A stretch of 64,000 nucleotides of DNA from NCBI GenBank assembly GCA_015062545.1, contig SUUL01000002.1:114995-178994 (forward strand). Reading direction: 5' to 3'. The DNA is from Alphaproteobacteria bacterium (lineage in GTDB: Bacteria > Pseudomonadota > Alphaproteobacteria > Rs-D84). The number at the start of each line of letters is the position of its first letter. Position 1 is the first letter of the stretch. Shown here in pieces: positions 1 through 64,000 of this stretch. The notes beneath the pieces were generated by a model, which worked only from the letters and a program-made list of their open reading frames with translations, was not told where the DNA came from and searched no databases. Both the position numbers and the translations under genes were made by a program.

Positions 1-150
1 CCATACTGCAACTTCTTTGCCCCAACAGGGATTTAGTTCGCATTTGCTGTATATCTGCAAAAAGACAGGTAAATAATATTTATAAATCGCTTGACAAAAT
101 AAATCTTTGTGCTATTTTTGTCTGGAATAAAGACAAAAAAGGGGGCAGTC

Positions 151-663
151 ATGCCAGAAAAACAAGTTAATTTAGAGTTGGTTTCTTCATACACTCTAGA
201 TGATGATTTTTATGAACAAACGGCAGTTGAAGTTAAAGAACATGATACAGTTCCGGCCAGAATGTTAAAACGTCGCGACTGGGGTATTTTTGTTGGTCGT
301 GAGTGGTATATGAACGAAGAACTGTTCCCACACTTTGAAGATCTAGCAAACGATAGAAGAGAGATAGTCGTTGAAGTTTATGTCTTGGACGACAAGGGTG
401 TCAGAAACGGCAAGGCCCAGTGTGTTGTTTGGACTACATTTGGTGGTGATGTCACCCCATACGTGAAATGGGATGCCATGTACAAGGATGGCAAATTACA
501 TGGTGCGTATAAATGCTATGATGTTAAACTGGTAAGCAAGATGGCCAGTAAGACGTTCTATGTAAATGATCGTCCTGTTTATGCCAAAACAGTTGCCGAA
601 TGGCGCGAGGTGCAATCTGCCATGAACGCAAAGGCGAAATCAAAAAAAATCAAAGGTAGATAA
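151..663 (+). CDS. hypothetical protein
   Basis: ORF with GGGGG RBS 5 nt upstream of ATG at 151; no recognisable motif. Confidence 0.5.
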   Translation: MPEKQVNLELVSSYTLDDDFYEQTAVEVKEHDTVPARMLKRRDWGIFVGREWYMNEELFPHFEDLANDRREIVVEVYVLDDKGVRNGKAQCVVWTTFGGDVTPYVKWDAMYKDGKLHGAYKCYDVKLVSKMASKTFYVNDRPVYAKTVAEWREVQSAMNAKAKSKKIKGR

Positions 664-664
664 A

Positions 665-1120
665 ATGCAAAAATATATCGCACAGGTAAAAGAATTTTTT
701 AGCTTGGTAAAAGAACAGATGGCAAAGAGCGCGGTCAATCCGCGGATTTCTGCTGAGTCTTTGGCTAACTTGCGTGTTGCACAGCATGCGGTTGCAGAAA
801 TGGAAAGCAAAATCGTTGCAAATCCATACGGGATTATTTGGATTGATTTGGCGAAAAATTTTGATTGCGCTAAAAACTGCACGATGACTTCACGTGAAAA
901 TCTGATTAAATTATTCTTGTGGGCAAATAAGAAATCGCCAGTTGCGCATGCTCGTGATGTCAAGACTGTTGATATTATGTTGCGAATGGGGGCGGCTTGT
1001 ATGTTTGGTACACAGGTGGATCCAAATACGATGAATACGATCGAACCTGTTAAAGTGTATGCAGAAACGCGTACCGCAGTTATGAAACATAAAACCGTAA
1101 GTATGGTTCATAAAAGATAA
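665..1120 (+). CDS. hypothetical protein
   Basis: 151-aa ORF immediately after previous gene; followed by intrinsic terminator. Confidence 0.5.
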   Translation: MQKYIAQVKEFFSLVKEQMAKSAVNPRISAESLANLRVAQHAVAEMESKIVANPYGIIWIDLAKNFDCAKNCTMTSRENLIKLFLWANKKSPVAHARDVKTVDIMLRMGAACMFGTQVDPNTMNTIEPVKVYAETRTAVMKHKTVSMVHKR

Positions 1121-1124
1121 CATT

Positions 1125-1149
1125 GCCCCCGATTGGGGGCTTTTTATTT
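1125..1149 (+). terminator. rho-independent terminator (GCCCCCgattGGGGGC + T-run)
   Basis: perfect GC hairpin followed by TTTTTATTT. Confidence 0.75.
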
Positions 1150-1203
1150 GGGAATATGGGATTTTTATGATAAAATTAGTGGGATAATCAAAGGAAAAAG
1201 CAG

Positions 1204-1794
1204 ATGGAAAAATTTTATGAAATATTTAGACGGGATCTGAAAACCAAACGTCTGGAATTGCGTGTTTTGCAACCGACCCCAGAAAATGCCCGGTTGGTTT
1301 GGGATGCCATCCAGAATGAAAATCCTGGTGATTTTAAGTATGTGAATTGGACACCCGACTATAAAAAACCGTTGCCGGAATCTTTGGATGAAACATTAAA
1401 GCAAATGCAGCAAGAGCAGGAACGTGATGTCAATCCAAATGGCGCGGTGTGGTACGTGTTTCATAACGGCAAATTGATTGGCCATCATGGAATATTTTAT
1501 TTTAGTAATAATAAATCTGTGCAGTCTGGTAATGTATGGTTTGTAAAGTCTGCCCAGGGCCAGGGTTTTAATCAAGAAATTTGGGCTTTGATAATGAAAA
1601 AGGCCTTTGATGAATTGGGCGCAAACAGAATTATGCGTCAATGTATGGGGGATAATGTACAATCGCAAAAGTCTATCAGTGGCAGTGGTTTCCATTTGGA
1701 TGGTCGTATTCGTGCATCAACTATGCTAAGTGATGGCACATTTATGGACCAGTTGGTCTTTACAAAACTAAAATCGGAATATAAGGGTAAGTAA
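1204..1794 (+). CDS. GNAT family N-acetyltransferase (RimJ/RimL-like)
   Basis: N-terminal 'LELRVLQPTPENARLVWDAI' pattern typical of RimL-type GNATs; length 196 aa. Confidence 0.6.
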   Translation: MEKFYEIFRRDLKTKRLELRVLQPTPENARLVWDAIQNENPGDFKYVNWTPDYKKPLPESLDETLKQMQQEQERDVNPNGAVWYVFHNGKLIGHHGIFYFSNNKSVQSGNVWFVKSAQGQGFNQEIWALIMKKAFDELGANRIMRQCMGDNVQSQKSISGSGFHLDGRIRASTMLSDGTFMDQLVFTKLKSEYKGK

Positions 1795-2321
1795 TGGTTT
1801 CGTTTCCGCGCATTATTGATATGGGTGATTTCCGGCTGGTAAAACTTGAGCCAACGGCACAAAATGCCGAACGGTTGTTGGCGGTTATAAACGCCAATCG
1901 TGAATTCCTGGGCGAATTCTTGGAATGGGTTGATGACTATAACACCACCGATAAAACGCTGGCAAATATTGAAAAATCATACGGCGATGATAAATGCGCT
2001 TACTTTATTATGGTGACAGATGATATTGTGGGCAAGATTGGCTTTGTGGATACAGACGACAATATGGGCGAAATCAGTTATTGGTTGGCGCATGGCTTTA
2101 ATGGTCGTGGCATAATGACACGCGCACTAAATAAACTGACCGAAATGGGGTTTGCTGACATGGGGCTGAAACGTATTCAGTTGACTATTGATGCCCAGAA
2201 TATTCGTTCTGCGGCGGTTGCACTGCGTTGTGGGTATGAGTGCGAGGGTATCTTGCGTAAATACTTTGTCTTGCGTGGTGTGCCACGTGATATGAAAATG
2301 TTTTCAAAGGTGGCAGTATGA
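1794..2321 (+). CDS. GNAT family N-acetyltransferase (RimL-like)
   Basis: start overlaps previous stop (coupled); 'FRLVKLEPTAQNAERLL...IGFVD...GRGIMTRAL' GNAT core. Confidence 0.6.
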   Translation: MVSFPRIIDMGDFRLVKLEPTAQNAERLLAVINANREFLGEFLEWVDDYNTTDKTLANIEKSYGDDKCAYFIMVTDDIVGKIGFVDTDDNMGEISYWLAHGFNGRGIMTRALNKLTEMGFADMGLKRIQLTIDAQNIRSAAVALRCGYECEGILRKYFVLRGVPRDMKMFSKVAV

Positions 2322-3091
2322 GAAAAGATACGGCAAAATCTTCGGCATTTGATATAAATCTTGGCCGGAAACATCGCGCCATCGGTGCGGAAATCAGTCG
2401 TATAAACGCCCGACAAAATGAATTATTAGAAAAATATGCTGGTAACTTGTCACCGGTGCAAAGTGAACTTACCGCAAATGCGCACAGATTGGCGGAATTA
2501 AAACAGGCGGCGCATGACTTGGTTCCATTTGATGCGGTGGCATTTGAAAAATATGCCGCAACACTGTTTCAAAATATGCAGGCGGTTATTGTTAATGATG
2601 CCGTTTTGTCGGCTGGTGCGATTAACTATGCCACGATGAATGATGCGGCACGTGCCGAATTTGGGGTGCGCTTGTATCAAAAAATGGCACAGAAATATGG
2701 TGCTGCTGATTATTCTGCAATGCAGTTTATTGTTGCCACCCATGACGGTATGGGCGGTGGATACGATTGGGATAAAACTATCAACGTTTCCACAACAGAA
2801 ATTACGGATTTTGCGGGATTTGTGTCTGTCTTTGTTCATGAATTTTCGCATTATGTGTATAATAAATTGCCACACAAATCGCCGATTAACGCCCAGTTGG
2901 TTGACATCGCAAAACAAAACTATGTCCCAGGGCCATCGCCAACAAAGGCGCACTTTGAAAAATATAAAAATCAGCCATTTGAAAAACCGTCTTATGCATT
3001 GATGGATTATTTTGCAAATCACGATTTTGTGGGCAAATTGGCCGTGGCAATCAGAATCAAACAGAACACACTGTCATGGGGTATGGAATAA
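2318..3091 (+). CDS. hypothetical protein with HExxH motif (putative Zn-metallopeptidase)
   Basis: 'VHEFSHYV' HExxH motif; translationally coupled to both flanking genes. Confidence 0.4.
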   Translation: MRKDTAKSSAFDINLGRKHRAIGAEISRINARQNELLEKYAGNLSPVQSELTANAHRLAELKQAAHDLVPFDAVAFEKYAATLFQNMQAVIVNDAVLSAGAINYATMNDAARAEFGVRLYQKMAQKYGAADYSAMQFIVATHDGMGGGYDWDKTINVSTTEITDFAGFVSVFVHEFSHYVYNKLPHKSPINAQLVDIAKQNYVPGPSPTKAHFEKYKNQPFEKPSYALMDYFANHDFVGKLAVAIRIKQNTLSWGME

Positions 3092-4551
3092 TGAAAAAGA
3101 CGCTTTATATCTTTCGTCATGGTGAAACGGATGCGAATGCCCAAAAACGTATGCAGGGGTGGTTGGATGTGCCATTGAATGCAAATGGTGTGGCTCAGGC
3201 ACAGGCGTTGGCGCAAAAACTGGCGGATGTACGGTTTGATTGTGTGTATTCATCGCCATTATCGCGTGCGGTGGATACTGCGCGTGCGGTGGTTGGCGAC
3301 CAACAGATTATAACAAACGGTGATTTGCGTGAATGGAATATGGGGGATTTTTGTGGGCATATTGTGCGATTGACAGATAACCCTGCAGACACACCGATTG
3401 ATATGTCGGGCGATATAATTTATGCGCCATACGCGTTGCTGTCTAATGATGACTATGTTCCACCAAATGGCGAAAGTTATAATATGTTTGTTGCACGTGT
3501 TCGTAATGCGTTGTTGGATATTGTGAAAAATTCAGACGGCAATACAATCGCCGTTGCGACCCATACTGGTGTGGCGAAAAATATAATCAAACAATTTACA
3601 GATGTAAAATGGCCACGTGGCGGTATGCTAAATGCAGAATATTTCAAACTGGAATACGATGGTGAAAAATTTACTCTGATTGATATGCCAGATTGGTTAT
3701 CACCAGTGTTGTTGGGGACAGATGGCAAGCCATTAACTATGTACCATGGCACATATTATGATTTTGATTATTTTCGTCCGCTTACACACTTTGGCAGGGA
3801 AATAAATGCCAGAACCAACCTGAACGAAGGTAAATGGAAACGTGACCCAAATATTGATATTACCAAACCTAAGATAATACCGGTAAATTTGCGGGCTGGT
3901 CGATGGGATGAAATCCCCGATTTGAATGACCACAGTGTTCAAAACTTTATGGGTGTGTTGTTCCGGTATATGTGTGGCGACAAAATATCGGATTTTGTGC
4001 GTGTGTTGAATATTCGTGATGATGCCGAATTTCACAAACAGATTGTATCAGCCCGACAAAAAGTATTGGATATGGAAATTGATGTCCCATGGGAATTTGA
4101 TTGGGTGTGCGAACCGATTTCGGGCAAAATGTCCGCCGATGCGGTGCGCCGTGAACTGGGGCTGGAAACACTGTTTGATATTCATACACCCGAAAATCTG
4201 TTTTTTCAGCGTATGATTTTATATTTTGAATCAGTCGGCCTGACCGGTTTCAAGTATCCAAATTTCACCGAAGGTCCCGGTGATATGTCGTATATAAACC
4301 TGCGCCAGAATAATATTGTGCGTTTGGATAAAGTATTGCCTCTGCACCCAATGCCCACCGCCGAACAGGTGGCGCAATTACATAAAATGCGTGCAGATTT
4401 TGCAACGGCGCACACTCCACGCAAATTCACGCGTGCTGAAAAAGAAATGCTGACGGCGGAATTGATTGGTTTTGCAGAATTTAGATTTGATGAAATGCGT
4501 TCGGTTGCACAAAAGTCCTGGGCAAAAAATAACAACCAAAATGACAGGTAA
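3091..4551 (+). CDS. histidine phosphatase (PGAM-like) fused to unknown ~290-aa C-terminal domain
   Basis: N-terminal 'LYIFRHGETDANAQKRMQGW...SSPLSRAVDTA' RHG catalytic motif; ATG overlaps upstream stop (taATG); the C-terminal half has no motif I recognise. Confidence 0.65.
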   Translation: MKKTLYIFRHGETDANAQKRMQGWLDVPLNANGVAQAQALAQKLADVRFDCVYSSPLSRAVDTARAVVGDQQIITNGDLREWNMGDFCGHIVRLTDNPADTPIDMSGDIIYAPYALLSNDDYVPPNGESYNMFVARVRNALLDIVKNSDGNTIAVATHTGVAKNIIKQFTDVKWPRGGMLNAEYFKLEYDGEKFTLIDMPDWLSPVLLGTDGKPLTMYHGTYYDFDYFRPLTHFGREINARTNLNEGKWKRDPNIDITKPKIIPVNLRAGRWDEIPDLNDHSVQNFMGVLFRYMCGDKISDFVRVLNIRDDAEFHKQIVSARQKVLDMEIDVPWEFDWVCEPISGKMSADAVRRELGLETLFDIHTPENLFFQRMILYFESVGLTGFKYPNFTEGPGDMSYINLRQNNIVRLDKVLPLHPMPTAEQVAQLHKMRADFATAHTPRKFTRAEKEMLTAELIGFAEFRFDEMRSVAQKSWAKNNNQNDR

Positions 4552-4558
4552 TATTACC

Positions 4559-4582
4559 CCGCCCGATTGGGCGGTTTTTTGT
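4559..4582 (+). terminator. rho-independent terminator (CCGCCCgattGGGCGG + T6)
   Basis: GC hairpin + TTTTTTGTT. Confidence 0.75.
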
Positions 4583-4614
4583 TGGGGTGCAAATACTTAA
4601 CACATTCTCAAAAA

Positions 4615-5160
4615 TTATGGTTTGTTCTTGAATTTAGCAAAACAGTTTATGTCGCGAAAACGATTTTCATACGGTGTCCATCGTTCCTGTTTTAATACCC
4701 CCTCTAATTCATATCCCAGATTCTTTGCGACATTTACAGAACCTATATTTCGTGTGTCATTATGAATTACTATCTTGTTGATTCCGGCTTTGAATAATTC
4801 CTGTTCTAACAGACTTACGGCTTCCATCATATATCCTTTGCCACGATATTCATTTGCCAGCCAGTACCCCAGCTCCGCTCTTTTATGTTTTGTGTCAAAA
4901 GTATGTGCTGCGCAATTTCCGATGATTTCATCGTTTAATATGATGGAATATTCGTATCCCTTGCCGGATTCCCATCTTTCATCAGATTGAATCAAGAAAT
5001 TCAATGCATCTTTTGGCGACTTTATATCGTTTATCCATAACAGCCAAGGCAACAAATATTCCTTGTTTCTAATTTCTACGTCATACAGCAGTTTTGCATT
5101 ATGCATGCATGGTTCCAGGTGTACCAATTTTATCCGTGGGCCTTTTATTGTTATTTTCAT
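4615..5160 (-). CDS. GNAT family N-acetyltransferase (RimJ/RimL-like)
   Basis: 'IKLVHLEP...AELGYWLANEYRGKGYMMEAV' GNAT motifs; third RimL-type GNAT in 5 kb. Confidence 0.6.
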   Translation of the reverse strand: MKITIKGPRIKLVHLEPCMHNAKLLYDVEIRNKEYLLPWLLWINDIKSPKDALNFLIQSDERWESGKGYEYSIILNDEIIGNCAAHTFDTKHKRAELGYWLANEYRGKGYMMEAVSLLEQELFKAGINKIVIHNDTRNIGSVNVAKNLGYELEGVLKQERWTPYENRFRDINCFAKFKNKP

Positions 5161-5397
5161 AAATTTCTCCCTTTTCCTTTATGCAAATCTGTTTATATCA
5201 AACTCAAAGACTGTTTCTGATACATTATCGCGACTTTCGTTGATGTATTCTTTTATCTTTTTACCGCCCAGTAATTCGTACAGCCGGCAAAAGACCGGCG
5301 GTATCCGGCTGCAATAATTTTTTGGATTGCGGCCGCATCATCTGGCACTGCATTTCTGATTTTTACATTCATATTTGTACCTTTTTGTCTGTCATAT

Positions 5398-5868
5398 CTA
5401 TGCCCTTACCTTTTTGATTTTTGTGCGTTTTGGGATTTTCTTTAATATTACTGGTAATGTATCACGGTCATAGTTCCATGTCCATTTTATTCCGCGCATT
5501 AGGCCACGCAGTGTTTCGCGGTATGTTGTTTGCTCAATGCCAAGTTTGCGGCGGATATACCGTTTAATCTGTCGCCAAATGCGTATTGTGCGTGATGGGG
5601 ACACAATGTGTATTTCGGTTGCGCGTTTCAAGATTGGATTTACCCAGTCGGAAAATGATGCGCCCTCGGATATCCAGTCTTTGCCCTGGGCAAATTCAGC
5701 CGCCATTTCTGTGCGGGCGGAGACACTGCGTTTGCGTGGAGACACACCTGAATTGTCATGAAAAATCTCGTCTAAATGGCACAGGGGTAAATTGCGTGCC
5801 GCCGCCAACCGCCGCGCGTATGTTGTTTTGCCAGCCCCCGGCGCACCAATGACATGAATTCGTGGCAT
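5398..5868 (-). CDS. P-loop NTPase, topology-modulation protein FlaR-like
   Basis: Walker A 'IGAPGAGKTT'; overall pattern (WISEG...IHIVS...YIRRKLGIE) resembles the FlaR/AAA_28 family as recalled. Confidence 0.55.
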   Translation of the reverse strand: MPRIHVIGAPGAGKTTYARRLAAARNLPLCHLDEIFHDNSGVSPRKRSVSARTEMAAEFAQGKDWISEGASFSDWVNPILKRATEIHIVSPSRTIRIWRQIKRYIRRKLGIEQTTYRETLRGLMRGIKWTWNYDRDTLPVILKKIPKRTKIKKVRA

Positions 5869-5883
5869 TATCTGTCCTTTGTG
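5800..5883. repeat. 84-bp direct repeat copy 1 (RBS + first 22 codons of FlaR-like gene)
   Basis: 82/84 identical to 6616..6699. Confidence 0.9.
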
Positions 5884-5986
5884 GTTCGTTCTGTATTATA
5901 GAATATATATGCTGGAAAATTAACAAATTTTTAGCAGTTTTGAACTCTGTATGATATAATACAGCTTATAAAAGGGTGTAAAAACT

Positions 5987-6574
5987 ATGGATTTTATATT
6001 TGTTATTGGTCCAAGTGCTGTCGGCAAGACAACGTTGGCAAAAGAATTATATCAGCACTACAAGGGGGTGTATATTGAACAAAATATGGTTCCAGAGTTT
6101 ATTATCCCTAAAAAAGTAAAAGACGTTGGTCTATATGAAGAAAAGTTGTGTTGGGAAAACACTTTGGCGCAAATAAAATTCTTTTATAACAAGGGGCTGC
6201 GGAATATTGTTGCCTTGGATTTTGATGATATAAGGGTCAGAGAATTGCCAAAGATTTTTCATGGGTATAAATTTATAATAATCAGACTTGTGTCCAGCGA
6301 CCCAAAACAGATAAAAAAACAAATGGAACACAGAAAAAATAATGAAGGCGGATTGTACCGTCCTGAATATGTAGAACGGGCAAATTCAGTAATAAAAAGT
6401 CGCAAGTTGTTGCCAAATGAAGTAATGGTTGATGTCGCAGGGAAAAGCAAAGATAACGTGTTGAAAGAAGTTATAAAGATAATTGATAATTTCAAGCCGT
6501 TAAAAAAGTATGCTTATAAATTGGACAATAAAAATCATTATTTATCGTGGGTTCAAAGCCGAAATTTAGTTTAA
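5987..6574 (+). CDS. P-loop NTPase/kinase-like hypothetical protein (AT-rich, probably foreign)
   Basis: Walker A 'IGPSAVGKTT'; markedly lower GC than neighbours; flanked by the 84-bp direct repeats. Confidence 0.5.
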   Translation: MDFIFVIGPSAVGKTTLAKELYQHYKGVYIEQNMVPEFIIPKKVKDVGLYEEKLCWENTLAQIKFFYNKGLRNIVALDFDDIRVRELPKIFHGYKFIIIRLVSSDPKQIKKQMEHRKNNEGGLYRPEYVERANSVIKSRKLLPNEVMVDVAGKSKDNVLKEVIKIIDNFKPLKKYAYKLDNKNHYLSWVQSRNLV

Positions 6575-6615
6575 TAATTCGTCTTTAATTTTAACAATTC
6601 CGTTCATGAATTATG

Positions 6616-6699
6616 CGCCGCCAACCGCCGCGCGTATGTTGTTTTGCCAGACCCCGGCGCACCAATGACATGAATTCGTGGCATTATCCGTCCTTTGTG
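6616..6699 (-). pseudogene. duplicated 5' fragment of FlaR-like gene (RBS+ATG+~22 codons, then stop)
   Basis: direct repeat of 5800..5883; reading frame terminates immediately after the repeat. Confidence 0.8.
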
Positions 6700-6920
6700 C
6701 AACGAAAATTAGTATAATTGAACAATATATCTTTTTCAAGAATATATGACAAACTCTGATAATAGTTGTAAAATCCGTTGGATTCTTGCACCAGTATGAA
6801 CAAGCCGTGAAGAGCCAAAATTACCGCAGATTTCTGCGGATTTTTTATTTCTTTCTTCTAAATAAAAACCGATTGTACTTTCTGTCAAGGGGTCATTCAG
6901 ACGAAAGTCTAACAAAATAC

Positions 6921-7361
6921 TTATCTGATATGCTGATGACCGTGATTTTGATTAGATGGGCGTGTTTCCATCCATGCACGAACAATATCTTCGCGGTTAT
7001 TGGCCCAAACCTGTCTAATAACTTTCATTATCTTTTTAATTGGGGTTGGAATGCCATTTTTTATTTCTGCTTTCATCGGGGTGCAATCCGATATTTTGAA
7101 ACGACATGTAGCATTTTGGTATGTTACCTTGAAATGCGGTTCTTCGGTTTCGTTTGGATATAATTCCAATTTGAAATCAATACGCGGTTTGTCTTTTATA
7201 ACCACAACCATACCCACACCATACGATGGGGCATAAATCTGCGAACCACGTGGACGTGCAAATTTATTTTCAACCAATAAATCATCAGCCGCTTCGGACA
7301 TGTTTTCTTGCAAACTGCAAATACGTTCCGCTGGCGACATCAAATCTTCTATACTTGCCAT
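6921..7361 (-). CDS. hypothetical protein (weak DUF4160-like 'EEPHFKV' motif)
   Basis: 146-aa ORF; resemblance to DUF4160 'PPHFHA' is tentative. Confidence 0.35.
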   Translation of the reverse strand: MASIEDLMSPAERICSLQENMSEAADDLLVENKFARPRGSQIYAPSYGVGMVVVIKDKPRIDFKLELYPNETEEPHFKVTYQNATCRFKISDCTPMKAEIKNGIPTPIKKIMKVIRQVWANNREDIVRAWMETRPSNQNHGHQHIR

Positions 7362-7463
7362 ACTTTAAGCCTTTTGTTTGTTGACAAACAGCATACATTA
7401 GTCAACCGACATTGTCAAGTTTTATACGTTACGATATACCTTTGGACAAGCATAACACTGAAT

Positions 7464-8252
7464 TTATGGTCGTATAATTTCCAACTCTATCCCGACAATA
7501 CCGTATTTGGATTCTTGGTCTTCGTCATAAAAGGCAGATATGGCATGCATCAATTTTTCAAGACTGGCAAAACCTGTACGTGGCATACTGATTTTTTTTG
7601 ACAAATCTGCAAAACTGGCGGCAATGTGCAACCGGACAATACGACATTGCATATATTCTGATGGATTTTGCGCATCGTAAAGCAATATAATATCATTATT
7701 GCGCATCTGGCGACGTTTTTCATCATACAGACGCAGTTCAATATCCTTGTCACCAGAACGCACCATTTCATAATATTTATTCTGAAGACTCATAGAAAAA
7801 CGACACTGCATATTTGGCAAGATGTGTTCCGAATAAAATTCGCGCATATCGTCAAATGGTGTGATTTGTGGGTTTAATAAATCGTTGTGGTCAACCCACA
7901 CAACAGATATTTCTTCGGCACGGTCTTCGCAAAAATTTAATTCCACATCATCGGGAACGTGAAGAATATAAAAATGATGCTCTTCGGCATACGCACCGCG
8001 TTTTTTCGCACGTTCGGGGGTCGGGTGACGAAATGCGTATGACACCGGAATTTCAACCACATTGTCCGCCAGTGCGGATGCGGATTCGCCCAATTCTTCG
8101 GTCAGTTCACGCCGCAAAGCAGACTTGAAATCTTCGCCATCGTCCAAACGACCGCCGATTGGGCCGTATCCGTTTTCGCCGTATTTCAGCAAGGCGACCT
8201 GCCCATCGCGCACCGGCAAAACATACGCAGAATAACTGATGTCTTTTATCAT
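7464..8252 (-). CDS. NUDIX hydrolase fused to ASCH (PUA-like) domain
   Basis: Nudix box 'GGRLDDGEDFKSALRRELTEELG'; the C-terminal 'DIELRLYDEKRRQMRNNDIILLY' resembles the ASCH beta-barrel N-terminus. Confidence 0.6.
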   Translation of the reverse strand: MIKDISYSAYVLPVRDGQVALLKYGENGYGPIGGRLDDGEDFKSALRRELTEELGESASALADNVVEIPVSYAFRHPTPERAKKRGAYAEEHHFYILHVPDDVELNFCEDRAEEISVVWVDHNDLLNPQITPFDDMREFYSEHILPNMQCRFSMSLQNKYYEMVRSGDKDIELRLYDEKRRQMRNNDIILLYDAQNPSEYMQCRIVRLHIAASFADLSKKISMPRTGFASLEKLMHAISAFYDEDQESKYGIVGIELEIIRP

Positions 8253-8722
8253 TTTTGTTCCTTTGATGCACTGCGATACGATTTACATTCGGAATATATT
8301 TCGCCACGCGCCAATCCCGCCAATGATATACGGGTTGTTGAAACAACGTTTTTCAGTTTGGCGACTTCGTCCAATGTGAAATACTGCATATCTGCACACT
8401 TGTCCCCTTCGCAGTTGCGAATTGTGCCAGTGTATTTTGATACCTCGAAAAAGAAATCAAAAGATTCTGTGCGACTGGCCAGATTGCTGATGACGTGTAC
8501 GCATTTGATGTCATCTGGTGCAATATCAATATCCAGTTCTTCTTTGGCTTCACGTATGGCGGCATCACGTGCGGTTTCGCCCTGCTCTATGTGTCCCGCA
8601 GGCAACACCCACCAACCACCATCATAATTAAAGAAACCATCATTGCGGAAGAACAGCAAGACCCGGTCGTCTTGCTTGATAATCAGGTTAATTACGCCCT
8701 TGAACATTGCGCGTTCTGACAT
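8249..8722 (-). CDS. NUDIX hydrolase
   Basis: Nudix box 'GHIEQGETARDAAIREAKEELDI'; overlaps upstream gene by 4 nt. Confidence 0.7.
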   Translation of the reverse strand: MSERAMFKGVINLIIKQDDRVLLFFRNDGFFNYDGGWWVLPAGHIEQGETARDAAIREAKEELDIDIAPDDIKCVHVISNLASRTESFDFFFEVSKYTGTIRNCEGDKCADMQYFTLDEVAKLKNVVSTTRISLAGLARGEIYSECKSYRSASKEQK

Positions 8723-8949
8723 TTTATCCTGCCTTTTTTTTACATTCTAAACCAAACATTTCACAATTTCAATTCCTTGACGATAAAAAAACTATTTCAG
8801 GGCAGAAAAATCACGTATTTGCAACCGGATATTTTTTGACAATGTGTATTTTACATTCTATACTGATGCTGTGCGATATTTTACGCAATCATGTTTCTGT
8901 AATCCGGAAAAAACTGCTTTGTGTTTGAAATGTAACAAAGGGGGCGAAT

Positions 8950-9975
8950 ATGGGAATTAAACCTGCAAAATTAAATATTGGCGATACGATTGCGACCGTT
9001 TCACTGTCGTGGGGTGGTGCTGGCCTGTTGCCGGAACGCTATGCCCAGGCAAAACGACAACTGGAACAAACATTTGGGGTAAAAGTGATTGAAGCACCAC
9101 ATGCACTGGATGATGCGCAATACCTGTACGAACATCCCGAGATTCGCGCATCTGACATGATGTGGGCGTTCAAAAAACCGGATGTTAAGGCAATAATTTC
9201 TAACATCGGTGGCGATGACACCATTCGTATGTTGCCATATATTGACTGGGATATCATTCGCAATAACCCCAAAATTTTTATGGGATATTCTGATACAACG
9301 GTAAACTGCCACATGTGCCATTATGCAGGACTAAACAGTTTTTATGGTCCGTCAATGTTGGTGCAAATGGCCGAAGCAGGCGGAATATTGCCTTATGTTG
9401 AAAACAGCATGCGCAAGGTTTTATTTGATAATTCACCGGTTGGAATTGTGCCAGAAAACAAAGATGGGTTTACATACGAACGCGTAGATTGGTTTACGCC
9501 TGCGGGGCAAACACAAGTTCGCAAAATGCAACAAACAGACGGATGGCATTGGATTCAAGGTTCGGGCGTTGTTAGTGGCGAACTGTTTGGTGGTTGTATG
9601 GAAGTGATTGAGATGATAAAGGGCACACAAATCTGGAATCCTGATAATTTCAAGGATAAAATTGTATTCTTTGAGATTTCCGAAGAGAATCCAACCCCTG
9701 ATCAGGTTTTGTATTGGCTGCGCAATTATGGGGCGTGTGGAATCTTGCAACAAATGCGTGCCATTATTTTCGGTCGTCCAAAGAATGAAAACAACCCAAA
9801 ATATGAAAAACGTATTTTACAGGCCTTGGCGGAATTTGGTTTAACGGATATGCCAGTTGTAACACACTTTGATATCGGGCATACCGACCCGATTATGGTT
9901 ATGCCTGTTGGATGCGTGGCAAAACTGGATTGCGATAAACACACATTTGAAATCACAGAAAACGCAGTGGTGTAA
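8950..9975 (+). CDS. ldcA: LD-carboxypeptidase (peptidase S66, LdcA/MccF-like)
   Basis: 'IISNIGGDDTIRMLPYIDW...MGYSDTT' with Ser in the SDTT context typical of S66; 341 aa. Confidence 0.7.
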   Translation: MGIKPAKLNIGDTIATVSLSWGGAGLLPERYAQAKRQLEQTFGVKVIEAPHALDDAQYLYEHPEIRASDMMWAFKKPDVKAIISNIGGDDTIRMLPYIDWDIIRNNPKIFMGYSDTTVNCHMCHYAGLNSFYGPSMLVQMAEAGGILPYVENSMRKVLFDNSPVGIVPENKDGFTYERVDWFTPAGQTQVRKMQQTDGWHWIQGSGVVSGELFGGCMEVIEMIKGTQIWNPDNFKDKIVFFEISEENPTPDQVLYWLRNYGACGILQQMRAIIFGRPKNENNPKYEKRILQALAEFGLTDMPVVTHFDIGHTDPIMVMPVGCVAKLDCDKHTFEITENAVV

Positions 9976-10186
9976 AAAATGACCAATCGATGGATATTTC
10001 TTGCCGTCAAATACCGCATATTGCCCCGACTTTACATTTACTGGCTTTTCAAACGTTGCTTTGTTCGATTCATTGGGCGATTGTGTTTCTTTATTGCTAT
10101 TATTTGATTTTTGTTCTGGCCCATTAAGTTTCAGTCTAATTTTTCATAATTGACACCTATCAGGCATAGCAATATAATATATATAG

Positions 10187-10621
10187 ATGACTAAAAACGC
10201 GTGTTTTTTTATATACATTTTATGTTCTTGTATGCTGATTCATCAATCGGCAAGATGTGAAAACACAAACCAAAAGTGGGTTGGAAAGTGGTATCTAAAT
10301 GACCAGGACACTGTTTTTGGTGGGGTAATGGATGTTTCTAACTGCGATGATACAACATGTGATTTTAAATTGGAATCGTGGTACGATTTACATATCTGTG
10401 ATGTTGACGGTAAAATAAAAATCAACGGAGACAAGGCAGAATACAACGACAAAAAACATCAATATGACAGAGAGACAGATACGGAATATTTTATTCCTGT
10501 TGGTATATTGTTTCAAATGGAGTCAGAAGATAAAATGAATCTGCGTTTTATCAATGCAGATTCATTTAGTGCTTTTTGTGGTATGCAAGCAACACTTGAA
10601 GGGATATGGATTAGACAATAA
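10187..10621 (+). CDS. hypothetical secreted protein
   Basis: hydrophobic N-terminus, Cys-containing, no known motif. Confidence 0.4.
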   Translation: MTKNACFFIYILCSCMLIHQSARCENTNQKWVGKWYLNDQDTVFGGVMDVSNCDDTTCDFKLESWYDLHICDVDGKIKINGDKAEYNDKKHQYDRETDTEYFIPVGILFQMESEDKMNLRFINADSFSAFCGMQATLEGIWIRQ

Positions 10622-11134
10622 TTAGTATTTATTCGTTCGTATTGTCCAACCATTTTTTGCCGTTTTCCAGTTTTTTGTCCCCTTTAAGTAATCTATTCTT
10701 TCGGTTTTTAGCACAACCATAAATTCGTTGACTTTGCTATCAGGAATCGTATTTATGGATTTAATTGTTTCGCTGCCTATGGCACCATCAACAACCAAGT
10801 TCGCATCCAAAAAAGAATTTAGTGCACGTTGAACTGTCTTTCCGGCACCTCCCATCACATTCATATCAAAAACTGCATCACGTATTCTGTCGTTTGTGAT
10901 TTCTGGGATTCGTGTATTGTCCCAATATTCGTTTTTATAAATTTCTTTGGCCTGTGCGGCTGTTAAATATTTTACATCTGCTGGGAAATTTTTGTCTGGG
11001 TACTTGGCAGAATATCTGTCCAGTGTACTTTGTTTAATTCCCATATTTGTTGGTTCGTCCTTAATCTGATTCTTGCCATCTGTATATCCCCCTTCGGGTT
11101 CTTTTAACTTGTTGTATGCACTTTCAAATTTCAT
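10622..11134 (-). CDS. GH108-family lysozyme with C-terminal PG_binding_3 domain
   Basis: 'EPEGGYTDG...MGI' (EGGY motif), 'FDMNVMGGAGKTVQRALN', 'LVVDGAIGSETIKSIN' peptidoglycan-binding motif. Confidence 0.6.
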   Translation of the reverse strand: MKFESAYNKLKEPEGGYTDGKNQIKDEPTNMGIKQSTLDRYSAKYPDKNFPADVKYLTAAQAKEIYKNEYWDNTRIPEITNDRIRDAVFDMNVMGGAGKTVQRALNSFLDANLVVDGAIGSETIKSINTIPDSKVNEFMVVLKTERIDYLKGTKNWKTAKNGWTIRTNKY

Positions 11135-11289
11135 ATAGTTTTCCTTTTGTTCAAAAAAATCCCGCGCGTGGCGGGAAAATAAAAATTATCAATGTTTGAT
11201 GTTAAATCGATACAGCCCGCCAAACCTGGAACCCATCCGCCATGAATTGAAAAATCATCATATTGGTTTCTTTTGATGGTTTTATCCAT
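11121..11289 (-). pseudogene. orphan C-terminal fragment of YkuD/Tlde1-like toxin (copy A)
   Basis: encodes 'MDKTIKRNQYDDFSIHGGWVPGLAGCIDL...' starting in-frame right after the stop of the upstream membrane-protein gene; homologous to residues ~95-135 of 12176..12628. Confidence 0.6.
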
Positions 11290-11307
11290 ATGCACAAGAT
11301 AAGTGTC

Positions 11308-11661
11308 TTATCTTTGTATTAAATAAGAGAGTAAATTTAGCACAATTTCCATAACAACTGGTATAGAAAGCAAAATACAAGATTGAATATATTTATGCCT
11401 TGCTCCCTTATATATTCCAACAAACAAACACGATAACTGTATAAGCAAATATATTAACAACAAGACAACATAATAAATTGTGCGTATTTCCACCCCCATA
11501 AATTCAATAAACTTACAGCATTCTCCGTACAGCATATATGGATATGGAGCCATAGTAAAAACATATCGTAATTCGGAAATTGGAACCAGTATTGCTATAA
11601 AAGATAAACATAATAGCAATACCCATCCCAAAATACATAAAATTGATTTAACTAATTTCAT
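11308..11661 (-). CDS. small multi-TM membrane protein (candidate immunity protein)
   Basis: 117-aa, three to four hydrophobic helices; lies between toxin fragment copies. Confidence 0.5.
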   Translation of the reverse strand: MKLVKSILCILGWVLLLCLSFIAILVPISELRYVFTMAPYPYMLYGECCKFIEFMGVEIRTIYYVVLLLIYLLIQLSCLFVGIYKGARHKYIQSCILLSIPVVMEIVLNLLSYLIQR

Positions 11662-11671
11662 CAATGGTATT

Positions 11672-11812
11672 TTACATTGATAATTAAATCATGTCCATTC
11701 TTTTCAAACCATTGTGTAAAATCATCGATATGATTTGTTAAATTAAAACCCATCCGCCATGAATAATAAAATCATCACGACCGTATGTGTTGGTTTCTTT
11801 TGCCAGACTAAA
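11672..11812 (-). pseudogene. orphan C-terminal fragment of YkuD/Tlde1-like toxin (copy B, frameshifted)
   Basis: 'LAKETNTYGRDDFIIHGGW' then a frameshift; the second frame reads 'LTNHIDDFTQWFEKNGHDLIINVKY*' matching the C-terminus of 12176..12628; the catalytic Cys segment is deleted. Confidence 0.65.
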
Positions 11813-12161
11813 ATTTTGCATAATGATATAACAAGGCACCAAGCAAAGAATCTATACAAGATATTATAATTGGACTTAACGCGAGCCAGAAAGATACTTT
11901 ATAGTTTTTCTTATACAAAAAATACACCGATACTGGAATAAAAAACAACAGCGTAGCACAAGAAGATACCAGATTTGTTAAATATATGTCTGCACTACGC
12001 CATGCCCATCCCATGGACTCTCCACCCCATGGACAACGTGCAAATGGAAACGCATCACGACATTCTTTGATAAAAAATTCATAATAATCAGTAAACAGTC
12101 CATATAAAAGCAATACATTTATACCAAGACAAATTATCGTGCCACGTTTCCATTTTTGCAT
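11808..12161 (-). CDS. small multi-TM membrane protein (candidate immunity protein)
   Basis: 117-aa hydrophobic protein 14 nt downstream of the toxin gene. Confidence 0.5.
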   Translation of the reverse strand: MQKWKRGTIICLGINVLLLYGLFTDYYEFFIKECRDAFPFARCPWGGESMGWAWRSADIYLTNLVSSCATLLFFIPVSVYFLYKKNYKVSFWLALSPIIISCIDSLLGALLYHYAKF

Positions 12162-12175
12162 ACATAACCCTTTTG

Positions 12176-12628
12176 CTAGTATTTTACATGTACAATCAGG
12201 TCTTTTCCAGTACTTTCTAGCCAGGATGTAAAAGCATTTATTTGCCCTGTCATATCAATACAGCCCGCTGACCCCAGATTCCATCCGCCATGAATTGAAA
12301 AATCATCACGACCGTATGTATTGGTTTCTTTTGATGGTTCCAACCATACACGAGAGCTGCCCCAAGAATATTCAGAACCCGGCCATTCGCCTACACCCGC
12401 CAGCCCGATAATTGCATTTGTTACAGAAAGGTGTTGCAACTCACTTTGTCTTGCAACGTATGTGCCTTCGGGGATTGGTCCTGTATCTTTTAGGTTTTGA
12501 TATTCAGGACTTCTGTATCCATCTTTGCCCGACACAGCATCCCACGACATAATTGGTTTGTCGTTTTCATACAGTGTAAATTTCTTGCCGTCAAACAATA
12601 CCTGGAACAACTTATGTCGATGATTCAA
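12176..12628 (-). CDS. putative L,D-transpeptidase-fold toxin (YkuD/Tlde1-DUF2778-like)
   Basis: C-terminal 'DDFSIHGGWNLGSAGCIDM' with a His..Ser/Gly-Cys arrangement like YkuD/Tlde1 active sites; two orphan C-terminal copies lie downstream. Confidence 0.45.
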   Translation of the reverse strand: MNHRHKLFQVLFDGKKFTLYENDKPIMSWDAVSGKDGYRSPEYQNLKDTGPIPEGTYVARQSELQHLSVTNAIIGLAGVGEWPGSEYSWGSSRVWLEPSKETNTYGRDDFSIHGGWNLGSAGCIDMTGQINAFTSWLESTGKDLIVHVKY

Positions 12629-12634
12629 TAATCA

Positions 12635-12970
12635 CTAATCACGCTGAAAATAAAACTTACATCCATCCAAATAAACATATATAGAATTTGGATTGGGTGC
12701 ATAAAATTTTTCTGTTGTGCCTGTGTCTTTTTTAACCAAAATTTCTTGGGCTTTTTCGTCATTATCATAACCGCCGATGGCGATGTTTGAACTATTGATT
12801 TCAAATGAAGTATTTTCATAAAAATTCTGGGCAACATATTCACAATCTGCAGTTATGTATCCAGCATATTCAAATCGTCCAAAAGACCATTTGCCGCAGA
12901 ACTCACAAGATTTACTGTCTGTAGAGCTACAACCAATCAAAAATACACAAACCAAAACTATCTTTTTCAT
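12635..12970 (-). CDS. lipoprotein
   Basis: 'MKKIVLVCVFLIGCSS' signal peptide with lipobox L-I-G-C. Confidence 0.6.
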   Translation of the reverse strand: MKKIVLVCVFLIGCSSTDSKSCEFCGKWSFGRFEYAGYITADCEYVAQNFYENTSFEINSSNIAIGGYDNDEKAQEILVKKDTGTTEKFYAPNPNSIYVYLDGCKFYFQRD

Positions 12971-13002
12971 GCAACACAGTATAAATGATACGATTGTAAA
13001 AA

Positions 13003-14139
13003 TCAATATATACCGCGTTTATACAAGTTCCATTCATTTTGTCTGCGGTTAATTAAACCGTTTGATACTTTTCCCTGGGTGCGATTCCATGCCCGCCATG
13101 CGGATTCTAAATCCGAATAAACAGAACTATGAAAATCCGGGTTGTTTATATATTTTACAACTGTTGAATTCTTAAACCCACCCGAACCGATGTTATATGC
13201 CAAAGACACCAATGCGTCATATTGGTTTTGCGCCAACGGAACCGTGATATTATCATTTACTGCACGTTCTGCCACGGCGATATCAGAACGTAATAATGCA
13301 ATCGCCTGCCGTTCTGTGATTCCGTTTGTAAAATCTTCACCCGGCTTTACCAAATGCCCATAGCCAATTGTTGCGCCTTTTGGTAAAGGCTCGTTTGGAT
13401 TTACTGGTTTTTTCGTAGCGTCATCATATATAACATGATTGCCCCGCTTGTCTAACACTCTGTCTTCTTTACCTTTTAACCATTCAATACCTTTATCACT
13501 CATTTTCATATCGGATACCTTATTTGATTTTTGTTCTGTTTTATATGGCTTTGTGCTGATTGTTTTGCCGTTTTTATCCAGTGTTTCTTCGGTAATATGG
13601 CATGCGCAGTTTTCATGAACTGGGCATACGGGTATGTCGTCTGGAAAAAAATAAACCGTGCCATCACGAGATTCGCATTCATCGCAAGTATTTTCGCCGC
13701 CACTGCTGTGCCACCGCCATATCTTGGGGGCAATTTTAAATTCAGGTATGTCCAATTCATATGTATCCAATTGCCGTTTTGATATGTAACCACCTGGCAT
13801 TAAAACTTTGACCGGTATCGGGTCGCCAGAGACAACATAATCTTCAATATTAAAATCAAAGCCAATGTTTTCAAAGTAGTCCTCAAAGTCTTCCATAACT
13901 TCTTCGGTGGCATCATCTTTTTCTGCTTCAAAATCTGCGTCTATTTCGGCCTGTGCCGCATTAAATTGTTTTAATGTCATATCGTATTCTGGGCGCATCA
14001 TACGACCAGATGCATCAAATTGCACCGTGCCAGGATATAGTATGTTCATATACTTTGTTGCCCGTCTATATGTTTCGCTGTTTTTATCGCCGTATTCGGG
14101 CGATGATAATAATTCCTGTAAAAATTTTGGTGTTTGCAT
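13003..14139 (-). CDS. phage MuF-like (head-morphogenesis C-terminal motif) protein fused to GH24 lysozyme
   Basis: 'CDECESRDGTVYF...PVCPVHENCACHI' resembles the MuF/SPP1 gp7 C-x-x-C...P-H-P-N-C-R-C motif; C-terminal 'GATIGYGHLV...ITERQAIALLRSDIAVAERAVN...PLAQNQYDALVSLAYNIGSGGF...NRRQNEWNLY' is a T4-lysozyme-like GH24 domain; GGAG RBS before ATG 14139. Confidence 0.6.
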   Translation of the reverse strand: MQTPKFLQELLSSPEYGDKNSETYRRATKYMNILYPGTVQFDASGRMMRPEYDMTLKQFNAAQAEIDADFEAEKDDATEEVMEDFEDYFENIGFDFNIEDYVVSGDPIPVKVLMPGGYISKRQLDTYELDIPEFKIAPKIWRWHSSGGENTCDECESRDGTVYFFPDDIPVCPVHENCACHITEETLDKNGKTISTKPYKTEQKSNKVSDMKMSDKGIEWLKGKEDRVLDKRGNHVIYDDATKKPVNPNEPLPKGATIGYGHLVKPGEDFTNGITERQAIALLRSDIAVAERAVNDNITVPLAQNQYDALVSLAYNIGSGGFKNSTVVKYINNPDFHSSVYSDLESAWRAWNRTQGKVSNGLINRRQNEWNLYKRGIY

Positions 14140-14247
14140 TTTATTCTCCATAAAAAACACCCGCGTGTGCGGGTAATAAAAAAGACGACAAAATGTCGTC
14201 TGTCTGATGCCGCGTATTATACCATAAAACGTACTAAAAATCAATAA

Positions 14248-14296
14248 AAAACACCCCGTTGGGGTGCTTTTTTATAATGGGGCGGATAACCGGACT
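14248..14296. repeat. direct repeat of tRNA-His 3' end (19 nt) plus its downstream terminator (30 nt)
   Basis: 48/49 identity to 28871..28919. Confidence 0.85.
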
Positions 14297-14460
14297 GTAA
14301 ATCCCCATCTGCGCCACGTTGGCGCGATGGGCCCCATTCACTACGTAAGGTTCAAACGGCGCATACGCTTGTTTTCACCAACTGGCGTTCCGAACCCTTT
14401 TGGGGTTCTCGTCCGCGCCCCATACAAAAATTAAACGACCGGCAAGCGGTCGTTGATTTT

Positions 14461-14481
14461 TTGGTGGGGACACAGGGACTC
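14461..14481. repeat. 21-nt copy of tRNA-Lys 3' end
   Basis: identical to 20152..20172. Confidence 0.7.
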
Positions 14482-14650
14482 CCTCGCACGGTGCAAAGCA
14501 CCGGCTGCGGGGCATTCCTGACAAATCGCCTGCGCTGCGCTTGGCTCTTTTACTCATTGTCGACCCTACGCCATTAGCATGGCTTTTACGGGTTCTTCGT
14601 CCCGTGTCCGCAGAAATAAAAAAACCACCCTGCGGTGGTTTTCTTATTTC

Positions 14651-14696
14651 TGGTGGGGACACAGGGACTCGAACCCTGGACCCAATGATTAAAAGT
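14651..14696. repeat. 46-nt copy of tRNA-Lys 3' end (att site of integrative element)
   Basis: 46/46 identical to 20153..20198. Confidence 0.9.
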
Positions 14697-14834
14697 TAGC
14701 TACGTATGTTTATTTTACTGTGTTTACTGTGATTATGTTTATTTTTACTTTGCATACTGGAATTAAACGGGACATATTCGGGTTTTATTTTAGATTTATG
14801 TGAATGCGTCTTATTATACAAAAAAAGGATACGC

Positions 14835-15983
14835 ATGAAAGCAAAGTTTAATTTTACAGATACTGCTATTAGTAAAATTACACCACCACATAAAAATGTA
14901 CAAAAACTTGTATTCAGCGACAACTATCAACGTGGACTTGTATTAATTGTTGGATACGGTGGCAAAAAAGCTTTTTATTTCAGGGGCAAACAACATAAAA
15001 AGAAAATTATGTTTAAAATTGGCGAATTCCCGTATATGAACACAAATAAAGCAAGGGAAAAGGTGTTTGTGCTGTACAACGACTTAAAAAGGGGAATATT
15101 GCAACAACCTGATATAAAACTGCAACACATTACACTAAAACAGCTGTTTTATGATGAATATATCCCAAAACATGCAAAAATATTTAAAAAACACAATGCA
15201 TGGCAAATAAATGAACGTACTTTTAAAACACACTTTAAAATTATTGAGAATATTGAGATAGATAAGCTGACAAGGAACAATATTGACATATGGCACAAAA
15301 GCATTGGTAAAAATAGTGGCATATACATGGCAAACAGATGTCTGGCATTGATACGCCACATGTTAAATATGGCAATAGATTGGGGGTTGTTGACTATCAA
15401 TCCTGCACAGAACATACGGCAATTTAAAGAAGTAGCACGTGATAGATTTTTGCAACCGGCAGAAATAACAAACTTTATGCAAGCATTGATGGGCACAACA
15501 AATGAAATGTTTAAGCATTTTATACTGCTGTTATTATATACAGGGCAACGAAAAGCGAACATTTTAGCGTTACGTTGGGAACATATAAATCTGCATAATT
15601 GTATATTGTACCTGCCAGACACGAAAAACAATCAATCCCAACAGATTCCACTTACTAAACAAGCAATAAATGTTTTAAAAGACATAGGCATAAAAGACTT
15701 TGGTTGGGTATTCCCCAGCAAACAAAGTACAAGCGGACATATGGAAAACCCAAAACGATACTGGGCAGAATTGCTAAAAAAAGCGAATATAACTAATTTA
15801 AGAATGCACGATTTAAGACGTACAATGGGCAGTTATCAGGCAATAGTTGGCAGCAGTATGAATATTATTAGCAAGTCGCTGGGGCACAAATCAATACAAT
15901 CAACAGCAGTGTATGCAAGACTTTCATTAGAACCTGTAAGGGAATCAATGCAAAAAGCAACAGACGAGATAATGAAATATTAA
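14835..15983 (+). CDS. int: tyrosine recombinase/integrase (P4-like)
   Basis: C-terminal 'LRMHDLRRTMGS...LGHKSIQSTAVYARL' R-H-R-Y catalytic motifs. Confidence 0.85.
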   Translation: MKAKFNFTDTAISKITPPHKNVQKLVFSDNYQRGLVLIVGYGGKKAFYFRGKQHKKKIMFKIGEFPYMNTNKAREKVFVLYNDLKRGILQQPDIKLQHITLKQLFYDEYIPKHAKIFKKHNAWQINERTFKTHFKIIENIEIDKLTRNNIDIWHKSIGKNSGIYMANRCLALIRHMLNMAIDWGLLTINPAQNIRQFKEVARDRFLQPAEITNFMQALMGTTNEMFKHFILLLLYTGQRKANILALRWEHINLHNCILYLPDTKNNQSQQIPLTKQAINVLKDIGIKDFGWVFPSKQSTSGHMENPKRYWAELLKKANITNLRMHDLRRTMGSYQAIVGSSMNIISKSLGHKSIQSTAVYARLSLEPVRESMQKATDEIMKY

Positions 15984-16057
15984 AAAAATTTTTGCAGTTG
16001 GTTAACTTCTGACTATGCTATCGTTTATTATTTTATTCATGTAAAAAAGGATGAAAC

Positions 16058-16774
16058 ATGAATAAAATAAAAATACATTTGGGATACGAGGCACAAACAT
16101 TTGAACACAGGGACTTTAAATCTTTTGACATAGATTTAACCACATTTCCAGCATTGTTTATTGATTATAATAATAATTATTTTGGGGTAACAGCTGACCC
16201 AATCACATTATCAATTATTAGTCAAATAAAAGACCTAGATAAAAAAAATAGAACACTACACACTGTTATTATAGACAAAGGTAGAATAACGCATAATTCA
16301 GCTATGCCAGAAGGAACGTACAAAAAAAATGACCCCGGAATAATGATAAAAAGATTAACTGCAATTGTAGCAAAACGTTATGAAAAAAGTTTGCAAGACG
16401 AAAGCTACCTTACTCACCATAAGTACGTAGTGATAGTAAAAGGAATTAATGGACTGGAAGCATTATTGACTAAAATGATGTCTATGCTTGGTGCAGTTGG
16501 GGTCTACTTAATAATGGCTGACAACAGCAGTGAATTAGAAGGATATAGCTATTTAAAAGAGTATTTATACGGCCAAATAACTTATGCAAGCCAATGGGAT
16601 ACACCTGCAGGGGTTGGTATATGTCCTTCAGAATACGGCCCTAGTTATGGGATAGTTACAGAAAGATTCAAACCCGAGTACAAATGTAGTAAAGATATAT
16701 ATTCAGATTTTAATTATAAAAAAATAATAACTCGCGAACCAACGCCTATAGAATGGTTGTTTAGTCAATTATAA
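16058..16774 (+). CDS. hypothetical protein
   Basis: 238-aa ORF with no recognised motif. Confidence 0.4.
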   Translation: MNKIKIHLGYEAQTFEHRDFKSFDIDLTTFPALFIDYNNNYFGVTADPITLSIISQIKDLDKKNRTLHTVIIDKGRITHNSAMPEGTYKKNDPGIMIKRLTAIVAKRYEKSLQDESYLTHHKYVVIVKGINGLEALLTKMMSMLGAVGVYLIMADNSSELEGYSYLKEYLYGQITYASQWDTPAGVGICPSEYGPSYGIVTERFKPEYKCSKDIYSDFNYKKIITREPTPIEWLFSQL

Positions 16775-17011
16775 CCTTGCTTTTATTGTAATTTTTATGA
16801 TAGTATTCCCTTGAATCATATAAGTGGTTCAAGGGCGTCAGAACCCTGTTAATGCATTGTATCCGTGGGGATATTAAACACCTCCGACTGTAATTGGTTG
16901 GAGGGTGGCGAAATATCAAAATAAGCCCGCTATTTTCAATGCATTATAGTTCTGAACCTCCAACCACCAGTATGATTTGGTGGTTTTTTATTAACATAAA
17001 AAGGATGAAGC

Positions 17012-17236
17012 ATGGCTTTTGTAATAATGATAGCGTGTTTGGCGGCATACTTCTTGCCAACGATTGTTGCTGTACTGAACAGCAAATGTACAAACAAGAT
17101 TGGTATTTTTATATTGAACTTGTTATTGGGTTGGACGTTTATAGCATGGGTTATTGCGTTAGTAATGGCATGTGGTAATGGCGTACGTGAAACAATAGTT
17201 ATAAACAATGATAATTCAGCTAAAACAGCAAAATAA
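17012..17236 (+). CDS. superinfection immunity protein (Imm_superinfect family)
   Basis: 74 aa, two TM helices, 'YFLPTIVAV...LNLLLGWTFIAWVIALVMA' signature. Confidence 0.6.
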   Translation: MAFVIMIACLAAYFLPTIVAVLNSKCTNKIGIFILNLLLGWTFIAWVIALVMACGNGVRETIVINNDNSAKTAK

Positions 17237-17293
17237 TACTGGGTTGGGTGCAAAAATGCCCAACCTTATTATTTTACAACAAAGGACACACAG

Positions 17294-18523
17294 ATGAAAG
17301 TACAAGCATTATTAGCGGTGTTATTACTGTCTGCATGCGGTGGTTTAACACAAGAGAAATTTTATGAAGATACTAACAATGCACAAAAAGCAACCGAATT
17401 AAGTGGTAAGGCAATACGAACATCAGATTGTGATAAAATTGGGCAATTATATGAGTTTTCGGTTATGGACAACCCAACCGCAAGTGATTTAGAAGCAATA
17501 TTGCCATTGTTGGGCGTACAAAAGAAAGATTTTAAAAATATAGATAAGCTATATACATTAGATTTAAGTGCAGTAGATAAATTAAAATGCGAAGACAACA
17601 GAGATAAACTTGGTAGTGAAGCACGCCGGTATTGCAAAGATAAGTATTATGACGAATATGGTATTGAGACTGCAATGTACTTTCCATTCAGATTGGTTTC
17701 GACAGTATCTGTATTTACTATAGTCGGTGCAATTCCTTTTATGGCACATAGTTGTGGCATGGAATCAGTATGGCATCCAATTGCATGTAATAGAATGCTA
17801 GATTGTAGAAAACACTTAATGCAAACGGTAAATACAGGCACAGAAGATTATTCTGGTGTACGTAAAAGCAAGATAAAAGAGCAGATACAGGCAAAAATAA
17901 GGCAAATATACGCAATTCCTAATGTATGTAAAAATTATCATACATATACAAATGATTATGGTAAAACGATAAAAGAATATGACGAAAAATTTCATTATGC
18001 GTTTTCAGAATTTAAGCCAAGTGAAATGATAGCAGCAGCAAATAAAACGATTGGTACATATGATGACGACTGCATGAATGGCACAATATGTGATAATAAC
18101 GACACAAAAATAGTAACTGGGGCTAATGTAGCAAAAGTGTTATATAATCATTGCAGTAATGATATTGATATGTGGCTTAGAACAGATGACTATATAAGCT
18201 TTAATTGTTCTTGTTTTGCACGCAATGCTTACAAAGACGTTTCATACAAGAATATGTTGTACATTTATGAAAACAAAGAATTCCCACAAAGCAAAGAAGC
18301 AGAACTGACAAGGCAAATGCGCAACTGTAAAAACAAATGGGACAAGCAAGTTGCACAACAGCAGATAAACAGATATGGCGAAACAACGGACGGACAGACA
18401 AATAGTGATGTAGAAGCAGCTATTAATAACGTTGTAGACGCAGTGCAGAATGCGGTTTGGATGAACGAACAATTAACTGAAAAAAGGAAAGATATAGAGA
18501 ATTTGCGAGATTTGGACATATAA
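17294..18523 (+). CDS. Cys-rich lipoprotein, hypothetical
   Basis: 'LLAVLLLSACGG' lipobox; 409 aa with many Cys. Confidence 0.5.
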   Translation: MKVQALLAVLLLSACGGLTQEKFYEDTNNAQKATELSGKAIRTSDCDKIGQLYEFSVMDNPTASDLEAILPLLGVQKKDFKNIDKLYTLDLSAVDKLKCEDNRDKLGSEARRYCKDKYYDEYGIETAMYFPFRLVSTVSVFTIVGAIPFMAHSCGMESVWHPIACNRMLDCRKHLMQTVNTGTEDYSGVRKSKIKEQIQAKIRQIYAIPNVCKNYHTYTNDYGKTIKEYDEKFHYAFSEFKPSEMIAAANKTIGTYDDDCMNGTICDNNDTKIVTGANVAKVLYNHCSNDIDMWLRTDDYISFNCSCFARNAYKDVSYKNMLYIYENKEFPQSKEAELTRQMRNCKNKWDKQVAQQQINRYGETTDGQTNSDVEAAINNVVDAVQNAVWMNEQLTEKRKDIENLRDLDI

Positions 18524-18723
18524 AATTGCATAAATAACAATAGGAACTGACACCATTAGGCAATATTGGACGCTAACTATTGTTACGAGCAAGAAATAAT
18601 ACAAAAGGCACTGACAATACATGCAGTGCTTTTTTATTATTTTTTTGACGCAGGACAGCGATAAAAAAAACTCCTTAGAAACAACAAGATAGCGTCTTAA
18701 TATATAGGTATAGGAGTAAAAAA

Positions 18724-19260
18724 ATGAATATAAATATTATATTAAAGAACAAATTAATGTTTGATTTGGCTAAATGCCCCCACACACTTGTTGTTTGCAA
18801 AAATAAAACACGAGAAACAACAGTAAAATATATTGTAGGCGAACTGTTAAAACAAAATATTACTTGTATAGAAACAGATAGCATAGCAGAAATTGAAGAA
18901 GAGCTGGAAGATAGATACAGACTGTTTATTGAAACAGAAACAAGCAGTATTGAAGAATATAACGCAAAACACGAAGATAAATTAGACTATTGGGTAATTA
19001 TTATAAAGGATATTAGCTCGTACGATGCATTAAAAGAAATACTTATGAAAGGACGTGCAGCAGGCATTCATGTAATGCTGTTTGTAAAGAACTTTAGCGG
19101 TATAAAGAAAGATAAAGAGCTGATACATATGTTTCCTGTAAGATTAATATATAGAAATTCACACAAACGCGAAACTGTTATTGTTATTAGCGAAATTGGT
19201 AAAGGGGCTAAAATATTAAAATTAGACGACGATAACAAGACAAACAGTGAAGTAATATGA
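18724..19260 (+). CDS. hypothetical protein
   Basis: 178-aa ORF. Confidence 0.4.
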   Translation: MNINIILKNKLMFDLAKCPHTLVVCKNKTRETTVKYIVGELLKQNITCIETDSIAEIEEELEDRYRLFIETETSSIEEYNAKHEDKLDYWVIIIKDISSYDALKEILMKGRAAGIHVMLFVKNFSGIKKDKELIHMFPVRLIYRNSHKRETVIVISEIGKGAKILKLDDDNKTNSEVI

Positions 19261-19301
19261 CGCACAGCTTTAACGACAGCTAGGCAATAAAAAAACGCTG
19301 T

Positions 19302-19835
19302 TTATACAGCGTTAAATAACATAGAGCTGGTATACATATTTTCAAAATCTATATGACGCTTATGTAATGGATATTCTTTAACAATATAATTAAACACATC
19401 GTAGTTAAATACAGTACGTGTAAGCAAGTGATTGTGTACAGGTGTATAATTATTGTTTTTTTGAAATGACTCGCTGTATGTATCGTAAGTAAGATATAGG
19501 TATGGACAATGTAGTAAAGTCTTTTCGATTGCTGTATTAAAGTCGCTTGTTGTTTGTTGCATAAGGTTAAATACAGAATGTACATGTAAGATATTGGTTT
19601 TGCCATGCTCTATAATAGTAATAGAAGGCAACGGATGCTTAAACCAGTTACGTCCTTGAAAATGTGTTAATATACGTGAATATATTTTTCTGGTTTTTTG
19701 CTTGGCTTCTTCTATACTTTTTTGCTGTTGATTGAAGCGCAATGTGCAAAAAACAAGATTGTCAGACAAATGCATAGATAATGCTTGCTTGATAAAGTGT
19801 ATAACAGCTGATTGATGTAATTGTTTTACATTCAT
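19302..19835 (-). CDS. hypothetical protein with HUH-like motif (possible rolling-circle Rep)
   Basis: 'NILHVHSVF' H-u-H-u-u-u plus downstream Tyr cluster 'YLYLTYDTY'; tentative. Confidence 0.3.
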   Translation of the reverse strand: MNVKQLHQSAVIHFIKQALSMHLSDNLVFCTLRFNQQQKSIEEAKQKTRKIYSRILTHFQGRNWFKHPLPSITIIEHGKTNILHVHSVFNLMQQTTSDFNTAIEKTLLHCPYLYLTYDTYSESFQKNNNYTPVHNHLLTRTVFNYDVFNYIVKEYPLHKRHIDFENMYTSSMLFNAV

Positions 19836-20152
19836 AATAAACTCCTTTGTATATAAAAATAATTTGATTTAGGGTATAGCTCTCACATAGGAAAAAGCGA
19901 AGTCTTTCCTTTGTGTCGGGCGCAAATCCCATAAATTTATGTCAGCACCCGATTTGCTAAAATAAATTTTATGGGTGATATATAATATATTTATCGCAAA
20001 AACTAAATTTTGTGAACCAAAGTGAAAAATTTTTTTCGTAAAAATTGCAGTAGTGGACGAAAAAGGGACAAAAAAGGGAAATAAAATTAGCAATAAAATT
20101 GACGCAAACAAACAAAACAAATAAAAAACCTGCTGATTTCAGCGGGTTATCT

Positions 20153-20228
20153 TGGTGGGGACACAGGGACTCGAACCCTGGACCCAATGATTAAAAGTCA
20201 TTTGCTCTACCAACTGAGCTATGTCCCC
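20153..20228 (-). tRNA. tRNA-Lys (anticodon TTT)
   Basis: manual cloverleaf: acceptor GGGGACA/TGTCCCC, anticodon loop cTTTTaa, TTCGAGT T-loop, CCA encoded; stem-loop + T-run terminator at 20128..20150. Confidence 0.85.
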
Positions 20229-20319
20229 AAAACCGGACCTGGAAAGGGAAAACCGAAGTTCTATTTCCAAGGTACGGGGGCAATTTTGACATATAAAAAT
20301 ATAAAATGCAAGAAAAAAC

Positions 20320-21027
20320 TCAATTTTTTTTATTTTTTTTCTTATCAAAAGTTCCTGCCGGTTTGTTTTTTTCATCTGACGACAGATGCTGTTGCAGGCT
20401 TAATGCCGCAATACTGTCAGAATCCAACCAGTCCAAGATATGCGACATCATGCCAGCAACATATTTCGCAACGGTATGATTATTGTGGTGAAATTTATGC
20501 TCGTTAATAATATGCGCCATGTCACGCGCAATGGACGACAATATCTGAAATGTGTCCACGCTTAACACATCATGTTGTCCATTGCGATAAAGTACCGTAT
20601 CTAAATCCGTATGACAATCGTGTATCCGTTGCAACACAGATGGTGTTATACGCAGCCGCTGGGATACGTCTGATGCGCGCCATGACAACATACGGTTCAA
20701 GTTTTCTGGGGTTAGTTTGCTGCGCACCCCCATTGAATCACGCAAAGTCATAATAAGATTAACCATCACCAGATTTATTCTGTCCGTGATGCTGTTGGAT
20801 ATATTTTTCTTCATCTGATTGGCGACCTTGGAATTTGTATAATCGTACAGCAAAAACACCAACGGAATGGACAACAATGATGCAGATACATTTATTACCA
20901 AATCACGAATGTTGGCATTGGGCGCGTTATCAATCGCACCTGTGTATAAAACAATACCACCCGCAATAGACATCAAGTACGGCAAAGATTTTAGAAATAT
21001 CGTGCGAATATTAAATTTCATGCACAT
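20320..21027 (-). CDS. hypothetical membrane protein
   Basis: 235-aa ORF with N-terminal hydrophobic helices. Confidence 0.4.
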   Translation of the reverse strand: MCMKFNIRTIFLKSLPYLMSIAGGIVLYTGAIDNAPNANIRDLVINVSASLLSIPLVFLLYDYTNSKVANQMKKNISNSITDRINLVMVNLIMTLRDSMGVRSKLTPENLNRMLSWRASDVSQRLRITPSVLQRIHDCHTDLDTVLYRNGQHDVLSVDTFQILSSIARDMAHIINEHKFHHNNHTVAKYVAGMMSHILDWLDSDSIAALSLQQHLSSDEKNKPAGTFDKKKNKKN

Positions 21028-21069
21028 ATTGTATAAAAATACTGCGGCAATATGTACAGGAACATTAAC

Positions 21070-22245
21070 CTATTTATTGTCTTCTATGGTTAAATCGCAT
21101 TTGTTACGTATGCGCACCCATGCAATTATCCCAACAAGTGATATTAAGATACCCTGGGCAATTATACTGTAACGCCAACTGCCCAATGTTGCCCCAAGGC
21201 CAATCAGACCACATACCGCCATGTAAACCAAATATACCAATGTTGTATAAAGCGACAATACCACCGAACGATGACGGGTTGGAATTTTGTCTTGGAATTG
21301 CGCATACAATAATGTTCCCAAGCCATAGAACAAGATATACGACACACCCATTATCCACAAAGCATCAGATGTATAAATCATGCCAAAAGATACATACCCC
21401 ACCCCAACAGTCAGAATCAGCACGTACAGCAACGTGTTTGACAGGCGGGTAAACTTGTACGCAAAACGTTGCCCCAGGGTGGCACACCCCAACAAAAAGA
21501 ACGGCAGAACACCAACATATTCCGTTGGAATTCCCAACTGTAACGCAATAGGACTTAAGAAATCGTCCAAGAAAGGAATGTTAAACACCAACAAACACAA
21601 TATCATCACCGACAGCAAACATGGTGTTTGCAGGCAAATACGTATGCCTGTCTTGAACAGGCGGTGTATCTTGATGGATGCGCGTGGCGCGCCCACCTTG
21701 CCATAGGACGAAGATACCATTAACAAGCACAAAATAGATAACAAGACCGATGCAACAGATGCCCATGTTACCCATGTATACCCAAAAAACAGCAACAGTG
21801 ACCCACATGCCGACAATGCCGTACCCGCAGATTCATAAGTTGACTTGCGCCCCAATATACGTGCAAAGTCGTCCGAACCGCCCAATGCATCAACAGAATC
21901 ATAAAGCAAACCTTCAAACGCAACCGCGCGAAAACCCGCCTGAACACCCCACAAGACCATACCCGTTGCAAAGCCCGCATAATTTGGCATAACCAACCAC
22001 AGTAAAACCGCTGCTATTTTTAGAAGCTGGCCAAAAATCATCGCGTTACGTTGTCCCAAACGACCCGTTATGTATGTAATTGGCACTTGCCCCAAGACCG
22101 TACCACACGCGGAAACAATAAACATTGTGGACAGTTGCAAGTCGGAAACACCGTTTTGTTGCATAAAAATAGCGTACACCGGTGCAAGCAATAAAAACTT
22201 GTTAAAAAATGCAAATCCATACAATGAAAACAACAGTTTTTTCAT
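21070..22245 (-). CDS. MFS transporter
   Basis: 391 aa, ~12 hydrophobic segments, typical MFS loop motifs. Confidence 0.65.
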   Translation of the reverse strand: MKKLLFSLYGFAFFNKFLLLAPVYAIFMQQNGVSDLQLSTMFIVSACGTVLGQVPITYITGRLGQRNAMIFGQLLKIAAVLLWLVMPNYAGFATGMVLWGVQAGFRAVAFEGLLYDSVDALGGSDDFARILGRKSTYESAGTALSACGSLLLFFGYTWVTWASVASVLLSILCLLMVSSSYGKVGAPRASIKIHRLFKTGIRICLQTPCLLSVMILCLLVFNIPFLDDFLSPIALQLGIPTEYVGVLPFFLLGCATLGQRFAYKFTRLSNTLLYVLILTVGVGYVSFGMIYTSDALWIMGVSYILFYGLGTLLYAQFQDKIPTRHRSVVLSLYTTLVYLVYMAVCGLIGLGATLGSWRYSIIAQGILISLVGIIAWVRIRNKCDLTIEDNK

Positions 22246-22362
22246 ATTCCGTTCCTTTTGGGCTAATTATATACCTTTTTTGGCAAAAAAGTACTAAAAA
22301 GATTGAAAAATTGGCAAATATACACTATAATGTGTTAATATAATCATAGGGTTGCACACGGC

Positions 22363-24183
22363 ATGACATTTGATTCAAAAACATATATTATTGATTTGAT
22401 AATCCAGTTGAACTTGAACAACATGGATGATGCCACGCGTGCCCGATTGGAAGATTTGCAAAAGAAACATGTTGCAACATCTGATCAAGAAGCATGGCAT
22501 CCAGGCGACCCAACCCCAAAATTAGACGAACAAGAACCAGGCACAGGTACAAGCACATACAGATACACGGGTGATACCGTTGGTGCACCAGGCGTAGTTG
22601 TCCCCAATGCAGAAAATTCGTTGGATGAAATATATGGCAAGTTAGTAAAAATCCTGCGTGACGTGGCGGCAGACAACGAGTTGATGGCAGACAGCAAGGT
22701 CAAGGCGTTCGTTGATGATTTCTATGGCACGGGGTTGACTGTTGAACCATACGCATCCCAGACCATTCCACCCACCGATGCCGCAGAGATTGGAGCCTAT
22801 ATCGCCAACGGCACCAATTTAGGACAGTTGGCCATAGGTACAGGCATCAAAGAGTCCGACCTGAGAAAACTGCAGGACGCATTATTAGCCACACCGCCGA
22901 CATATAGCACAAACCCAAAGGTGCTGAAAACCTTTAATGATTTCTTGGTTGGTTTATATAACTGGAACGATAACGGCGGGAGACGACCTTTGCCAGATAT
23001 GGCGCATTTCCCAACACCACTGGGGGGCCCAGCCGGGATTGATTACGACCAGGTACTGACTGTACGTGATACTATAAACACCCCAGTACCACCAACCAAT
23101 ACACAAAAAACGCAACTGGGGGCCGGCATAGAAAAAATGTTCGGAAAACTGGTCGCAAATGACAAGTTGCGCGAAAAAGTGTTGAGCAAAGACGAAGACG
23201 GCGATATAACAAGGTGGATTAATGCAGGGTTAGACAAATCCAACTATAAAGAAGGCGACAATGCACTTAGCCCAAAGTATGACGACAGAAAAACTGCCTT
23301 TGAGAGGGCAAAAGACAAAATCAAAAAAAACTATATTGATACACTGGGCAAATTAAACGAAAAACACACGCGACATATATATTCCACCAATGCGCGATAT
23401 ATTGTGGAACAGCTGATAAAAAAAGAAGTCAAACCAACAGATGGCACAAAAAAGATTTTGGAAACACTGGATGCAATCACTGGCGAATTGCCCAACCCCG
23501 TACAATCCCAAGTAAAATGGATGAAAGAAACACTGTCCAAGATGAAGGGAACCAAGTTCTTTGAACAAGCATTGGAAGATGGCGATCAGATGCGACAATT
23601 AGTTGAGGAAGTCATCAAAGCTGCCGTTCATGATGGAAAAATGGAAGAAGCCAGGGTAACACTGGAAACGTTGGCCGTTATGCGATATACAATAACTTCT
23701 TCGGCGGTACGTGACAAATTGAAAAAGACAGAGGTATCCATATTTTCTGACCCAAAATTATCCATCAACAAGGGGCCAATGCAATATCTGACATCAGCAC
23801 TGGACAAGGTAATTAAAACGGGCATGATGGCCGCGTTCGAAGTTGGAAACTTGGCGAAAAACGCAATCAAAGAATATGGGGTCAAATTTGGTCATGGCGA
23901 AGGTCGTCTTGACGAACGCGTAACAGGCAGTGCAGATTATGCAGATGCTGCAAAAAAAGCACAAATGCAGGAATTGTTTGCATTCTGGGATTTTGTAAAT
24001 TCATCTGCAAATTCCAAGGACTATAATATATTCAGGAAACATTCCAATGTTCAAAAATCAGCAGACACCCCTACAACAGGCAGCATTACCAACAGTCTGA
24101 CCGGAGAAGTTATAGACGACCCAACCGAACAACGCAGACGGTTTATTGAATGGATGAATGCGAACAATATTGGACGCGTATAA
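22363..24183 (+). CDS. large hypothetical protein (606 aa)
   Basis: Pro/Thr-rich N-region; no known domain. Confidence 0.45.
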   Translation: MTFDSKTYIIDLIIQLNLNNMDDATRARLEDLQKKHVATSDQEAWHPGDPTPKLDEQEPGTGTSTYRYTGDTVGAPGVVVPNAENSLDEIYGKLVKILRDVAADNELMADSKVKAFVDDFYGTGLTVEPYASQTIPPTDAAEIGAYIANGTNLGQLAIGTGIKESDLRKLQDALLATPPTYSTNPKVLKTFNDFLVGLYNWNDNGGRRPLPDMAHFPTPLGGPAGIDYDQVLTVRDTINTPVPPTNTQKTQLGAGIEKMFGKLVANDKLREKVLSKDEDGDITRWINAGLDKSNYKEGDNALSPKYDDRKTAFERAKDKIKKNYIDTLGKLNEKHTRHIYSTNARYIVEQLIKKEVKPTDGTKKILETLDAITGELPNPVQSQVKWMKETLSKMKGTKFFEQALEDGDQMRQLVEEVIKAAVHDGKMEEARVTLETLAVMRYTITSSAVRDKLKKTEVSIFSDPKLSINKGPMQYLTSALDKVIKTGMMAAFEVGNLAKNAIKEYGVKFGHGEGRLDERVTGSADYADAAKKAQMQELFAFWDFVNSSANSKDYNIFRKHSNVQKSADTPTTGSITNSLTGEVIDDPTEQRRRFIEWMNANNIGRV

Positions 24184-24254
24184 AATTCTGCCAAATGGTG
24201 GGGTGTGTTTTTATTATTGAATATTCATCGGAAATTCACTAAATTTATGTATAT

Positions 24255-26312
24255 ATGAAGCGTGAACTGATTGATTTTTTTAATACAGATCTGCAATTCA
24301 TCAAGGGGGTGGGACCGGTGTTGGCCACACGACTGGAAGATGTTTTGGGCGGACGGCGGGTACTGGACTTCTTGATGCACAGACCGGCTTATGTGCGGGC
24401 GCGCGGAATTACAGAAAATATCAATGATGCCGTGGCAGGTCAGACCGTGACTGTGCCGGTGTGTGTAAAATCTCATAAAGCGGGGGGCGCGTTTGGGCGT
24501 GGACGCAGACGACCAACACAAATTATATGCAATGACAAAATGGGAAATACCATTGTTATTCAGTTCTTTAATTCCAGTTATCTGGATTACTGGTTGAAAA
24601 AACTGCCGGTGGGACAATGGCGGATGATTTCTGGAAAACTGGAACGCGGGGCGCGCGCAACCATTAACCATCCGGACTTTATCGAAGAAATGCAAAATGC
24701 AGACAAAATCCCCGCCGCACAGGCAATATACCCCGCAGGCGAAGGTCTGACACAAAAGGTATTTGCAAACGTGCGCAACCAGATATTTGCCGCCCTGCCC
24801 GATAAAGCACGCGGGGAATCTGATGACAGAATTTTGGAATTCTTGGATGCGTTAAAGCATGTACATTTTCCACAATCTGATGACGATTTAATGCCCAATA
24901 ATATATATATGGCAAAATTGGCGTATTGCGAACTGTTCGCACATCAGGCCGCCATTGTTATCAGTCGCCGTAATCGGGCAGATGAAAAAAATCACAGAAT
25001 CCCACGTGATAAAAAATATAGTCTGATGGAAAAATTTTATGAAATTCTGCCGTTTGAAATGACCGAGGCGCAAAGTCGGACGTGTGACGAAATATTTGCC
25101 GACATGCGCAAAAATGTACCGATGATGCGATTGGTCCAAGGGGATGTTGGCAGTGGCAAGACCATTGTCGCACTGGCTGCGGCAGTAAAAATGGCAGAAA
25201 CAGGTGCGCAAACCGCCCTGTTGGCACCGACAGATACCTTGGCACAGCAGCACTTTGCCAAGTTAAAGCCAATGTGCGATAAAATCGGTATAACATGTGA
25301 TATACTGACCGGTCGCGACAAGGGCGTGGCAAGACGTGATAAGTTGACTTCGGTGCGATCTGGTCGAACACGAATTGTTATTGGAACGCATGCCCTGTTT
25401 TCAGAAGATGTGGAATATAAAGACTTGGGACTGGTTATAATTGACGAACAACACCGATTTGGCGTAGCACAACGCGAAGCATTACGTTCCAAGGGAAACA
25501 ACCCCGATTTGTTGGCATTGTCTGCAACCCCTATTCCCAGAACACTGTCTATGACAATATATGGCGATATGGACGTTTCTATTATCAATGAAAAACCCGC
25601 AGGACGAAAACCAATCGTAACAACCAAGTTATCTAATGCGCGGATATTGGAACTGGTGGAAAGAATAAAAACACAAATAGAATCTGGCGCAAAGGTTTTC
25701 TGGGTCTGTCCGTTGGTGGAAGAATCAGAAGACGGTATGGGCATGACCGCAGCCGAAGAAAGACACAAAATGCTGACACAGTATTTTGCAAATGTGGGCT
25801 TGGTGCATGGGCAAATGGATAAAAAAGTGCGTGATGGGGTAATGGCACAATTTGCAGATGATAATTCCGGCATGAATATATTGGTGGCAACCACTGTGAT
25901 AGAGGTTGGAATTGACGTTCCGCGTGCTTCTATTATCGTTATTGAAAATGCAGAACGGTTCGGATTGGCGGCATTACATCAATTACGCGGGCGCGTTGGA
26001 CGCGGCAATACACAATCGTACTGTGTTCTGGTGTTTGGGCGCAATCTGTCAGAAGACGGAATAAAGCGGTTGGATGTCTTGTGCGAAACGGATGACGGGT
26101 TTGTTATCGCAGAACAGGACTTGATGATGCGTGGCGTGGGTGAATTATTGGGTACAAGACAAAGCGGATGGATGCACTATCACTTTGTAGATTATCGCGA
26201 ACACAGGGATTTGTTCAAGTTGGCATCACGCGCGGCACGTGATAATGATATTGATTCTTGGGCATACGATTTAATGTTCATATTTAATCGCGGGGTGGTG
26301 GTTGGTGCGTAA
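24255..26312 (+). CDS. recG: ATP-dependent DNA helicase RecG
   Basis: Walker A 'GDVGSGKT', 'DEQHRFGV', helicase C motifs 'QLRGRVGRG'; 685 aa. Confidence 0.9.
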   Translation: MKRELIDFFNTDLQFIKGVGPVLATRLEDVLGGRRVLDFLMHRPAYVRARGITENINDAVAGQTVTVPVCVKSHKAGGAFGRGRRRPTQIICNDKMGNTIVIQFFNSSYLDYWLKKLPVGQWRMISGKLERGARATINHPDFIEEMQNADKIPAAQAIYPAGEGLTQKVFANVRNQIFAALPDKARGESDDRILEFLDALKHVHFPQSDDDLMPNNIYMAKLAYCELFAHQAAIVISRRNRADEKNHRIPRDKKYSLMEKFYEILPFEMTEAQSRTCDEIFADMRKNVPMMRLVQGDVGSGKTIVALAAAVKMAETGAQTALLAPTDTLAQQHFAKLKPMCDKIGITCDILTGRDKGVARRDKLTSVRSGRTRIVIGTHALFSEDVEYKDLGLVIIDEQHRFGVAQREALRSKGNNPDLLALSATPIPRTLSMTIYGDMDVSIINEKPAGRKPIVTTKLSNARILELVERIKTQIESGAKVFWVCPLVEESEDGMGMTAAEERHKMLTQYFANVGLVHGQMDKKVRDGVMAQFADDNSGMNILVATTVIEVGIDVPRASIIVIENAERFGLAALHQLRGRVGRGNTQSYCVLVFGRNLSEDGIKRLDVLCETDDGFVIAEQDLMMRGVGELLGTRQSGWMHYHFVDYREHRDLFKLASRAARDNDIDSWAYDLMFIFNRGVVVGA

Positions 26313-27606
26313 AATACTGGTATTTTTATCAATGATTATAATGTCGTGTAATACGTGGGCGGCATCGTTGATTAATGATACGGAAACAGAACGCGTCTTG
26401 CGCGGGCTAGTAACACCATTGGCGGTGGCGGCGGATATCCCAGAAAACAGATTCAAGATACATATCGTGAATGATGATGACTTTAACGCCTTTGTAATGG
26501 GGGGCGAAGATATTTATGTTTATACGGGACTGATGAAGCAAATCAAAAGCCCAGATGCCTTGCAGGCGGTAATCGCGCATGAATTGGGACACACAATCGG
26601 TGGACATGTGGCACAAATGGCAGATCGTATGGATGCAGAAATGAAACGCACAATGCTGATTCAGGCGTTGGGGGTGGGATTGATGGTGGCAGGTGGCAAC
26701 CCAACACTGGGCGCGGGTGTCTTGGCAGGGTCAAGCGGCGTGGCACAGCAATCAATGATGGCCTTTACGCGTGACGAAGAAAGAATTGCAGATAATCTGG
26801 GCGTGGATTTAATGGTGCGCGCAAAACAAAACCCAAATGGCTTTGTTACAGTCTTTGAACAGATGCACGATTTAACAGGGGTATTGGAATCTAAAATTAA
26901 CCCAAATCATGTTAATCATCCGCTGACCATGGAACGATTAAATAATGTGCGTACACGTATCGCAGATGTCGCACCAGATTATGCCCCAGATAATGCCGAC
27001 AATCAAAAACGTATCGCAGAATATGAATTGGTGCGCGCAAAACTGGTTGGATATTTGGATAAACCTGCACAGGTCTTGAATAAATACCCATACGCAGATA
27101 AATCAGATGCCGCCCTGTATGCGCGCGCGATTGCAAATATGCGTGGCGGGAATCTGGATGGTGCACGCATGGGTACGCAAACATTAATATCACGTCAGCC
27201 GAACAACCCATATTTCTATGAATTGCTGGGGGATATAGAATATCAATTTGGACACTATGACGACAGTGTGACCGCATACGAAAAAGCGTTGGAATTAACG
27301 GAAAACGCACCACAAATTCAGACTGCCCTGGCATTGGTCTTGACAGAAAGAAACAAACCAGGCGATGCGACACGCGCCATAGAACTGTGCAAGCGCGCAT
27401 TGTTGAAAGAACCCGCCCCATTGGTATATTGGGTGTTGGCACGTGCGTATGGCGATGCAGACACAGGTCGCAGCGCATGGGCCATGGCGGAATACAACAA
27501 ACTTATCGGCAAAGATGACGAAGCAAAAAAATATGCAAAACGCGCACAAAAAGACCTGAAAAAAACCGATGCCGAATATATCAAGGCCGGTGATATACTA
27601 AGATAA
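26302..27606 (+). CDS. M48 family metallopeptidase with TPR repeats (BepA-like)
   Basis: signal peptide; 'HELGHTIGGH' HExxH; C-terminal TPR-like helices. Confidence 0.75.
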   Translation: MVRKILVFLSMIIMSCNTWAASLINDTETERVLRGLVTPLAVAADIPENRFKIHIVNDDDFNAFVMGGEDIYVYTGLMKQIKSPDALQAVIAHELGHTIGGHVAQMADRMDAEMKRTMLIQALGVGLMVAGGNPTLGAGVLAGSSGVAQQSMMAFTRDEERIADNLGVDLMVRAKQNPNGFVTVFEQMHDLTGVLESKINPNHVNHPLTMERLNNVRTRIADVAPDYAPDNADNQKRIAEYELVRAKLVGYLDKPAQVLNKYPYADKSDAALYARAIANMRGGNLDGARMGTQTLISRQPNNPYFYELLGDIEYQFGHYDDSVTAYEKALELTENAPQIQTALALVLTERNKPGDATRAIELCKRALLKEPAPLVYWVLARAYGDADTGRSAWAMAEYNKLIGKDDEAKKYAKRAQKDLKKTDAEYIKAGDILR

Positions 27607-27641
27607 AAAAATCAATAAACTGGCATACTTGGAATACAAAA

Positions 27642-28808
27642 CTATTTATATTTCTTCAGCATCCAATAATAACCACCTGTTATAAATACATTACATAAAA
27701 TCAGGGCGATAATTGCAAAATAAACCGATGACATGTCCGCAACAACACCAACAATCCAATATACAATCGCAGACAATATTCCACCCAATAATGCCACAAT
27801 AGACCCCATGGTGGCGCGCTGCTTGGGTGATAATTCTTTCTGTAATAATGCAGATTCTGCGGTTGATGATGTTCCATACAATATATTTACGCACGATTGT
27901 ATAAATGGTGTTGCAACATTATTTAATATCACAGCCGTCAATTTGATAACAGTCATCCCAATCGTGGATGCAACCAGTATCCTGTAAAAGCCAAACTTGC
28001 GAAAATATGGGGCGATTGAATAACTGACCGCACCGCATGTCTGCTTTATCAGGCGCGCAATGTTTACCGCCCATGTGGGAATCAATGTATTAAAGTATGC
28101 ACCTTCTAATCTGTGTGACGTGAAACTGATACTGCGGTTTAGCATTTGGATAGTTGCCAATATGCGTAATTTTTTATTCTTTATAAATGCCTTGATTGCG
28201 GTTATAAAGTGCTGTAACGAAGTCGGGTCATCTTGCGTGCGGTTTTTAGGTTCAACCAATTGTGACGTTATAAGGATTCGCCCGACACTTATTATCACAG
28301 ACACCCATGCCAACACAGTCAACGAATAAAAATATGTAACCAATGCCGCAATTAACGCACCCAACCCCATACCAATTTGCCCAAAGGTTTTGCTGCGCGC
28401 ATAAAGAATGTCATACTTATCGGATTTACGCAATTCTTCCATTGTTTCGTACATCATCGCATCATCTGTCCCAGATGCAAACGCATCCGCGATTGCCCAT
28501 ATCACACCACCAAACATAAGTAAATACTTGTACCCAAATGTCCCAGCCACAGCAAACAATACAAATGCAAGGGTCGTGATGACAGATGCCAATATCATCG
28601 TTTTTCTGCGACCTATGCGATCGGAAATGATACCCGTTGGAACTTCTGCGATACTTTGGACAATATTTGCGATAGAAAATACGCCCAATGCAAAAGCATA
28701 CGATCCGGAAATTTGCTGAAAATAAACAATAGCCAACACAGAAAGTGGCCACATATCGGCCAATAAATAATACAGCTTAAACAACAAGATATTTTTGCGA
28801 ATATTCAT
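27642..28808 (-). CDS. MFS transporter
   Basis: 388 aa polytopic membrane protein, 'GIISDRIGRRK' MFS motif A. Confidence 0.7.
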   Translation of the reverse strand: MNIRKNILLFKLYYLLADMWPLSVLAIVYFQQISGSYAFALGVFSIANIVQSIAEVPTGIISDRIGRRKTMILASVITTLAFVLFAVAGTFGYKYLLMFGGVIWAIADAFASGTDDAMMYETMEELRKSDKYDILYARSKTFGQIGMGLGALIAALVTYFYSLTVLAWVSVIISVGRILITSQLVEPKNRTQDDPTSLQHFITAIKAFIKNKKLRILATIQMLNRSISFTSHRLEGAYFNTLIPTWAVNIARLIKQTCGAVSYSIAPYFRKFGFYRILVASTIGMTVIKLTAVILNNVATPFIQSCVNILYGTSSTAESALLQKELSPKQRATMGSIVALLGGILSAIVYWIVGVVADMSSVYFAIIALILCNVFITGGYYWMLKKYK

Positions 28809-28900
28809 ACCTAAATATTATTTTTTTGACAAAATAAAGTCAATGCAAATATGAATATATTCCAAAATTGAAAACACCCCGTTGGGGTGCTTTGTTATAA

Positions 28901-28978
28901 TGGGGCGGATAACCGGACTCGAACCGGCGACATTTGGTACCACAAACCAACGCTCTAACCAACTGAGCTATATCCGCC
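28901..28978 (-). tRNA. tRNA-His (anticodon GTG)
   Basis: manual fold: extra G-1, anticodon loop ttGTGgt, T-loop TTCGAGT, CCA encoded; hairpin + T-run terminator downstream at 28866..28900. Confidence 0.85.
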
Positions 28979-29008
28979 ATACTGTGGGTCATAAGACCTG
29001 TTGAAACT

Positions 29009-29084
29009 TGGTGGAGCTGATCGGACTCGAACCGACGACCCCTTGCATGCCATGCAAGTGCTCTACCAACTGAGCTACAACCCC
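29009..29084 (-). tRNA. tRNA-Ala (anticodon GGC)
   Basis: manual fold: G3:U70 identity pair, anticodon loop atGGCat, CCA encoded. Confidence 0.8.
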
Positions 29085-29185
29085 CTTGCGCCGACTTATT
29101 TTATATATCAAACAAATAAAAGTCAAACTAAAATGATATAAAAAACCAAATTTATATGAAAAATCCCCCAAACGGGGGAATTTTA

Positions 29186-30382
29186 TCACAAAGTTTTACT
29201 TTCTATCTCGGCCGCCATCCGCTTGAAATCATCCAGTTCGCGACCACTGAAGATACCGCCCTTTAATTTCTTGGCACTTTCAATCAACTGATGCAATTTG
29301 TCTTCGTTGTTTGTCTTGGACTGACCCAAACTGTCATTTTCTTGACGCAAGGCACTGTTTTCGCTGTTCAATGTTTGGTTCTGGGTACGTGCATCTTCCA
29401 GTGTTTGTTTGGTTTCGCCCAATTCGTTATTCAGTTTTTGAACTTGTGCGTTTTTCTCTTCCAGTTGAGTATTTAATTCTGCAACCTGAGCCTGCAACGC
29501 TGTAATCCGCGCGTTTAATTCTTCAATTTTTTTCGTTTGCACATCTGGTGCCTTGGAAATATATTCTGTGCCATTTGGCAACAAAATCTTGTCCAAATCA
29601 TAAACCTGTTTAACCTGTTGTTGTATAGCCTCATTACCAGTATAATACGCACCATGTTCTACCATGTTGATAATGTGTTTAATCTTTTCCAAGTTTGGCG
29701 ATTCCTTGGACAACTCTGCTGTTATTTCCTTGCGCGCAAGTGCATCCAAATCTTGAAAAACTTTTAATATTTCTTCTGCAGAACTGTGTCTTTGGAACAG
29801 ACAATACATCAACCTCAATAAATCTGCACTGGTTGCATGCTTATTGTTTGCACACATAATATTTGCTTGATATTCACTTTCTGATACACTTCTGTTGTTG
29901 CTGGCAAATTGGCTTAGGGCTTTTAATGCGCGATACTGAATTGCCTCGTCTGTTATTGTTTTTACTTTCTGCAAGGTAATCATTTTATAACGTTCACCAT
30001 CGGTTGGATTGATATTAGATACGTTATAATAAGGATTAGGATCGCTGGCATAGTATGCCCTGAGGACAGATTCCAAACGTTCTTTGAACATATTGGTCAT
30101 ACTGTCATACGGTGCTGCCTTGGCTTTTTTAACATCCGAAATAAATTTAGACAGTATTTCATATTTTTTGCGTTCTTCTGGCGTTTTTAAGTCTTTTTCC
30201 ATGGCACGCACGCTTTCTTGCAGACTGTCAAAATCATTTTGTCCTTTGTCAGTACTGTCGCTTAGGTATTCAAAACACTGTGCCCAAATTGCATTTCGAT
30301 ACAAGTACCCCCAAATATTCCCCTGTTCGCCCAATATCAAGTCAACCAGTTGTTCATACTTCATGAATTCGTATTCTGCCAT
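29186..30382 (-). CDS. coiled-coil hypothetical protein (paralog A)
   Basis: 398 aa; C-terminal heptad-rich 'ELNARITALQAQVAELNTQLEEKNAQVQKL'; AAAGGGG RBS. Confidence 0.55.
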   Translation of the reverse strand: MAEYEFMKYEQLVDLILGEQGNIWGYLYRNAIWAQCFEYLSDSTDKGQNDFDSLQESVRAMEKDLKTPEERKKYEILSKFISDVKKAKAAPYDSMTNMFKERLESVLRAYYASDPNPYYNVSNINPTDGERYKMITLQKVKTITDEAIQYRALKALSQFASNNRSVSESEYQANIMCANNKHATSADLLRLMYCLFQRHSSAEEILKVFQDLDALARKEITAELSKESPNLEKIKHIINMVEHGAYYTGNEAIQQQVKQVYDLDKILLPNGTEYISKAPDVQTKKIEELNARITALQAQVAELNTQLEEKNAQVQKLNNELGETKQTLEDARTQNQTLNSENSALRQENDSLGQSKTNNEDKLHQLIESAKKLKGGIFSGRELDDFKRMAAEIESKTL

Positions 30383-30504
30383 TACATTCCCCTTTCTTTT
30401 TCCCGTATTTTACCATATTTTGTGATATATTCCTAATGTTTTTACACTTGTTTCCAAATAAAAAGTGGCGTATATTTACGCCACTTTCTTTGCTTATGCG
30501 ATAA

Positions 30505-31563
30505 TTATCTTATTTTTTCTTTCAATTCTTTTTCTATCAACCCAGCCCGTTGCTGTGCTGCTTTGACACCACGACTGAAAAGACTTGGACGAGTGCGCTG
30601 AATCGCGTACAGTAAATCCACAATTTTTTCTTCGTACAGTTTAATCTTTTGACGCAAGTCGCTGTTATTTGACTGCAAGGTCATTTTTTCTTGACTTAAT
30701 TCTGATGTTTTCTTGTCAGATTCTGCTTTTAATGCATCAATTTCTGCACGCAGTTTTGTGTTTTCTGCTTCTAATTTTGTAACCTGGCGCGCAAATACAT
30801 CTGGCATAGATGATATGTATTTCGCTGCGTTTGGGGTTAAAAATTTTTCTTCGGAATATTCCTGACATATCTTCTTGTATTCTTCGGAATATATACCATA
30901 TAACTTCACCGCACAACCTTGTACACGTTGAATGATATATTTAATCTGTTGAGTATTTGGAACAGGCGATTCCAGTATTTCACGAATTTCACGACGCGCA
31001 CATGTTTCCAATTTTGCAAATATATCAGCCTGATGTTCCTTTGGTGATACTTGGAACAACAAAGCAATATCATAAATGGTTGCCAAAGACTGATTTGCAA
31101 CCAATGTTATTATTTGACGACACAATGAGTTTTCGCGTCCCCATACAGTTTCTGCATACTTACGCAACAATAATGCCGCATTGTATGCAACATGCGCATC
31201 TTTAATATCATGAAAACGCAGTAAAAATGCCTGTAATGTGTTTGTATTAAAATCAGATTTCTGGAGATAGGTATCGTTCAAAATCTCTGACAAGGACAGC
31301 ATAAAATACATTTGGTTGAAAAATTCATCATTGGCCTTGGGATTACGCAACGCCATTTCCAACTGCTTCATCAATGGTGTGTACGCGGCAGTATTGCGCC
31401 CCATTTCAATTGATGACAATGCTTTTTTCAAAACAGGTTCCCTGTCCACAAATGGATGCTGTTTGCGCAAATCTTTCATAATATTCGCCACCCATGATTG
31501 TGGATTCAAAATTAACTCTTTGACCGCAGATGTAAAATCTATAACAACTTTGTTTTCCATGCT
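30505..31563 (-). CDS. coiled-coil hypothetical protein (paralog B)
   Basis: shares the 'YIS..PDV...' region and C-terminal coiled coil with paralog A; start chosen at the Met with an AAGGA RBS. Confidence 0.55.
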   Translation of the reverse strand, partial: SMENKVVIDFTSAVKELILNPQSWVANIMKDLRKQHPFVDREPVLKKALSSIEMGRNTAAYTPLMKQLEMALRNPKANDEFFNQMYFMLSLSEILNDTYLQKSDFNTNTLQAFLLRFHDIKDAHVAYNAALLLRKYAETVWGRENSLCRQIITLVANQSLATIYDIALLFQVSPKEHQADIFAKLETCARREIREILESPVPNTQQIKYIIQRVQGCAVKLYGIYSEEYKKICQEYSEEKFLTPNAAKYISSMPDVFARQVTKLEAENTKLRAEIDALKAESDKKTSELSQEKMTLQSNNSDLRQKIKLYEEKIVDLLYAIQRTRPSLFSRGVKAAQQRAGLIEKELKEKIR

Positions 31564-31700
31564 TTTTCCTTTAGCTTGTTTGTTATCACACTGTAAATAT
31601 AGTACTTTTATATTTTTTGTCAAGTAATATTATTTATATTTCTTCTTGCCAAGCGCGGAGTCAATTTGCTACTCTCTGCTTAGATACAAGGAGTTTTATT

Positions 31701-32261
31701 ATGGATTATTCTTTACTGAAAGGCGAAGTAGAACAGAAAACCGCACAAACACTGGAAGTTCTGAAGGGACAATATGCAGGTTTGCGTACTGGACGTGCAT
31801 CTGTACATTTATTGGATGCGGTACGCGTGCCAGTATATGGCGCAGAAATGCCAATTAATCAGGTCGCAACTGTCGCAACACCAGATAATCAAACACTGTC
31901 TGTAACCGTTTGGGATATTACAAATGCACCAGCCGTAGAGAAAGCCATTCGCGATTCCGGTTTGGGCTTGAACCCAATGACCGCAGGTGGGGTTATTCGC
32001 TTGAATATGCCACCTTTGACCGAAGAACGCCGTAAAGAATTAACAAAAGTTGCCGGCAAATATGCCGAAGAAGCAAAGATTTCTATGCGTAATATTCGTC
32101 AAGATGCCATGGGTAAAATTAAACGCGCAGTTACAGATAAAGAAATCTCTGAAGACGATCAGCGCAAATACGAAGATGATTTACAGAAAGTCTTTGACAA
32201 GCGCGCCACAGAAGTAGATGCCTTGGCAAAAGAAAAAGAAGCTGACATTATGTCTGTTTAA
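31701..32261 (+). CDS. frr: ribosome recycling factor
   Basis: AAGGAG RBS; 'VRVPVYGAEMPINQVATV...NPMTAGGVIRLNMPPLTEERRKEL' Frr signature. Confidence 0.9.
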   Translation: MDYSLLKGEVEQKTAQTLEVLKGQYAGLRTGRASVHLLDAVRVPVYGAEMPINQVATVATPDNQTLSVTVWDITNAPAVEKAIRDSGLGLNPMTAGGVIRLNMPPLTEERRKELTKVAGKYAEEAKISMRNIRQDAMGKIKRAVTDKEISEDDQRKYEDDLQKVFDKRATEVDALAKEKEADIMSV

Positions 32262-32285
32262 CTGATAAAAACGGGAATGTAGGAT

Positions 32286-33044
32286 ATGTGGAAACTGTTC
32301 AAAAAGAAACAGCCGGTTGATGTGGCGGCAAATAAAGTGCCACAGCACATCGCATTTATTTGCGATGGCAATCGCCGCTGGGCAGAAATGCGCGGCTTGC
32401 CACCATTGATGGGGCATCAAGCAGGTATCGCAAATTTTGAGAATCTGGTTGATTGGTTCATGAAACGTGGTGTTTCAACAATTACATTTTATATTTTTTC
32501 AACCGAAAACTGGAAGCGCAGCAAGGAAGAAGTAGATTTCTTGATGGATCTGTTTTATACCGAATTGAAAAAAAACATGAAACATGCCGTGGAAAAAAAC
32601 TTGCGTTATCGTGTAATTGGATCACGCGACAAATTGCCAAAACGTCTGGCAAATCTGTGCGATAAATTGGAAGAAACATCCGCAGAAGGCAGCGCAGGAA
32701 CCGTGGTGTTTGCATTGAACTATGGCGGCCAAGATGAAATCATCAACGCTGTTAATGCCGCAGTGGATGCCGGTGAACACGTTACACGCGACACGTTCGA
32801 AACATTTCTGGACACAGGTGATTTGTTGCCGGTGGATTTGATGGTGCGTACCAGTAACGAACACAGAATTTCCAATTACTTGCTGTGGAAATTGGCATAC
32901 GCAGAATTACTGTTTGTGCCAGAACACTGGCCAGATTTGGTAAAAAATGAAAAACTGTGGCAACATGTCTTGGATGAATTTGCAACACGCAACCGCAGAT
33001 TTGGGGGCGGAAAGAAAGCAAACTATCTGGGCAATAAAAAATAA
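32286..33044 (+). CDS. uppS: undecaprenyl diphosphate synthase
   Basis: 'HIAFICDGNRRWA', 'FSTENWKRS', 'RTSNEHRISNYLLW' motifs. Confidence 0.9.
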   Translation: MWKLFKKKQPVDVAANKVPQHIAFICDGNRRWAEMRGLPPLMGHQAGIANFENLVDWFMKRGVSTITFYIFSTENWKRSKEEVDFLMDLFYTELKKNMKHAVEKNLRYRVIGSRDKLPKRLANLCDKLEETSAEGSAGTVVFALNYGGQDEIINAVNAAVDAGEHVTRDTFETFLDTGDLLPVDLMVRTSNEHRISNYLLWKLAYAELLFVPEHWPDLVKNEKLWQHVLDEFATRNRRFGGGKKANYLGNKK

Positions 33045-33068
33045 TACAACATACTGAAAGGAAGGGCT

Positions 33069-33713
33069 ATGTCAGATACATCAAAAAGAATTATTGTCGG
33101 ACTTGTAATGGCAACGATTGCGGGGTTGGCAGCGTTGGGCGAATACTATGGAATTCCAACCGTGCGATATCTGGGGATAATAATCGTTTTGGCAATGATT
33201 GTTGAATATGCGATGTGTATGCTGCGTGCAGACCACAAGGTTATAAAACAAAACTGGATAACGTTTGGCGGGTTCTTGGTGTTGTTAATGCTGATGTTGG
33301 CGGCAATAAATGCCGTGGGAAATCGTCCATGGATTATATTGTTGATGCTGCTGACAATCGCAGGCGCAGATATTGGCGCATGGTTCTTTGGTCGCTTGAT
33401 TGGCGGGGATAAAATGTGGGAACGTTTGTCCGCGGGCAAAACATGGTCGGGACAAATCGCAGGAATTTTATGCGGAACATTTGCGTCTGTGATGTACGGC
33501 CTGTTAGGTGCCGATACGTTTATGCCACAACTGATGTGGATTGGTATCAGTATCGCTTTGTTGTCACAATATGGCGACCTGACTGCCAGTTATGTAAAAC
33601 GCACGTTGGGCATTAAAGATTTTGGCACAATTTTGCCAGGACATGGCGGTATCTTAGACAGATTTGACGGGTGGATTTATGCGTTGCCATTGGTTTGGTT
33701 GATTATGCTGTAA
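33069..33713 (+). CDS. cdsA: phosphatidate cytidylyltransferase
   Basis: polytopic; C-terminal 'SYVKRTLGIKDFGTILPGHGGILDRFD' CTP-transferase signature. Confidence 0.85.
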   Translation: MSDTSKRIIVGLVMATIAGLAALGEYYGIPTVRYLGIIIVLAMIVEYAMCMLRADHKVIKQNWITFGGFLVLLMLMLAAINAVGNRPWIILLMLLTIAGADIGAWFFGRLIGGDKMWERLSAGKTWSGQIAGILCGTFASVMYGLLGADTFMPQLMWIGISIALLSQYGDLTASYVKRTLGIKDFGTILPGHGGILDRFDGWIYALPLVWLIML

Positions 33714-33739
33714 TATCTGAAAAGTAAAAAGGGAAAGAT

Positions 33740-34813
33740 ATGCAAATTTTGGTTACGATTGCTGCGTTATTAATTGTACTGGGCGTGGTTGTATTTGTCC
33801 ATGAACTGGGGCATTTTTTGGCTGCACGATGGGCCGGCGTACGTGTAGATACCTTTTCAATCGGATTTGGCCCAGCCATTGTAAAATGGCACGACAAACG
33901 TGGCACACAATGGAAAATCGCATGTCTGCCGTTGGGGGGGTATGTGTCTATCTATGGCCAAGAAGACATGTTTAACCGTAAAAAATACAAAGAATTATCA
34001 CCCGACCAAAAAAAGGGACATTATCTGTCTGCACCTGCGTGGAAGCAATTTATTATTATTGGGGCCGGTGTATTTATGAACTTTGTGTTGGCGTGGCTGT
34101 TGTATTCTTCTTTGTTTATGTTCAAACCCAGTTTGGTAAGTAATACTCAATTACCTGTAATTGGGCAGGTAGTTCAAGAATCTGTCGCATTTAATGCGGG
34201 CGTGCGCGCAGGTGATACAATCGTCAGAATTGATGATGAAAAAATTACAAATTGGGGCGAAGTGATTCTGGCCAAAGAATTGGCATCCGGACGGGATGCA
34301 GATGTTTTAATCGTGCGTGAAGACAAACTGATTCAGGTAAAATTGGCACCGGCAGAACGTTGGGGAATGGTCGCAGATGGCGCACGCAAGGCAGAACCAC
34401 AAAATCAAAACTTGGTTCGCGCATTATATTCAGGGGCGCGCAAGACGTACTATGAATCCAAAACACTGTTGGTGGTTTTGAAGCAGATTATTACAGGCGA
34501 ACGTTCATCAAAACAGTTGGGCTCGTTTATCACAATCGCAGAATATTCTGGCAAGGCAATATCTGATGGATTCTTTACACTGTTGTCGTTAATTGCGTTG
34601 TTGTCGGTTAATTTGGGAATATTAAACTTGATGCCATTACCGGTGTTGGATGGGGGATACCTGCTGATATTGATTATAGAGGCAATTACACGTAGAAAAT
34701 TACAAGGGCGCGGAATGGAATTTGCAATTATGGCGGGTTGGGTTCTGATTCTGGGGCTGTTCTTGCTGACGATGTGGAATGATTTGGCGCGTGTATTTGG
34801 GTTAAATGGGTGA
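33740..34813 (+). CDS. rseP: RIP metalloprotease RseP
   Basis: 'HELGHFLAARWAG' HExxH in TM1, PDZ region, 'LNLMPLPVLDGG' LDG motif. Confidence 0.9.
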   Translation: MQILVTIAALLIVLGVVVFVHELGHFLAARWAGVRVDTFSIGFGPAIVKWHDKRGTQWKIACLPLGGYVSIYGQEDMFNRKKYKELSPDQKKGHYLSAPAWKQFIIIGAGVFMNFVLAWLLYSSLFMFKPSLVSNTQLPVIGQVVQESVAFNAGVRAGDTIVRIDDEKITNWGEVILAKELASGRDADVLIVREDKLIQVKLAPAERWGMVADGARKAEPQNQNLVRALYSGARKTYYESKTLLVVLKQIITGERSSKQLGSFITIAEYSGKAISDGFFTLLSLIALLSVNLGILNLMPLPVLDGGYLLILIIEAITRRKLQGRGMEFAIMAGWVLILGLFLLTMWNDLARVFGLNG

Positions 34814-37092
34814 TGAAAATGAAAAAAGTTTCAGTAATTGCGATTTTATCATCTGTTGTCACCCTGCCCGTGTGGGCCGTCAATGTGACACGTATTGAGG
34901 TTTCCGGAAATCAACGTATGGATGCAGAATCAATACGTATATTGTCTGATGTCAAGGTTGGTGACAATGTCGGTGTAATGCGTACAAATGAAATTATCAA
35001 AAAATTGGATGCCAGTGGATATTTTTCTGAAATCAATGTAAAAATGGATGGAAATATCCTGAAAATCGTGGTTACAGAGGCACCTATTATCAATATGGTT
35101 ACCGTTGAAGGTAATGATGAAATTTCAACAGACGATTTGAAAAAAGAAATCAGAACAAAAGAACGCACTTCGTATGATGCAGCAACAATCGGGGCCGATG
35201 TGCAACGTATGTTAACCGTATATCAACGCAAAGGATTCTTTGGCACCAGAATTGAACCACAACGAATTGAACTGGATGATAATCGCGTGAATGTGGTATA
35301 TGAAATCCGCGAAGGTCACCCAACATGGATTACAGATATTAAGTTTGAAGGCAACAAAAAATTTAGTGACCGTACGTTGCGTGGCGAACTGTTGTCGCGC
35401 GAACATGCATGGTGGCGTTTTATGACACAATTTGATACGTTTGACGAAGACCGTATCCAATACGATGGGCAAATGTTGCGCCAGTTCTATTTGCGAAACG
35501 GATATGTGGACTTTGCCGTCAAAAACACAAATGGAACATTTACCCCAGACCGTGAATATTATTCGGTGGTGTTTACTGTTGACGAAGGGGAACAGTATGA
35601 TTTCGGCAAATTAAGTGTGGACAATCCGTTCCCGGACATCCCGACTGATGAACTGATTGATGTGATTGTAGCCAAATCCGGAAAAACTTATAACATTGAC
35701 TTGGTTGATGAAACAATGTCTGCCCTGCGCAGCAAAGTTGCCGATTATGGATATGCGTTTATATCGGTCGAACCCATTCCCACAAAAAACGATAAAGACA
35801 ATACCATTGACCTGGTATTCAAAATACAGAAAACAAATCGTATTTACTTGAATACTATTAATATTCTGGGAAATGTGCGTACATTTGATTCTGTGATTGA
35901 ACAACTGATTCCGATGCGTTCGGGCGACCCCTTTTCATTACAGACCATCGAAGAAGGTCGGCAAAAGTTAATGCGAACACGTTACTTCAAAGATGTTCAG
36001 ATGATTCCAACACGTGTGGCGGATTCGAATATGATGAATCTGGACATCAAGGTTGAAGAACAGCCAACAGGCGAACTGTCTGGTGGTTTTGGTTGGTCAA
36101 ACATCAATGGATTTATGGTTGATGCGGGAATCACAGAAAATAACTTTATGGGACGCGGACAAATTGTACAACTGCGCGCATCAATCGCGGAATACCAAAA
36201 ACAGGCTTTGTTCAGTTTTACAGAACCATATTTGTTTGGTCGCCAGCTGTCTGGGGGTGTTGATGTATCTTATACCATGTATGATTATTCATCGTTGGGT
36301 GGTTTTGGATATGATCGCGACAGTTTGATGGTTGCAGGACGAATGGGATGGCGACTGACCGACCATTGGACGCAAAATGTCAGATTGTCTGCATCTTTTG
36401 ACCAGAATTACGACATTCAGGCAGATGATGGTTGGCAAGATGCAACACTGTTCACGCTTAGCACAAATTTCAGATACCATAATCTGGACACAAATTTTGA
36501 ACAGAATACACATACTGGGGTTGTGGCAAATCTGGGGATGGCATATACCGGGTTTGGCGGAACAGAATCTTATATGCGGTACAGTGGTGATATTATTGGT
36601 ATGGTAAATTTCTGGGGGGACAAGTGGCAGCTGCGTTCTTCGTTGGACTTTGGGTATATTCAGCCGCTGGACAATGATTATGTATCACGTGTATATCGTT
36701 ATTTCTTGGGTGGGGAAAGTCTGCGCGGTTTTGATGTCGCAGGGGTCGGTTCGCGACTGTGGTACAACACAACGTACGCGTTGGGCGGATTGTGGAAAAT
36801 AAACGGTTCAACCCAGTTGAATTTCCCAATCTTTATCCCAGACGAATATCAGATAAAGGGATTTGTCTTTGCAGACTATGGTGTATTGGGTAAACCACCA
36901 AAGAAAGAATACACAGATCCAATGTATCATTTGCCAAACTATATTGATGACAGTATCAGAACATCTGTTGGATTTGGTATCTACTGGAATACACCAATGG
37001 GCCCAATGAACTTCAGCTGGGGCTGGCCAATGAAATTAACAGATTATGACCGTGAACAAAGATTCTTGCTGTCGTTTGAAACACAGTTTTAG
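34810..37092 (+). CDS. bamA: outer membrane protein assembly factor BamA
   Basis: 760 aa, signal peptide, POTRA repeats, C-terminal beta-barrel ending in aromatic residue. Confidence 0.9.
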   Translation: MMKMKKVSVIAILSSVVTLPVWAVNVTRIEVSGNQRMDAESIRILSDVKVGDNVGVMRTNEIIKKLDASGYFSEINVKMDGNILKIVVTEAPIINMVTVEGNDEISTDDLKKEIRTKERTSYDAATIGADVQRMLTVYQRKGFFGTRIEPQRIELDDNRVNVVYEIREGHPTWITDIKFEGNKKFSDRTLRGELLSREHAWWRFMTQFDTFDEDRIQYDGQMLRQFYLRNGYVDFAVKNTNGTFTPDREYYSVVFTVDEGEQYDFGKLSVDNPFPDIPTDELIDVIVAKSGKTYNIDLVDETMSALRSKVADYGYAFISVEPIPTKNDKDNTIDLVFKIQKTNRIYLNTINILGNVRTFDSVIEQLIPMRSGDPFSLQTIEEGRQKLMRTRYFKDVQMIPTRVADSNMMNLDIKVEEQPTGELSGGFGWSNINGFMVDAGITENNFMGRGQIVQLRASIAEYQKQALFSFTEPYLFGRQLSGGVDVSYTMYDYSSLGGFGYDRDSLMVAGRMGWRLTDHWTQNVRLSASFDQNYDIQADDGWQDATLFTLSTNFRYHNLDTNFEQNTHTGVVANLGMAYTGFGGTESYMRYSGDIIGMVNFWGDKWQLRSSLDFGYIQPLDNDYVSRVYRYFLGGESLRGFDVAGVGSRLWYNTTYALGGLWKINGSTQLNFPIFIPDEYQIKGFVFADYGVLGKPPKKEYTDPMYHLPNYIDDSIRTSVGFGIYWNTPMGPMNFSWGWPMKLTDYDREQRFLLSFETQF

Positions 37093-37151
37093 TCTTGACG
37101 GGGAATATGGATTTTTCTTATAATTCATATCATAGATGGAAGGAGACGTAC

Positions 37152-37298
37152 ATGAAGAAAGTATTTTTAGGATTGTTCGTGGCACTATGCTTGGCCGGCT
37201 GTGGTCAGGTTTATGATCGTGAACCCGTTGGTGTCGGTTACGATAATAATGAATTAAAGCTTAGCCCATGTGCATGCATCATGGTATATCAGGCATAA
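37152..37298 (+). CDS. small lipoprotein
   Basis: 'MKKVFLGLFVALCLAGCGQ' lipobox. Confidence 0.5.
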   Translation: MKKVFLGLFVALCLAGCGQVYDREPVGVGYDNNELKLSPCACIMVYQA

Positions 37299-38022
37299 CC
37301 CACATCATTTATGGGGGGGCCAGGTGAAGTATCCAGACGATTTTGATACACCGTCTTTTCCTGCGGGCAGACCTGTGGCTGTTTCCCGTATGCTTTCTGT
37401 TGCAGTGATGATTGTGTTTGTATTAATCGCGTTTACCTGCGCAATGTTATTCTGGACACAACGTTCTGTACAGGTGCACCCTTTTTTGGTTTCAATAAAC
37501 CCGATAACCAGTCAGTGGGAAATTGTCGGGCATCAACATAAGGAAACAGCAGAAATTAGCGCAGCACGCGCACTGCAGGAATCTGTTATCGGAAAATTTA
37601 TGCGTAACTGGTTCTGGATTGTTAATGATGAAGATATAAACAGCGCACGTTGGAAATCATGTGACCGCATAACAGAATGTGCGCCAAACAGTGTTACGGA
37701 TGTACTGGCAGACGAATGTGCAATATATTGCATATCCAGCGAAGAAATGTATTTGCATTTCGTTGAACAAATTGTGCCAAATTATCAAATACGTGTTATG
37801 AACGGTGAAAACTGGGAATTAGACATGTCTTCGTTGCAAATAACGCCTGTTGGTGCCGTTAATGCGGCCGGGGGAACGTGGCAAATTCGTGCAAATATAA
37901 TATCAAATATATCTGGAATAATTACAATATTGGCTTATGCACAAGTTGGATACGAAAAAGACGAATATGCAAAAACCATGGGGTACTATGTAAAAGATTT
38001 TAACGCGTACAAGATACAATGA
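37270..38022 (+). CDS. bitopic membrane protein, hypothetical (start uncertain; GTG at 37324 with GGGGG RBS possible)
   Basis: single N-terminal TM 'MLSVAVMIVFVLIAFTCAMLFW' followed by ~190-aa soluble domain. Confidence 0.45.
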   Translation: MHASWYIRHNPHHLWGGQVKYPDDFDTPSFPAGRPVAVSRMLSVAVMIVFVLIAFTCAMLFWTQRSVQVHPFLVSINPITSQWEIVGHQHKETAEISAARALQESVIGKFMRNWFWIVNDEDINSARWKSCDRITECAPNSVTDVLADECAIYCISSEEMYLHFVEQIVPNYQIRVMNGENWELDMSSLQITPVGAVNAAGGTWQIRANIISNISGIITILAYAQVGYEKDEYAKTMGYYVKDFNAYKIQ

Positions 38023-38678
38023 TAAGAAAGTTTATTTTATTCTTGGCCGGATTGATGTTGATGCTGCTGATGTGCGGCATGTTGTACGTGTCTGGGGCAA
38101 TATATGATACCGCCGGCAAGGCGACCGTTGTACCATATTTCTTTCAGCCCGACAATCATTTTGAACGCCGCCCGGGGGTGCCTGCAACGGCAGAAGAATT
38201 AGAATCAGATTCTGATGAAAATTCAGAAATGTATAATCGATTGTTGGAAAGATATATCACGGAAATGTTCTATGTGACCCCTGATGCGACAGAACTGGAA
38301 AAACGTATGACCGGGCAAACCGCACTGTACAGAATGTCATACGGCAGTGGCGCTTTTCCAAAATGGCTGGATTTAATCGCCCCAGAAATAGAAGAAATGA
38401 CACAACAGAAAAAACTGCGGTTGGTCAAAGTGGTCAAAGTAGAACCAGAAGAACAGTATATGAAAATAACATACGAACTGAAAACATGGAATGAATCAAA
38501 TAATCTGGAAATTAATCCTGAAATCAGTTATGGTGTGGTATATCTTAATATAAGATATGAACCAGGCGTGCGTAAGGAAATTGGAAAACGTACCGTTGGA
38601 CAATACTTGGAACAAGGTGGTGATCCGGCCGCAGTATTCAGATTTGCTGTTACGGATATTGCCGTCCCCCAAGAATAA
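38019..38678 (+). CDS. signal-anchored/secreted hypothetical protein
   Basis: N-terminal hydrophobic segment, ~190-aa soluble domain; overlaps previous stop. Confidence 0.45.
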   Translation: MIRKFILFLAGLMLMLLMCGMLYVSGAIYDTAGKATVVPYFFQPDNHFERRPGVPATAEELESDSDENSEMYNRLLERYITEMFYVTPDATELEKRMTGQTALYRMSYGSGAFPKWLDLIAPEIEEMTQQKKLRLVKVVKVEPEEQYMKITYELKTWNESNNLEINPEISYGVVYLNIRYEPGVRKEIGKRTVGQYLEQGGDPAAVFRFAVTDIAVPQE

Positions 38679-38694
38679 CAAGGTTGTTAAATAA

Positions 38695-39471
38695 ATGAAA
38701 CAGGTATTATTTATATTCGCCGGTATTTACGCCATAATGTCACAGATGGCATTGGCAAATGATGCGTTTGATTTTGATAATATCGCAATTACTGATTCTG
38801 GGGATTATGATATAAATCTGGAAGACGTAGAACTGAACAGTGATGCAGATGTCGCAGCTGTATATGACTTTGATATTGCAGGAATTATGTTGGGAATGTC
38901 TTTTGATGATGTTTACACATTGTTCTTTCGTGAAAATGGTTTGTATGCACCACGTAAACACAACAGTATAATTTACACAATTCACCCAGATTGGAAGTAT
39001 AATTTGGACTATGAATGTCGTCAGCAAGGAACTGTGATTCCCGCAGAGCTGGAAAAATGTATCAACAGTTTGGCAAAAAACCGTGGGTTATTATACGCAT
39101 CAGAATTACACATGGTGCGGGAAAACACGGGGGAAACTGTTACTGTATACTTTACCAGTAACGCAACAGACAATCTGGTGTGGCGTGTGGTGTATAACAA
39201 TGATGTAAATGAATTGGAAGGGGCCGCAGAAAAATTCGCCAAGCAACGTGAAAATAAAATCTTGGCATTCTGGCAACATGTGTTGGATAAGTATGGCGCA
39301 CCAAATTCTGGAACAGATAAATGGATTTCCAGTACTAATTCTTTTGACCCAATGTTAATCGCATATTATGGCGCGTTGGATTTGGTGGATAATGGGCGTA
39401 ATGCATCTGATCTGTCACAGAATATACGTCAGGCACGTAAAAACTTTAAGTCTAAACCGTATGCATTCTAG
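38695..39471 (+). CDS. secreted hypothetical protein
   Basis: signal peptide 'MKQVLFIFAGIYAIMSQMALA'. Confidence 0.45.
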   Translation: MKQVLFIFAGIYAIMSQMALANDAFDFDNIAITDSGDYDINLEDVELNSDADVAAVYDFDIAGIMLGMSFDDVYTLFFRENGLYAPRKHNSIIYTIHPDWKYNLDYECRQQGTVIPAELEKCINSLAKNRGLLYASELHMVRENTGETVTVYFTSNATDNLVWRVVYNNDVNELEGAAEKFAKQRENKILAFWQHVLDKYGAPNSGTDKWISSTNSFDPMLIAYYGALDLVDNGRNASDLSQNIRQARKNFKSKPYAF

Positions 39472-39811
39472 TACTTCATATTCAAAGGGATTGTTTGCCG
39501 AATTTTTGGCGCGTATGTACTTGCGCATGCACGGGTGCCGAATTATAAAATCACGATATATCACCGGACGAAATACCAATCGGGCAGAAATTGACATCAT
39601 CGCGCGATATAAAGATACCCTGATTTTCATAGAGGTAAAACGGCGCAATAATTTACAATGTGCATGGGATGCAATAACACCGACACAAGCAGTACGCCTG
39701 CGGCGGGCGGCAGAAACGTATATAATTACGCATAACTGGCGCGGGGATGCACGATTTGATGCCATTATGGTCTGTGGGTGGAAGATTCATTGGATAAAAA
39801 ACGCTATCTAA
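39461..39811 (+). CDS. YraN-family (UPF0102) endonuclease-like protein
   Basis: 'GEIDIIARYKDTLIFIEVKRR' core typical of UPF0102. Confidence 0.6.
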   Translation: MHSSTSYSKGLFAEFLARMYLRMHGCRIIKSRYITGRNTNRAEIDIIARYKDTLIFIEVKRRNNLQCAWDAITPTQAVRLRRAAETYIITHNWRGDARFDAIMVCGWKIHWIKNAI

Positions 39812-39881
39812 ATATATTGCATTTGGGAATTATGTCTTGTATAATCCGATTATGTTTATCAAAACACAAAAAGGAGAACAC

Positions 39882-40031
39882 ATGAAAAAAGTTATCTTGG
39901 CATTGTTTGCTGTATTAACATTATCTGCATGTATGGGTCATTATAAATCTGGTAATTGCGAATATGATTTCTTGTTACACAAAGATATTTCTATTTCCAA
40001 AATCGTTGGTAATGTAACAGGTGGTTGTTAA
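39882..40031 (+). CDS. small lipoprotein
   Basis: 'MKKVILALFAVLTLSACMG' lipobox. Confidence 0.5.
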   Translation: MKKVILALFAVLTLSACMGHYKSGNCEYDFLLHKDISISKIVGNVTGGC

Positions 40032-40038
40032 TTGAAAG

Positions 40039-40062
40039 TCCCCCGTTTGGGGGATTTTTATT
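40039..40062 (+). terminator. rho-independent terminator (TCCCCCgtttGGGGGA + T-run)
   Basis: member of a recurring CCCCC-N4-GGGGG hairpin family. Confidence 0.75.
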
Positions 40063-40139
40063 GATATATCGTGGCTTGACACGGTGGGAATTTATTCATA
40101 AAATCAATGCATATTTATCAATTTGTGGGGTAAAGAAGT

Positions 40140-41249
40140 ATGCCAAAAGTTTCTGTTGTTATTCCATGTTATAATGTTGCGCCATACGTGGCAACATGTT
40201 TGGACAGTTTAATAAATCAAACACTGACAGATATTGAAATTATTTGTGTTGATGATAAGTCAACCGATGATACCGCAAAAATTGTCACCGACTATGTAAA
40301 GCGCGATAAAAGAATAAAACTGATTAAACAACGTAAAAATCAAGGTGTATCTGTTGCACGTAACACCGGTATCAATGCCGCGGGTGGGGAATATATCGGA
40401 TTTGTTGACCCAGATGATTATGTGGATTTAGATTTCTATGAAAAACTGTATAATGCGGCGACAAGTGTTGATGCCTGTATCGCCAAAGGCGGTATGATTT
40501 CTGTTCAAACAAATGGTCAAACAGATAAAAGCGATTTGTCCAAACGTGTTGAAAAAGACAAACGGAATTTTAATTATCAATTTTCTACTGCGATTTATCG
40601 CCGCGAATTCTTGAATATAAATAATCTGCGATTTCTGGATGGGGTATCTATTGGTGAAGATGTAAACTTCCTTATCAAGGCGGTACATTTGGCAAATCGT
40701 GTTGCCGTTGTGCATGATACATATTATTGGTATATCAGACGTGATGATTCTGCGTATTCACCCAAGCTGAATCACAGCAAGATTGTATCAGTGGCACACG
40801 CATCACGTGATTTGTATGAATGGCTAAAAAGGCAAGAACACATATCAAAATCAGACTATTTGATTATATCACGACCTGTGTTTTCTTTAATAAATTATAA
40901 TATAAAAAGAACTGAAATACAGGCAGATCAAGAAATTTTGGCACAACAGATTCTGGATATATATAAAGATATAAAATATAAAAAGCTTATATTAAAAAAT
41001 TGCTTTAATTGGTATGAAAAAAACGCAATAAAAAGTAAACAGCTAGAAGAAGTTATAAACAGTATGTTTTTTACGCAAAAAACATATAAACTGTTTGGAA
41101 TATTGCCCGTATTCAAGACTCTAAATTCATGGGGGCGCGAATTCCGCGTTGTGTTGTTTAAGCGTATTAATTTAATTACGTGTAAGAAATCTAAACACAA
41201 GGATGTTATATTATTTTGTGGATTGACACTGTTCAAAATAAGTCATTAA
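40140..41249 (+). CDS. family 2 glycosyltransferase
   Basis: 'VSVVIPCYNVAPYV...IICVDDKSTDDT' GT2 N-terminal signature, 'VDPDD' motif. Confidence 0.8.
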   Translation: MPKVSVVIPCYNVAPYVATCLDSLINQTLTDIEIICVDDKSTDDTAKIVTDYVKRDKRIKLIKQRKNQGVSVARNTGINAAGGEYIGFVDPDDYVDLDFYEKLYNAATSVDACIAKGGMISVQTNGQTDKSDLSKRVEKDKRNFNYQFSTAIYRREFLNINNLRFLDGVSIGEDVNFLIKAVHLANRVAVVHDTYYWYIRRDDSAYSPKLNHSKIVSVAHASRDLYEWLKRQEHISKSDYLIISRPVFSLINYNIKRTEIQADQEILAQQILDIYKDIKYKKLILKNCFNWYEKNAIKSKQLEEVINSMFFTQKTYKLFGILPVFKTLNSWGREFRVVLFKRINLITCKKSKHKDVILFCGLTLFKISH

Positions 41250-41254
41250 AAAAT

Positions 41255-42085
41255 ATGAAAAAAAATGTTTTTAATTTGTACTTCTATAAAGATGAACCAA
41301 ATTTTGGTGATGCATTGAATCTTTGCTTGTTGCAAACATTATTTGATGTTGATATTAAGTATGAAGATATAAAAAAATGTGATTGCGTATGTATCGGTTC
41401 GTTGTTGCAACTGCTTGTTGTGCCACCATTATCGTTTCGTAATAAAATAAAACGCTTTTTTGCACATCGCATAGCTATATGGGGAACGGGCTTTATTAAC
41501 CAAGCACCAGAATTTCCACACACCTTGTCACGCAAAACCAGAATTTATGCCCTGCGTGGGAAAATATCGCTGGCACGTATGCAAAAGTACACAAAAAGAA
41601 GATTGCGAAATGTTGTCTTGGGCGATCCCGGATTGCTGGCCAATCGTCTGATTGATACAAAGAAAATTGAAAAAAAATATAAATTGGGAATAATTCCGCA
41701 CTATGTTGATAAAAATAACCCATTGTTAGACAATATCAATGTGGAACAATCGGTCATTATTGATGTACAAAAACCTGTAATGGAAGTACTGGTGCAAATT
41801 GCACAATGCGAAAATATTATATCCAGCGCAATGCATGGACTTATCGTTGCAGATTCACTGGGGATTCCAAATGCTCGTATGATTTTATCTGATAAAATTG
41901 TTGGTGGAAATTACAAATTCCAAGACTATTATTCTGCTTTTGATATGGAAATGCCACCACCGCTTATTATGACACCAGACACACATGTAACAAATGTTGA
42001 TTTTATCAAACAAGAATATAGGGTTTCTTCAGAAAAAATCGAGCAAATTTGTCAGAAACTACTGAAAGTATTCCCGTACAAATAA
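41255..42085 (+). CDS. polysaccharide pyruvyl transferase family protein
   Basis: N-terminal 'NFGDALN' motif characteristic of PS_pyruv_trans. Confidence 0.5.
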   Translation: MKKNVFNLYFYKDEPNFGDALNLCLLQTLFDVDIKYEDIKKCDCVCIGSLLQLLVVPPLSFRNKIKRFFAHRIAIWGTGFINQAPEFPHTLSRKTRIYALRGKISLARMQKYTKRRLRNVVLGDPGLLANRLIDTKKIEKKYKLGIIPHYVDKNNPLLDNINVEQSVIIDVQKPVMEVLVQIAQCENIISSAMHGLIVADSLGIPNARMILSDKIVGGNYKFQDYYSAFDMEMPPPLIMTPDTHVTNVDFIKQEYRVSSEKIEQICQKLLKVFPYK

Positions 42086-42089
42086 AAAC

Positions 42090-42120
42090 CTGGGGGGGGA
42101 TGTACCCCCCAGTATTATTT
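42090..42120. terminator. bidirectional terminator hairpin (GGGGGGGG-atgta-CCCCCC)
   Basis: GC hairpin flanked by A/T runs on both sides; separates host operon from phage-like cluster. Confidence 0.65.
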
Positions 42121-42375
42121 TATAACTGCACCTTTGATAAGGTTCAGGTCTTCTTTGATGTCGTCTATTTTTATCTGAATTTGACCGATGCCGGTTTCTA
42201 GTATCGTTGTGCGATTTTCCAATGCCGTTATGCGTGAATCCACACGTTCTAGTTCGGTTATGGAAAAATCCTGACGGGCAGCCCAATATATTACGCCCCC
42301 AATAAACGCAATTAAAAACCAACTGTCGCGTAACAAATCCAGCAATCCAAATGCCGTGGCAGCCCGTGTCGTCAT
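42115..42375 (-). CDS. phage-cluster hypothetical protein with TM segment
   Basis: 86 aa, one hydrophobic helix, coiled-coil C-terminus. Confidence 0.4.
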   Translation of the reverse strand: MTTRAATAFGLLDLLRDSWFLIAFIGGVIYWAARQDFSITELERVDSRITALENRTTILETGIGQIQIKIDDIKEDLNLIKGAVIK

Positions 42376-42376
42376 C

Positions 42377-42577
42377 TTATTTATCCCCCCTGCCCCGCGT
42401 TATGTGCGTTTCAATCTGTTGTACCAATGCACGCTGGGATTCATGCCAACGCAACTGAAAATCTGTCGCGTTGCATCCCAATGTGCGATTCAATATCGTG
42501 TCACGCAAATGCTGTAATACCGCCATACCCGCAGGTGTGGAAAAACAGCGCGCATACTGTAAATCAATATCTGTCAT
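42377..42577 (-). CDS. phage-cluster hypothetical protein
   Basis: 66-aa ORF tightly packed after portal gene. Confidence 0.35.
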   Translation of the reverse strand: MTDIDLQYARCFSTPAGMAVLQHLRDTILNRTLGCNATDFQLRWHESQRALVQQIETHITRGRGDK

Positions 42578-42580
42578 CTG

Positions 42581-43810
42581 TTATTCCCCCAAGGCCGTTT
42601 CAATCGCCGTCATTTGGGCAATAGGTGCAATATATTTCAATTCTGCATCACCATGTAATGTTATTGGCGCAATAACACCACGACTGGATAATATCTGTAA
42701 TCCACGGTCACATAACGGCCTGATAAATTCATGCAACAAGCGACCATACGTCGCACCCAATATACGCATCATGTCTGCGTTGCGTGCCATAATTTCTGTG
42801 GCTGTCATTTCTTTTTCAGACAATAACCCCAGTCTGTCCGCCAATAATGCATGGCGAATACGTTCACGCAAATCTTTCAACACCAGTTGCGATACATCAA
42901 AGTCCGCACCACTGGCCAATGGCGTTAAGCCTGACGAACCAACCGCCTTGGGGATAATTGCGCCGGGGGTTAAATTGATGTTATTCAGGTTTATTACACC
43001 GTCATCGTCCGCCTGCCAGATGCCGGATACGGCAATTGTTGCATTCTTTAATACCAATTCTACAACCTTGTTGGCGGTTTTTATATCCGGTAATGCACGC
43101 AAGACAGGACCGCGACCATATAATTCACCCGATGATACAGACCAACGAAAGATAATATATGGATTCGTTTCAAATGTACCTGTGGACACAATATTATTTT
43201 CAATATCACCACCAACATCCAACCAGGCTGTAAATTCTGTACCAACCAATGACTGGACCAGTTTTAATGGTGTTTCTGGATTCTGTTTAATGGTGTCGCG
43301 CAGGTTGTTGGGCGGTGTCCATGTTGGATAACGTTCCATGACTTCACATGCCGGCATTGATGTAGTGTGAAATACTGCGTTGGGTAAAATGGCAATGTCT
43401 GACATCGGAATCGCTGTAAATGTAAACGCAGATGACGCGCCAATCGGCGATTGTGCCATAAATAAGCAAGCCGTCCCCAAAACGACCAAGTCCATATAAC
43501 ATTGATGTATAACTGTGTAAAAATTAGAATCGTTCAGATTTGCACGTAATGCGTTTGTGGCATATTCTGCATCTGGTGACATGATGCTTTCTGGGACAAG
43601 TGTTAACCACATAGATTCTGGCGGGGTTAACAATGTATAAATTGATGCCGCCAAATTATCTGCCGCATCCATCGCAGTTGCATCAAACAATGTTGCCGCA
43701 TCATCATCGGCAGTTGGCATGGTATATCTGCGCGCGCTGTCCCAGCGGTTTTGCCATGGGGCGCGCATATCCAAGGCGCGTTTATATAAACTTTGCAGGT
43801 TTTGTTGCAT
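42581..43810 (-). CDS. T7-like portal (head-tail connector, gp8-like) protein
   Basis: N-terminal 'YKRALDMRAPWQNRWDSARRYTMPT...DNLAASIYTLLTPPESMWLTL' parallels T7 gp8 'YERLKNDRAPYETRAQNCAQYTIPS...NNLASKLMLALFPMQTWMRLTI' (from memory). Confidence 0.6.
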   Translation of the reverse strand: MQQNLQSLYKRALDMRAPWQNRWDSARRYTMPTADDDAATLFDATAMDAADNLAASIYTLLTPPESMWLTLVPESIMSPDAEYATNALRANLNDSNFYTVIHQCYMDLVVLGTACLFMAQSPIGASSAFTFTAIPMSDIAILPNAVFHTTSMPACEVMERYPTWTPPNNLRDTIKQNPETPLKLVQSLVGTEFTAWLDVGGDIENNIVSTGTFETNPYIIFRWSVSSGELYGRGPVLRALPDIKTANKVVELVLKNATIAVSGIWQADDDGVINLNNINLTPGAIIPKAVGSSGLTPLASGADFDVSQLVLKDLRERIRHALLADRLGLLSEKEMTATEIMARNADMMRILGATYGRLLHEFIRPLCDRGLQILSSRGVIAPITLHGDAELKYIAPIAQMTAIETALGE

Positions 43811-43839
43811 AAGGTTTCTCCTTTGGTTTTGTGTTATGT

Positions 43840-44706
43840 TTATATGTTGAAATTCGTGTTGGCTGAAAATGTCTTTATCGTGCCACCCAATGGGCGAATA
43901 AGTGTTGCAGGATGTGCAATCGCACCGGCAACGGCATCCAGGCCGTCATCATGCATGCCATGCGCCATGGGAGACCACCCCAACATTTCTGCCATCAAAG
44001 GGGTCTTTTGCACGCGAATATGTGCATGCAAATGTCCCGTTGTTAAAACTGGTTCAATCGCGTCTAAAATTCTGTCTGATTTGGCCCGAACGTTTGATAC
44101 GCGGGTTACGTAAATGCATAAGCCACGCCGCGTGGCACAATCGCGCATTATTTCCGGCAAGCCACCACCAATCCCGTTCGTTTCAATAGTTATCCGATGC
44201 AAACCACGCGCATGCATAAAATCCAGAACTTGATTGCACTGATTGGACAATGGATATTGTTCCGTATCAGACACCGTCAAATACAAAATGTCATGAATAA
44301 ATACATTGCGCGCCTTGTCATCACGATACAGTAACACACACGCACTGCCGTCACGATTGCGGCGACCACTGGATGGATCCCAATATAAAATGCTGCCGGT
44401 TATTAAATTATTACCCAGTTTTGCCGTGCGTGGTTCAAATTCGTCATCATAGAAATGCAGACTGCCGGGATCAAGGCGCGCACGTTCGGGCGAAATAAAT
44501 TCCAACATCATTTGTGCCGAAAAATGTCGCGCACCAACCGTTTCACGCATACTGTTTATCTTTTCAATCGGAAAAAGTTCCGGCCACGCGGGATTTCCCG
44601 CCGTATCAACAATGGGAATTTTTAATAATTTATACCCACTTAAAAAAGGCGTTGAAAAAGCAAAATTTTCATATACCATGGGCATAGAAGAAAAGGATTT
44701 TGACAT
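43840..44706 (-). CDS. terminase large subunit, C-terminal nuclease domain (separate ORF)
   Basis: 'DPSSGRRNRDGSACVLLY' first catalytic Asp motif and terminal 'MHDDGLDAVAGAI' motif; the open frame has no upstream ATG beyond an internal ATG at 44706 preceded by a GGGGG RBS. Confidence 0.6.
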   Translation of the reverse strand: MSKSFSSMPMVYENFAFSTPFLSGYKLLKIPIVDTAGNPAWPELFPIEKINSMRETVGARHFSAQMMLEFISPERARLDPGSLHFYDDEFEPRTAKLGNNLITGSILYWDPSSGRRNRDGSACVLLYRDDKARNVFIHDILYLTVSDTEQYPLSNQCNQVLDFMHARGLHRITIETNGIGGGLPEIMRDCATRRGLCIYVTRVSNVRAKSDRILDAIEPVLTTGHLHAHIRVQKTPLMAEMLGWSPMAHGMHDDGLDAVAGAIAHPATLIRPLGGTIKTFSANTNFNI

Positions 44707-46270
44707 GGATTTTACCCCCAAAACATTACCCACCAATCTGGAAGCAGAACAGGCCGTATTGGCCGCGGTTTTAATGAATAATCGCGCATTGGAACGTGTG
44801 TCAGAATTCTTGCGGGCAGAACACTTTTCACACCCCGCACATCAAGAAATATTCCGTCTGGCAGAACGTCAATTCGCCGCAGGCATACCGTTTGATATTA
44901 TTACCGCAAAAAACTATCTGGATCAGCAAGGCGTGTTGGAATCTGTTGGCGGGGTTGATTATCTGACACAATTATCTGGCGCAGGTGCAACCGTTGTTAA
45001 TGTAGAGCAATATGGACGTATCGTTTATGAACACGCATTACGCCGTGATTTGATTGCGTTGGGCCAAGATATTACAGACAAGGCCTTTATTGAAGATTTG
45101 GATAATCCTGTGGCGCGTCAGATTGAATTGGCCGAACAGAAACTGTTTGATATGGCAACCGCAGGTGCATCTGAACGCGAAGTAACATCCATTTCAACCG
45201 CATTGGAATCTGCATTGAAAGAAGCAGAAATCGCATACAAGGCCGATGGGCAGTTATCCGGTCTGACAACTGGATTGACCGCACTGGATAAATCAATCAG
45301 TGGCTTGCACCATTCTGACTTGATTATTATCGCGGGCCGTCCGGCGATGGGTAAGACAACATTGGCGATGAATATCGCGTTTAATGCCGCCAATGCCATT
45401 GCATACAATCGTGCAAATCAAAATTATAAAGGCGCGGTTGTGTTCTTTAGTCTTGAAATGTCGGCATCACAGTTGGCGGCGCGTGTGCTGTCTTCACAAT
45501 CCAAAATTCCTGCATCTGCAATGCGTGAAGGAACACTGACCGATGAAGATTTCTTGAAAATGTCACAATATTCTGCAGCCATTGGTAAAGTTCCGTTATT
45601 CATTGATGACACGCCAGGTATGTCCGTACCAATGATGCGTACACGCGCCAGAAGACTGGCACGCAAACATGGCGGTATTGCATTAATCGTCATTGACTAT
45701 CTGCAGTTGATGACCGCCCCAGGTGGCAAACGCAGCGATAACCGGGTACAGGAAATTTCTGAAATTACCCGTGGTCTGAAAATGCTGGCCAAGGAACTGG
45801 ACGTGCCTGTAATCGCACTGTCACAGTTGTCGCGAAGCGTGGAATCACGTGATGACAAACGACCACAGTTGGCTGACTTGCGCGAATCAGGGTCTATTGA
45901 ACAAGACGCGGACATCGTTATGTTTACGTATCGCGAAGAATATTATCTGCAAAATCGCGACCCGTCCGAAAGATTATCAAACACAACAAACAGCACAATG
46001 GTCGAATCGTGGCAAAAAAGACTGGAACGCGCACGCGGCAAAGCAGATATTATTATCGGTAAAAACCGTCACGGCCGTCCAGAAACTGTACGAACTGCAT
46101 TCTTTGGGGATTACAGCTTGTTCGATAACCTGGACGAATTCCAAACACGGGGCGAAAATGAATTTGCACAACCTGCACCAACAATTTCCGCAGCCGCATT
46201 GGGGCCAGACCCCGAATTTGAACCAACCGCCATCGATATTGATGCAATCCCAGATGATATGCCAATGTAA
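44678..46270 (+). CDS. dnaB: replicative DNA helicase DnaB
   Basis: 'LEAEQAVLAAVL' N-domain, Walker A 'AGRPAMGKTT', 'IVIDYLQLM', 'VIALSQLSR'; start is either 44678 or 44705. Confidence 0.85.
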   Translation: MGIEEKDFDMDFTPKTLPTNLEAEQAVLAAVLMNNRALERVSEFLRAEHFSHPAHQEIFRLAERQFAAGIPFDIITAKNYLDQQGVLESVGGVDYLTQLSGAGATVVNVEQYGRIVYEHALRRDLIALGQDITDKAFIEDLDNPVARQIELAEQKLFDMATAGASEREVTSISTALESALKEAEIAYKADGQLSGLTTGLTALDKSISGLHHSDLIIIAGRPAMGKTTLAMNIAFNAANAIAYNRANQNYKGAVVFFSLEMSASQLAARVLSSQSKIPASAMREGTLTDEDFLKMSQYSAAIGKVPLFIDDTPGMSVPMMRTRARRLARKHGGIALIVIDYLQLMTAPGGKRSDNRVQEISEITRGLKMLAKELDVPVIALSQLSRSVESRDDKRPQLADLRESGSIEQDADIVMFTYREEYYLQNRDPSERLSNTTNSTMVESWQKRLERARGKADIIIGKNRHGRPETVRTAFFGDYSLFDNLDEFQTRGENEFAQPAPTISAAALGPDPEFEPTAIDIDAIPDDMPM

Positions 46271-46347
46271 TTGATAATTATTTTCTTGCGCCGTGCCGAT
46301 AAATTGACTATTATTTTGTCAAGAAATAACTGTTTTAGGAGTTAGAC

Positions 46348-47355
46348 ATGGCACAAGAAGAAATTATCTTTCCAAATAATATTCGTAACATCCGTTTGGC
46401 AAATGGTATGAAAATGACAGAACTGGCGCGTCAGGCCGGGTTGTCTTTGTCCGCTGTTTCCAAAATCGAAAAAGGTGTGCGCCGATTAAACCAAAAACAG
46501 TTGTTGAATATTTGCAATATCTTGGGATGTAAATTGTCCGATATTTTCATCAAAGAATCCGATGATGTCGCAAACCAATGGCAAGATGAAATTAAACGCC
46601 GTATGACAGACAATGAAAATAATGGTCTGAAAATATTCGGCAGTGGTCTGCGCAAAATCCGCCAACAGGCCGGCAAAACAATCGCCCGTGCCGCAAAAGA
46701 TGCAGGTATGACATTGTCTGTATATCACAAGATAGAAGTCGGACAACGTGAAATATATACCAATGAAATTGAACCGTTGGCAAAATCTTTTGCATTAGGC
46801 GCAGAAGAACTGTTTGAAAAAATCGCGAATCTGTACAAGTCTGGCGAACTGAACAAACACATGAACAAGGTCAAAGAACGTGTAAAATCTGTATTGGAAC
46901 CCGGCAGTCCATTGTCTGGTATCGATATGGGTGGTGGACTGTATGGCGCAAAATTGTATGACAGTGCACGTAAAAAACTGATTCCTGTGTTTGGAACACC
47001 ATCTGGCAAAGCATTAACCTTGAAGAAATCAGATAAAACCATGATTGTCGCACCAATATCACTGGAGGGACGTAATGGTATTTACGCAGTGGTACCAAAT
47101 GCCAAACGTTTGGGTGGAATCATACCTGAAAAATCTTATGTGTTTGCAGATGCGTTGGTAACACCAAAAGTTGGTGATATGGCAATCTGTATGGATGTTG
47201 ATTTTGATACACTGGATGCAGATACCAACGTGGTCGCGCATATCGTAACAGTAAAACAAGATGCCAAGGGTAAGATTTACGGTCAAGCCATGTTCCCAGA
47301 AGAAAAAATTAATGCCAAAACAATGCACAAAATTATTATGATTGTTATGGAATAA
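46348..47355 (+). CDS. CI/LexA-like repressor: two HTH_XRE domains + S24 peptidase-like C-terminus
   Basis: two 'LS.SAVSKIEKG / ...TLSVYHKIEVG' XRE HTH units; C-terminal beta-rich domain with Ser/Lys spacing like the S24 family. Confidence 0.55.
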   Translation: MAQEEIIFPNNIRNIRLANGMKMTELARQAGLSLSAVSKIEKGVRRLNQKQLLNICNILGCKLSDIFIKESDDVANQWQDEIKRRMTDNENNGLKIFGSGLRKIRQQAGKTIARAAKDAGMTLSVYHKIEVGQREIYTNEIEPLAKSFALGAEELFEKIANLYKSGELNKHMNKVKERVKSVLEPGSPLSGIDMGGGLYGAKLYDSARKKLIPVFGTPSGKALTLKKSDKTMIVAPISLEGRNGIYAVVPNAKRLGGIIPEKSYVFADALVTPKVGDMAICMDVDFDTLDADTNVVAHIVTVKQDAKGKIYGQAMFPEEKINAKTMHKIIMIVME

Positions 47356-47385
47356 TTACCCCCCTTTGGAAAGGAGAGAGCAAAC

Positions 47386-48024
47386 ATGAAAGCAACCGCA
47401 CGCGTAACTGCACAAAGACTGTTAAATCTGTATCGGCAAGAACATGTAATTATTGGCGGATGGGCCGCCGTAAACCCAATATTTGTCCAAGATGCAACTG
47501 ATATGGTTATGCAAGAGTTGGCCGATATGCCAACAGGAAATGCATTAATCGCACATATCAATAATCTGCGCAGCGGTAAAACCCCAATGAATTCTATTGA
47601 ACGCGAATTATTACCATACGGTGGCATGATGGCAGAAGCGTTGCCATCAATCACACTGAACCAAAACCAATGGCAAGAATTGACCCAGGCAATAGAACAA
47701 TTTACCCCAAATCAGCCAGGTTTGGACAAGTTTACTGCGTTGGATGTGGTACGTCAATTCGGTGCAGAATGGCCAACCGCAATTCGTGCAATCCTGACAG
47801 AACGCCCGCATTTGTTAGAAAAGTGGGCAACCATTAACCAAACATATAACGCATATAAATTATGGAATACCGCACATGAAATTATCGCAAATCCACTGTC
47901 GGAACGTGTGCGCGCCCAAGTACAGGCAGACATGCCAGAATATGAAACTTATTTGCCGATGTTTGGTGATGCAGGTTCGGAATTATTGGTAAAACTGCGC
48001 ACTTTTATCAGCAGTCTGAATTAG
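47386..48024 (+). CDS. hypothetical protein
   Basis: 212-aa ORF; its stop overlaps the convergent terminase ATPase ORF stop. Confidence 0.4.
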   Translation: MKATARVTAQRLLNLYRQEHVIIGGWAAVNPIFVQDATDMVMQELADMPTGNALIAHINNLRSGKTPMNSIERELLPYGGMMAEALPSITLNQNQWQELTQAIEQFTPNQPGLDKFTALDVVRQFGAEWPTAIRAILTERPHLLEKWATINQTYNAYKLWNTAHEIIANPLSERVRAQVQADMPEYETYLPMFGDAGSELLVKLRTFISSLN

Positions 48025-48626
48025 TTTCCGATTGCAGTGCGGTAAATCGTATCGTACGCATGCGGTGTACCAATATATATCATCGTTCCGGTTGGCGACA
48101 ATATAAAATCTAATTCACGTAATCTTTCACGCAAATTTTCACGTTTCTGTGCGGTGTTTGCCGTGTTTGGAACCTCTACGTCATCGCATATAATCAAATC
48201 TGCACGCATACCGGTGATATTTCCGTGTACCCCTTGGCAAATTACAGACGGTTCGCGAATACCAATCGGGCGTTTAACAGTGATACGACCCGTGGCCCAC
48301 TCTTTTTTACCAACAGGTATCATATCAGTACACCATGGATGATTTTCTAAAATATGCCTGATATGACCAACCATACGTGTTGCCAGACCACTTTCCGCCG
48401 ACAAAATCAAAATTCTGGTTTCTGGGCGCAGGTACAAAACACATGCTGCAAAAACGCCAACCACCGTGGATTTGCCAGAATGACGAAACGCCATCAACAA
48501 TCCACGATGTGGCGACACAGATAATATATCAACCAAGAAATTCATTATTCGCCGATGATGTGCCGGTGTCTGATATCCCAAAACACGATTCCATTCGTCT
48601 AAAAACGCGTTAAATTCCGTATTCAT
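48021..48626 (-). CDS. terminase large subunit, N-terminal ATPase domain (separate ORF)
   Basis: Walker A 'AFRHSGKST', Walker B 'LIICDDVE', motif III 'YIGTPH'; terminates right after motif III. Confidence 0.7.
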   Translation of the reverse strand: MNTEFNAFLDEWNRVLGYQTPAHHRRIMNFLVDILSVSPHRGLLMAFRHSGKSTVVGVFAACVLYLRPETRILILSAESGLATRMVGHIRHILENHPWCTDMIPVGKKEWATGRITVKRPIGIREPSVICQGVHGNITGMRADLIICDDVEVPNTANTAQKRENLRERLRELDFILSPTGTMIYIGTPHAYDTIYRTAIGN

Positions 48627-48650
48627 TTTGGCAATATCCCAAGAAGCAGG

Positions 48651-48998
48651 TTATCCAACAATGTCATCCAATCTGGATAATAAAGATTGTAATAATTTGG
48701 GCTTTTTGACGGCGGATTCTTTAATTTTCTTTAAGTTATTTTTGCGTTTTTCTTCATAAGGTGCCGCCGTTTCTGATTTCAGACGTTTCAAAACCGCCCC
48801 TTGGGTTATGCCATCACCAGACACGCCAGATGCACCATATTTGGCGCGTTGACTGGCCAAAACCTTTTTTATCAGATTTGTTTTTTCAGTTTCGTCTGCC
48901 GCCATTTGCGCCAAGATTTCTTTACGCGCAGATTTTGCAGATTTTTTGGCATCTTTGTATTCCAAGATGTCCGTTACATCAGATACAATTTGTCCCAT
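48651..48998 (-). CDS. hypothetical protein (position suggests terminase small subunit)
   Basis: 115-aa basic/helical protein immediately upstream of terminase ATPase ORF. Confidence 0.3.
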   Translation of the reverse strand: MGQIVSDVTDILEYKDAKKSAKSARKEILAQMAADETEKTNLIKKVLASQRAKYGASGVSGDGITQGAVLKRLKSETAAPYEEKRKNNLKKIKESAVKKPKLLQSLLSRLDDIVG

Positions 48999-49022
48999 AT
49001 TTTATCCTTTTTTTTAATAAGT

Positions 49023-50753
49023 TTAGACAGAATACCAACCATGTATGCACACAGATGAAACTGTGGCGGGGTATGCCGCGCTGCCATGTAATGTCCATAA
49101 TGGACGCGTGCCGTCATGACTGGTTCCTAAACAATTTAACGATACATCGCCGGTAAAACCGTTGGATGCAGTGTCATAAATGTCATTAGGCAACACAGCC
49201 TGATGAGTGTTTATATAAATAGATTTCGTATCAATGATACGCACAACAATCTTGCGTAATTTTATCCGGGTAACATTATGATTAGATATGCGTAATGGTA
49301 ATGAAGATGCACAAAATGAATAGTCATATTCATCTGCATCACGTAACGCATTACTGTCAAAATATTCCAAGAATACTTGGCCATCGCGCAATACAACAAC
49401 ATACGTTTTCTGATTACATACGGTGACAGATAAAAATTGTCCCGATGTTCTGTATGTACCCCATGCAGATACACCCAAAGCCGCATTTTGATTCAAAACC
49501 GCCATGGTGCCGTCTTGTTTTACGATAAACAACTGGTGCAAGGATTCGTTGTATGCAATATCCAATGGATTTTGTATCAAATGCTTGGATAACATGCTTA
49601 GATCATTGGCATTGTAATGTTCACCCAATTCATCCAGACTTAGTTCGCGAATATCGCAACCGTTGGCAGAAACAAAAACTGTTGCGCCTTCTATGCGTTG
49701 GGGCGGTAAGTATCGCGCGGAATAAGAACCAACAGATGTGTGCTGTTTGATATCAACAGACGAAGGTGTCAGGGGTTTACTGGATATGGCCCATTCGCCA
49801 ACATTGGTTAATATTTGCAAATTATCACTGCTGACCACGGTACATATTTGTTGACGCTGTTGCGACAACAAAGACAGAAAGATGCCTTCGTCATCCAAGC
49901 CTGTGCCAACAGAAAAGTTTTGGTGATTGCCGACATGTGACATCCATATCCCAGATGGCCAATCACGTGAACCACCAAATACCAATCTGTCTTGGTGAAA
50001 TGTTATACTGCGCGGCCAACCACGATGTTTACTAAAGGCGGCCTCGCGCCAATCTGTGATTGCGGTATCTGTTGCAGTATAAGAACCATTGGTAAATACT
50101 GTGACCTGGGTTTCATTAATATATTCTGTAATAACCCACTGACGATTCTGAAGATACAGACGTGTATTAACATAATCAGGTGTCCAAAACGCACGATTGG
50201 TGCTGAACACTGCGTAATTATTTCCCAATGAACTGGTGCTGATTTGAATCTGAACATCAGATGCATCTTCAAATTTTACAAATGGAATATTCAATGTCAT
50301 GTCTGAATCGTTGCGCGAAAAAGCAAAATCAGACATATAAAATCTGCCACTGTCCCAATATAATGTTTGTGGCACATAATCAGGATGAACAAATATCATC
50401 GTCCCAAAACGCTGGGCATATTGAATATTAAACAAGTCATCATATCCCCAAGGTGTTATCAAATCTTGGAATAAGTTATTGTCACGATATATAAACATGT
50501 GACAATCGGTCAATACAATTAAATATTCTAAATTGTCCGATGCAGAAAATGGTATCAAACGTGCATGACCGTCCAGTAACGCAACAGATGTTAAACCACA
50601 TCGCCGCCGCAGACCACCACCTGACAAGACATCCATATTTTCCAGACGTGACAGACCATGAATATTATCATGGTTGTAAAATTCTGGGGCAACTTCGCCA
50701 TTTGCAAATGAACTTTGTGTTTTTATAAAATCAGACATGTTATATTTCCCCAT
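49023..50753 (-). CDS. T7 gp12-like tail tubular protein B (short form)
   Basis: N-terminal 'FANGEVAPEFYNHDNIHGLSRLENMDVLSGGGLRRR' parallels T7 gp12 'LKGGISQQPDILRYPDQGSRQVNGWSSETEGLQKRPP' (from memory); follows the gp11-like gene. Confidence 0.45.
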   Translation of the reverse strand: MGKYNMSDFIKTQSSFANGEVAPEFYNHDNIHGLSRLENMDVLSGGGLRRRCGLTSVALLDGHARLIPFSASDNLEYLIVLTDCHMFIYRDNNLFQDLITPWGYDDLFNIQYAQRFGTMIFVHPDYVPQTLYWDSGRFYMSDFAFSRNDSDMTLNIPFVKFEDASDVQIQISTSSLGNNYAVFSTNRAFWTPDYVNTRLYLQNRQWVITEYINETQVTVFTNGSYTATDTAITDWREAAFSKHRGWPRSITFHQDRLVFGGSRDWPSGIWMSHVGNHQNFSVGTGLDDEGIFLSLLSQQRQQICTVVSSDNLQILTNVGEWAISSKPLTPSSVDIKQHTSVGSYSARYLPPQRIEGATVFVSANGCDIRELSLDELGEHYNANDLSMLSKHLIQNPLDIAYNESLHQLFIVKQDGTMAVLNQNAALGVSAWGTYRTSGQFLSVTVCNQKTYVVVLRDGQVFLEYFDSNALRDADEYDYSFCASSLPLRISNHNVTRIKLRKIVVRIIDTKSIYINTHQAVLPNDIYDTASNGFTGDVSLNCLGTSHDGTRPLWTLHGSAAYPATVSSVCIHGWYSV

Positions 50754-50760
50754 TTAATAA

Positions 50761-51318
50761 TTAAAAACGTGTACTGATTAGTGAAAACTCTTGGATTCCA
50801 TCAGCCACCGATATTGTACTGTCTATGAATTTTGCCGTTTGCAATTCTGATTCATACAGTGCCGCCAACGTGCGAAATACGGTCTGATTTCCCGTCAATG
50901 GAATACAAAATTCCATTGCCAAGCGTGTTGCCAACATGGATACAAAATAACTGGGGTATGTGTCTGGTGTCATACGCACAATCGCCAAAATTTTAATTGA
51001 TTCACTGGACGATTCTATGTATTTTCCAACCAATTTGCCATCAGATTTCAACACACGCAGAACATTATCAGGAACCAAAAAATTACCATCTGAATTTTTT
51101 CTCAATGATATTTCTTGGGTTGCAAAATGCCACGGATGTATTGACAGCAAAGAATCCGCCACAGCATCATACAACGTACGCGCCAACCGCGAATTCACCG
51201 AATCATCTGTCCAGGATTGAATTGGACTTTCACCCAACTTTAACAAGGCCATTGAACATAAATCTAGTTTTGTAAGCATTGGTATTCCTTTTTGTATTAT
51301 AAAAAACAAGGGCGACAC
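50761..51318 (-). CDS. T7 gp11-like tail tubular protein A
   Basis: 'LDLCSMALLKLGESPIQSWTDDSVNSRLARTLYDAVADSLLSIHPWHF' parallels T7 gp11 '[22 protein letters not shown]...[21 protein letters not shown]'. Confidence 0.55.
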   Translation of the reverse strand: MSPLFFIIQKGIPMLTKLDLCSMALLKLGESPIQSWTDDSVNSRLARTLYDAVADSLLSIHPWHFATQEISLRKNSDGNFLVPDNVLRVLKSDGKLVGKYIESSSESIKILAIVRMTPDTYPSYFVSMLATRLAMEFCIPLTGNQTVFRTLAALYESELQTAKFIDSTISVADGIQEFSLISTRF

Positions 51319-51343
51319 AAAATGCCGCCCGACAATATATAAA

Positions 51344-51574
51344 TTAAGCCAACGAAACCGTTGTTACATTCAATTCTGTTATATTAATTTTCTTGATGGC
51401 TGTATTATCAGATGCATTAATCATGATAATGTCGCCAATGTTCATCAATGTTTTAACATTGTTGAAATATCCATTGGCGGTAATTGTTGCCAATGTTTCA
51501 TTTGCACTGTAATGCCACAATGTAAATCCATTAGCATACGCGATAACAGATAAATTTTTATTCTGAAATGCCAT
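51344..51574 (-). CDS. hypothetical protein downstream of capsid gene
   Basis: 76-aa ORF. Confidence 0.3.
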   Translation of the reverse strand: MAFQNKNLSVIAYANGFTLWHYSANETLATITANGYFNNVKTLMNIGDIIMINASDNTAIKKINITELNVTTVSLA

Positions 51575-51614
51575 GTGTTTTTCCTTTTGGTTTATGATTT
51601 ATTCAAATTGTGAT

Positions 51615-52436
51615 TTATTGTGCATCTGAACATTTAACGCGAACGATGCCATCACCATCAATCAAAACTGCGCCTTGGGACATGCTGTTGCTGATAAAGT
51701 GTGCCGCACGTTCACCATGCCAAGAAATATCTGTTTTGACTTCTTGACCACATGCATGACCGATGCTGGATGCGTGATAAATAAAGCAATCGCGGTTATC
51801 AGATGACACAGGTAAACCATTATACAACACCCATGTAATACCCAACCATTTGCGCGCTTCAAATCCATTTACCAATGGGCTGGCATTACCAACATAATCT
51901 GCAGACACAAATTCATCCATTGACAGCAATTCATTCCACTGATGTACACCAACAACCGCAAAGCGGCGACCATCATCTGGGACATCATTTGTGTTCAACA
52001 CTTCAACCGCAGACAAGATTAAATCTTTGGTCAAACCGGTGGAATAGTCACCAACATTTGCAGTTGCTGTATTCATGGCAGACACAATCAATTCATCTGT
52101 CTTGCGACCCAATGCGTACGCACCCGCAGATGCGACAACGCGGCGTTCATCAACATTTACCTTTAATTCATCCAATGCATCAACCCAATCGCCCGCATAA
52201 TAATCTTGCAAAAGACATTCTACGGGTTCATGATTCAAATTCATCACAGGAACAATGCCATGACGAGATTTGGTACTGGCGGTGCCACGACCAACTTTTT
52301 GAAAAGTTGTAGATGCGCCAACAACACCAGATTTACTGCGTACTGTTGAACGTAATTTGGTGCCCATTTGCTGATAAGCCAAATGAACATCTGCTTCGAA
52401 TTGTTTCACAAAAACATTATCTATGGAAACAGACAT
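51615..52436 (-). CDS. T7-like major capsid protein (gp10 family)
   Basis: 'FEADVHLAYQQMGTKLRSTVRSKSGVVGASTTFQKVGRGTAS' parallels T7 gp10A 'VLTAFARTSVTTSRHMVRSISSGKSAQFPVLGRTQAA'; start at the Met with an AAAGGA RBS. Confidence 0.65.
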   Translation of the reverse strand: MSVSIDNVFVKQFEADVHLAYQQMGTKLRSTVRSKSGVVGASTTFQKVGRGTASTKSRHGIVPVMNLNHEPVECLLQDYYAGDWVDALDELKVNVDERRVVASAGAYALGRKTDELIVSAMNTATANVGDYSTGLTKDLILSAVEVLNTNDVPDDGRRFAVVGVHQWNELLSMDEFVSADYVGNASPLVNGFEARKWLGITWVLYNGLPVSSDNRDCFIYHASSIGHACGQEVKTDISWHGERAAHFISNSMSQGAVLIDGDGIVRVKCSDAQ

Positions 52437-52654
52437 AAAAAATCCTTTGGTTAAAAAGTTAAAATTACGATGTGATAACACACATCACCAAAATTTTGTA
52501 TTTTGGTTATGCAAATTAATGCGCCATAAAAAACAAAAGCTATCGGGTTCGTATAAAACGAATTATCCATAAAAAATATCAGTCAGACTGTACGTAATCA
52601 TCTGACTGATACTTTTGAAAAACCCCCGCATCGCGGGGGCTGATATATTGTTAA

Positions 52655-53092
52655 TTATTTTTTCTTAACAACTTTTTTTGCAGCTGGTTTTTTTGCAACT
52701 ACTTTCTTTGCAACTGGTTTTTTTGCAACCGGTTTTTTTGCAACTGGTTTTTTTGCAGCTACTTTTTTTGCAACTGCTTTTTTTGCAACTGGTTTTTTTG
52801 CAACTACTTTTTTTGCAACTGGCTTTTTTGCAGCTACTTTCTTTGCAACTGGCTTTTTTGCAACTGCTTTTTTTGCAACTGGCTTTTTTGCAGCTACTTT
52901 TTTTGCAACTGGTTTTTTAGCTGCTACTTTTTTTGCAACTGGTTTTTTTGCAACAGGTTTTTTAGCTGCTACTTTTTTTGCAACTGGTTTAACCGCCGCT
53001 TTCTTTGCAGGTGCAGCTTTTTTTGCAACAGGTTTTGCAACAGGTTTAACCGCTGCTTTCTTTGCCGCAGATTTTCTAAATAAGAATGCCAT
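52655..53092 (-). CDS. Lys/Ala-rich histone H1-like (Hc/AlgP-like) DNA-binding protein
   Basis: 145 aa, almost entirely [10 protein letters not shown] pentapeptide repeats encoded by 15-nt tandem DNA repeats. Confidence 0.6.
52676..53070. repeat. tandem 15-nt repeat array (coding for [10 protein letters not shown] units)
   Basis: visible periodic 'ttttttgcaactggt/ttttttgcagctact' units. Confidence 0.85.
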
Positions 53093-53198
53093 TCTTTCTC
53101 TCCTTGTTATGGTTTTGGATAGAACAAACCCTTTTTGTTCTTACTTTGTATTTTATCTTAAACACAAAACTTAGTAAAGAAGAAAGTGATATTTTTTC

Positions 53199-53855
53199 TT
53201 ATGAATATAATTTTTTAAAACCATTTTCTATTTTTCTGATGTATTCAGAATCATTATCACGCCAATATTTTGGATCACGCATCATACGCCGCAAATCTGC
53301 ATCTGTTAAATTTTGCGTATCATTATTTGCAGTATGAACATCTGGTTCCATCGATTGCATCATCTTGTACATGCTTTGAATTCCCTGGGGTGTGGCGCAT
53401 AACGCATCAAATGCATCACGTGGTAAAAATTTTTCACCAAATGAATTTATTGCAACCAGTGCATCTTTCATTTTTTCATCACCACCGAAAAAATGTTTTA
53501 ATTCATTTATTGCTTTGCTTTCATTTTGAACAGAATACAAATCTGAAATCACAGGTGATAAAAATTCATTTGCAATGTTATAAATTTTTTCAACTTGCGA
53601 ACAGGTTAATCCTATTTCAAAAAATTTGTTACGTAAATTTTCATCATCATATAATTCGTGTGTTGGATATTCTGATGCAGATTCTGGAACACCAATCGCA
53701 CGATTAAATTTATAACGCGTTTGTTCGTCAGAATTTTCATTTGGAACAGATATCATTGTTCCAATCTTTTTTTCTAATTCAGTGTATGATTTTATTAATG
53801 CTTCTGAATTAAGTGTACCGTCTTTGTTCAAAAATTTTTCTGGGATATTATCCAT
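53199..53855 (-). CDS. hypothetical protein (scaffolding-protein position)
   Basis: acidic helical 218-aa protein between lysis genes and capsid, at the T7 gp9 position; AAAGGA RBS. Confidence 0.3.
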   Translation of the reverse strand: MDNIPEKFLNKDGTLNSEALIKSYTELEKKIGTMISVPNENSDEQTRYKFNRAIGVPESASEYPTHELYDDENLRNKFFEIGLTCSQVEKIYNIANEFLSPVISDLYSVQNESKAINELKHFFGGDEKMKDALVAINSFGEKFLPRDAFDALCATPQGIQSMYKMMQSMEPDVHTANNDTQNLTDADLRRMMRDPKYWRDNDSEYIRKIENGFKKLYS

Positions 53856-54045
53856 TATTTTTTCCTTTGGTTTCATTAGATTTACGCAGAAAATAAATTC
53901 CCCCTAATGTGAATATCGCTTGCAACATCGTAAATATATCTGTGTCGCCAACCAGGTATGCCGCAACCGCAGATATAATTCCCGTTGCAGAAATTATATA
54001 TGTGCGATATCCAGATAACTGACCGCCCTTGATTATTTTTTTCAT
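53848..54045 (-). CDS. holin-like small membrane protein
   Basis: 65 aa, two hydrophobic segments, charged C-terminus; directly downstream of endolysin. Confidence 0.4.
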   Translation of the reverse strand: MKKIIKGGQLSGYRTYIISATGIISAVAAYLVGDTDIFTMLQAIFTLGGIYFLRKSNETKGKNNG

Positions 54046-54056
54046 CTTGATTCCGA

Positions 54057-54467
54057 TTATAAGTAAAACAACATGCCATCAATATCTGCAATATACCCAC
54101 GCGCAACCGCCCAAGACGGCAAAACATCTGTGTTATGAAATCTGGTCGCACCAAAACACATATCAACCAACCCACCAGACAACATGCGGCGCGCAACACG
54201 TACACACATCTGAAAACCACGATTATTTGCGGGAACACTTAACCGTGAATAACGTGCAGAATCAGTACATAATGCGTCAAAAATATTTTTATCTGTCACA
54301 ATACTGTATATGTCTGTACCAGATGCATCAGATAAATTTTTTATCATTGATGTCAGTGCTTCTACACCAAGTAAAGTATTTGCACCCGTTTGTGCATAAA
54401 CAACACGTGCAATTTTGTATGCCAACGCAGCACCCGTATCGGTGTTCTTGATTAATGTCATTTGCAT
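54057..54467 (-). CDS. cell-wall hydrolase (SleB/CwlJ Hydrolase_2 family) endolysin
   Basis: 'IARVVYAQTGANTLLGVEALTSMIKN...IYSIVTDKNIFDAL' matches the Hydrolase_2 pattern (AEARGE..G..AVA.VVLNR...QF). Confidence 0.5.
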   Translation of the reverse strand: MQMTLIKNTDTGAALAYKIARVVYAQTGANTLLGVEALTSMIKNLSDASGTDIYSIVTDKNIFDALCTDSARYSRLSVPANNRGFQMCVRVARRMLSGGLVDMCFGATRFHNTDVLPSWAVARGYIADIDGMLFYL

Positions 54468-54632
54468 GCCGAAAAAACCTTTTGGTAAAAAAATTGCCAT
54501 GCATAATGCATGACAATAAAAAAACCACAACGCATGTTGTGGGCAGTATCTTAGCTGTTCATGTTCATGATGTTATCATATTTTTACTTAAAAGTCAAGA
54601 TAAAAATATAAACCCGCGGATTTCCGTGGCTT

Positions 54633-55313
54633 TTACGCGATTATTTCATCGCCATAAACCAACAGATATCGTGTGTCGCGCCGCAAAACCAATGCGCCAT
54701 TTTCATTAATACCGATTAATTCTGCCGGTTCGCCCTGGTATTTAACCATGCGGTTCAGGCACCCCGCCAATTCTGTCCAACGCGCACGAACCGCACGAAA
54801 ATCCGCGCGCCGCCATTTATCAATATTACGCATCAAGCGATTTAATAATTCGTTCATTGGAATTTCAGAATAATTGTCCAGTTTTGTGGTCTTGTATCTG
54901 TCCACAGTTGGATTGGAATTTACATTTATACCAATTCCAACAATAACAAAACGCCCCGAATACTCAATCAATGTACCAGCAACCTTGCGGTCATCTATTA
55001 AAATATCATTAGGCCATTTGATTGTCGGATGAATACCAAAAGATGCGATTGTTTCCGCAATCGCCACCGCCACAGAATACGACAGGCGCGGGTCACGTTC
55101 CGGGCAATCAAAAATAAAACTGATATACAAATTGCCATGGTGCGATACCCACGAACGGCGATACCTGCCACGGCCGGCAGATTGTGCCGCCGCCAAAATC
55201 GCGGTATGATCCGTTGCGCGCCCAGACACAATTAGTTCATGTGCGTAATCTTGGGTGCTGGGGATTTTATCCAAAGATATTAACTTATAACTTGCCAAGA
55301 CTGTACACCCCAT
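54633..55313 (-). CDS. birA: biotin--[acetyl-CoA-carboxylase] ligase (class I, no HTH)
   Basis: 'AQSAGRGRYRRSWVSHHGNLYISFIF' BirA signature. Confidence 0.85.
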   Translation of the reverse strand: MGCTVLASYKLISLDKIPSTQDYAHELIVSGRATDHTAILAAAQSAGRGRYRRSWVSHHGNLYISFIFDCPERDPRLSYSVAVAIAETIASFGIHPTIKWPNDILIDDRKVAGTLIEYSGRFVIVGIGINVNSNPTVDRYKTTKLDNYSEIPMNELLNRLMRNIDKWRRADFRAVRARWTELAGCLNRMVKYQGEPAELIGINENGALVLRRDTRYLLVYGDEIIA

Positions 55314-55704
55314 TTATGTTTTTAATGAATCCGCGACCATATTTCTGGCGCAGTTGATATATCGCAGTGTCCAATGCATGCGTAGAAACATCCGGTGCAT
55401 ATCCCAACGCGCTTTTTAATTGCCCAATAGACATACCGCCTGTCTTGTACAACATGACCACTATTTGTGTTTGAATATGGGGTAATACGGTGTTTTGACC
55501 AAAAATGGCATATAATGTTTCAGAATTATCACATGCCGCCAATATCACCGACTTTAATTCCATGGGGGTTGGACATTTACCCAGTTCCAGATCATCAAAA
55601 TTGATAATTCCTGTGTCCAACGCAGGCATAACAGTCGCGCCCAAATCGGCCAAGATTTGCCGCCAAATGTTGTCTGATGCATAGATCCGAATGCCTGATA
55701 ACAT
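55285..55704 (-). CDS. winged-helix DNA-binding protein (OmpR/trans_reg_C-like)
   Basis: C-terminal 'MSIGQLKSALGYAPDVSTHALDTAIYQLRQKYG' resembles the OmpR-family wing. Confidence 0.4.
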   Translation of the reverse strand: MLSGIRIYASDNIWRQILADLGATVMPALDTGIINFDDLELGKCPTPMELKSVILAACDNSETLYAIFGQNTVLPHIQTQIVVMLYKTGGMSIGQLKSALGYAPDVSTHALDTAIYQLRQKYGRGFIKNINGVYSLGKL

Positions 55705-55796
55705 ATAAGAACTGTACCCTATTGTAATTTAATTGTCCATAAAAAACCACACAGGTTTATATCTGTGTGGTTTTTGGGGTGTCGAAACTGTGTTTT

Positions 55797-56042
55797 TTAT
55801 TCGCGCCCTGTATCAGGAACGTCTATAAACTTGGTAAAATCCTGAATTTTAGCCCCAGTGGACGATAAAATTTTGGAAATACTGTTTGTAGAAGGCCATC
55901 GCGGTTGCCCTTCTTTTGACCAACGTTTACTTTTGTTAAATGTTGTCGGGTCTAATCCGCTGCACTTTGCCAAACCGGAACAAGACATTCCATGTTCTGT
56001 TGCAAAGCGTTCTATGGCGCGCCAAACATCGTCATGTGTCAT
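55797..56042 (-). CDS. HTH transcriptional regulator (alphaproteobacterial CI-like N-domain)
   Basis: 'DVWRAIERFATEHGMSCSGLAKCSGLDPTTFNKSKR...RWPSTNSISKIL' is the common alphaproteobacterial short repressor pattern. Confidence 0.6.
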   Translation of the reverse strand: MTHDDVWRAIERFATEHGMSCSGLAKCSGLDPTTFNKSKRWSKEGQPRWPSTNSISKILSSTGAKIQDFTKFIDVPDTGRE

Positions 56043-56189
56043 TTTTTCTCTCCCTCTTGTTGCACGTCAGAATATTTTTCTATTCCAGACAACATTGATT
56101 TTATTCCAGAAATCCGGGCAATACAACAAGTACCATTTCCTAGGAATATACTAAAAAAACAAACACAAAAAATTTTTTTGACAAAACAC

Positions 56190-56218
56190 TTGACGAATCG
56201 ATTTTTGTGTACTATATT
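56190..56218 (+). promoter_or_regulatory. sigma70-like promoter (TTGACG-17-TATATT)
   Basis: near-consensus -35/-10 with 17-nt spacer, reading into a structured CU-rich region. Confidence 0.55.
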
Positions 56219-56225
56219 CTAATTC

Positions 56226-56417
56226 GTCAAAGGGACAAAACCCGATGACCAGATGTGAAAACATCTGTTGGGGCCCAGAGGTTCAGACTCCCTCCTACAT
56301 TCTCTCTCCTCTGGACTCTGGACCCCAAGACATAGTTTAGAGTGTCCAATTTCTTTTTCTCCTTTCCTTCCTTTCGGGACACTCGGAAATACCGCCGGCA
56401 ACGGCGGTGTTTTTTTA
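56226..56417 (+). ncRNA. candidate small RNA (~190 nt) with CU-rich (anti-SD-like) stretches
   Basis: promoter upstream, several hairpins (cagatgtgaaaacatctg; ggggcccagag...ctctggacccc; gagtgtcc...gggacactc), ends in 'CCGCCGGCAACGGCGG' + T7 terminator; not coding. Confidence 0.5.
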
Positions 56418-56436
56418 TTCAAATAAATATTTCTAT

Positions 56437-56462
56437 AAAAAAATCCCCCAAACGGGGGATTT
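56437..56462 (-). terminator. rho-independent terminator of rplI operon (AAATCCCCCaaacGGGGGATTT)
   Basis: hairpin + T-run on minus strand. Confidence 0.75.
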
Positions 56463-56483
56463 CAATTTCTGTAACAGAAAGAA

Positions 56484-57089
56484 TTATTCTGCATCTGCAG
56501 CTGATTCTTCTGCAACCGGTGCCGCTGCGGCAACAGTTTCTTCTGCAACCACTTCTTCAGCAGCTGGTGCTTCTTCGGATTCTTCTACTTTCTTAGAACC
56601 GAATGTCAGAACCTTGCCAGAAACCAATGCATCAATTTCGTCTTGTGTCTGTGCAACATAAATTTTCACAGGAACAATAACGTCTGGATGCAATGCAATC
56701 TGGGTATCAAATGCACCAACAGATTTAATTGGGGCACCCAACATAACCTGGGCTGATTCAACAGATACATTTGCAACTTCTTTCAACATACGTGCAATAT
56801 CACGTGTTGATACAGAACCGTACAACTGACCTGTGTCACCGGCCTGGCGAATCATGTGCAGTTTTGCATTCTTGACCGCATCAACATTTGCCTGGGCTGA
56901 TTTCTTGGCTGCTTCTTGGCGGGCAGTCAATTCTGCTTTCTTGGCTTCGAACAATGCAACGTTTTCACGTGTAAAACGCATTGCCTTGCCGTTTGGCAAC
57001 AAGTAATTACGGGCAAAACCTGTTTTTACTTCTACTGCATCACCGATATTACCCAATTTTGTGATTTTTTCTGTCAAAATAACTTTCAT
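56484..57089 (-). CDS. rplI: 50S ribosomal protein L9 with acidic Ala/Glu-rich C-terminal extension
   Basis: 'MKVILTEKITKLGNIGDAVEVKTGFARNYLLP' L9 N-terminus. Confidence 0.9.
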   Translation of the reverse strand: MKVILTEKITKLGNIGDAVEVKTGFARNYLLPNGKAMRFTRENVALFEAKKAELTARQEAAKKSAQANVDAVKNAKLHMIRQAGDTGQLYGSVSTRDIARMLKEVANVSVESAQVMLGAPIKSVGAFDTQIALHPDVIVPVKIYVAQTQDEIDALVSGKVLTFGSKKVEESEEAPAAEEVVAEETVAAAAPVAEESAADAE

Positions 57090-57120
57090 AATCTGTCCTT
57101 ATTGTTTTATAAGTTAGGGA

Positions 57121-57348
57121 TTAACCCAAATTGTTACGAACGAATGGCATCAAGCCCAAATGACGTGCACGTTTAATGGCGGTTGCCAAGGCGCGCTGAT
57201 CCTTTTGGGATACGCCACTGATACGAGATGGCACAATTTTACCACGTTCTGTGATATAATGTGACAATGTCTTGATGTCTTTGTAATCAATTACTTTACC
57301 CTTTAATGGGTTAGCTTTCTTACGATAAATTGCTGCACGAACTGCCAT
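57121..57348 (-). CDS. rpsR: 30S ribosomal protein S18
   Basis: '[50 protein letters not shown]'. Confidence 0.9.
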
Positions 57349-57686
57349 TATTCTGCCTCCTCGGTATTCTTTTTCATCATGATAGAAGGTGTTGAAGACA
57401 ATTCGTCAACACGAACATTTAAGAAACGGATTACGTCTTCATCAATGCGTGAACGGCGTTCCAATTCTGTAATCTGAGAACCCGGCAATTCAATGTTCAA
57501 CATTACGTAATGCGCTTTGCGGTTTTTACGAATGATGTATGCCAAATTTTTCAAACCCCAAAATTCTGTGGATTTAACATCGCCACCCAGTTCTTTGATG
57601 ATTTCTGAGAATTTAGCCGCTTTTTCTTTAACCTGCGGTTCGGTCAAGTCCTGGCGAAAAACCAAGACGCTTTCATAGTAAGCCAT
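57348..57686 (-). CDS. rpsF: 30S ribosomal protein S6
   Basis: '[21 protein letters not shown]...[24 protein letters not shown]'. Confidence 0.9.
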
Positions 57687-57782
57687 TTTATTTCCTTTGG
57701 TTTATATAGCCAATGACACCGTGTCATTAGCAGGAACGGTGACAATTATGGCAATTTTTTTACAAAAATCAAGTATTTTTTA

Positions 57783-59972
57783 TTACATAAAGTTTATCGG
57801 GTTAACATCTATCTTGACGCGTATATTGGCAGGTTGCTTTACCTTGGCCAGCCAATGTGAAACAACCGGCTGCAGCGCGGATGTGGCCGACCCCGCAACC
57901 AAAAAGCGCATCCGATACCAATTTCGGATTTGATATATCTGGGCGGTAATTGGCCCCATTATTTTTCCACCCTGTAAAAGTGGGGCGGCAGCCGCCAATT
58001 CGTCACAATATCGGCGCAATACATGTTCTTTTTCCCCTTCTATGATAACAGCAATTAACTGACCGTATGGTGGCATCTGGGCAGCACGCCGCCCCGCCAT
58101 ATCCGTTGCCATAAATTCATCACGATTGCCGGCACAAATCGCCGTCAATACAGGGTGTTCGGGCTGATAGGTCTGCATCATTACATGCCCAGGCTGCGCG
58201 CCCCGCCCCGCGCGTCCCGCAACCTGAAACAACTGCTGAAAAGTGTGTTCGGCGGCACGAAAATCTGTCCCAAACAGCCCCATATCCGCATCAACAACAC
58301 CAACCAAGGTCAAATTCGGAAAATGATGACCTTTGGCCAAAATCTGGGTACCAATCACAATATCAATATCCCCAGATTCCATTCGTCCCACCAATCTTTC
58401 CAATGCCTGACGCGATGTGATAATATCACTGGACACCAGGGCTGTGCGCGCATTTGGAAAACGAATATTTACTTCTTGCTGTATTTTTTCCAAACCAACA
58501 CCACGCATAGAAACATCGCCACCACAATCGGGACAAGATTTGCTTAACGGTGCTGTACGGCCACACATGTGACATAATAATTTTCCAATGCGCTGATGAT
58601 ATGTCATGCCGACACTGCAATCAGGACATGTCGCCGTCCAGCCACATTTCTTGCACTGAACAATCGGCGCAAAACCGCGGCGATTGATAAACAGCATTAT
58701 CTGATTGCGCGCAGATAATGTTTCACTAATCGCATCACACAATACAGGTGATAAAAATCCCGTCTGTTCTTCGCCATCCACTATGTATGGTGTTGGGCGG
58801 TGTTCACGCAAATCAATCGTTGATATTTTCGGCAACTGCGCCCCACCATATCGCGATGTCAAACACAGATGTTCGTATTTTCCACTGGCAACATTTTCCA
58901 ATGTTTCTGCGGCGGGGGTGGCACTGGCCAAGACAATGGGGAAACCGGCAATTTTCGCACGCAAAATTGCCATGTCGCGCGCGTGATAGTTACCCATATC
59001 TTCTTGCTTGTAAGACGTGTCATGTTCTTCGTCAACAACAATCAGCCCCAGGTTCTGCCACGGCAAAAATAACGCGCTGCGCGTGCCAACAACCATACGA
59101 ATTTTACCGTCCAACACGCCATGCCAAATTTCACGGCGGCGCGCGGCGGTCAGATTACTGTGCCAAACAACGGGGGGCGCACCAAAGCGCGATTCAAAAC
59201 GCGACATAAACTGGGCCGTCAGCGCAATTTCTGGCATCATCAACAACACAGAATGTCCCGCACGATACGCACGCCATGCAGAATCAAAATAAACCTGGGT
59301 TTTACCACTGCCCGTAATTCCATCCAATAAATGAACAGAAAATCCGCCCGTGCGAACAGAATTCCCGATTACATCCGCCGCAGACTGCTGTTCTGTATTC
59401 AATGTGACATTCCCAGAATCCTGATATACCGGGATTGTCAGATGATGCTTGATTTGTTCCCCAGATGGATACAGCAGACCATTTTTTATCATGGTGCGTA
59501 CCACAGCCGGACTGACGTGGGCAATATTTTGTATGTCACCGACTGTCATCGGCGCATTATCATTAGATGCGAATGCATCTGCGACCGCCTGACGATTTTG
59601 GGTCATGCGACCCGCACAGGTAAAATCAAATGAATACAACTGTTCCATGCGCGGTGGCAAAAAGGCATCTGGGATATTAATAATCAAACGCAAAACCAAT
59701 CCCAATGGTATCAATGTCCAATCAGACATCTTTTTTATCCATTGCAGGTCTGCAATATTCAAGTGCGCATCATGTACCACAGAAATATCTTTGATTTTTG
59801 ATTGGGGCAGATTGCTGTCGCCAATTCCCCATATCACACCAACGCATGGACGGTTCATCACATTAACAGATACAAACGTCCCAATGTCCGCAGATACAGG
59901 CAAACGATAATCATAGCCCGAATTTGGAATATTTGATATTAAAACTTTGACAATAGTACCTGGGGTAAACAT
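57783..59972 (-). CDS. priA: primosomal protein N' (PriA helicase)
   Basis: Walker A 'GITGSGKT', 'VVDEEHD', Cys4 zinc motifs 'CKKCGWTATCPDCS...CHMCG...CPDCG'; 729 aa. Confidence 0.9.
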   Translation of the reverse strand: MFTPGTIVKVLISNIPNSGYDYRLPVSADIGTFVSVNVMNRPCVGVIWGIGDSNLPQSKIKDISVVHDAHLNIADLQWIKKMSDWTLIPLGLVLRLIINIPDAFLPPRMEQLYSFDFTCAGRMTQNRQAVADAFASNDNAPMTVGDIQNIAHVSPAVVRTMIKNGLLYPSGEQIKHHLTIPVYQDSGNVTLNTEQQSAADVIGNSVRTGGFSVHLLDGITGSGKTQVYFDSAWRAYRAGHSVLLMMPEIALTAQFMSRFESRFGAPPVVWHSNLTAARRREIWHGVLDGKIRMVVGTRSALFLPWQNLGLIVVDEEHDTSYKQEDMGNYHARDMAILRAKIAGFPIVLASATPAAETLENVASGKYEHLCLTSRYGGAQLPKISTIDLREHRPTPYIVDGEEQTGFLSPVLCDAISETLSARNQIMLFINRRGFAPIVQCKKCGWTATCPDCSVGMTYHQRIGKLLCHMCGRTAPLSKSCPDCGGDVSMRGVGLEKIQQEVNIRFPNARTALVSSDIITSRQALERLVGRMESGDIDIVIGTQILAKGHHFPNLTLVGVVDADMGLFGTDFRAAEHTFQQLFQVAGRAGRGAQPGHVMMQTYQPEHPVLTAICAGNRDEFMATDMAGRRAAQMPPYGQLIAVIIEGEKEHVLRRYCDELAAAAPLLQGGKIMGPITAQIYQIRNWYRMRFLVAGSATSALQPVVSHWLAKVKQPANIRVKIDVNPINFM

Positions 59973-60044
59973 GGTTATAAAATACTTGTTTTTTTTTTTA
60001 TTTTCAATAATATTTATCAGTGCATATCATCAGGAGCTTTTAAT

Positions 60045-60776
60045 ATGTGGCGTTTGTATTTTGAATTCATGGATTTTATCGTTGGTTTTGTACCAAATCG
60101 CCGATTGCGTGAAAAAATCAGAAAACAAGACCTGTACGATTATCGCAAGAAATTCAATGCATTGCGTTGCGCCCTGCCCCAGGCGGAATTCAAACATATA
60201 CGCGTTATCAAAGGTGGGTGGAATATTGGCTTTATTATCGACAATAAATACGTGTGCAAAATTCGCAAACAATATGACAAAGAAATTACTAATGAGAAGA
60301 TAATGCGCGAAAAACGTATAACAGATGCATTTGCAAAAATTGTATCGTTGAAAATCCCAAAAATTGAACTGATACAGTCAAAAGGATTTACATTTTATAA
60401 GTACAATTTTATTCCAGGAAAAAATCTGAACCGTCTGTCACGCAAAAAAATTAGTGAAAACGGATGGCTGCTGTCACAGAAAATCGCAGAATTTATTGAC
60501 GCAATGCATAACAACGACCCTGTGGAACTGGCAGATCTGAAAACGGGACATGGGGATGGATGGAATCATAACGATATATGCAATAATATCATTATTAATC
60601 CAAAAACTATGCAGGTGGTGGGATTGATAGACTGGGAATATTCTGGGTGGGGTACATTAGAAACAGAATTTGAGAACTGTGACAGATTTTCCAAAAAAAT
60701 GGAAAAAGCAGGATTTGGGACCGCCGTACAGATTCATTATCATCTGATACAAAAACAGAAAAAATCGGCATCTTAA
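60045..60776 (+). CDS. phosphotransferase (APH/choline-kinase-like kinase fold)
   Basis: 'HNDICNNIIIN...VGLIDWEYSGWG' catalytic-loop and DxD-like motifs. Confidence 0.6.
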   Translation: MWRLYFEFMDFIVGFVPNRRLREKIRKQDLYDYRKKFNALRCALPQAEFKHIRVIKGGWNIGFIIDNKYVCKIRKQYDKEITNEKIMREKRITDAFAKIVSLKIPKIELIQSKGFTFYKYNFIPGKNLNRLSRKKISENGWLLSQKIAEFIDAMHNNDPVELADLKTGHGDGWNHNDICNNIIINPKTMQVVGLIDWEYSGWGTLETEFENCDRFSKKMEKAGFGTAVQIHYHLIQKQKKSAS

Positions 60777-60838
60777 TATTGACAAACTTCATTTTTAGTG
60801 TATATTAATACCTGTAATAACAAATTCAGGGGTTAATT

Positions 60839-61396
60839 ATGCAAAAAAAGGTTACTAATTCTGCAGCACAACAGTTGTTCCATGAATACATCATGGAAAC
60901 GTCCAAGAAATTCATTTCTTCATTTGGGCCTGCTTATATGTTCCAGCACGAAGTACGCAATAGATGGCGTAATGAAATTCCATATTCTGAAAAAGCAGAA
61001 GATTTCTTGGTTTATGATACCAGACTGTTCTTGCGGTTGTTAAACGACAAAAATCCAAACTCAACAAATCCGGTTTTCTTGAAGTCTTTGATTAATTTAA
61101 TCGTAGATTATTTGTCTGCATATACTATGCGCGCACCAGGGCGTACAAGAAATGCTGCAAAAAAAATTCTGAAAGATAAATTATGGGACAACAACCCATA
61201 TATACAAAATATGTTGGCACGACAAGCACAAACAAAACAAGAACGCAAGCATCGTACACCACAAACAGTTGCAAAAAAACGCAAACTAGAAGCAAAAAAG
61301 CAAGCCGCTGTTGATAAAGAAGTGGCACAGGACGTACGTGAAGAATTCAGACGCTTGTCAGAAATGCGCAAGTTCAAAAAAGGCTATCTAAGATGA
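60839..61396 (+). CDS. hypothetical protein with K/E/R-rich C-terminus (paralog 1)
   Basis: 185 aa; architecture shared with next ORF. Confidence 0.45.
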   Translation: MQKKVTNSAAQQLFHEYIMETSKKFISSFGPAYMFQHEVRNRWRNEIPYSEKAEDFLVYDTRLFLRLLNDKNPNSTNPVFLKSLINLIVDYLSAYTMRAPGRTRNAAKKILKDKLWDNNPYIQNMLARQAQTKQERKHRTPQTVAKKRKLEAKKQAAVDKEVAQDVREEFRRLSEMRKFKKGYLR

Positions 61397-61959
61397 TACA
61401 AAAAAATGTACGCCCAGGCGCAATGCGCGTTTTTCATAAAAAATACCTGCCGTTTATTGTAGCAGAATTTATAAAGGTCGCACCTGTATCTTATGCAACA
61501 GAAGAAGAACTGAAAAGCATTTGGCGCACCCAAACCCCATACGATAAACGTGTTGCAGATCATATAGAAATGCAATCCAAGGTGTTCCTGACACTGGCTT
61601 TTGAACGCAACGACCCGCGCAGATTTGATATTGAACTGTTGGACGATTTGACAGATATGATGGCGCGTTATCTTGCACCCTATTTCTGTCAAGCAACCAC
61701 ACCACCAACACCAAAATCTGTTATCTGGGAACGCTTGAAGCACACACTGTTTACAGAAAATGAATCTGTTATTCGCAACAAACAAAGAAATGAAGAACGC
61801 GAACAAAAACGCGCCGCAAAATTGGTTGAACAAGCCGCAGAAGAAGAAAAAGCTGCACAACCAAAACAAAAACGTGTGCGCGTAATTAAAACAGCAAACA
61901 ACCAATCTGTTTACGCGGTTCGCATAGATATCCCCAACTTGACACAAAAAGTCAGATAA
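61393..61959 (+). CDS. hypothetical protein with K/E/R-rich C-terminus (paralog 2)
   Basis: 188 aa; coupled start; similar N-domain and charged C-tail. Confidence 0.45.
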   Translation: MIQKNVRPGAMRVFHKKYLPFIVAEFIKVAPVSYATEEELKSIWRTQTPYDKRVADHIEMQSKVFLTLAFERNDPRRFDIELLDDLTDMMARYLAPYFCQATTPPTPKSVIWERLKHTLFTENESVIRNKQRNEEREQKRAAKLVEQAAEEEKAAQPKQKRVRVIKTANNQSVYAVRIDIPNLTQKVR

Positions 61960-61984
61960 ACAAAAAACCACCGTTTGGTGGTTT

Positions 61985-62872
61985 TTATTTTATTGTGTTA
62001 TCAATATCTGATGCGTCCGGAACATTTGGTATTATTATATCTGGATTAAACTGGGTTCTGAACCAGGTACGTTGACGTTTGGCATATTGATTTGTCTTGT
62101 TCACCCAATTTTCCATACATTCGCCTTCGCTGATTTCGCCACGGATAAACTGACACAACTGTGATGCACCAATCGCACGACTTTCATCCCAGCCTGAATC
62201 AATGACAGATTGTGCCTCGGACAATGCGCCACCAGACAGCATTTCTGGTATTCGCGCGGCAATACGTTCGCGTAAAACCGCAGAATCCGGCAATATTAAA
62301 ACCTTGGTCGCCAACGGAGCAACTGCGCCAACACGTGGTAACGACTGAAATTCAGATAAATGTTTACCCGTTTCCAAAAACACCTCTAGCGCGCGCGCGA
62401 CACGTTGGGGGTCCGTATGTCGAAAATCCGATGGCAGCAACGCAATCGCACCAGATATATCGTTTGCAACCATTTCACGGGCGCGGGCGCGGTTGGTGTC
62501 TGAAACATCTGGCATTGGCGATATACCATTTACCAACGCATTTATGTAATACCCCGTGCCACCCACAAATATTGGTGTACGCCCTGATGCAACAGCCGCA
62601 TCGTATTCACGGCGCGCCAAATCCAGATAATCTGCAACAGAAATCTGTTCCGATAACGGCAAAACAGAAAATAATCTGTATGGAATACCATCTATTTCGT
62701 CCGTCAAGGGACGATTTGCAAAAGGACTGGCCGAAATGTTTTCAATCCCACGATATATTTGAACACTGTCGCAATTTATAACCGTACCTTTTATACGCAA
62801 CGCCAAGGCATGGGCAAAACTGGACTTGCCCGATGCAGTTGGACCTGTGATAATGTACGCCGTATGCTTCAT
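61985..62872 (-). CDS. miaA: tRNA dimethylallyltransferase
   Basis: 'IITGPTASGKSSFA', 'INCDSVQIYRG', 'LVGGTGYY' motifs. Confidence 0.9.
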   Translation of the reverse strand: MKHTAYIITGPTASGKSSFAHALALRIKGTVINCDSVQIYRGIENISASPFANRPLTDEIDGIPYRLFSVLPLSEQISVADYLDLARREYDAAVASGRTPIFVGGTGYYINALVNGISPMPDVSDTNRARAREMVANDISGAIALLPSDFRHTDPQRVARALEVFLETGKHLSEFQSLPRVGAVAPLATKVLILPDSAVLRERIAARIPEMLSGGALSEAQSVIDSGWDESRAIGASQLCQFIRGEISEGECMENWVNKTNQYAKRQRTWFRTQFNPDIIIPNVPDASDIDNTIK

Positions 62873-62978
62873 TTGTCGGAATTATAGTATGATTGTCCCA
62901 AAAGTAAATAAAATATTGAATTTCTGAAAATTCTGGTGCTATGATATACCTGTCCAATAAAAAAGAAAGGAAGTATAT

Positions 62979-63980
62979 ATGTCAAAATTAAGAGTAGCAA
63001 TTAATGGTTTCGGACGTATCGGGCGCTTGGTATTGCGTGCGGCGTTGGAATCAAAACGCGAGGATATTGAATTTGTCGCAGTCAATGATTTGGCACCCGC
63101 AGAACAAAATGCATATTTGCTGAAATACGATTCTGTACATGGCAACCTGCCAATGGATGTAAAGTTGGATGGCGATTATATTTTGGTTGGCAATCAAAAG
63201 ATTAAATGTATTGCAGAACGTGACCCATCCAAGTTGCCTTGGGGCGAATTAGATATTGATGTTGTTATGGAATGTACAGGTATCTTTACCGCCGCGGACA
63301 AGGCGCGCGTACATTTGGACGCAGGTGCAAAACGCGTGTTGGTATCGGCACCATCTGCGGGCGCAGATAAAACAATCGTATATGGTGTAAATCAAAACAC
63401 ATTAACACCAGAAGATTTGATTGTATCAAATGCATCATGTACAACAAATTGCTTGGCACCCGTGGTCAAGGTCTTGAATGACACATTTGGTGTTGTATCT
63501 GGATGGATGACAACGGTACACGCATATACAGGCGACCAACAATTACTGGATAAAAATCACAAAGATTTCCGCCGTGCACGTGCGGCAAATCTGTCTATGA
63601 TTCCAACCAGCACAGGCGCAGCCAAGGCAATCGGATTGGTATTGCCAGAATTGGCAGGTAAATTAGACGGCATGGCAATTCGTGTTCCAACACCTGATGT
63701 ATCTGTGGTGGAATTGGTTGCGAACTTGGCAAAAGATGCAACCGTTGATGCTGTTAACAGTGCGATGAAGGCGGCAGAATCTGAAACATTTGGATACAAT
63801 GATTTACCATTGGTATCTATTGACTTTACACACGATGCGCACAGTTCAATTTTTGACGCAAGCCAAACCAAGGTTCTGGACGACAAATTGGTACACGTAA
63901 CGGCATGGTATGACAACGAATGGGGCTTTTCAAACCGCATGTGCGATACAGCCGTTGCAATCGGAAAATTAATCAAATAA
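62979..63980 (+). CDS. gap: glyceraldehyde-3-phosphate dehydrogenase
   Basis: 'VAINGFGRIGR', 'SNASCTTNCLAP' active-site Cys, 333 aa. Confidence 0.95.
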   Translation: MSKLRVAINGFGRIGRLVLRAALESKREDIEFVAVNDLAPAEQNAYLLKYDSVHGNLPMDVKLDGDYILVGNQKIKCIAERDPSKLPWGELDIDVVMECTGIFTAADKARVHLDAGAKRVLVSAPSAGADKTIVYGVNQNTLTPEDLIVSNASCTTNCLAPVVKVLNDTFGVVSGWMTTVHAYTGDQQLLDKNHKDFRRARAANLSMIPTSTGAAKAIGLVLPELAGKLDGMAIRVPTPDVSVVELVANLAKDATVDAVNSAMKAAESETFGYNDLPLVSIDFTHDAHSSIFDASQTKVLDDKLVHVTAWYDNEWGFSNRMCDTAVAIGKLIK

Positions 63981-64000
63981 AAAATGCCCCGTTTGGGGCT

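Follow-up and report, generated by a model that had tools for sequence, protein, structure and literature searches.

The low-GC block inserted at tRNA-Lys(UUU) in the window, the whole 64-kb stretch of DNA that was analysed, comes from an uncultured gut alphaproteobacterium and belongs to an undescribed and unnamed family of small integrative elements in gut Alphaproteobacteria. Judged from its genes, the element has moved recently between species, with near-identical copies in at least four host backgrounds. We lean, with modest confidence, toward a functional, helper-dependent integrative element that would be nicked by an HUH protein and replicated at a hairpin upstream of rep.

Insertion at tRNA-Lys(UUU)

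As noted in the first-pass annotation, perfect 46-nt direct repeats (100% identical to each other) bound a block of low GC content. The block measures 5,456 bp, with 33% GC versus 41% (0.331 in 14697-20152 against 0.413 across the remaining window). The repeats are not due to chance, because a perfect 46-mer recurs within 9 kb. ARAGORN and Rfam agree on a tRNA-Lys(ttt) gene, and the repeat equals its 3' 46 nt (positions 31-76), which run from the anticodon loop, at its 5' edge, to the terminal CCA. The earlier proposal that an integrative element occupies tRNA-Lys is borne out. The features of the insertion are as follows.

14462..14650, no strand: 189-nt unit, a 20-nt tRNA 3' fragment plus 169 nt whose last part copies the tRNA-proximal flank
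14651..14696, no strand: distal direct repeat (att site), the former 3' 46 nt of tRNA-Lys, now displaced
20057..20083, no strand: two adjacent AAAAAGGGA(C) motifs near att, read from the sequence
20130..20152, minus strand: element-borne hairpin resembling a terminator, immediately following the reconstituted tRNA, read from the sequence
20153..20198, minus strand: proximal direct repeat within tRNA-Lys, supplied by the element
20153..20228, minus strand: intact tRNA-Lys(UUU) (ARAGORN; Rfam RF00005, 77.5 bits)

The 46-nt duplication is the one that a P4-type tyrosine integrase produces on recombining in the segment of tRNA-Lys(UUU) from the anticodon loop to the 3' end, and both the new tRNA 3' half and its terminator come from the element. 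The native tRNA terminator hairpin (14611-14652) adjoins the distal repeat on the left, and the element-borne hairpin is retained via compensating changes in the related loci L009, L024, and L026. An empty attB was found in a related genome (L023), where the left flank (96% identical) leads directly into an intact tRNA, which is followed by the right flank (89% identical).

The AAAAAGGGA(C) pair might represent integrase arm-type sites. A related pair was found in L012, L014, and L016, and no such pair is present upstream of rep in L010, whose int sits between att and rep. The 189-nt unit, also seen on alignment to the empty site, was probably left behind as a scar by a previous integration into this tRNA: L023 and L024 have no copy of it, the window and L010 have one, and L025 has two, and an analogous 173-nt unit is located at a different tRNA in L016. 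The tRNA fragment in the 189-nt unit (20 nt, 14462-14481) constitutes a third, partial repeat of the 3' end that was overlooked at first pass.

Family members and movement between hosts

The six ORFs of the element, all open, and a conserved hairpin are arranged as follows.

14835..15983, plus strand: P4-type tyrosine integrase, 382 aa (PF00589, PF13356, phrog_1)
16058..16774, plus strand: ORF2, 238 aa (hhalign to the ORF5/FtsK alignment)
17012..17236, plus strand: Imm_superinfect small membrane protein, 74 aa (PF14373, phrog_1039)
17294..18523, plus strand: family-core lipoprotein, 409 aa, 14 Cys, lipobox LLSAC at Cys15
18724..19260, plus strand: ORF5, 178 aa, FtsK/SpoIIIE-like domain (PF01580, phrog_1358)
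19302..19835, minus strand: probable small HUH endonuclease (Rep-like), 177 aa, HVHSVF at residue 84
19928..19975, minus strand: imperfect hairpin within a conserved block of ~190 nt upstream of rep

Profile matches uphold the P4-type integrase recognized earlier (Phage_integrase PF00589, 4.9e-25; Arm-DNA-bind_3 PF13356, 3.9e-8; phrog_1, 4.6e-58). Its catalytic residues R239, K264, H325, R328, H351, and Y360 are all intact, and it shares 64-66% identity with its counterparts in L010, L012, L014, and L016. Genes for an excisionase or a regulator were not found in the element.

Members of the family, 5.4-7.3 kb in size, occur in MAGs of gut Alphaproteobacteria at tRNA-Lys, tRNA-Thr, and tRNA-Met. 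The layout, from the distal repeat and int to rep next to the tRNA, recurs at tRNA-Lys(UUU), tRNA-Lys(CUU), and tRNA-Thr with repeats of 46-53 nt; more distant relatives at tRNA-Met and tRNA-Thr(GGU) have looser repeats. Rep, the envelope lipoprotein, and one or more FtsK-like proteins form the invariant core of the five elements compared. Accessory genes elsewhere in the family encode UDG, an Mrr-like nuclease fold, and, in L008, radical-SAM cargo. The family has no members in IMG/VR or in the phage and plasmid collections, and the element has no virion-gene matches in Pfam or PHROGs, in agreement with the earlier view that it is not a prophage.

Compared with L024, L025, and L026, the integrase of the window is 98.7-99.5% identical and Imm, ORF5, and Rep are 100% identical (dS 0.01-0.05), whereas syntenic host genes are 61-67% identical (RecG, 79.7%). 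An identical Imm protein was detected in a fourth neighbourhood (L034). Near-identical element genes in hosts with 61-67% flanking identity imply recent transfer between species, and mobility, as seen from these copies and the empty site in L023, fits the class of small mobilisable element or satellite suggested at first pass. The ORF2 allele was swapped between elements that otherwise hardly differ (36% identity against L024 and L009), and the closest relatives hold their size tightly at ~5.4-5.6 kb despite allele swaps.

These copies also bear on the possibility of a fixed, immobile remnant island with genes domesticated by the host. Such an island would be in keeping with the presence of the element in every contig (23/23) carrying the identical flanking MFS gene, with the absence of the circular attP junction from JGI metagenome contigs, and with the lipoprotein gene being frameshift-split in some strains (L019, L031) and with a shortened ORF5. 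It is at odds with the perfect repeats, the intact integrase, and six open ORFs under purifying selection (dN/dS 0.07-0.24), and vertical descent cannot explain core genes 98.7-100% identical in species with ~65% identical flanks. Barring chimeric assemblies, the copies in divergent hosts already largely refute this explanation, to which we give hardly any credence. Since all 23 MFS-neighbour contigs have the element, it may be quiescent in the window species. An excised circle was not seen among the contigs searched; Logan contigs of ~5.4-5.6 kb end within the repeats, as assembly breaks would.

Proposed replication and routes of transfer

The 177-aa protein is probably an HUH endonuclease, as suggested by its motifs and its predicted fold. 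The motifs F29xT31, H84xH86, and Y150xxK153 are invariant across 16 homologues, which sustains the possible HUH Rep of the first-pass annotation, albeit not in the family named there: instead of Rep_trans or Rep_1, PF23343 (REP_ORF2-G2P) was matched by 16/16 members, with a best E of 4.9e-5 and all matches below the gathering cut-off. An AF2 model (pLDDT 75; one of five models confident) has the order beta-alpha-beta-beta-alpha-beta-beta-alpha, with HUH on strand 83-90 and Tyr on helix 144-154. Its top Foldseek matches, weak and non-significant (E 0.02-0.05), are the HUH domains of AAV2 Rep and MVM NS1. The hairpin at 19928..19975 is kept in the window, L010, L012, L014, and L016, where pairs hold despite changes on both sides, and is a candidate nick site or origin.

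In the mechanism that we favour, the integrase would excise the element as a circle, the element's own HUH endonuclease would nick this circle at the hairpin, and rolling-circle synthesis would copy it with helicase and polymerase from the host. Because conjugation pore, active motor ATPase, and capsid genes are absent from the element, cell-to-cell transfer would depend on a helper, either a phage packaging rolling-circle concatemers or a conjugative system taking the HUH protein as relaxase. Non-canonical integrative and mobilizable elements (IMEs) have as their recorded signature an integrase combined with a rolling-circle-type HUH protein and an FtsK-like protein (Guedon et al. 2017, PMC5704250). 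The PICMI (phage-inducible chromosomal minimalist islands) of Vibrionaceae are integrative satellites of about six genes with rolling-circle replication, and their concatemers are packaged (Barcia-Cruz et al. 2024, PMC10803314).

ORF2 and ORF5, two unknown ORFs at first pass, both appear to be FtsK/SpoIIIE-like and ATPase-dead. ORF5 matches PF01580 (6.7e-4) and phrog_1358 (1.9e-6); a phmmer search against 1.8 billion representatives returned 37 matches, and 7 of the 10 scanned have PF01580 above cut-off. In the ORF5 alignment, CKNKTRET replaces GxxGxGKS at the Walker A site and IIIKDIS replaces hhhhDE at the Walker B site, and both motifs are lost in its homologues too. ORF2, which has homologues in L014, L016, and L010, was without a match in Pfam, PHROG, NCBIfam, and PADLOC. 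It aligned with the ORF5/FtsK alignment in hhalign over 165 colinear columns (probability 63%, E 6.9e-5) and is probably a second, very divergent FtsK-like pseudo-ATPase. Neither is a predicted membrane protein, and most likely they would act as adaptors or DNA-binding partners, not motors.

If the element were a conjugatively mobilised IME, the HUH protein would be the relaxase and the hairpin upstream of rep the oriT, the FtsK-like proteins would dock the nucleoprotein on a helper coupling protein or T4SS, and the lipoprotein would provide entry exclusion. Among 118 non-canonical streptococcal IMEs, 83 combine an integrase, a rolling-circle-initiator-type HUH protein, and an FtsK-related protein (PMC5704250), which speaks for this, and near-identical copies despite host RecG at 80% fit the usually broader host range of conjugation. 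These IMEs are likewise small, integrate site-specifically by a tyrosine integrase, replace the canonical MOB relaxase with a replication-initiator-type HUH protein, encode the FtsK-related protein next to it, and lack mating-pore genes. However, they reside in Firmicutes, whereas the host here is a Gram-negative alphaproteobacterium, and their TcpA-type coupling proteins are active ATPases, in contrast to the short (178-238 aa), non-membrane, Walker A/B-less proteins of the element, of which ORF2 is only weakly FtsK-like. Its HUH protein matches PF23343 weakly, and not Rep_trans, PF01719, or PF02407; its core includes a lipoprotein, and its mobilisation is putative. No element protein matched MOB-family or relaxase models, and T4SS genes were seen neither in the scanned parts of the window nor among the genes listed for related loci. 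We regard mobilisation as an IME as possible, though doubtful. Actinomycete integrative and conjugative elements (AICEs) such as pSAM2 also combine a tRNA-gene tyrosine integrase, a rolling-circle Rep, and an FtsK-like protein, but they are 9-24 kb in size, inhabit mycelial Actinobacteria, not Gram-negative hosts, and depend on TraB, an active hexameric motor whose Walker motifs are intact, where the FtsK-like domains of the element are catalytically dead.

A PICMI-like phage satellite, which we consider unlikely, would be excised upon a trigger from a helper phage, replicated by an HUH-driven rolling circle, and packaged as concatemers by headful into helper capsids, with Imm and other accessory genes protecting the host against rival phages. 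In size and number of genes the element matches the smallest proven satellites, which share with it an integrase, accessory anti-phage genes, the lack of capsid-remodelling genes, and, as predicted for the element, a replication function with rolling-circle-like concatemer formation (PMC10803314). Across the family, accessory genes are phage-related or defence-like (Imm_superinfect, UDG, Mrr-like fold, and radical-SAM in L008), and a podovirus-type structural cluster lies 22 kb off in the window, but this cluster has no shown link to the element and its terL is interrupted. PICMI are defined by int, AlpA, and a primase (DUF3987/DUF5906) adjacent to fis; of these, the integrase alone is found here: the element resides in a tRNA gene, an HUH protein replaces the primase, and there is no known helper phage. 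TerS, Sid/Psu, and capsid-remodelling homologues are absent as well, no family member is in IMG/VR, and identical copies across several species would require a helper of wide host range.

RS1 and TLC of Vibrio cholerae are ~5-kb integrative satellites of filamentous phages with a gene II-type Rep. PF23343, the profile of gene II protein and plectrovirus ORF2 from filamentous-phage replication, is the sole profile matched by all 16 Reps, with every score under the gathering threshold. Such satellites rely on XerCD at dif, whereas the element has its own tyrosine integrase at a tRNA gene, and pI/Zot, coat, and pIII homologues are missing from it. By every membership test, the element falls outside PICMI, P4-like satellites, AICEs, inoviruses, and microviruses.

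A proposed envelope module

In the integrated state, an envelope module comprising the core lipoprotein and, in the window lineage, the T4-Imm-type membrane protein would work at the cell envelope, most likely to keep out the DNA of arriving phages or elements. The first-pass annotation had suggested exclusion or defence for this pair, and we infer the same. The 74-aa protein is, like T4 Imm, a bona fide member of PF14373 (3.5e-15; 56 bits, above the cut-off of 27.9) and matches phrog_1039, 'immunity to superinfection' (2.8e-19). By its distribution, in only two of the five compared elements (window and L010 lineages), it is an accessory gene of the family.

The Cys-rich lipoprotein was correctly described at first pass, but as cargo, whereas its homologues in 5/5 compared elements (26-49% identity) place it in the core. 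Only 13 homologues, none annotated, were found among 5.8 billion proteins. Its dN/dS is 0.23-0.24, and its AF2 model (pLDDT 78) is mostly helical and has no counterpart in either PDB or BFVD. The hydrophobic segment in the middle of the protein (residues ~123-151) is conserved and hairpin-like, and missing from two homologues.

A core of Rep, envelope lipoprotein, and FtsK-like protein(s), not Rep and int alone, raises the thought of an autonomous capsid-less or membrane-enveloped infectious element, similar to pleolipoviruses, plasmaviruses, or 'plasmid vesicles', in which a vesicle would be formed or targeted by the lipoprotein and small membrane proteins and supplied with Rep-made DNA by the FtsK-like proteins. 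The constant size of the closest relatives, the conserved hydrophobic segment, and a fold without known relatives are compatible with this. We nevertheless consider it very improbable: ATPase motifs are missing from both FtsK-like proteins, the lipoprotein is frameshifted in some strains and lacks the hydrophobic segment in two homologues, and no resemblance to a viral protein was seen.

Conjugative elements often carry exclusion lipoproteins, in line with mobilisation as an IME, and Llp, Cor, and TraT are known examples from prophages and plasmids. The element resembles these systems in encoding a lipoprotein beside Imm; however, this lipoprotein resembles none of them in sequence or fold and is kept family-wide, even without Imm. 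In PADLOC, no model matched Imm, the lipoprotein, the integrase, or Rep, and ORF5 gave one weak SspH match, reflecting its FtsK-like part.

Integration site and gene content

The element occupies a tRNA-Lys(UUU) gene, located with ARAGORN and Rfam, and is bounded by two 46-nt direct repeats, which were found to be 100% identical in a repeat search of the window. The repeat covers positions 31-76 of the tRNA, beginning at the 5' edge of its anticodon loop and ending with CCA, and the tRNA gene is reconstituted at the element's border. Such repeats arise where a tyrosine integrase recombines within a tRNA gene, the incoming element replacing the 3' half, as is established for P4-type integrases, and repeats built of the 3' part of the tRNA, characteristic of P4-type-integrase tRNA islands, bound the element here. 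The 5,456-bp block between them has a GC content of 33.1%, compared to 41.3% in the rest of the window. The perfect 46-bp repeats around a low-GC block in tRNA-Lys, on which the first-pass annotation was founded, are thus confirmed.

Features of the element and its integration site (window positions, strand where assigned)
14611-14652, native tRNA terminator hairpin, just outside the distal repeat
14651-14696, distal direct repeat
14835-15983, plus strand, integrase (int), 382 aa; PF00589 at 4.9e-25, Arm-DNA-bind_3 (PF13356) at 3.9e-8, phrog_1 at 4.6e-58
16058-16774, plus strand, ORF2, 238 aa; no direct match in any library (Pfam, PHROGs, NCBIfam, PADLOC)
17012-17236, plus strand, Imm, 74 aa; PF14373, 56.1 bits against a gathering cut-off of 27.9
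17294-18523, plus strand, lipoprotein, 409 aa; lipobox LLSAC, 14 Cys, no family match
18724-19260, plus strand, ORF5, 178 aa; weak FtsK_SpoIIIE matches
19302-19835, minus strand, Rep-like protein, 177 aa; weak PF23343 (REP_ORF2-G2P) match
20130-20152, element-borne terminator-like hairpin, after the reconstituted tRNA
20153-20198, tRNA-side direct repeat
20153-20228, minus strand, tRNA-Lys(UUU)

In the integrase, an Arm-DNA-bind_3 domain forms the N-terminal part and no catalytic residue is missing (R239, K264, H325, R328, H351, and Y360), in agreement with its earlier description as P4-type. Likewise, the profile search bore out the Imm_superinfect-like reading of the small protein Imm, a true PF14373 member that covers profile positions 2-42 of 42 and also matches phrog_1039 at 2.8e-19. 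By its family membership, Imm would act in exclusion at the level of the cell envelope. None of the element's six ORFs was recognised as a virion, lysis, pore, primase, excisionase, or repressor gene, and a scan against PADLOC-DB 2.0 identified no defence system; its sole match, a weak one of SspH to ORF5 (E 4.7e-4), reflects the FtsK-like part of this protein.

An exact-pattern search for the predicted junction recovered the empty tRNA-Lys site, which had been named earlier as a check on the element, in a related genome (locus L023). At this locus, an intact tRNA-Lys gene directly follows the left flank (96% identity to 14583-14650) and leads into the right flank (89%). Integration was site-specific.

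A unit of 173-189 nt was observed between the distal repeat and the chromosome (window 14462-14650; L025 6945-7290; L010 8293-8451; L016 7461-7757). At its start only the tRNA 3' end is represented (17-20 nt, T-loop onwards), and at its other end the tRNA-proximal flank and terminator are duplicated. The unit is absent from the empty L023 and from L024, present once in the window and in L010, and present as two identical tandem copies in L025; the analogous unit of L016 lies at a different tRNA. The unit resembles a scar that an older element left via a T-loop crossover and that was then amplified by unequal recombination.

The element family and its core proteins

Examination of the contexts of Rep, lipoprotein, and integrase relatives showed that the layout of repeat, int, further genes, rep, and tRNA recurs in elements of 5.4-7.3 kb. 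Their target is tRNA-Lys(UUU) in the window, in the close relative L010, and in the other hosts L024-L026 and L034; tRNA-Lys(CUU) in L012 and L016; and tRNA-Thr(UGU) in L014 and L015. The more distant relatives L008, L002, and L006 use tRNA-Thr(GGU) and tRNA-Met. Repeats of the close relatives measure 46-53 nt at 94-100% identity, and those of distant relatives match less well (L008, 38 nt at 89%; L002, 69 nt at 84%). The family resides in uncultured gut bacteria represented by metagenome-assembled genomes (MAGs) labelled "Alphaproteobacteria bacterium" (window proteins MBE6461556-65). Fragments of the family also appear under Prevotella sp. (L001, the 3.7-kb contig JAMPCO010000039.1, with an integrase 94% identical to that of L010) and Muribaculaceae bacterium (protein P0023) MAGs; since every long contig indicates Alphaproteobacteria, these labels are probably binning errors. 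No database names the family, and all member proteins are "hypothetical" or unannotated.

All-against-all BLASTP of the window element, L010, L012, L014/L015, and L016 revealed a common integrase (64-85% identical), Rep (49-74%), and lipoprotein (26-49%), and at least one FtsK-like protein in every element compared. Among these elements, Imm is restricted to the window and L010 lineages. The lipoprotein therefore belongs to the core and Imm is cargo, so that of the cargo proposed in the first-pass annotation, Imm plus the lipoprotein, only Imm retains this status. Other accessory genes of the family encode a UDG, MORN-repeat lipoproteins, an Mrr-like nuclease fold, and, in L008, a radical-SAM gene set. 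The latter lies at L008 13140-15974, at tRNA-Thr(GGU), and comprises three extra genes: a 241-aa ORF with a 191-aa core, a gene for a 407-aa protein, and one for a 258-aa radical-SAM/DUF5131 protein. The 241-aa ORF and the 407-aa protein had no Pfam match, and the three genes together look like an uncharacterised defence-type operon.

The Rep-like protein has only 17 homologues among 5.8 billion clustered proteins, all of them metagenomic and unannotated. Across 16 aligned homologues, F29-x-T31 (motif I), H84-x-H86 followed by hydrophobic residues (motif II), and Y150-x-x-K153 (motif III) are invariant. An AF2 model (pLDDT 75, pTM 0.76; one of five models confident) displays the order beta-alpha-beta-beta-alpha-beta-beta-alpha, in which strand 83-90 bears the HUH motif and helix 144-154 the tyrosine. 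The motif I-II-III order and the fold order of the HUH superfamily are thus both present. PF23343 was matched by all 16 homologues, with a best E value of 4.9e-5, none of them attaining the gathering score (22.7 bits for the window protein against 27.8). Foldseek returned no significant PDB match for the model; its top matches included the HUH domains of AAV2 Rep (origin-binding) and MVM NS1 (nuclease), at E 0.02-0.05 and TM 0.3-0.41. Searching PDB sequences with a profile of the Rep alignment gave nothing at E <= 0.001, NCBIfam was uninformative for Rep, ORF2, and the lipoprotein, and no MOB relaxase model of Pfam or NCBIfam matched Rep or any other ORF of the element. We consider it likely that the Rep-like protein is an HUH endonuclease, which may act either as a replication initiator or as a relaxase. 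The possible HUH Rep of the first-pass annotation is supported by its motifs and fold order, with profile matches staying below threshold.

The two ORFs previously listed as unknown can be recast, ORF2 only probably, as FtsK-like domains devoid of Walker motifs. For ORF5, one homologue search gave only two near-identical proteins, and an exhaustive phmmer search against 1.8 billion representatives, yielding 37 matches, was needed to reach FtsK. In a Pfam scan of 10 of these 37, the seven more distant proteins all contained FtsK_SpoIIIE above the cut-off, several together with FtsK alpha and gamma domains, and two of the three closest small homologues had no Pfam match. NCBIfam added only weak matches, far under the cut-off, to EssC and EccC, FtsK-like ATPases of type VII secretion systems. 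In the joint alignment, true FtsK domains show Walker A as PHxLIAGxTGSGKS and Walker B as hhhDE, whereas ORF5 and its element-borne homologues have PHTLVVCKNKTRET, PHLLIVGKGDNNSN, or PHLLIYGLGHCRSK at the former position and IIIKDIS, LFASLPT, or VFVTLPT at the latter. Because both motifs are replaced, these proteins are predicted to be unable to hydrolyse ATP. The ORF2 family is colinear with the ORF5/FtsK alignment (hhalign probability 63%, E 6.9e-5, 165 columns), and ORF2 probably represents another copy of the domain that has diverged further, an assignment of moderate confidence.

Larger FtsK-like proteins of 316-388 aa from other metagenomes (P0092 and P0111) possess the degenerate Walker A sequences GGDDYATDQ and GGDADSGIT. 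ATPase-dead FtsK-like domains may therefore form a wider, undescribed group beyond the element family.

The lipoprotein has 13 detectable homologues, none annotated. Its confident model (pLDDT 78) is mainly helical and found no match at E <= 0.001 in Foldseek searches of PDB and BFVD. A conserved hydrophobic stretch at about 123-151 is poorly modelled and absent from two homologues, so that a re-entrant or peripheral segment seems more plausible than a single-pass helix. The protein possibly has an exclusion role at the envelope. In some strains of the same species its gene is split into two ORFs (L019 13723-14952, 282 plus 80 aa; L031 9109-10337, 142 plus 260 aa), and the ORF5 gene call in L020, L022, and L024 gives 167 aa, with a 5' end 11 codons shorter. 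Early decay, phase variation, or assembly errors could account for these differences.

Recent transfer between species

Near-identical copies of the element reside in hosts that have diverged widely. Between the window and L024, L025, and L026, the integrases share 98.7-99.5% aa identity, and Imm, ORF5, and Rep are 100% identical at the protein level, with dS of 0.01-0.05. The neighbouring host proteins (MFS, 235-aa, and 606-aa proteins) share 61-67% aa identity, with synonymous divergence far larger or saturated, and RecG is 79.7% identical in the same comparison. Similarly, L024 and L026 differ in their MFS proteins (67% identical), yet their Rep and lipoprotein are 100% identical. An identical Imm protein occurs in a fourth neighbourhood, L034. 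Near-identical element genes in hosts with divergent genes of their own exclude vertical descent, and we conclude from this comparison of sequences that the element moved recently between species.

Modules are also exchanged among family elements. ORF2 is only 36% identical, and the lipoprotein 87.5% identical (dS 0.28), between elements that are otherwise near-identical. L014, in tRNA-Thr, and L016, in tRNA-Lys-CUU, share identical Rep (100%) and almost identical ORF5-like proteins (99.5%), with integrases of 77% identity.

A decaying remnant is contradicted by the near-identical genes in divergent hosts and by dN/dS values of 0.07-0.24 for int, ORF2, and the lipoprotein gene. Several observations count against current activity, in the window's species in particular: the element occupies all contigs with the same MFS gene (23 of 23), and some strains (L019 and L031) carry a frameshifted lipoprotein gene. 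None of the JGI metagenome contigs contained an exact match to the attP junction of the circle, which likewise counts against current activity. Logan contigs of about 5.4-5.6 kb were considered as excised circles and rejected, as their ends lie about 30 nt inside the repeats, like breaks of a k=31 assembly.

Relation to known elements and possible transfer routes

The element lacks a defining feature of each named family compared. PICMI are defined by int, AlpA, and a DUF3987/DUF5906 primase and integrate beside fis (SatelliteFinder model, PMC10803314); here only int is present, AlpA and the primase had no match in Pfam, PHROGs, or NCBIfam, and the site is a tRNA. P4-like elements, PICI, and cf-PICI were rejected since the six ORFs match no sid/psu/delta, terS, ppi, capsid, alpA, or primase model. 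An AICE would require an active TraB: in the test for TcpA/TraB/FtsK translocases, Walker A GxxGxGK[ST] and Walker B hhhhDE are replaced in the ORF5 homologues, and ORF2 is without them. An Inoviridae prophage is countered by the lack of any pI/Zot (PF05707) match among the ORFs and by the FtsK_SpoIIIE relationship of ORF5, and a Microviridae prophage by the lack of a capsid match and of an ORF of F/VP1 size (~430-600 aa). With no virion-gene match, the earlier view that this is not a prophage holds. In a whole-element DNA similarity search of 50,697 phage and 72,556 plasmid records only the tRNA matched, and IMG/VR scans with the Rep and lipoprotein alignments returned no relatives.

What the element does display are the features of a tRNA-integrating P4-type-integrase island, together with a PF14373 protein, and it works most like a non-canonical integrative mobilisable element (IME) or a minimalist satellite. 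As in IMEs sensu Guedon et al. 2017 (PMC5704250), it has its own integration and excision module (integrase and att repeats). Such IMEs further have an oriT and a relaxase, canonical or of the rolling-circle-initiator type, and use the mating pore of a helper conjugative element; here a probable HUH protein that may be a relaxase is encoded, and no MOB model is matched. We assign it to a new family of small, probably helper-dependent integrative elements, which are themselves a known kind. The core of the family is unusual: besides the tyrosine integrase, it consists of a minimal 177-aa probable HUH endonuclease, one or two FtsK-like proteins predicted to be ATPase-dead, and a lipoprotein without known fold, a set unlike that of described IMEs or satellites.

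Candidate cis-acting sites lie upstream of rep. All five close relatives share a conserved stretch of about 190 nt directly before this gene, and so does L010 among them, in which int is situated between att and rep. RNAalifold predicts a hairpin at 19928-19975, six pairs of which are kept through two-sided changes, with few independent events as L014 and L016 are near-duplicates; we regard this hairpin as the probable nick site or origin. At 20057-20083, two AAAAAGGGA motifs occur only on the side nearer att and may be arm-type sites of the integrase. In the mechanism that we favour, Int would excise the element as a 5.5-kb circle, the HUH protein would nick this circle at the hairpin, and host enzymes would then copy it by rolling circle, with the pseudo-ATPases acting as adaptors or DNA-binding partners. 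Transfer from cell to cell would rely on a helper, because the element encodes no pore, active motor, or capsid.

Three routes were weighed, conditional on the element being mobile, and the remainder of the probability was assigned to no named route. Conjugative mobilisation by a helper, suggested by a gene triad as in non-canonical IMEs (PMC5704250), is possible if rather unlikely. Packaging of concatemers by a phage, for which PICMI set a precedent (PMC10803314), appears unlikely. We give little credence to autonomy, in which a self-transmissible, capsid-less agent would export its rolling-circle product in or through the outer membrane, in the manner of an "infectious vesicle" or a pleolipovirus. 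The invariant envelope core speaks for this reading, and the minimal apparatus would be the novel-fold lipoprotein with a hydrophobic hairpin, small membrane proteins, and the FtsK-like pseudo-ATPases as DNA-binding components. If true, it would explain identical copies in different species without recognisable conjugation or virion genes.

Much of the unexplained mobile DNA in bacterial genomes presumably consists of small "hitcher" islands, and few families have been defined outside model organisms. The present family adds one from uncultured gut Alphaproteobacteria with a clear, datable transfer between species. New insights would be how a 5.5-kb element without pore, motor, or capsid genes crosses species, which roles the pseudo-ATPases and the lipoprotein play, and a minimal HUH enzyme, with a candidate target hairpin that is compact, belonging to the type employed as ssDNA-protein tagging reagents. 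Should it turn out to be a conventional mobilisable island that carries exclusion cargo, mobile-element annotation would still gain a clearly bounded new family.

Elsewhere in the window, a podovirus-type structural cluster extends over 42581-53876 on the minus strand (portal PF12236 at 3e-81, tail phrog_376 and phrog_394, major head phrog_3437). The gene for its large terminase is divided between 48021-48626 (profile 271-462) and 43840-44736 (profile 483-703), with a 3.3-kb plus-strand insert in between that encodes a DnaB-like helicase, an HTH regulator, and a 212-aa ORF. The cluster could be a defective prophage or contain an interrupted terL, and it is a conceivable candidate helper for the element. 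The left flank of the element (10622-14244) is a toxin/effector cluster rather than phage. One of its products, 413 aa long, ends in a phage-lysozyme domain, includes a weakly MuF-like part, and is adjoined by small ORFs. The cluster also encodes a Tlde1/YkuD L,D-transpeptidase-type effector and a GH108 lysozyme, both annotated from the same genes in L018-L032.

Follow-up and report, generated by a model that had tools for sequence, protein, structure and literature searches.

A gut alphaproteobacterium with a tiny genome was found to carry, of a T7-like phage, only the genes for head, short tail, DNA packaging and lysis, and these have long been kept under strong selection. The host belongs to "Candidatus Enterousia" (order Rs-D84) and has a genome of less than 1 Mb (about 0.9 Mb), from which a stretch of 64 kb, here called the window, was examined. 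The cluster encodes a T7-type portal, scaffold, capsid, gp11 adaptor, gp12 nozzle, a large terminase in two pieces and a SleB-like lysin, as identified by sequence searches against Pfam, PHROG and PDB. With somewhat better than even confidence, we take it to be what remains of a T7/LME-1-like podovirus, domesticated and passed on by vertical descent, and kept by the host for making short-tailed particles that are filled with DNA and freed by lysis, a GTA-like viriform. Its gene content makes it a strong candidate for a gene transfer agent of a new type. In the same searches the gene calls of an earlier note on this DNA proved largely right, with the exception of the orientation, the capsid family, the small-terminase position, the extent and one omitted ORF.

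Location and extent of the cluster

At one side the cluster is bounded by a bidirectional terminator (42090-42112), which had been placed at 42090 and was confirmed; it separates the cluster from a variable polysaccharide locus, whose genes relatives do not share. The span of 42115-54530 initially assigned to the cluster was too short, as the phage-derived region continues to 56042. The host gene birA (54633-55313, minus strand), encoding biotin-protein ligase (TIGR00121, 144 bits, over the cut-off) and syntenic in all loci, is thus embedded within it, flanked by the lysis genes and the phage-derived s81. The latter (55797-56042, minus strand) encodes an 81-aa Cro/CI-type HTH protein with a weak PF13443 match and 63% identity to the HTH domain of a 210-aa repressor, composed of HTH and Peptidase_S24, that the related element L156 encodes. 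The median identity of s81 across relatives is 93%, and the gene reads as the remnant of the element's CI/LexA-like repressor, with the S24 peptidase domain gone. Overlapping the start of birA is u139 (55285-55704, minus strand), a conserved 139-aa protein that is syntenic in 64 of 65 loci, has a weak Trans_reg_C match and is possibly a winged-helix regulator.

An integrase is present at 14835-15983, as part of a separate low-GC island adjoining tRNA-Lys, 26 kb from the cluster, so that the claim that there is no integrase holds for the cluster and fails for the window. No homologues of T7, Hodr or related elements were found elsewhere in the 64 kb. An active temperate phage or mobile satellite integrating beside birA is the least probable of the explanations considered and hardly credible. 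The virus-prediction pipelines of IMG/VR do label about 50 such regions as viral, and HTH repressor-like genes are present; against this, the cluster is devoid of integrase and excision genes and, apart from the host-type dnaB, of replication genes, no att repeats were found, host birA and dnaB are interleaved with the phage-derived genes, the position is the same in all species, and the sole integrase of the window lies in the other island.

Head genes

The T7 gp9-type scaffolding protein (53199-53876, minus strand; PF05396, 1.2e-8) is encoded by the gene with the strongest codon bias of the region (ENC 33.7), and both the scaffold and the capsid gene are as biased in codon usage as rplI. Inserted between these two genes is a Lys/Ala-rich histone H1/HC2-like protein (52655-53092, minus strand; PF07382, 3.5e-21). 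A K/A-rich ORF fills this slot in nearly all relatives, whereas the phage relatives have no H1-like ORF and their scaffold adjoins the capsid.

The major capsid protein, of 273 aa (51615-52436, minus strand; PF19821, 7.6e-71), has its true start at the methionine of MSVSID and shows 86-96% identity across 80 species. It matches the major capsid protein of Legionella phage LME-1 (PDB 9eg4, 2e-24), a phage whose head is T=7 and whose tail is T7-like (PMC12407071). The earlier description of this gene as a T7 gp10-like capsid therefore stands as regards the major capsid protein, but the family is Phage_capsid_2/LME-1 and not the T7 gp10 sequence family. Overlooked in the earlier list was s76, a conserved 76-aa ORF between capsid and gp11 (51344-51574, minus strand; phrog_18004, 1.4e-13), with homologues placed after the capsid gene in Hodr, in MT838907 and in the wider family. 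The order of accessions suggests that a head-decoration protein comes next after the capsid protein of LME-1, a position comparable to that of s76. Between the head and tail genes lies an intrinsic terminator or attenuator (51310-51330, minus strand) made of a 9-bp stem and then a T-run; a hairpin with a T-run was found at this junction, after s76, in 53 of 80 relatives, with differing stem sequences.

Tail genes and the lost fibre stub

The gp11-like tail adaptor, or tail tubular protein A (50761-51279, minus strand; phrog_394, 4.7e-31; PF17212; PDB 8ck1_E), is followed by the gp12-like tail nozzle, or tail tubular protein B (49023-50753, minus strand; phrog_376, 2.8e-80; PDB 8ck1_A 'Tail Nozzle', 2e-33; 9efk_M). 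After the nozzle comes s115 (48651-48998, minus strand), a conserved 115-aa protein which had been read as standing at the small-terminase/gp18 position. That reading was ruled out by its homology to the post-gp12 protein of related elements, and by the fibre gene that stands between s115 and the N-terminal terminase half in most relatives. The homology to the post-gp12 protein of L156 was recovered by hhalign at 93.5% probability, and a homologue also lies 3' of gp12 in the related element L169. Comparison with T7 gp14 and gp18 gave no similarity; the L156 protein weakly matches phrog_418 'internal virion protein', and s115 is possibly the remnant of an internal-virion protein.

In about 58 of 75 relatives the interval next to s115 measures about 550 bp and holds an extra ORF of about 180 aa, a gp17-like fibre N-terminal stub (phrog_1640, 1e-13 to 1e-14; PF03906, weak), whose dN/dS is 0.13 where it is present. 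Here the gap is about 25 bp, a deletion scar at 48627-48650. The absence of a fibre gene, as first reported, thus holds for this genome and not for most relatives. The stub has been lost at least five times among relatives, the present genome included, so that adsorption through it is dispensable. A search of the cluster and of the whole 64-kb window recovered neither ejection proteins of the gp14-16 type nor a receptor-binding domain.

Portal, two-piece terminase and the dnaB block

The T7 gp8-type portal (42581-43810, minus strand; PF12236, 3.3e-81) matches PDB 9efk, 6r21 and 3j4a, the last two being T7 gp8 entries, and is accompanied by s66, a Bbp19-like small phage protein (42377-42577, minus strand; PF25181, 6.5e-9) with a homologue downstream of the portal gene in Hodr and the wider family.

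The large terminase, TerL, was confirmed to be split in two, both pieces matching phrog_38. The N-terminal half (48021-48626, minus strand; 1.4e-42) holds the ATPase core with Walker A, Walker B and C-motif, aligns to residues 16-209 of an intact 510-aa TerL and is 33% identical to T7 gp19 residues 55-215. The C-terminal half, of 281 aa (43840-44685, minus strand; 1.6e-32; PF22530), comprises the end of the ATPase domain and the RNaseH-like nuclease and aligns to residues 206-480; its start agrees with the database gene call P0122. The break falls inside the ATPase domain, and the halves abut on the intact homologue with nothing lost between them. The ATPase and nuclease motifs vary little or not at all: SGKST and IGTPH of the N-terminal half are invariant in 75 loci, and YWDPSxG, ETNGxG and HDDGLDA of the C-terminal half are conserved. 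The selection acting on both halves suggests that the two-piece terminase is functional. No small terminase was recognised in the cluster, and the ORF at the small-terminase (TerS) position of L169 has no homologue here.

The two halves are separated by genes on the plus strand, so the array is not wholly co-oriented on the minus strand as had been supposed. These are dnaB (44705-46270), encoding a host-type replicative helicase (NF006606, 617 bits against a cut-off of 540); xre (46348-47355), encoding a 335-aa regulator with two HTH domains (PF01381 twice) and a C-terminal domain, with a mean column identity of 87%; and u212 (47386-48024), a lineage-restricted all-alpha protein of 212 aa and the last gene of the block. 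The match of the helicase to phage_DnaB TIGR03600 was under the cut-off. The dnaB gene lies between the terminase halves in 67/67 loci of species-level genomes and 34/34 of IMG/VR contigs.

Lysis genes

A SleB-like cell-wall hydrolase, the putative endolysin (54057-54461, minus strand; PF07486, 8.5e-6, borderline; phrog_938), has homologues adjoining the terminase gene in the wider family. Immediately after it lies s65 (53848-54045, minus strand), a 65-aa protein with one hydrophobic window over the Kyte-Doolittle threshold and a second membrane segment read by eye; we infer that it is holin-like, and a PF11351 GTA_holin_3TM protein occupies the equivalent position in L264. At the far end of the cluster, s86 (42115-42375, minus strand; weak PF10779, phrog_1193) combines a hydrophobic N-terminal stretch with a remainder that looks coiled-coil-like by eye. 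A protein of similar architecture stands just upstream of sleB in L169, and s86 may be a lysis accessory, XhlA- or spanin-like.

Conservation and selection across relatives

The cluster was compared with 133 related loci, from 80 species-level genomes and 53 IMG/VR contigs. Gene order, including the split of the terminase around dnaB, was colinear in 79/80 of the genomes and 53/53 of the contigs, the sole exception being an inversion of the s81-u139-birA block. No relative had a full prophage here, which the earlier note had named as the sign of simple decay; the reduced gene set was shared by 133/133, with no integrase, polymerase or large core proteins. ORFs were intact in at least 94% of loci (capsid 78/79, portal 62/63, N-terminal terminase half 73/74, C-terminal half 67/67, gp11 78/79, gp12 73/77, scaffold 64/67, s115 75/75, lysin 67/67). 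With synonymous sites near saturation, dN/dS was 0.059 for capsid, 0.074 for portal, 0.097 and 0.168 for the N- and C-terminal terminase halves, 0.177 for gp11, 0.181 for gp12, 0.189 for scaffold and 0.28 for lysin; s76 (0.054), s81 (0.05), xre (0.081) and u139 (0.26) were also examined. Of the host genes, dnaB gave 0.059, priA 0.10 and birA 0.133, so that capsid equals dnaB and purifying selection on the particle genes is as strong as on housekeeping genes. Pairwise distances of host and phage-derived genes were correlated (Spearman 0.81).

It could be argued that a prophage remnant is simply drifting to loss, given that most of a T7-like genome is gone, the terminase is split, the fibre stub is in the course of being lost, and several genes are disrupted in locus L045 and two in locus L059. 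We regard this as very improbable. Across more than 130 loci from different species, at least 94% have this reduced set intact, the particle genes show dN/dS of 0.06-0.19 with synonymous sites saturated, and the catalytic motifs are invariant. The genome, moreover, is below 1 Mb, a size at which DNA of no use is purged (PMC12306168). The correlation of host and phage distances also disfavours recent horizontal spread of one element as the source of the copies. The shared reduced set at a fixed position, the intact ORFs, purifying selection and co-divergence with the host lead us to reject both the decaying prophage and the phage satellite, which had been offered as alternatives, and support the proposal of a domesticated podovirus-derived, GTA-like particle system.

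Proposed particle and competing functions

As a GTA-like system, the cluster would be controlled by its HTH regulators, namely the repressor stump s81, xre and perhaps u139. The head operon (scaffold, H1-like protein, capsid and s76) would be highly expressed, and the terminator after s76 would attenuate read-through into the genes for adaptor, nozzle, s115 and the N-terminal terminase half, while a second unit would yield the C-terminal half, portal, s66 and s86. Portal, scaffold and capsid could then form a procapsid, probably T=7 like that of the nearest relative with a solved structure, and such a head could hold the whole cluster, unlike that of classical small-headed GTAs. The two terminase polypeptides may rejoin as a single ATPase-nuclease motor which, because no small terminase is recognisable, would probably package by headful any DNA ends available. 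Adaptor and nozzle would close the head, and the producer cell would be lysed by the holin-like s65, s86 and the SleB-like hydrolase. Assembly, packaged content, release and delivery are what we infer from these genes. Speaking against a GTA are a terminase broken in its ATPase domain, a head that, if T=7, would have room for the entire cluster, the repeated loss of the fibre stub, and the lack of a recognised small terminase, of ejection proteins and of a receptor-binding domain.

The same gaps fit a module domesticated and selected for a function other than transfer, with packaging incidental or serving another end, which we consider unlikely though worth weighing. Possible functions are interference with related podoviruses during infection, by decoy capsids or hijacking of the missing parts, a device for killing or lysing partner cells, and regulated autolysis with DNA release. 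The data show selection and fixation rather than transfer, the fibre stub has been lost repeatedly, and the hosts, of a lineage with a reduced genome (PMC12306168), are predicted to be obligate symbionts or parasites unable to make nucleotides, amino acids or fatty acids (PMC12306168). Nonetheless, the portal and both terminase halves, with all their catalytic motifs, are among the best-conserved genes, which points to real DNA packaging, and adaptor and nozzle are kept intact, which points to a closed, DNA-holding particle.

Somewhat less probable again is a defective or helper-dependent element, for which fibres or receptor-binding proteins, ejection proteins and a small terminase would be supplied in trans, either from elsewhere in the same genome, on the pattern of multi-locus GTAs, or by a co-infecting podovirus, as in capsid-forming satellites. 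The fibre stub of relatives consists of the tail-attachment domain only, as might be expected of an adaptor onto which a protein encoded elsewhere is fitted; the genes of known GTAs are spread over several loci (PMC12946183), and our view here takes in 64 kb of this genome. From the human gut, a 5-kb phage contig encodes a capsid with 63% identity, which further suggests that related phages may share the habitat. However, the lack of an integrase, excision or replication module, the fixed position and host co-divergence do not fit a mobile satellite, and the window holds no further homologues. Should the missing parts be encoded by the host, this explanation would merge with that of a domesticated GTA-like system.

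Comparison with known systems

The closest relatives of the capsid, portal, adaptor and nozzle are found in LME-1 (Legionella), Carin-1 (Cobetia), Hodr (EXVC031P, Pelagibacter) and other T7-like podoviruses, which share the local order portal, small gene, scaffold, capsid, small gene, adaptor and nozzle. What the Enterousia cluster lacks, these complete phages or mobile elements possess: fibres of full length, large internal proteins (Hodr has ORFs of 783 and 1247 aa 3' of gp12), replication genes and an unsplit terminase. They have neither interleaved host genes nor an H1-like gene between scaffold and capsid. Compact T7-like chromosomal clusters also occur in many other bacteria (L156, L165-L180, L227-L293), and no description of them was found in the literature searched. 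They share with the Enterousia cluster a core of about 10 genes, within about 9-12 kb (portal, s66, scaffold, capsid, s76, gp11, gp12, post-nozzle protein, TerL and SleB-like lysin), on chromosomal contigs of up to 865 kb with host-gene flanks and no space for large core proteins. They differ in an intact TerL of about 500 aa and, in several, a full-length fibre, a CI/LexA-type repressor with an S24 domain and an ORF at the small-terminase position; one encodes a PF11351 'GTA holin'. The cf-PICI satellites are likewise small elements which encode their own capsid, portal and terminase and are missing some virion parts, but they have integrase, excision and replication genes and are mobile, patchy and helper-phage-dependent, none of which holds for the Enterousia cluster.

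GTAs of the RcGTA type (Rhodobacter, Caulobacter, Dinoroseobacter) resemble the cluster in having phage-derived genes for head, tail, packaging and lysis but none for replication or integration. In both, the set is chromosomally fixed, vertically inherited in an alphaproteobacterial lineage and under purifying selection, with a head-gene codon bias suggesting high expression. They are, however, of HK97-like siphovirus origin, whereas the PF12236 portal, gp11/gp12 tail, gp9 scaffold and gp19-type TerL of Enterousia are those of a T7/LME-1-like podovirus, with no small terminase recognised and the large one in two pieces. The predicted Enterousia head is probably T=7, against the small oblate T=3 head of the RcGTA type. 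The earlier statement that all known GTAs derive from HK97-like siphoviruses is out of date, as FpGTA of Faecalibacterium prausnitzii is a podovirus-like, experimentally verified GTA-like element (PMC12946183, 2026). FpGTA belongs to a member of the Bacillota, has a small-terminase candidate and a second locus with baseplate, fibre, receptor-binding protein and lysis genes, and forms 40 nm particles with host DNA fragments of about 9 kb (PMC12946183). The candidate system of Enterousia resembles it in gene content. In both, a gut bacterium carries a compact operon, of about 10 kb in FpGTA, that is devoid of replication genes and encodes terminase, portal, scaffold, capsid and short-tail proteins.

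Results

Pfam, PHROGs and PDB sequence searches identified a phage-type gene series on the minus strand at 42115-56042. In minus-strand order it begins at 56042 with s81 (conserved proteins are named here by their length in amino acids), an 81-aa HTH protein that is 63% identical to the HTH domain of an HTH+Peptidase_S24 repressor in a related element, followed by the conserved protein u139 and by birA, the host biotin-protein ligase. Next come a SleB-like hydrolase, the lysin, with a borderline Pfam match, the 65-aa holin-like s65, a T7 gp9-type scaffold (PF05396), a Lys/Ala-rich HC2/H1-like protein recognized by composition and family match in the scaffold-capsid interval (52655-53092), the major capsid protein (PF19821, 8e-71), the conserved 76-aa s76, a gp11-like adaptor (PF17212/phrog_394), a gp12-like nozzle (phrog_376, 3e-80; PDB 8ck1 'Tail Nozzle', 2e-33) and the 115-aa s115. 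The T7 gp19-type large terminase, TerL, is in two pieces: terN, the N-terminal 201 aa, and terC, the C-terminal 281 aa, between which lie three plus-strand genes, u212, a double-HTH regulator (xre) and dnaB. A T7 gp8-type portal (PF12236, 3e-81), the Bbp19-like small protein s66 and s86, the last gene, starting from 42115 and having a hydrophobic N-terminal stretch and a coiled-coil-like remainder, complete the series, which is closed by a bidirectional terminator at 42090-42112. Portal, scaffold, adaptor, nozzle and TerL constitute a T7-like structural module.

The gene list of the earlier note, read from the sequence without database searches, proved essentially right, with five corrections, of which the one on s115 is given further below. 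It had missed s76; it had described a wholly co-oriented array, which the three plus-strand genes between the terminase halves contradict; it had ended the phage-derived part at birA, beyond which the series continues to s81; and it had called the capsid T7 gp10-like, while the family is instead that of LME-1/Phage_capsid_2, the closest solved relative in the PDB sequence search being the MCP of Legionella phage LME-1 (9eg4). An exact-sequence look-up of the window capsid returned no recorded identical entry, and its AF2 model had a pLDDT of 44, poor because the alignment was shallow. The dnaB product scored 617 bits against the curated cut-off of 540 of the replicative-helicase equivalog NF006606 and fell below the cut-off of the phage_DnaB model, and is therefore a host-type helicase. 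The candidate release genes (the SleB-like hydrolase, s65 and s86) were assigned by homology and position only, and the holin, spanin-like and decoration assignments by position and architecture only.

A capsid scan of one genome per GTDB species found a relative in 396 species. The best 80 of these, 86-96% identical, are MAGs of 'Candidatus Enterousia' and of unnamed Alphaproteobacteria living in the gut of ruminants, horses, rabbits and humans. Enterousia, a member of the uncultured order Rs-D84, has genomes of 0.75-1.0 Mb, and an obligately symbiotic or parasitic life was predicted for it (PMC12306168). When every window gene was mapped by tblastn onto the relatives' loci, the order and orientation of the reduced cluster were found to be kept in 79 of the 80 species-level loci and in all 53 Enterousia-type IMG/VR contigs, and dnaB-xre-u212 lay between the terminase halves in every locus spanning that site (67/67 species-level, 34/34 IMG/VR). 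The flanks, polysaccharide genes on one side and an rpsF-rpsR-rplI block on the other, are not common to the relatives, and the conserved unit therefore runs from s81 to s86. In the window genome the rpsF-rpsR-rplI block (56484-57686) lies between priA and s81; tblastn found none of the three genes at this site in the 80 relatives, in which 0.4-3.3 kb separate priA from s81, and this looks like a lineage-specific relocation of the ribosomal-protein operon next to the cluster. In one relative (L044) the s81-u139-birA block is inverted relative to the cluster.

Intact ORFs were found in at least 94% of the loci. Full-length open frames were counted for the capsid in 78/79, portal in 62/63, terN in 73/74, terC in 67/67, gp11 in 78/79, gp12 in 73/77, scaffold in 64/67, s115 in 75/75 and lysin in 67/67 loci, in relatives that are MAGs and include some mixed bins. 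In a single multiply damaged locus (L045), four genes are disrupted: portal, terN, gp11 and scaffold. Stops were also seen in scaffold and gp12 of L059. One MAG, RGIG4147, has three contigs with a capsid copy (L009, L036 and L051; 95%, 90% and 90% identical to the window), and this bin probably mixes strains or species, which calls for caution with MAG-based counts.

Selection was estimated as dN/dS by the Nei-Gojobori method from pairs with dS < 1.5, a simple pairwise method working here near synonymous saturation (median proportion of synonymous differences ~0.7). Values were 0.05-0.19 across the head, tail and packaging genes (s76 0.054, capsid 0.059, portal 0.074, terN 0.097, terC 0.168, s115 0.175, gp11 0.177, gp12 0.181, scaffold 0.189) and 0.28 for the lysin, compared with 0.059, 0.10 and 0.133 for the host genes dnaB, priA and birA, so that the capsid is as constrained as the replicative helicase. 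Pairwise protein distances of the host genes dnaB, birA and xre correlated with those of the phage-derived genes (Spearman 0.81), and comparison with the host found the cluster to be host-like in both GC content and codon usage. The ENC was 33.7 for scaffold and 38.4 for capsid, against 35.7 for ribosomal protein L9 and 44-48 for most genes, and scaffold and capsid also had the lowest synonymous divergence, suggesting from codon bias and divergence together that both may be highly expressed. The earlier note had offered a decaying prophage as an alternative; it is excluded by the conserved order, the intact ORFs, the low dN/dS and the co-divergence with host genes. The combined results likewise exclude chance and a recently acquired or mobile element.

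The break in the terminase is clean. On the intact 510-aa TerL homologue of L156, a locus of the wider family, terN aligns to residues 16-209 and terC to 206-480, an overlap of a few residues (about 4-6) with nothing lost; terN also aligns to residues 55-215 of T7 gp19 at 33% identity. The break falls just past the C-motif, within the ATPase domain. Across 68-75 loci the Walker A (SGKST) and C-motif (IGTPH) are invariant, and the Walker B ((I/L)CDD(V/I)E) and the nuclease motifs YWDPxxG, ExNGxG and HDDGxDA are nearly so. A terN+terC concatenate had only split-type terC proteins as its 120 closest homologues in the database. The closest relatives besides these, among the 1.84 billion representatives searched, were 45-52% identical and mostly 450-515 aa, that is, intact. 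The two-piece terminase appears to be a working arrangement and not collateral damage.

Several other accounts of the split were considered and rejected. Programmed excision of dnaB-xre-u212, as in a skin-element model, lacks both direct or inverted repeats at the junctions and a recombinase. Intron or trans-splicing found no support from Rfam, as no intron family was detected in the window block or in the 335-bp spacer of the IMG/VR contig L137, even at E <= 1. A split intein lacks spare sequence, since terN and terC abut on the intact homologue. An apparently 'fused' terminase, P0121, is really a terC with an internal tandem duplication. In L084 (8228-9436) terC reaches 402 aa through an internal tandem duplication of ~120 residues, which may be an assembly artefact or real.

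The contig L137 comes from another organism (GC 31%), has a capsid 67% identical to that of the window and repeats the permuted gene order. The break in its terminase falls at the position seen in the window (…GTPHTENSIYY-stop), with the 335-bp spacer and no dnaB between the halves; on the strength of this single contig, the split appears either to predate the arrival of dnaB-xre-u212 or to be unconnected with it. In the same contig (8416-11267) the spacer has promoter-like and terminator-like signals, and two genes recognized by eye as type-IV-pilin-like from their N-terminal motif (10341-10787 and 10800-11267) lie between terC and portal.

A stem-loop followed by a T-run lies directly after s76 (51330-51310), and one is present at the same place in 53/80 relatives with different stem sequences; it is a predicted conserved attenuator between head and tail genes, resembling the Tφ terminator after gene 10 of T7. 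A further terminator lies between birA and the lysin. Three proteins, s81 (dN/dS 0.05), xre (87% column identity) and u139, may act as regulators; the idea, raised by eye, that the xre C-terminus is a degenerate S24 domain was not supported. The third plus-strand gene, u212, is lineage-restricted and all-alpha, with uninformative structural neighbours. Since the starts of dnaB and terC diverge across only ~20 bp (44685-44705), their promoters must lie inside each other's coding sequence, or terC must be expressed by read-through antisense to dnaB-xre-u212. A conserved antisense promoter for terC inside dnaB was not supported, as no excess synonymous-site conservation was found there.

Nearly all Enterousia-type loci have the H1-like gene in the scaffold-capsid interval; phage relatives have no such gene, and in them scaffold and capsid abut. 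Its length varies widely across the 80 species-level relatives, with longest open segments of ~90-205 aa; in L064 and L076 the longest frame in this slot is not K/A-rich, which may reflect a frameshift or a replacement of the gene. L137 has in its place a gene for a protein of 202 aa that, read by eye, appears to be a membrane protein and has basic termini.

Searches of the 64-kb window with every ORF of T7, Pelagibacter phage Hodr and several related elements gave matches inside the cluster only. In agreement with the earlier note, no RNA or DNA polymerase was found in the window, where tblastn of all T7 ORFs matched the structural cluster only, and neither were homologues of the gp14, gp15 and gp16-type ejection proteins, a receptor-binding domain or a gp17-type fibre, the place of which is a 25-bp gap. 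The statement that integrase is missing holds for the cluster but not for the window, which carries a P4-type tyrosine integrase (Arm-DNA-bind_3 + Phage_integrase, 14835-15983) at the head of a low-GC (0.32-0.34) island. This island (14835-20228) has a weak replication-protein match at 19302-19835, ends at a tRNA-Lys (20153-20228), and forms a small integrative element of its own that has no relation to the T7-like cluster. The window also has a minus-strand group of cell-wall-active genes at 10622-14244. They encode a GH108 muramidase (10622-11134), a protein resembling Tlde1/YkuD L,D-transpeptidases (12176-12628) and a third protein, of 413 aa (13003-14244), which has a GH24 phage lysozyme domain at its C-terminus, a weak Mu-F-like match and a sub-threshold match to the BaGTA endolysin model.

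In about 58 of 75 relatives an extra gene of ~180 aa lies between s115 and terN and encodes the N-terminal tail-attachment domain of a gp17-type fibre (phrog_1640, 1e-13 to 1e-14; PF03906 weakly), with no receptor-binding part. Where present, this fibre stub is intact in 60/62 loci, with a dN/dS of 0.13; on a neighbour-joining tree that was not rooted by an outgroup it was lost in at least five separate clades, including that of the window, and two loci have damaged copies. The place of the fibre gene puts s115, which had been read as occupying the small-terminase position, at the position of gp13-16 and not of gp18. It is homologous to the post-gp12 protein of L156 (hhalign 93.5%), itself a weak match to 'internal virion protein' phrog_418, and to the post-gp12 ORF of L169, another wider-family locus. 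Searches with s115 of the PDB and phage databases were empty, and hhalign gave no signal with T7 gp14 or gp18, so that it was rejected as a gp14 or small terminase. Since the TerS-position ORF of L169 and L264, which overlaps the terL start, has no homologue in the window, no small terminase is recognizable there.

Many compact relatives, ~9-12 kb in size (L227-L293, L156, L165-L180), were found in IMG/VR and metagenome scans, with capsid identities of 50-67% and GC of 0.29-0.72. Their order is portal, s66, scaffold, capsid, s76, gp11, gp12, (a post-nozzle protein), (a fibre), an intact terL and a SleB-like lysin. Several lie on chromosomal contigs of 180-865 kb, and in two loci examined the flanks are directly host genes (prfB and YhdP; an EAL protein and M16 peptidases), with no integrase alongside. 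No more than 3.5 kb separate gp12 from terL in these relatives, which leaves no room for proteins of gp15/gp16 size, whereas the true phage Hodr has ORFs of 783 and 1247 aa there. After the lysin, L264 has a PF11351 'GTA holin' (10319-10846). The wider compact family may be a much broader class of domesticated podovirus modules.

Discussion

GTAs are defined by their behavior, in that the particles carry more or less random host DNA and not preferentially their own genes. Known here from its genes alone, the cluster would conceptually be a GTA. It has no means of self-replication or movement, as replication, integration and excision functions of its own are missing (the integrase belongs to the other island and dnaB is host-type); it is inherited vertically with its synteny (79/80 and 53/53 loci colinear; Spearman 0.81); and its structural genes are under purifying selection (dN/dS 0.05-0.19; at least 94% intact). 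What the lineage keeps by selection is a complete set for head assembly (portal, scaffold, capsid), the adaptor and nozzle as a stub of the tail, a motor and lysis genes, and the two-piece packaging motor looks catalytically competent by its motifs. We consider it very probable that the cluster is a domesticated, selected module for particle formation, packaging and lysis, and incline slightly towards a full GTA-like mechanism.

By such a mechanism a subpopulation, under host control, would express the head genes strongly and build procapsids. These would probably be T=7, since the closest solved MCP, that of LME-1, forms T=7 heads (PMC12407071). TerN and TerC would assemble on the portal, and the motor, having no small terminase, would package available DNA by headful with no sequence preference; adaptor and nozzle would seal the head, and holin and hydrolase would release the particles. 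A head capacity below the size of the encoding gene set is a GTA trait; by analogy with LME-1, a T=7 head would be larger than needed for the 14-kb cluster. DNA entry into the recipient is the weak point, as the cluster lacks both ejection proteins and a receptor-binding domain and can do without the fibre stub. Either the missing delivery functions are supplied by further loci, or recipients take up DNA by another route, or the particle has a purpose other than transfer.

Tentatively, the GTA-like reading may be taken further, to a new and independent GTA (viriform) family derived from a T7/LME-1-like podovirus, the first family of this derivation in Proteobacteria, which has a large terminase of two polypeptides as its motor, lacks a small terminase and became fixed around the essential dnaB and birA in obligately host-dependent gut alphaproteobacteria with genomes < 1 Mb. 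If so, its lineage-wide retention would mean that the host cannot do without DNA exchange by particles, or without some other function of them, despite extreme genome reduction, and the compact relatives in other chromosomes would be a large unrecognized class of podovirus-type GTAs. Such compact modules are already called viral by virus-prediction pipelines; the number of prophages is therefore probably overestimated, and a common path of gene exchange in the microbiomes of the gut and the environment may go unrecognized.

To our knowledge few GTAs are known, all of independent origin, and each new origin tests which phage parts a cell-serving DNA-transfer particle needs. The origin here differs, being a T7-like podovirus in an uncultured, genome-reduced and probably partner-dependent gut lineage, in which nearly all dispensable genes are gone and yet the capsid is as constrained as the replicative helicase. 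The cluster also shows essential host genes becoming interleaved with a domesticated virus, and its split terminase is a natural experiment on a large terminase that would have worked in two pieces for a long time.

RcGTA-like GTAs have an HK97-type siphovirus head-tail cluster and a small terminase of reduced DNA specificity; the cluster is not of this type, its families being T7-type with no TerS homologue detected in the window. Autographiviridae carry a single-subunit RNA polymerase and T7-type replication genes, and the cluster is not an autographivirus, as tblastn of the T7 ORFs found no RNA polymerase in the window. Capsid-forming phage satellites, the other alternative raised in the earlier note, have an integrase, a replication module, mobility and a patchy distribution; the compact capsid-bearing set might recall them, but the cluster, without integrase, replication module or mobility, is not a satellite. 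[quoted passage not shown] The cluster was not described in the literature searched on Enterousia/Rs-D84 phage or GTA elements and on T7-like or podovirus GTAs. What is new here is the ancestry and the host lineage, and what is unusual is the two-piece terminase, the interleaved essential host genes, the lack of TerS and the retention of the whole in a genome of < 1 Mb.

Follow-up and report, generated by a model that had tools for sequence, protein, structure and literature searches.

A T7-type large terminase encoded in two pieces on either side of a dnaB operon in Candidatus Enterousia

In the window analysed here (the whole stretch of DNA, 64,000 nucleotides from an uncultured organism), the large terminase of a phage-like cluster is encoded by two ORFs of 201 and 288 aa, located on the same strand and 3.3 kb apart, instead of by one polypeptide of ~480–590 aa; a dnaB operon lies between them on the opposite strand. 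Both ORFs are conserved across species of Candidatus Enterousia (order Rs-D84), and sequence comparisons make it rather probable that together they give a working terminase of two subunits, part of a head/tail cluster that derives from a T7-type phage, resembles a GTA, and is inherited vertically. All the ORFs remain where a first-pass annotation of this DNA had placed them.

The two terminase genes and the position of the break

TerL-N (48021..48626, minus strand; 201 aa) is the part of a T7-type large terminase that holds the RecA-type ATPase core, with Walker A (AFRHSGKST), Walker B (LIICDDVEVP), and motif III (GTPH), and its C-terminus lies 6–12 residues beyond motif III. In profile searches, it matches PF03237 and positions 271–462 of phrog_38, and it alone reaches 221.8 bits over positions 1–191 of the 500 of NCBIfam NF033889 (termin_lrg_T7; cut-off 150). 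TerL-C (43840..44706 in the ORF 43840..44736, minus strand; 288 aa) starts with a new 19-residue N-terminus, followed by a beta-strand and the lid subdomain of the ATPase domain and then by an RNase-H-like nuclease with motifs WDPS..D, ETNG, and HDDGLDA; it matches positions 483–703 of phrog_38 as well as PF22530 and scores 98 bits over positions 332–500 of the 500 of termin_lrg_T7. The terminase also aligns with PDB 8dgc_E, the TerL of phage PhiV-1 (alignment E 1.5e-20); on the strength of these matches, the initial assignment to the T7 family holds. Walker A, Walker B with its catalytic Glu, motif III, and the acidic nuclease residues are all at least 98% conserved in 69–80 species.

The ATPase ORF had been read as ending just past motif III, with which profile matches and relatives agree. 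Its last residues are GTPHAYDTIYRTAIGN, followed by the stop codon, and TerL-C homology picks up at PFLSGY, the exact continuation point in intact relatives (480–515 aa, 47–52% identity); the break is just as seamless when the TerL of phage TPWB-05 serves as reference. TerL-N and TerL-C together thus amount to one complete T7-type large terminase, broken without loss or duplication. The alignment to intact TerL proteins that had been called for maps the break to loop 197–208 of P0124, an intact relative whose AF2 model has a pLDDT of 93; this loop lies between the motif-III strand and strand 215–219, and the lid helices are found at 236–255. Since the P74-26 ATPase domain aligns over ~273 columns, the ATPase domain would extend to about residue 265. 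The cut is within the ATPase domain, past motif III, rather than at the ATPase/nuclease boundary where it had originally been drawn; it falls at the hinge of the ATPase core and the lid. This hinge presumably moves while DNA is packaged, and leaving it unjoined could make for a weaker motor. The variable tail of TerL-N amounts to 1–12 residues and the leader of TerL-C to 13–19, and the halves sum to the intact length; neither half can therefore hold a split intein (an N-intein of ~100 aa; a C-intein of ~35 aa with HN then Cys/Ser/Thr).

The dnaB module and the overlapping signals at its junctions

The module between the halves opens with dnaB (44705..46270, plus strand), which codes for a host-type replicative DNA helicase of 521 aa with both its N- and C-terminal domains (PF00772, PF03796), 84–96% identical between species. 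It exceeds the cut-offs of the cellular equivalogs NF006606 (616.8 bits, cut-off 540) and TIGR00665 (505.7, cut-off 385) and remains under that of TIGR03600 phage_DnaB; this host-type match supports the earlier suggestion, made for the case that this dnaB is the only copy in the genome, that the cluster houses the replicative helicase of the host. The protein also matches phrog_19 (DnaB-like helicase) and bears a C-terminal acidic extension.

Next comes a tandem HTH (XRE-type) regulator of 335 aa (46348..47355, plus strand), whose Pfam matches are its two HTH_3 domains alone; the first HTH is almost invariant in 78 species, and the C-terminal domain is uncharacterised. This gene had been described as S24/LexA-like, but no Peptidase_S24 domain (PF00717-type) was detected at E ≤ 5 in the C-terminal halves of three regulator orthologues, and the label of a LexA/CI-type S24 autocleaving repressor is thus not supported. 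Its promoter (46286..46322, plus strand; TTGCGC, 17 nt, TATTAT) is kept in 77 loci and overlaps a palindrome, TTGAC-N9-GTCAA (46304–46322), which has one other match in the window and is a candidate auto-operator of the HTH gene. The third ORF (47386..48024, plus strand) encodes an all-alpha protein of 212 aa and unknown function. It has 1258 homologues at E ≤ 0.001; among the 120 listed, all measure 211–226 aa, carry no Pfam domain, and come from this Alphaproteobacteria group. Its AF2 model (pLDDT 84) found no fold match in PDB or BFVD.

Both junctions are tight. The dnaB promoter, Shine-Dalgarno, and ATG (44652..44707, plus strand) are embedded antisense in TerL-C codons 1–19: a −35 box TTGAAA (44652–44657), a 16-nt spacer, and a −10 box TACCAT (44674–44679) precede the Shine-Dalgarno AAGGA (44693–44697) and the ATG (44705–44707). 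This promoter, also found by a promoter scan, has the consensus AAAAAAGGCGTTGAAAAAGC..ATATACyAT, largely conserved at ≥90% in 73 loci, and four-fold-site entropy in the corresponding stretch of TerL-C is 0.03–0.33 versus ~1.5 elsewhere. Reciprocally, the TerL-C start (44706..44704, minus strand) and its GGGGG Shine-Dalgarno (44719..44715) are antisense in dnaB codons 1–5, the GGGGG itself facing codons 3–5. The two start codons have CATG (44704–44707) in common, as was noticed from the start; this holds in 71 of 73 loci. Met 44706, already proposed as the TerL-C start, is retained because it is the sole available Met in a third of the species; the downstream Met codons given by automatic gene callers are wrong. 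At the opposite end, TerL-N and the 212-aa ORF converge and overlap by 4 nt (48021..48024), another feature correctly described at first sight: the overlap is exact in 57 of the 80 relatives, with the ends always ≤16 nt apart, and it leaves no room for a terminator. Searches returned no conserved promoter for TerL-C in the 330 nt ahead of it, no repeats, direct or inverted, at the terminase junctions, no transposase or recombinase in the module (the lack of a transposase and of inverted repeats having been remarked upon before), and no intron or other RNA family in the 64-kb window.

The surrounding cluster and its conservation

The T7-type head/tail/packaging cluster occupies ~12.5 kb of the minus strand (~42.1–54.6 kb), where all genes are of structural, packaging, or lysis type, apart from interleaved host genes. 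It begins with an operon leader (54467..54598) comprising a conserved promoter (TTGACT 54598–54593, 17 nt, TAACAT 54575–54570), a box that is likewise conserved, and a tandem pair of intrinsic terminators (54542–54525 and 54517–54493), in which 12 of the 14 pairs show compensatory changes among 26 species. There follow a cell-wall hydrolase (54057–54467), a small ORF, a scaffold protein (53199–53876), an inserted Hc2 histone-like gene (52655–53092), and the major capsid protein (51615–52481; 84–96% identical between species). The genes immediately upstream of TerL-N (48651..51574), assigned through phrog_376, phrog_394, phrog_18004, and synteny, are the tail tubular A-like (50761–51318) and tail tubular B-like (49023–50753) proteins together with ORFs of 115 and 76 aa. 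Directly downstream of TerL-C lies the portal gene (Head-tail_con, 42581..43810; PF12236, E 3e-81; 81–95% identical between species), and the cluster closes with a Bbp19-family protein (42377–42577), an 86-aa ORF (42115–42375), and a bidirectional terminator (42090–42112). Neither a small terminase nor a tail fibre nor internal core proteins were recognised; a tail-fibre-like gene of ~180 aa, absent from this window, is present in about three quarters of the relatives. The flanks (33.7–42.1 kb and 54.6–64 kb) contain housekeeping and cell-surface genes and several ORFs without family match, and no integrase, phage replication, or lysogeny module was found in the annotated 33.7–64 kb.

A comparison with relatives had been recommended, and we extracted 20-kb loci from 80 Candidatus Enterousia species genomes, to which 56 IMG/VR contigs were added. 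The split layout is identical in every informative locus of the former as well as in the latter, and the cluster adjoins rpsF-rplI and priA in the same position and order in the 80 species genomes. It is also the same across independent ENA, JGI, Logan, and NCBI assemblies and in a circular metaFlye long-read chromosome (L067, OZ007020.1; 958,618 bp); the identical protein is recorded in 31 blocks of the sequence collection, and the 23 contigs inspected, ENA and JGI assemblies included, share this layout. Both TerL ORFs are intact in all complete loci, and the best 120 of 845 TerL-N homologues are all 198–221 aa long. In the outgroup L170, dnaB also lies inside the split, with just 58% identity; Enterousia together with L170 form a clade in all 100 bootstrap replicates. 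These comparisons date the split to before at least 80 species and an outgroup diverged. In other lineages, single contigs carry stops at the same terminase loop.

TerL-N and TerL-C are under strong purifying selection: across every usable pair dN/dS is 0.10 and 0.165, respectively, falling to 0.04 and 0.05 when dS is kept below 0.7, values comparable to those of dnaB and portal in a cluster ranging from 0.03 to 0.21. TerL-C is nonetheless the least conserved enzyme of the cluster (57–82% identity). Pairwise distances were correlated with those of dnaB and lplA for TerL-C (rho 0.80) and portal (0.68), and weakly so for TerL-N (0.37), while dnaB and lplA distances follow each other (rho 0.69). 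In one species, L043, the genes from capsid to tail and those from TerL-C to portal are gone whereas TerL-N is kept, so that the cluster is dispensable.

A two-part motor, its alternatives, and known systems

As both halves have stayed intact under selection in well over a hundred species, a motor operating in two parts is the most likely reading; the functional two-piece terminase, one of three explanations offered by the first-pass annotation, is thus favoured by the seamless sum, the intact ORFs, the invariant motifs, and the low dN/dS. TerL-N would supply the RecA-type core up to motif III, and TerL-C the next beta-strand, the lid, and the nuclease; since the ATPase fold itself is cut, each piece should need the other to fold, and the two chains may reassemble non-covalently into one terminase protomer. 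The cluster itself has a stable place in the core chromosome of Candidatus Enterousia and passes down vertically, as the correlated distances and the housekeeping genes on its flanks indicate, in the manner of a domesticated phage of GTA type. Between the halves, the host dnaB operon keeps its own promoter on the opposite strand; TerL-C and portal, with no conserved promoter of their own, would most likely be transcribed by polymerase that started at the hydrolase-proximal operon promoter and read through, a route that is conjectural because no TerL-C promoter was found. The resulting RNA would be antisense to the whole dnaB operon and collide head-on with dnaB transcription, and the gating of the operon promoter by two tandem terminators suggests antitermination control. 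We can speculate further, with little confidence, that this is the built-in switch of a previously unrecognised T7-derived GTA family, coupling particle production to replication arrest: once the terminators are released, RNA polymerase would proceed antisense through the 212-aa gene, the HTH gene, and dnaB to TerL-C and portal, so that complete terminase would be made only while the helicase operon and its regulator are silenced head-on, in a terminal subpopulation.

One has to keep in mind that the halves could be real and selected and yet no longer serve as a packaging motor, one or both having been repurposed (as nuclease, as ATPase, in replication, or in defence), with particles perhaps empty or non-transferring. 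The cut through the ATPase fold itself would fit such a reading, as would the weak tracking of host genes by TerL-N compared with TerL-C, the unrecognised small terminase, fibre, and core proteins, and the retention of TerL-N in L043 despite the deletion of capsid, tail, and portal. We nevertheless hold it unlikely, given that Walker A, Walker B, motif III, and the acidic nuclease motifs are all invariant, that the halves still neighbour portal, capsid, scaffold, and tail genes under equal constraint, and that neither TerL-N nor TerL-C matched any defence-system model. Less likely again is a phage-type dnaB that belongs to the element itself and is left over from its replication module: its match to phrog_19, its acidic extension, and its location inside a phage-derived cluster in two distant lineages would agree with this origin, but T7-type phages use gp4-type helicases. 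Its scores against cellular and phage profiles, its vicinity to rpsF-rplI and priA, and distances that track lplA all point to the host, and two copies are unlikely in genomes of 0.75–1.0 Mb (PMC12306168).

Rejoining before action, through excision or inversion of the 3.3-kb module, RNA trans-splicing, or a split intein, seems very improbable: the junctions have no direct or inverted repeats, the module no recombinase, and the window no intron or RNA family; halves of intact length leave no space for intein fragments, the TerL-C leader has no intein motifs, and excision would take dnaB out too. Split genes rejoined by programmed excision or split inteins are known elsewhere, and these precedents are what speaks for it. 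A pseudogene pair recently broken by a cassette in a decaying prophage, which had been considered at the outset, is slightly more improbable still; decay of the cluster in L043 and the stops at the same loop in single contigs of other lineages would be compatible with it, but a split older than at least 80 species and an outgroup, in a conserved layout, with ORFs intact everywhere and dN/dS of about 0.04–0.16, excludes a recent disruption for practical purposes. All sources are metagenome assemblies, so that an assembly or binning artefact was also envisaged from the beginning; the identical layout in the ENA, JGI, Logan, and NCBI assemblies and in the circular L067 chromosome leaves it a negligible probability.

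Large terminases are treated as single-chain motors in which ATPase core, lid, and nuclease communicate via covalent linkers. If nature has long maintained a version severed between core and lid, assembly of a two-chain protomer must be possible, and this version would offer a ready-made system for dissecting core-lid coupling. Our results also point to an undescribed, vertically inherited cluster of T7-like particle genes in gut Alphaproteobacteria with genomes below 1 Mb, in which the upkeep of 12 kb of phage genes implies a benefit. The promoter of an essential dnaB placed antisense within a phage gene is a striking overlap of coding and regulatory information, and the dnaB/TerL-C overlap is a candidate for antisense coupling of replication and particle production.

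Among known systems, T7 gp19 and PhiV-1 TerL (8dgc chain E) share with this terminase their sequence family, fold, Walker A/B, motif III, and RNase-H-like nuclease motifs, and T7-type phages its gene order with scaffold, capsid, tail tubular A and B, and portal; here, however, the terminase occupies two genes 3.3 kb apart with its ATPase domain cut, in a chromosome-fixed cluster devoid of RNA polymerase, DNA polymerase, and gp4-type helicase. The Rhodobacter RcGTA and the Bartonella BaGTA are likewise phage-derived head/tail/packaging clusters of Alphaproteobacteria without integration or phage replication genes, vertically inherited under purifying selection, in lineages with reduced genomes too (compare PMC9254644). 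RcGTA is siphovirus-like, whereas the ancestry here is that of a T7-like podovirus, with a split terminase and interleaved host genes. Terminase coding sequences interrupted by introns, inteins, or homing-endonuclease genes also exist, but there a single chain is restored and a selfish element on the same strand makes up the insert, while here an essential host operon fills the gap on the opposite strand, with no rejoining signal. The gp16 of phi29 (PDB 7jqq) shows that a packaging ATPase can work without a covalently attached active nuclease; its ATPase domain is complete in one chain, unlike the divided one described here. Finally, the Listeria excludon consists of neighbouring opposite-strand genes with overlapping transcription signals, so that their transcripts must overlap. 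Divergent starts sharing CATG and convergent ends overlapping by 4 nt recall this arrangement, with the difference that the overlap joins an essential replication gene to the gene of a phage-derived motor.

A terminase in two pieces around a dnaB module

A large terminase split in two and straddling a dnaB module is confirmed in the window. Its N-terminal piece (TerL-N) is a 201-aa minus-strand ORF (48626..48021) matching PF03237 and phrog_38 (positions 271-462), and it covers positions 1-191 of the NCBIfam model termin_lrg_T7 with 221.8 bits for a cut-off of 150; it can also be aligned with the T7-type terminases PDB 8dgc and 4bij, at their residues 51-212. The C-terminal piece (TerL-C), also on the minus strand (44736..43840), matches PF22530, phrog_38 at positions 483-703 and termin_lrg_T7 at positions 332-500. 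Between the two lie, on the plus strand, the genes that we call the module: dnaB (44705..46270), a 335-aa regulator with two XRE-type HTH domains (46348..47355), and u212, a 212-aa ORF (47386..48024). Both halves belong to a minus-strand cluster of T7-type head, tail and packaging genes (about 42.1-54.6 kb), with the portal gene directly 3' of TerL-C and, upstream of TerL-N, genes for tail tubular A- and B-like proteins, capsid, scaffold and a cell-wall hydrolase; the annotated flanks contain housekeeping and cell-surface genes (rpsF, rplI, priA, lplA, rseP-like, bamA, miaA, gap, glycosyltransferases). Across the window, Rfam returned three tRNAs only, and no introns or riboswitches.

When 1.8 billion cluster representatives were searched, intact relatives of TerL-N came up, with lengths of 450-515 aa and 47-52% identity. 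In an alignment with six intact terminases, a check that the first-pass annotation had proposed, the break is seamless: TerL-N ends in ...GTPHAYDTIYRTAIGN*, and TerL-C homology restarts at PFLSGYKLLKIPIVD, the exact continuation point of the intact proteins, with nothing lost and nothing duplicated. Comparison with the TerL of phage TPWB-05 gives the identical picture. In the AlphaFold model of P0124, an intact relative (pLDDT 93), the break falls in a loop (residues 197-208) that links the strand with motif III at its end to another strand (215-219), followed by the lid helices (236-255) and by the nuclease, which starts near residue 270; the isolated ATPase domain of P74-26 aligns with this model over about 273 columns. 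TerL-C therefore comprises the nuclease and, ahead of it, the final ~60 residues of the ATPase domain, so that the first description as an ATPase ORF and a nuclease ORF was right about the two ORFs and slightly simplified as to the cut, which lies inside the ATPase domain and not at its boundary. The T7-family identity proposed at that stage is borne out by the termin_lrg_T7 score and by the best PDB match of the P0124 model, the T7-like PhiV-1 terminase (E 4.5e-30). Inteins were rejected, as neither half has room for one.

Other features of the cluster deserve mention. A Lys/Ala-rich Hc2 (histone H1-like) gene (52655-53092, minus strand; PF07382, E 1.7e-20) lies between the scaffold and capsid genes with its own conserved promoter and two terminators, and is a second host-type transcription unit lodged within the cluster. 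Right after the small ORF following the capsid gene, a terminator-like hairpin (GGGCGGCA..TGTCGCCC and a T run; 51310-51330, minus strand) may be an attenuator raising capsid expression relative to that of the tail genes; related loci have a GC-rich hairpin in this gap too. Between p115 (a small ORF named, like p76 and p86, by its length) and TerL-N, about 58/78 related loci (e.g., L006, L030, and L084) carry a ~180-aa gene resembling a tail-fibre N-terminus (MYKISY..DG.TTEF.F.FPFF), which is wholly absent from the window (48627-48650) and from about 16 other loci.

Age and origin of the layout

The exact TerL-N protein is recorded in 31 blocks of the collection, and among the 23 contigs that we read are ENA and JGI assemblies in which the neighbouring genes are the same. 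Among 845 TerL-N homologues, each of the best 120 has a length of 198-221 aa and an identity of 77-100%. GTDB species-representative genomes hold 193 stretches with a TerL-N relative; the best 80 all come from Candidatus Enterousia or gut Alphaproteobacteria, and include a circular metaFlye chromosome of 958,618 bp. Genomes of Enterousia, which is placed in the order Rs-D84, measure 0.75-1.0 Mb (PMC12306168). Comparison with the clusters of relatives, also suggested in the first-pass annotation, recovers the split layout in every informative locus among these 80: wherever there is enough flank, the order is hydrolase, scaffold, capsid, p76, tail A, tail B, p115, and TerL-N, then u212, HTH, and dnaB on the opposite strand, then TerL-C, portal, Bbp19, and p86. 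IMG/VR contributes 279 further relatives; TerL-N, u212, dnaB, and TerL-C occur together in 56/80 of those examined, and most of the remaining contigs stop short of the four markers. A distant contig, L170 (GC 51%, dnaB 58% identical), has TerL-N, dnaB, and TerL-C in matching relative orientation, with an 834-aa gene as the other companion and with normal intergenic spacers and terminators. Given this layout and the monophyly of Enterousia plus L170 in a neighbour-joining (NJ) tree (100/100 bootstraps), the split with dnaB inside is older than the genus.

Three explanations had been put forward from the sequence: a functional two-piece terminase, disruption of the gene by a replication/regulation cassette, or an assembly artefact. 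An artefact is excluded by the agreement between ENA and JGI assemblies, by the circular metaFlye chromosome and by the 80 species loci. A recent disruption by a cassette is excluded, since the layout is old and both halves are under selection (see below). The functional two-piece terminase is the best-supported of these options, with the seamless break, selection and the kept motifs in its favour, and we hold it to be fairly likely. As to how the present order arose, reasoning on gene orientations makes a single inversion impossible, and the module therefore arrived by insertion or transposition. In line with the initial remark that neither a transposase nor inverted repeats mark a recent insertion, we found no repeats at either junction and no recombinase able to drive excision or inversion.

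Junctions and module genes

At the left junction, the dnaB start codon (44705-44707) overlaps that of TerL-C (44706..44704) in CATG, a shared palindrome first seen in the window and kept in 71/73 loci. The internal Met at 44706, already proposed as the TerL-C start, is the sole available one in 23 loci, and this settles where TerL-C begins. TerL-C codons 1 to ~20 show almost no synonymous variation (four-fold-site entropy 0.03-0.33 vs. about 1.5 elsewhere), the strongest dip of its kind in the whole cluster, because the opposite strand holds a promoter, TTGAAA, 16 nt, and TAC(C/T)AT. This is the dnaB promoter (plus strand; −35 at 44652-44657, −10 at 44674-44679, SD at 44693-44697), and its block AAAAAAGGCGTTGAAAAAGC..ATATACyAT is largely at least 90% conserved across 73 loci. 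Two forms of the dnaB leader exist. The one with an 18-21-nt segment (44680-44697 in the window) bearing an AAGGA SD is that of about two thirds of the species; in the third without the 18-nt SD segment the −10 sits 7 nt from the ATG, so that the dnaB mRNA is predicted to be nearly leaderless there. TerL-C is 5-6 residues shorter in species without the segment, and its residues ahead of PFL, which are not alignable with intact terminases, in effect spell out the dnaB promoter and leader read antisense. It thus appears that the dnaB operon came with its promoter and that TerL-C took its new start from the incoming operon. At the right junction, the overlapping stops of TerL-N and u212, also reported initially, recur as a 4-nt overlap in 57/80 loci, and the ends are never more than 16 nt apart, which leaves no room for a terminator.

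The module DnaB scores above the cellular equivalog cut-offs (NF006606, 617 vs. 540; TIGR00665, 506 vs. 385) and below that of the phage_DnaB model; judging from its sequence, it is most likely the replicative helicase. The neighbouring regulator had been called a tandem-HTH S24/LexA-like repressor: the two HTH domains stand, the first being nearly invariant, and no S24 signal was found in the C-terminal half. Its conserved promoter (46286-46322, plus strand) is overlapped by a palindrome, TTGAC-N9-GTCAA (TTGACTATTATTTTGTCAA; 46304-46322), which does not recur at the cluster's other promoters and is probably an auto-operator. For u212, Pfam, PHROG, NCBIfam, and PADLOC gave zero matches, and its confident all-alpha model had no fold match in PDB or BFVD; the gene appears to be confined to the Enterousia-type Alphaproteobacteria group. 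In one MAG (L006, JAFTTY010000029.1), the otherwise highly conserved HTH gene has an in-frame stop (NEI*PLAK); the same MAG contains a second locus copy, L034, of a type identical to another species' locus, which is probably bin contamination.

Selection, expression and kinship

Both halves are single uninterrupted ORFs in all complete loci. Nei-Gojobori dN/dS for pairs with dS<1.5 (in brackets, dS<0.7) is 0.10 (0.04) for TerL-N, 0.165 (0.05) for TerL-C, 0.07 (0.03) for dnaB, 0.07 (0.05) for portal, and 0.08 (0.06) for capsid. Walker A, Walker B, and motif III, the lid W-P and S-Q-M motifs, and nuclease WDPS..D, ETNG, and HDDGLDA are at least 98% conserved, and the mean conservation of the capsid protein equals that of DnaB. 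For the structural genes, pairwise distances correlate with those of dnaB and lplA (rho 0.80 for TerL-C, 0.68 for portal, 0.67 for scaffold, 0.54 for capsid, and 0.37 for TerL-N). These genomes therefore contain the cluster as a constrained, vertically inherited part, and we rejected a recent prophage; that both halves are selected proteins is very probable. In one Enterousia species (L043, JAZLBQ010000007.1, 9605-14577), the cluster has decayed by two deletions, from the capsid middle to p115 and from TerL-C residue 95 to the portal, with TerL-N and the dnaB module intact; that species, at least, can therefore do without the cluster.

No conserved sigma-70 promoter was found within 330 nt upstream of TerL-C (the best candidate, at −294, occurs in 18/71 loci only), and dnaB, the HTH gene, and u212 show no synonymous-variation dips hinting at an antisense promoter, the sole dip in the module being at the conserved DnaB motif RESGSIEQDAD. 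The operon leader (54467-54598, minus strand) consists, in that order, of a promoter, a box CATAAACAGCACAAAT, two tandem intrinsic terminators, and the hydrolase start codon; promoter and box are conserved, and 12/14 predicted base pairs of the terminators show compensatory changes across 26 species. Such a layout is typical of antitermination and suggests this control for the whole phage-like operon. Terminator-resistant polymerase from the operon head would get past the Hc2-like gene's terminators as well; it could then run antisense through the dnaB operon into TerL-C, portal, Bbp19, and p86, and halt at the bidirectional terminator at 42090-42112; we infer that TerL-C is reached by this read-through.

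Terminases cut at the same loop as that of Enterousia occur elsewhere. In two near-identical HiFi genomes (L088/L089), adjacent ORFs of 210 and 271/284 aa overlap in ATGGGTGA (10600-10700), and in L172 a 202-aa ORF is followed by a 270-nt spacer (8787-9056) and a TerL-C ORF. The TerL-C N-terminus of L088/L089 carries a variable PKFPE repeat; the L172 spacer contains a near-consensus TTGACA-17-TATAAT and a terminator hairpin, and therefore looks like a tiny transcription unit. Outside the split clade, 52/53 relatives of L172 and L170 have an intact TerL, and in the NJ tree the split forms do not make up a single clade (0/100 bootstraps). We rejected these cases as support from independent splits, L088/L089 and L172 being one lineage each and L092 and L090 single short contigs; together they at most hint that the loop tolerates a break, and function is not thereby proven. 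Related phage-like contigs that have an intact terminase and the gene order of the cluster also exist, namely L086 (capsid 57% identical) and L174. The IMG/VR provirus calls L174-L216 and L220-L228, roughly 10-22 kb long (many of 17-20 kb from isolate-genome ids), have an intact terminase 45-51% identical to TerL-N and share scaffold, capsid, tail A/B, portal, Bbp19, and hydrolase genes with the cluster; the order in L174 is TerL, hydrolase, portal, Bbp19, scaffold, and capsid. These calls make up a sizeable family of small provirus-like regions, which may be small phages, satellites or gene-transfer-agent-like elements.

The best-supported reading is thus that a domesticated T7-like cluster encodes a functional two-chain terminase, with the host dnaB operon between its halves and interwoven regulatory signals at the junction. 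The two halves quite plausibly rebuild a working terminase, and the proposal that the cluster acts as a gene transfer agent (GTA) is a tentative one. Neither a split terminase nor a phage-like cluster from Enterousia or Rs-D84 is described in the literature that we searched. In its sequence and fold the protein is a T7-type terminase, but it is encoded as two polypeptides instead of a single one. The cluster resembles a GTA in having structural genes only, in its vertical inheritance and in the selection acting on it; the known GTA families have an ancestry unlike that of the Enterousia cluster.
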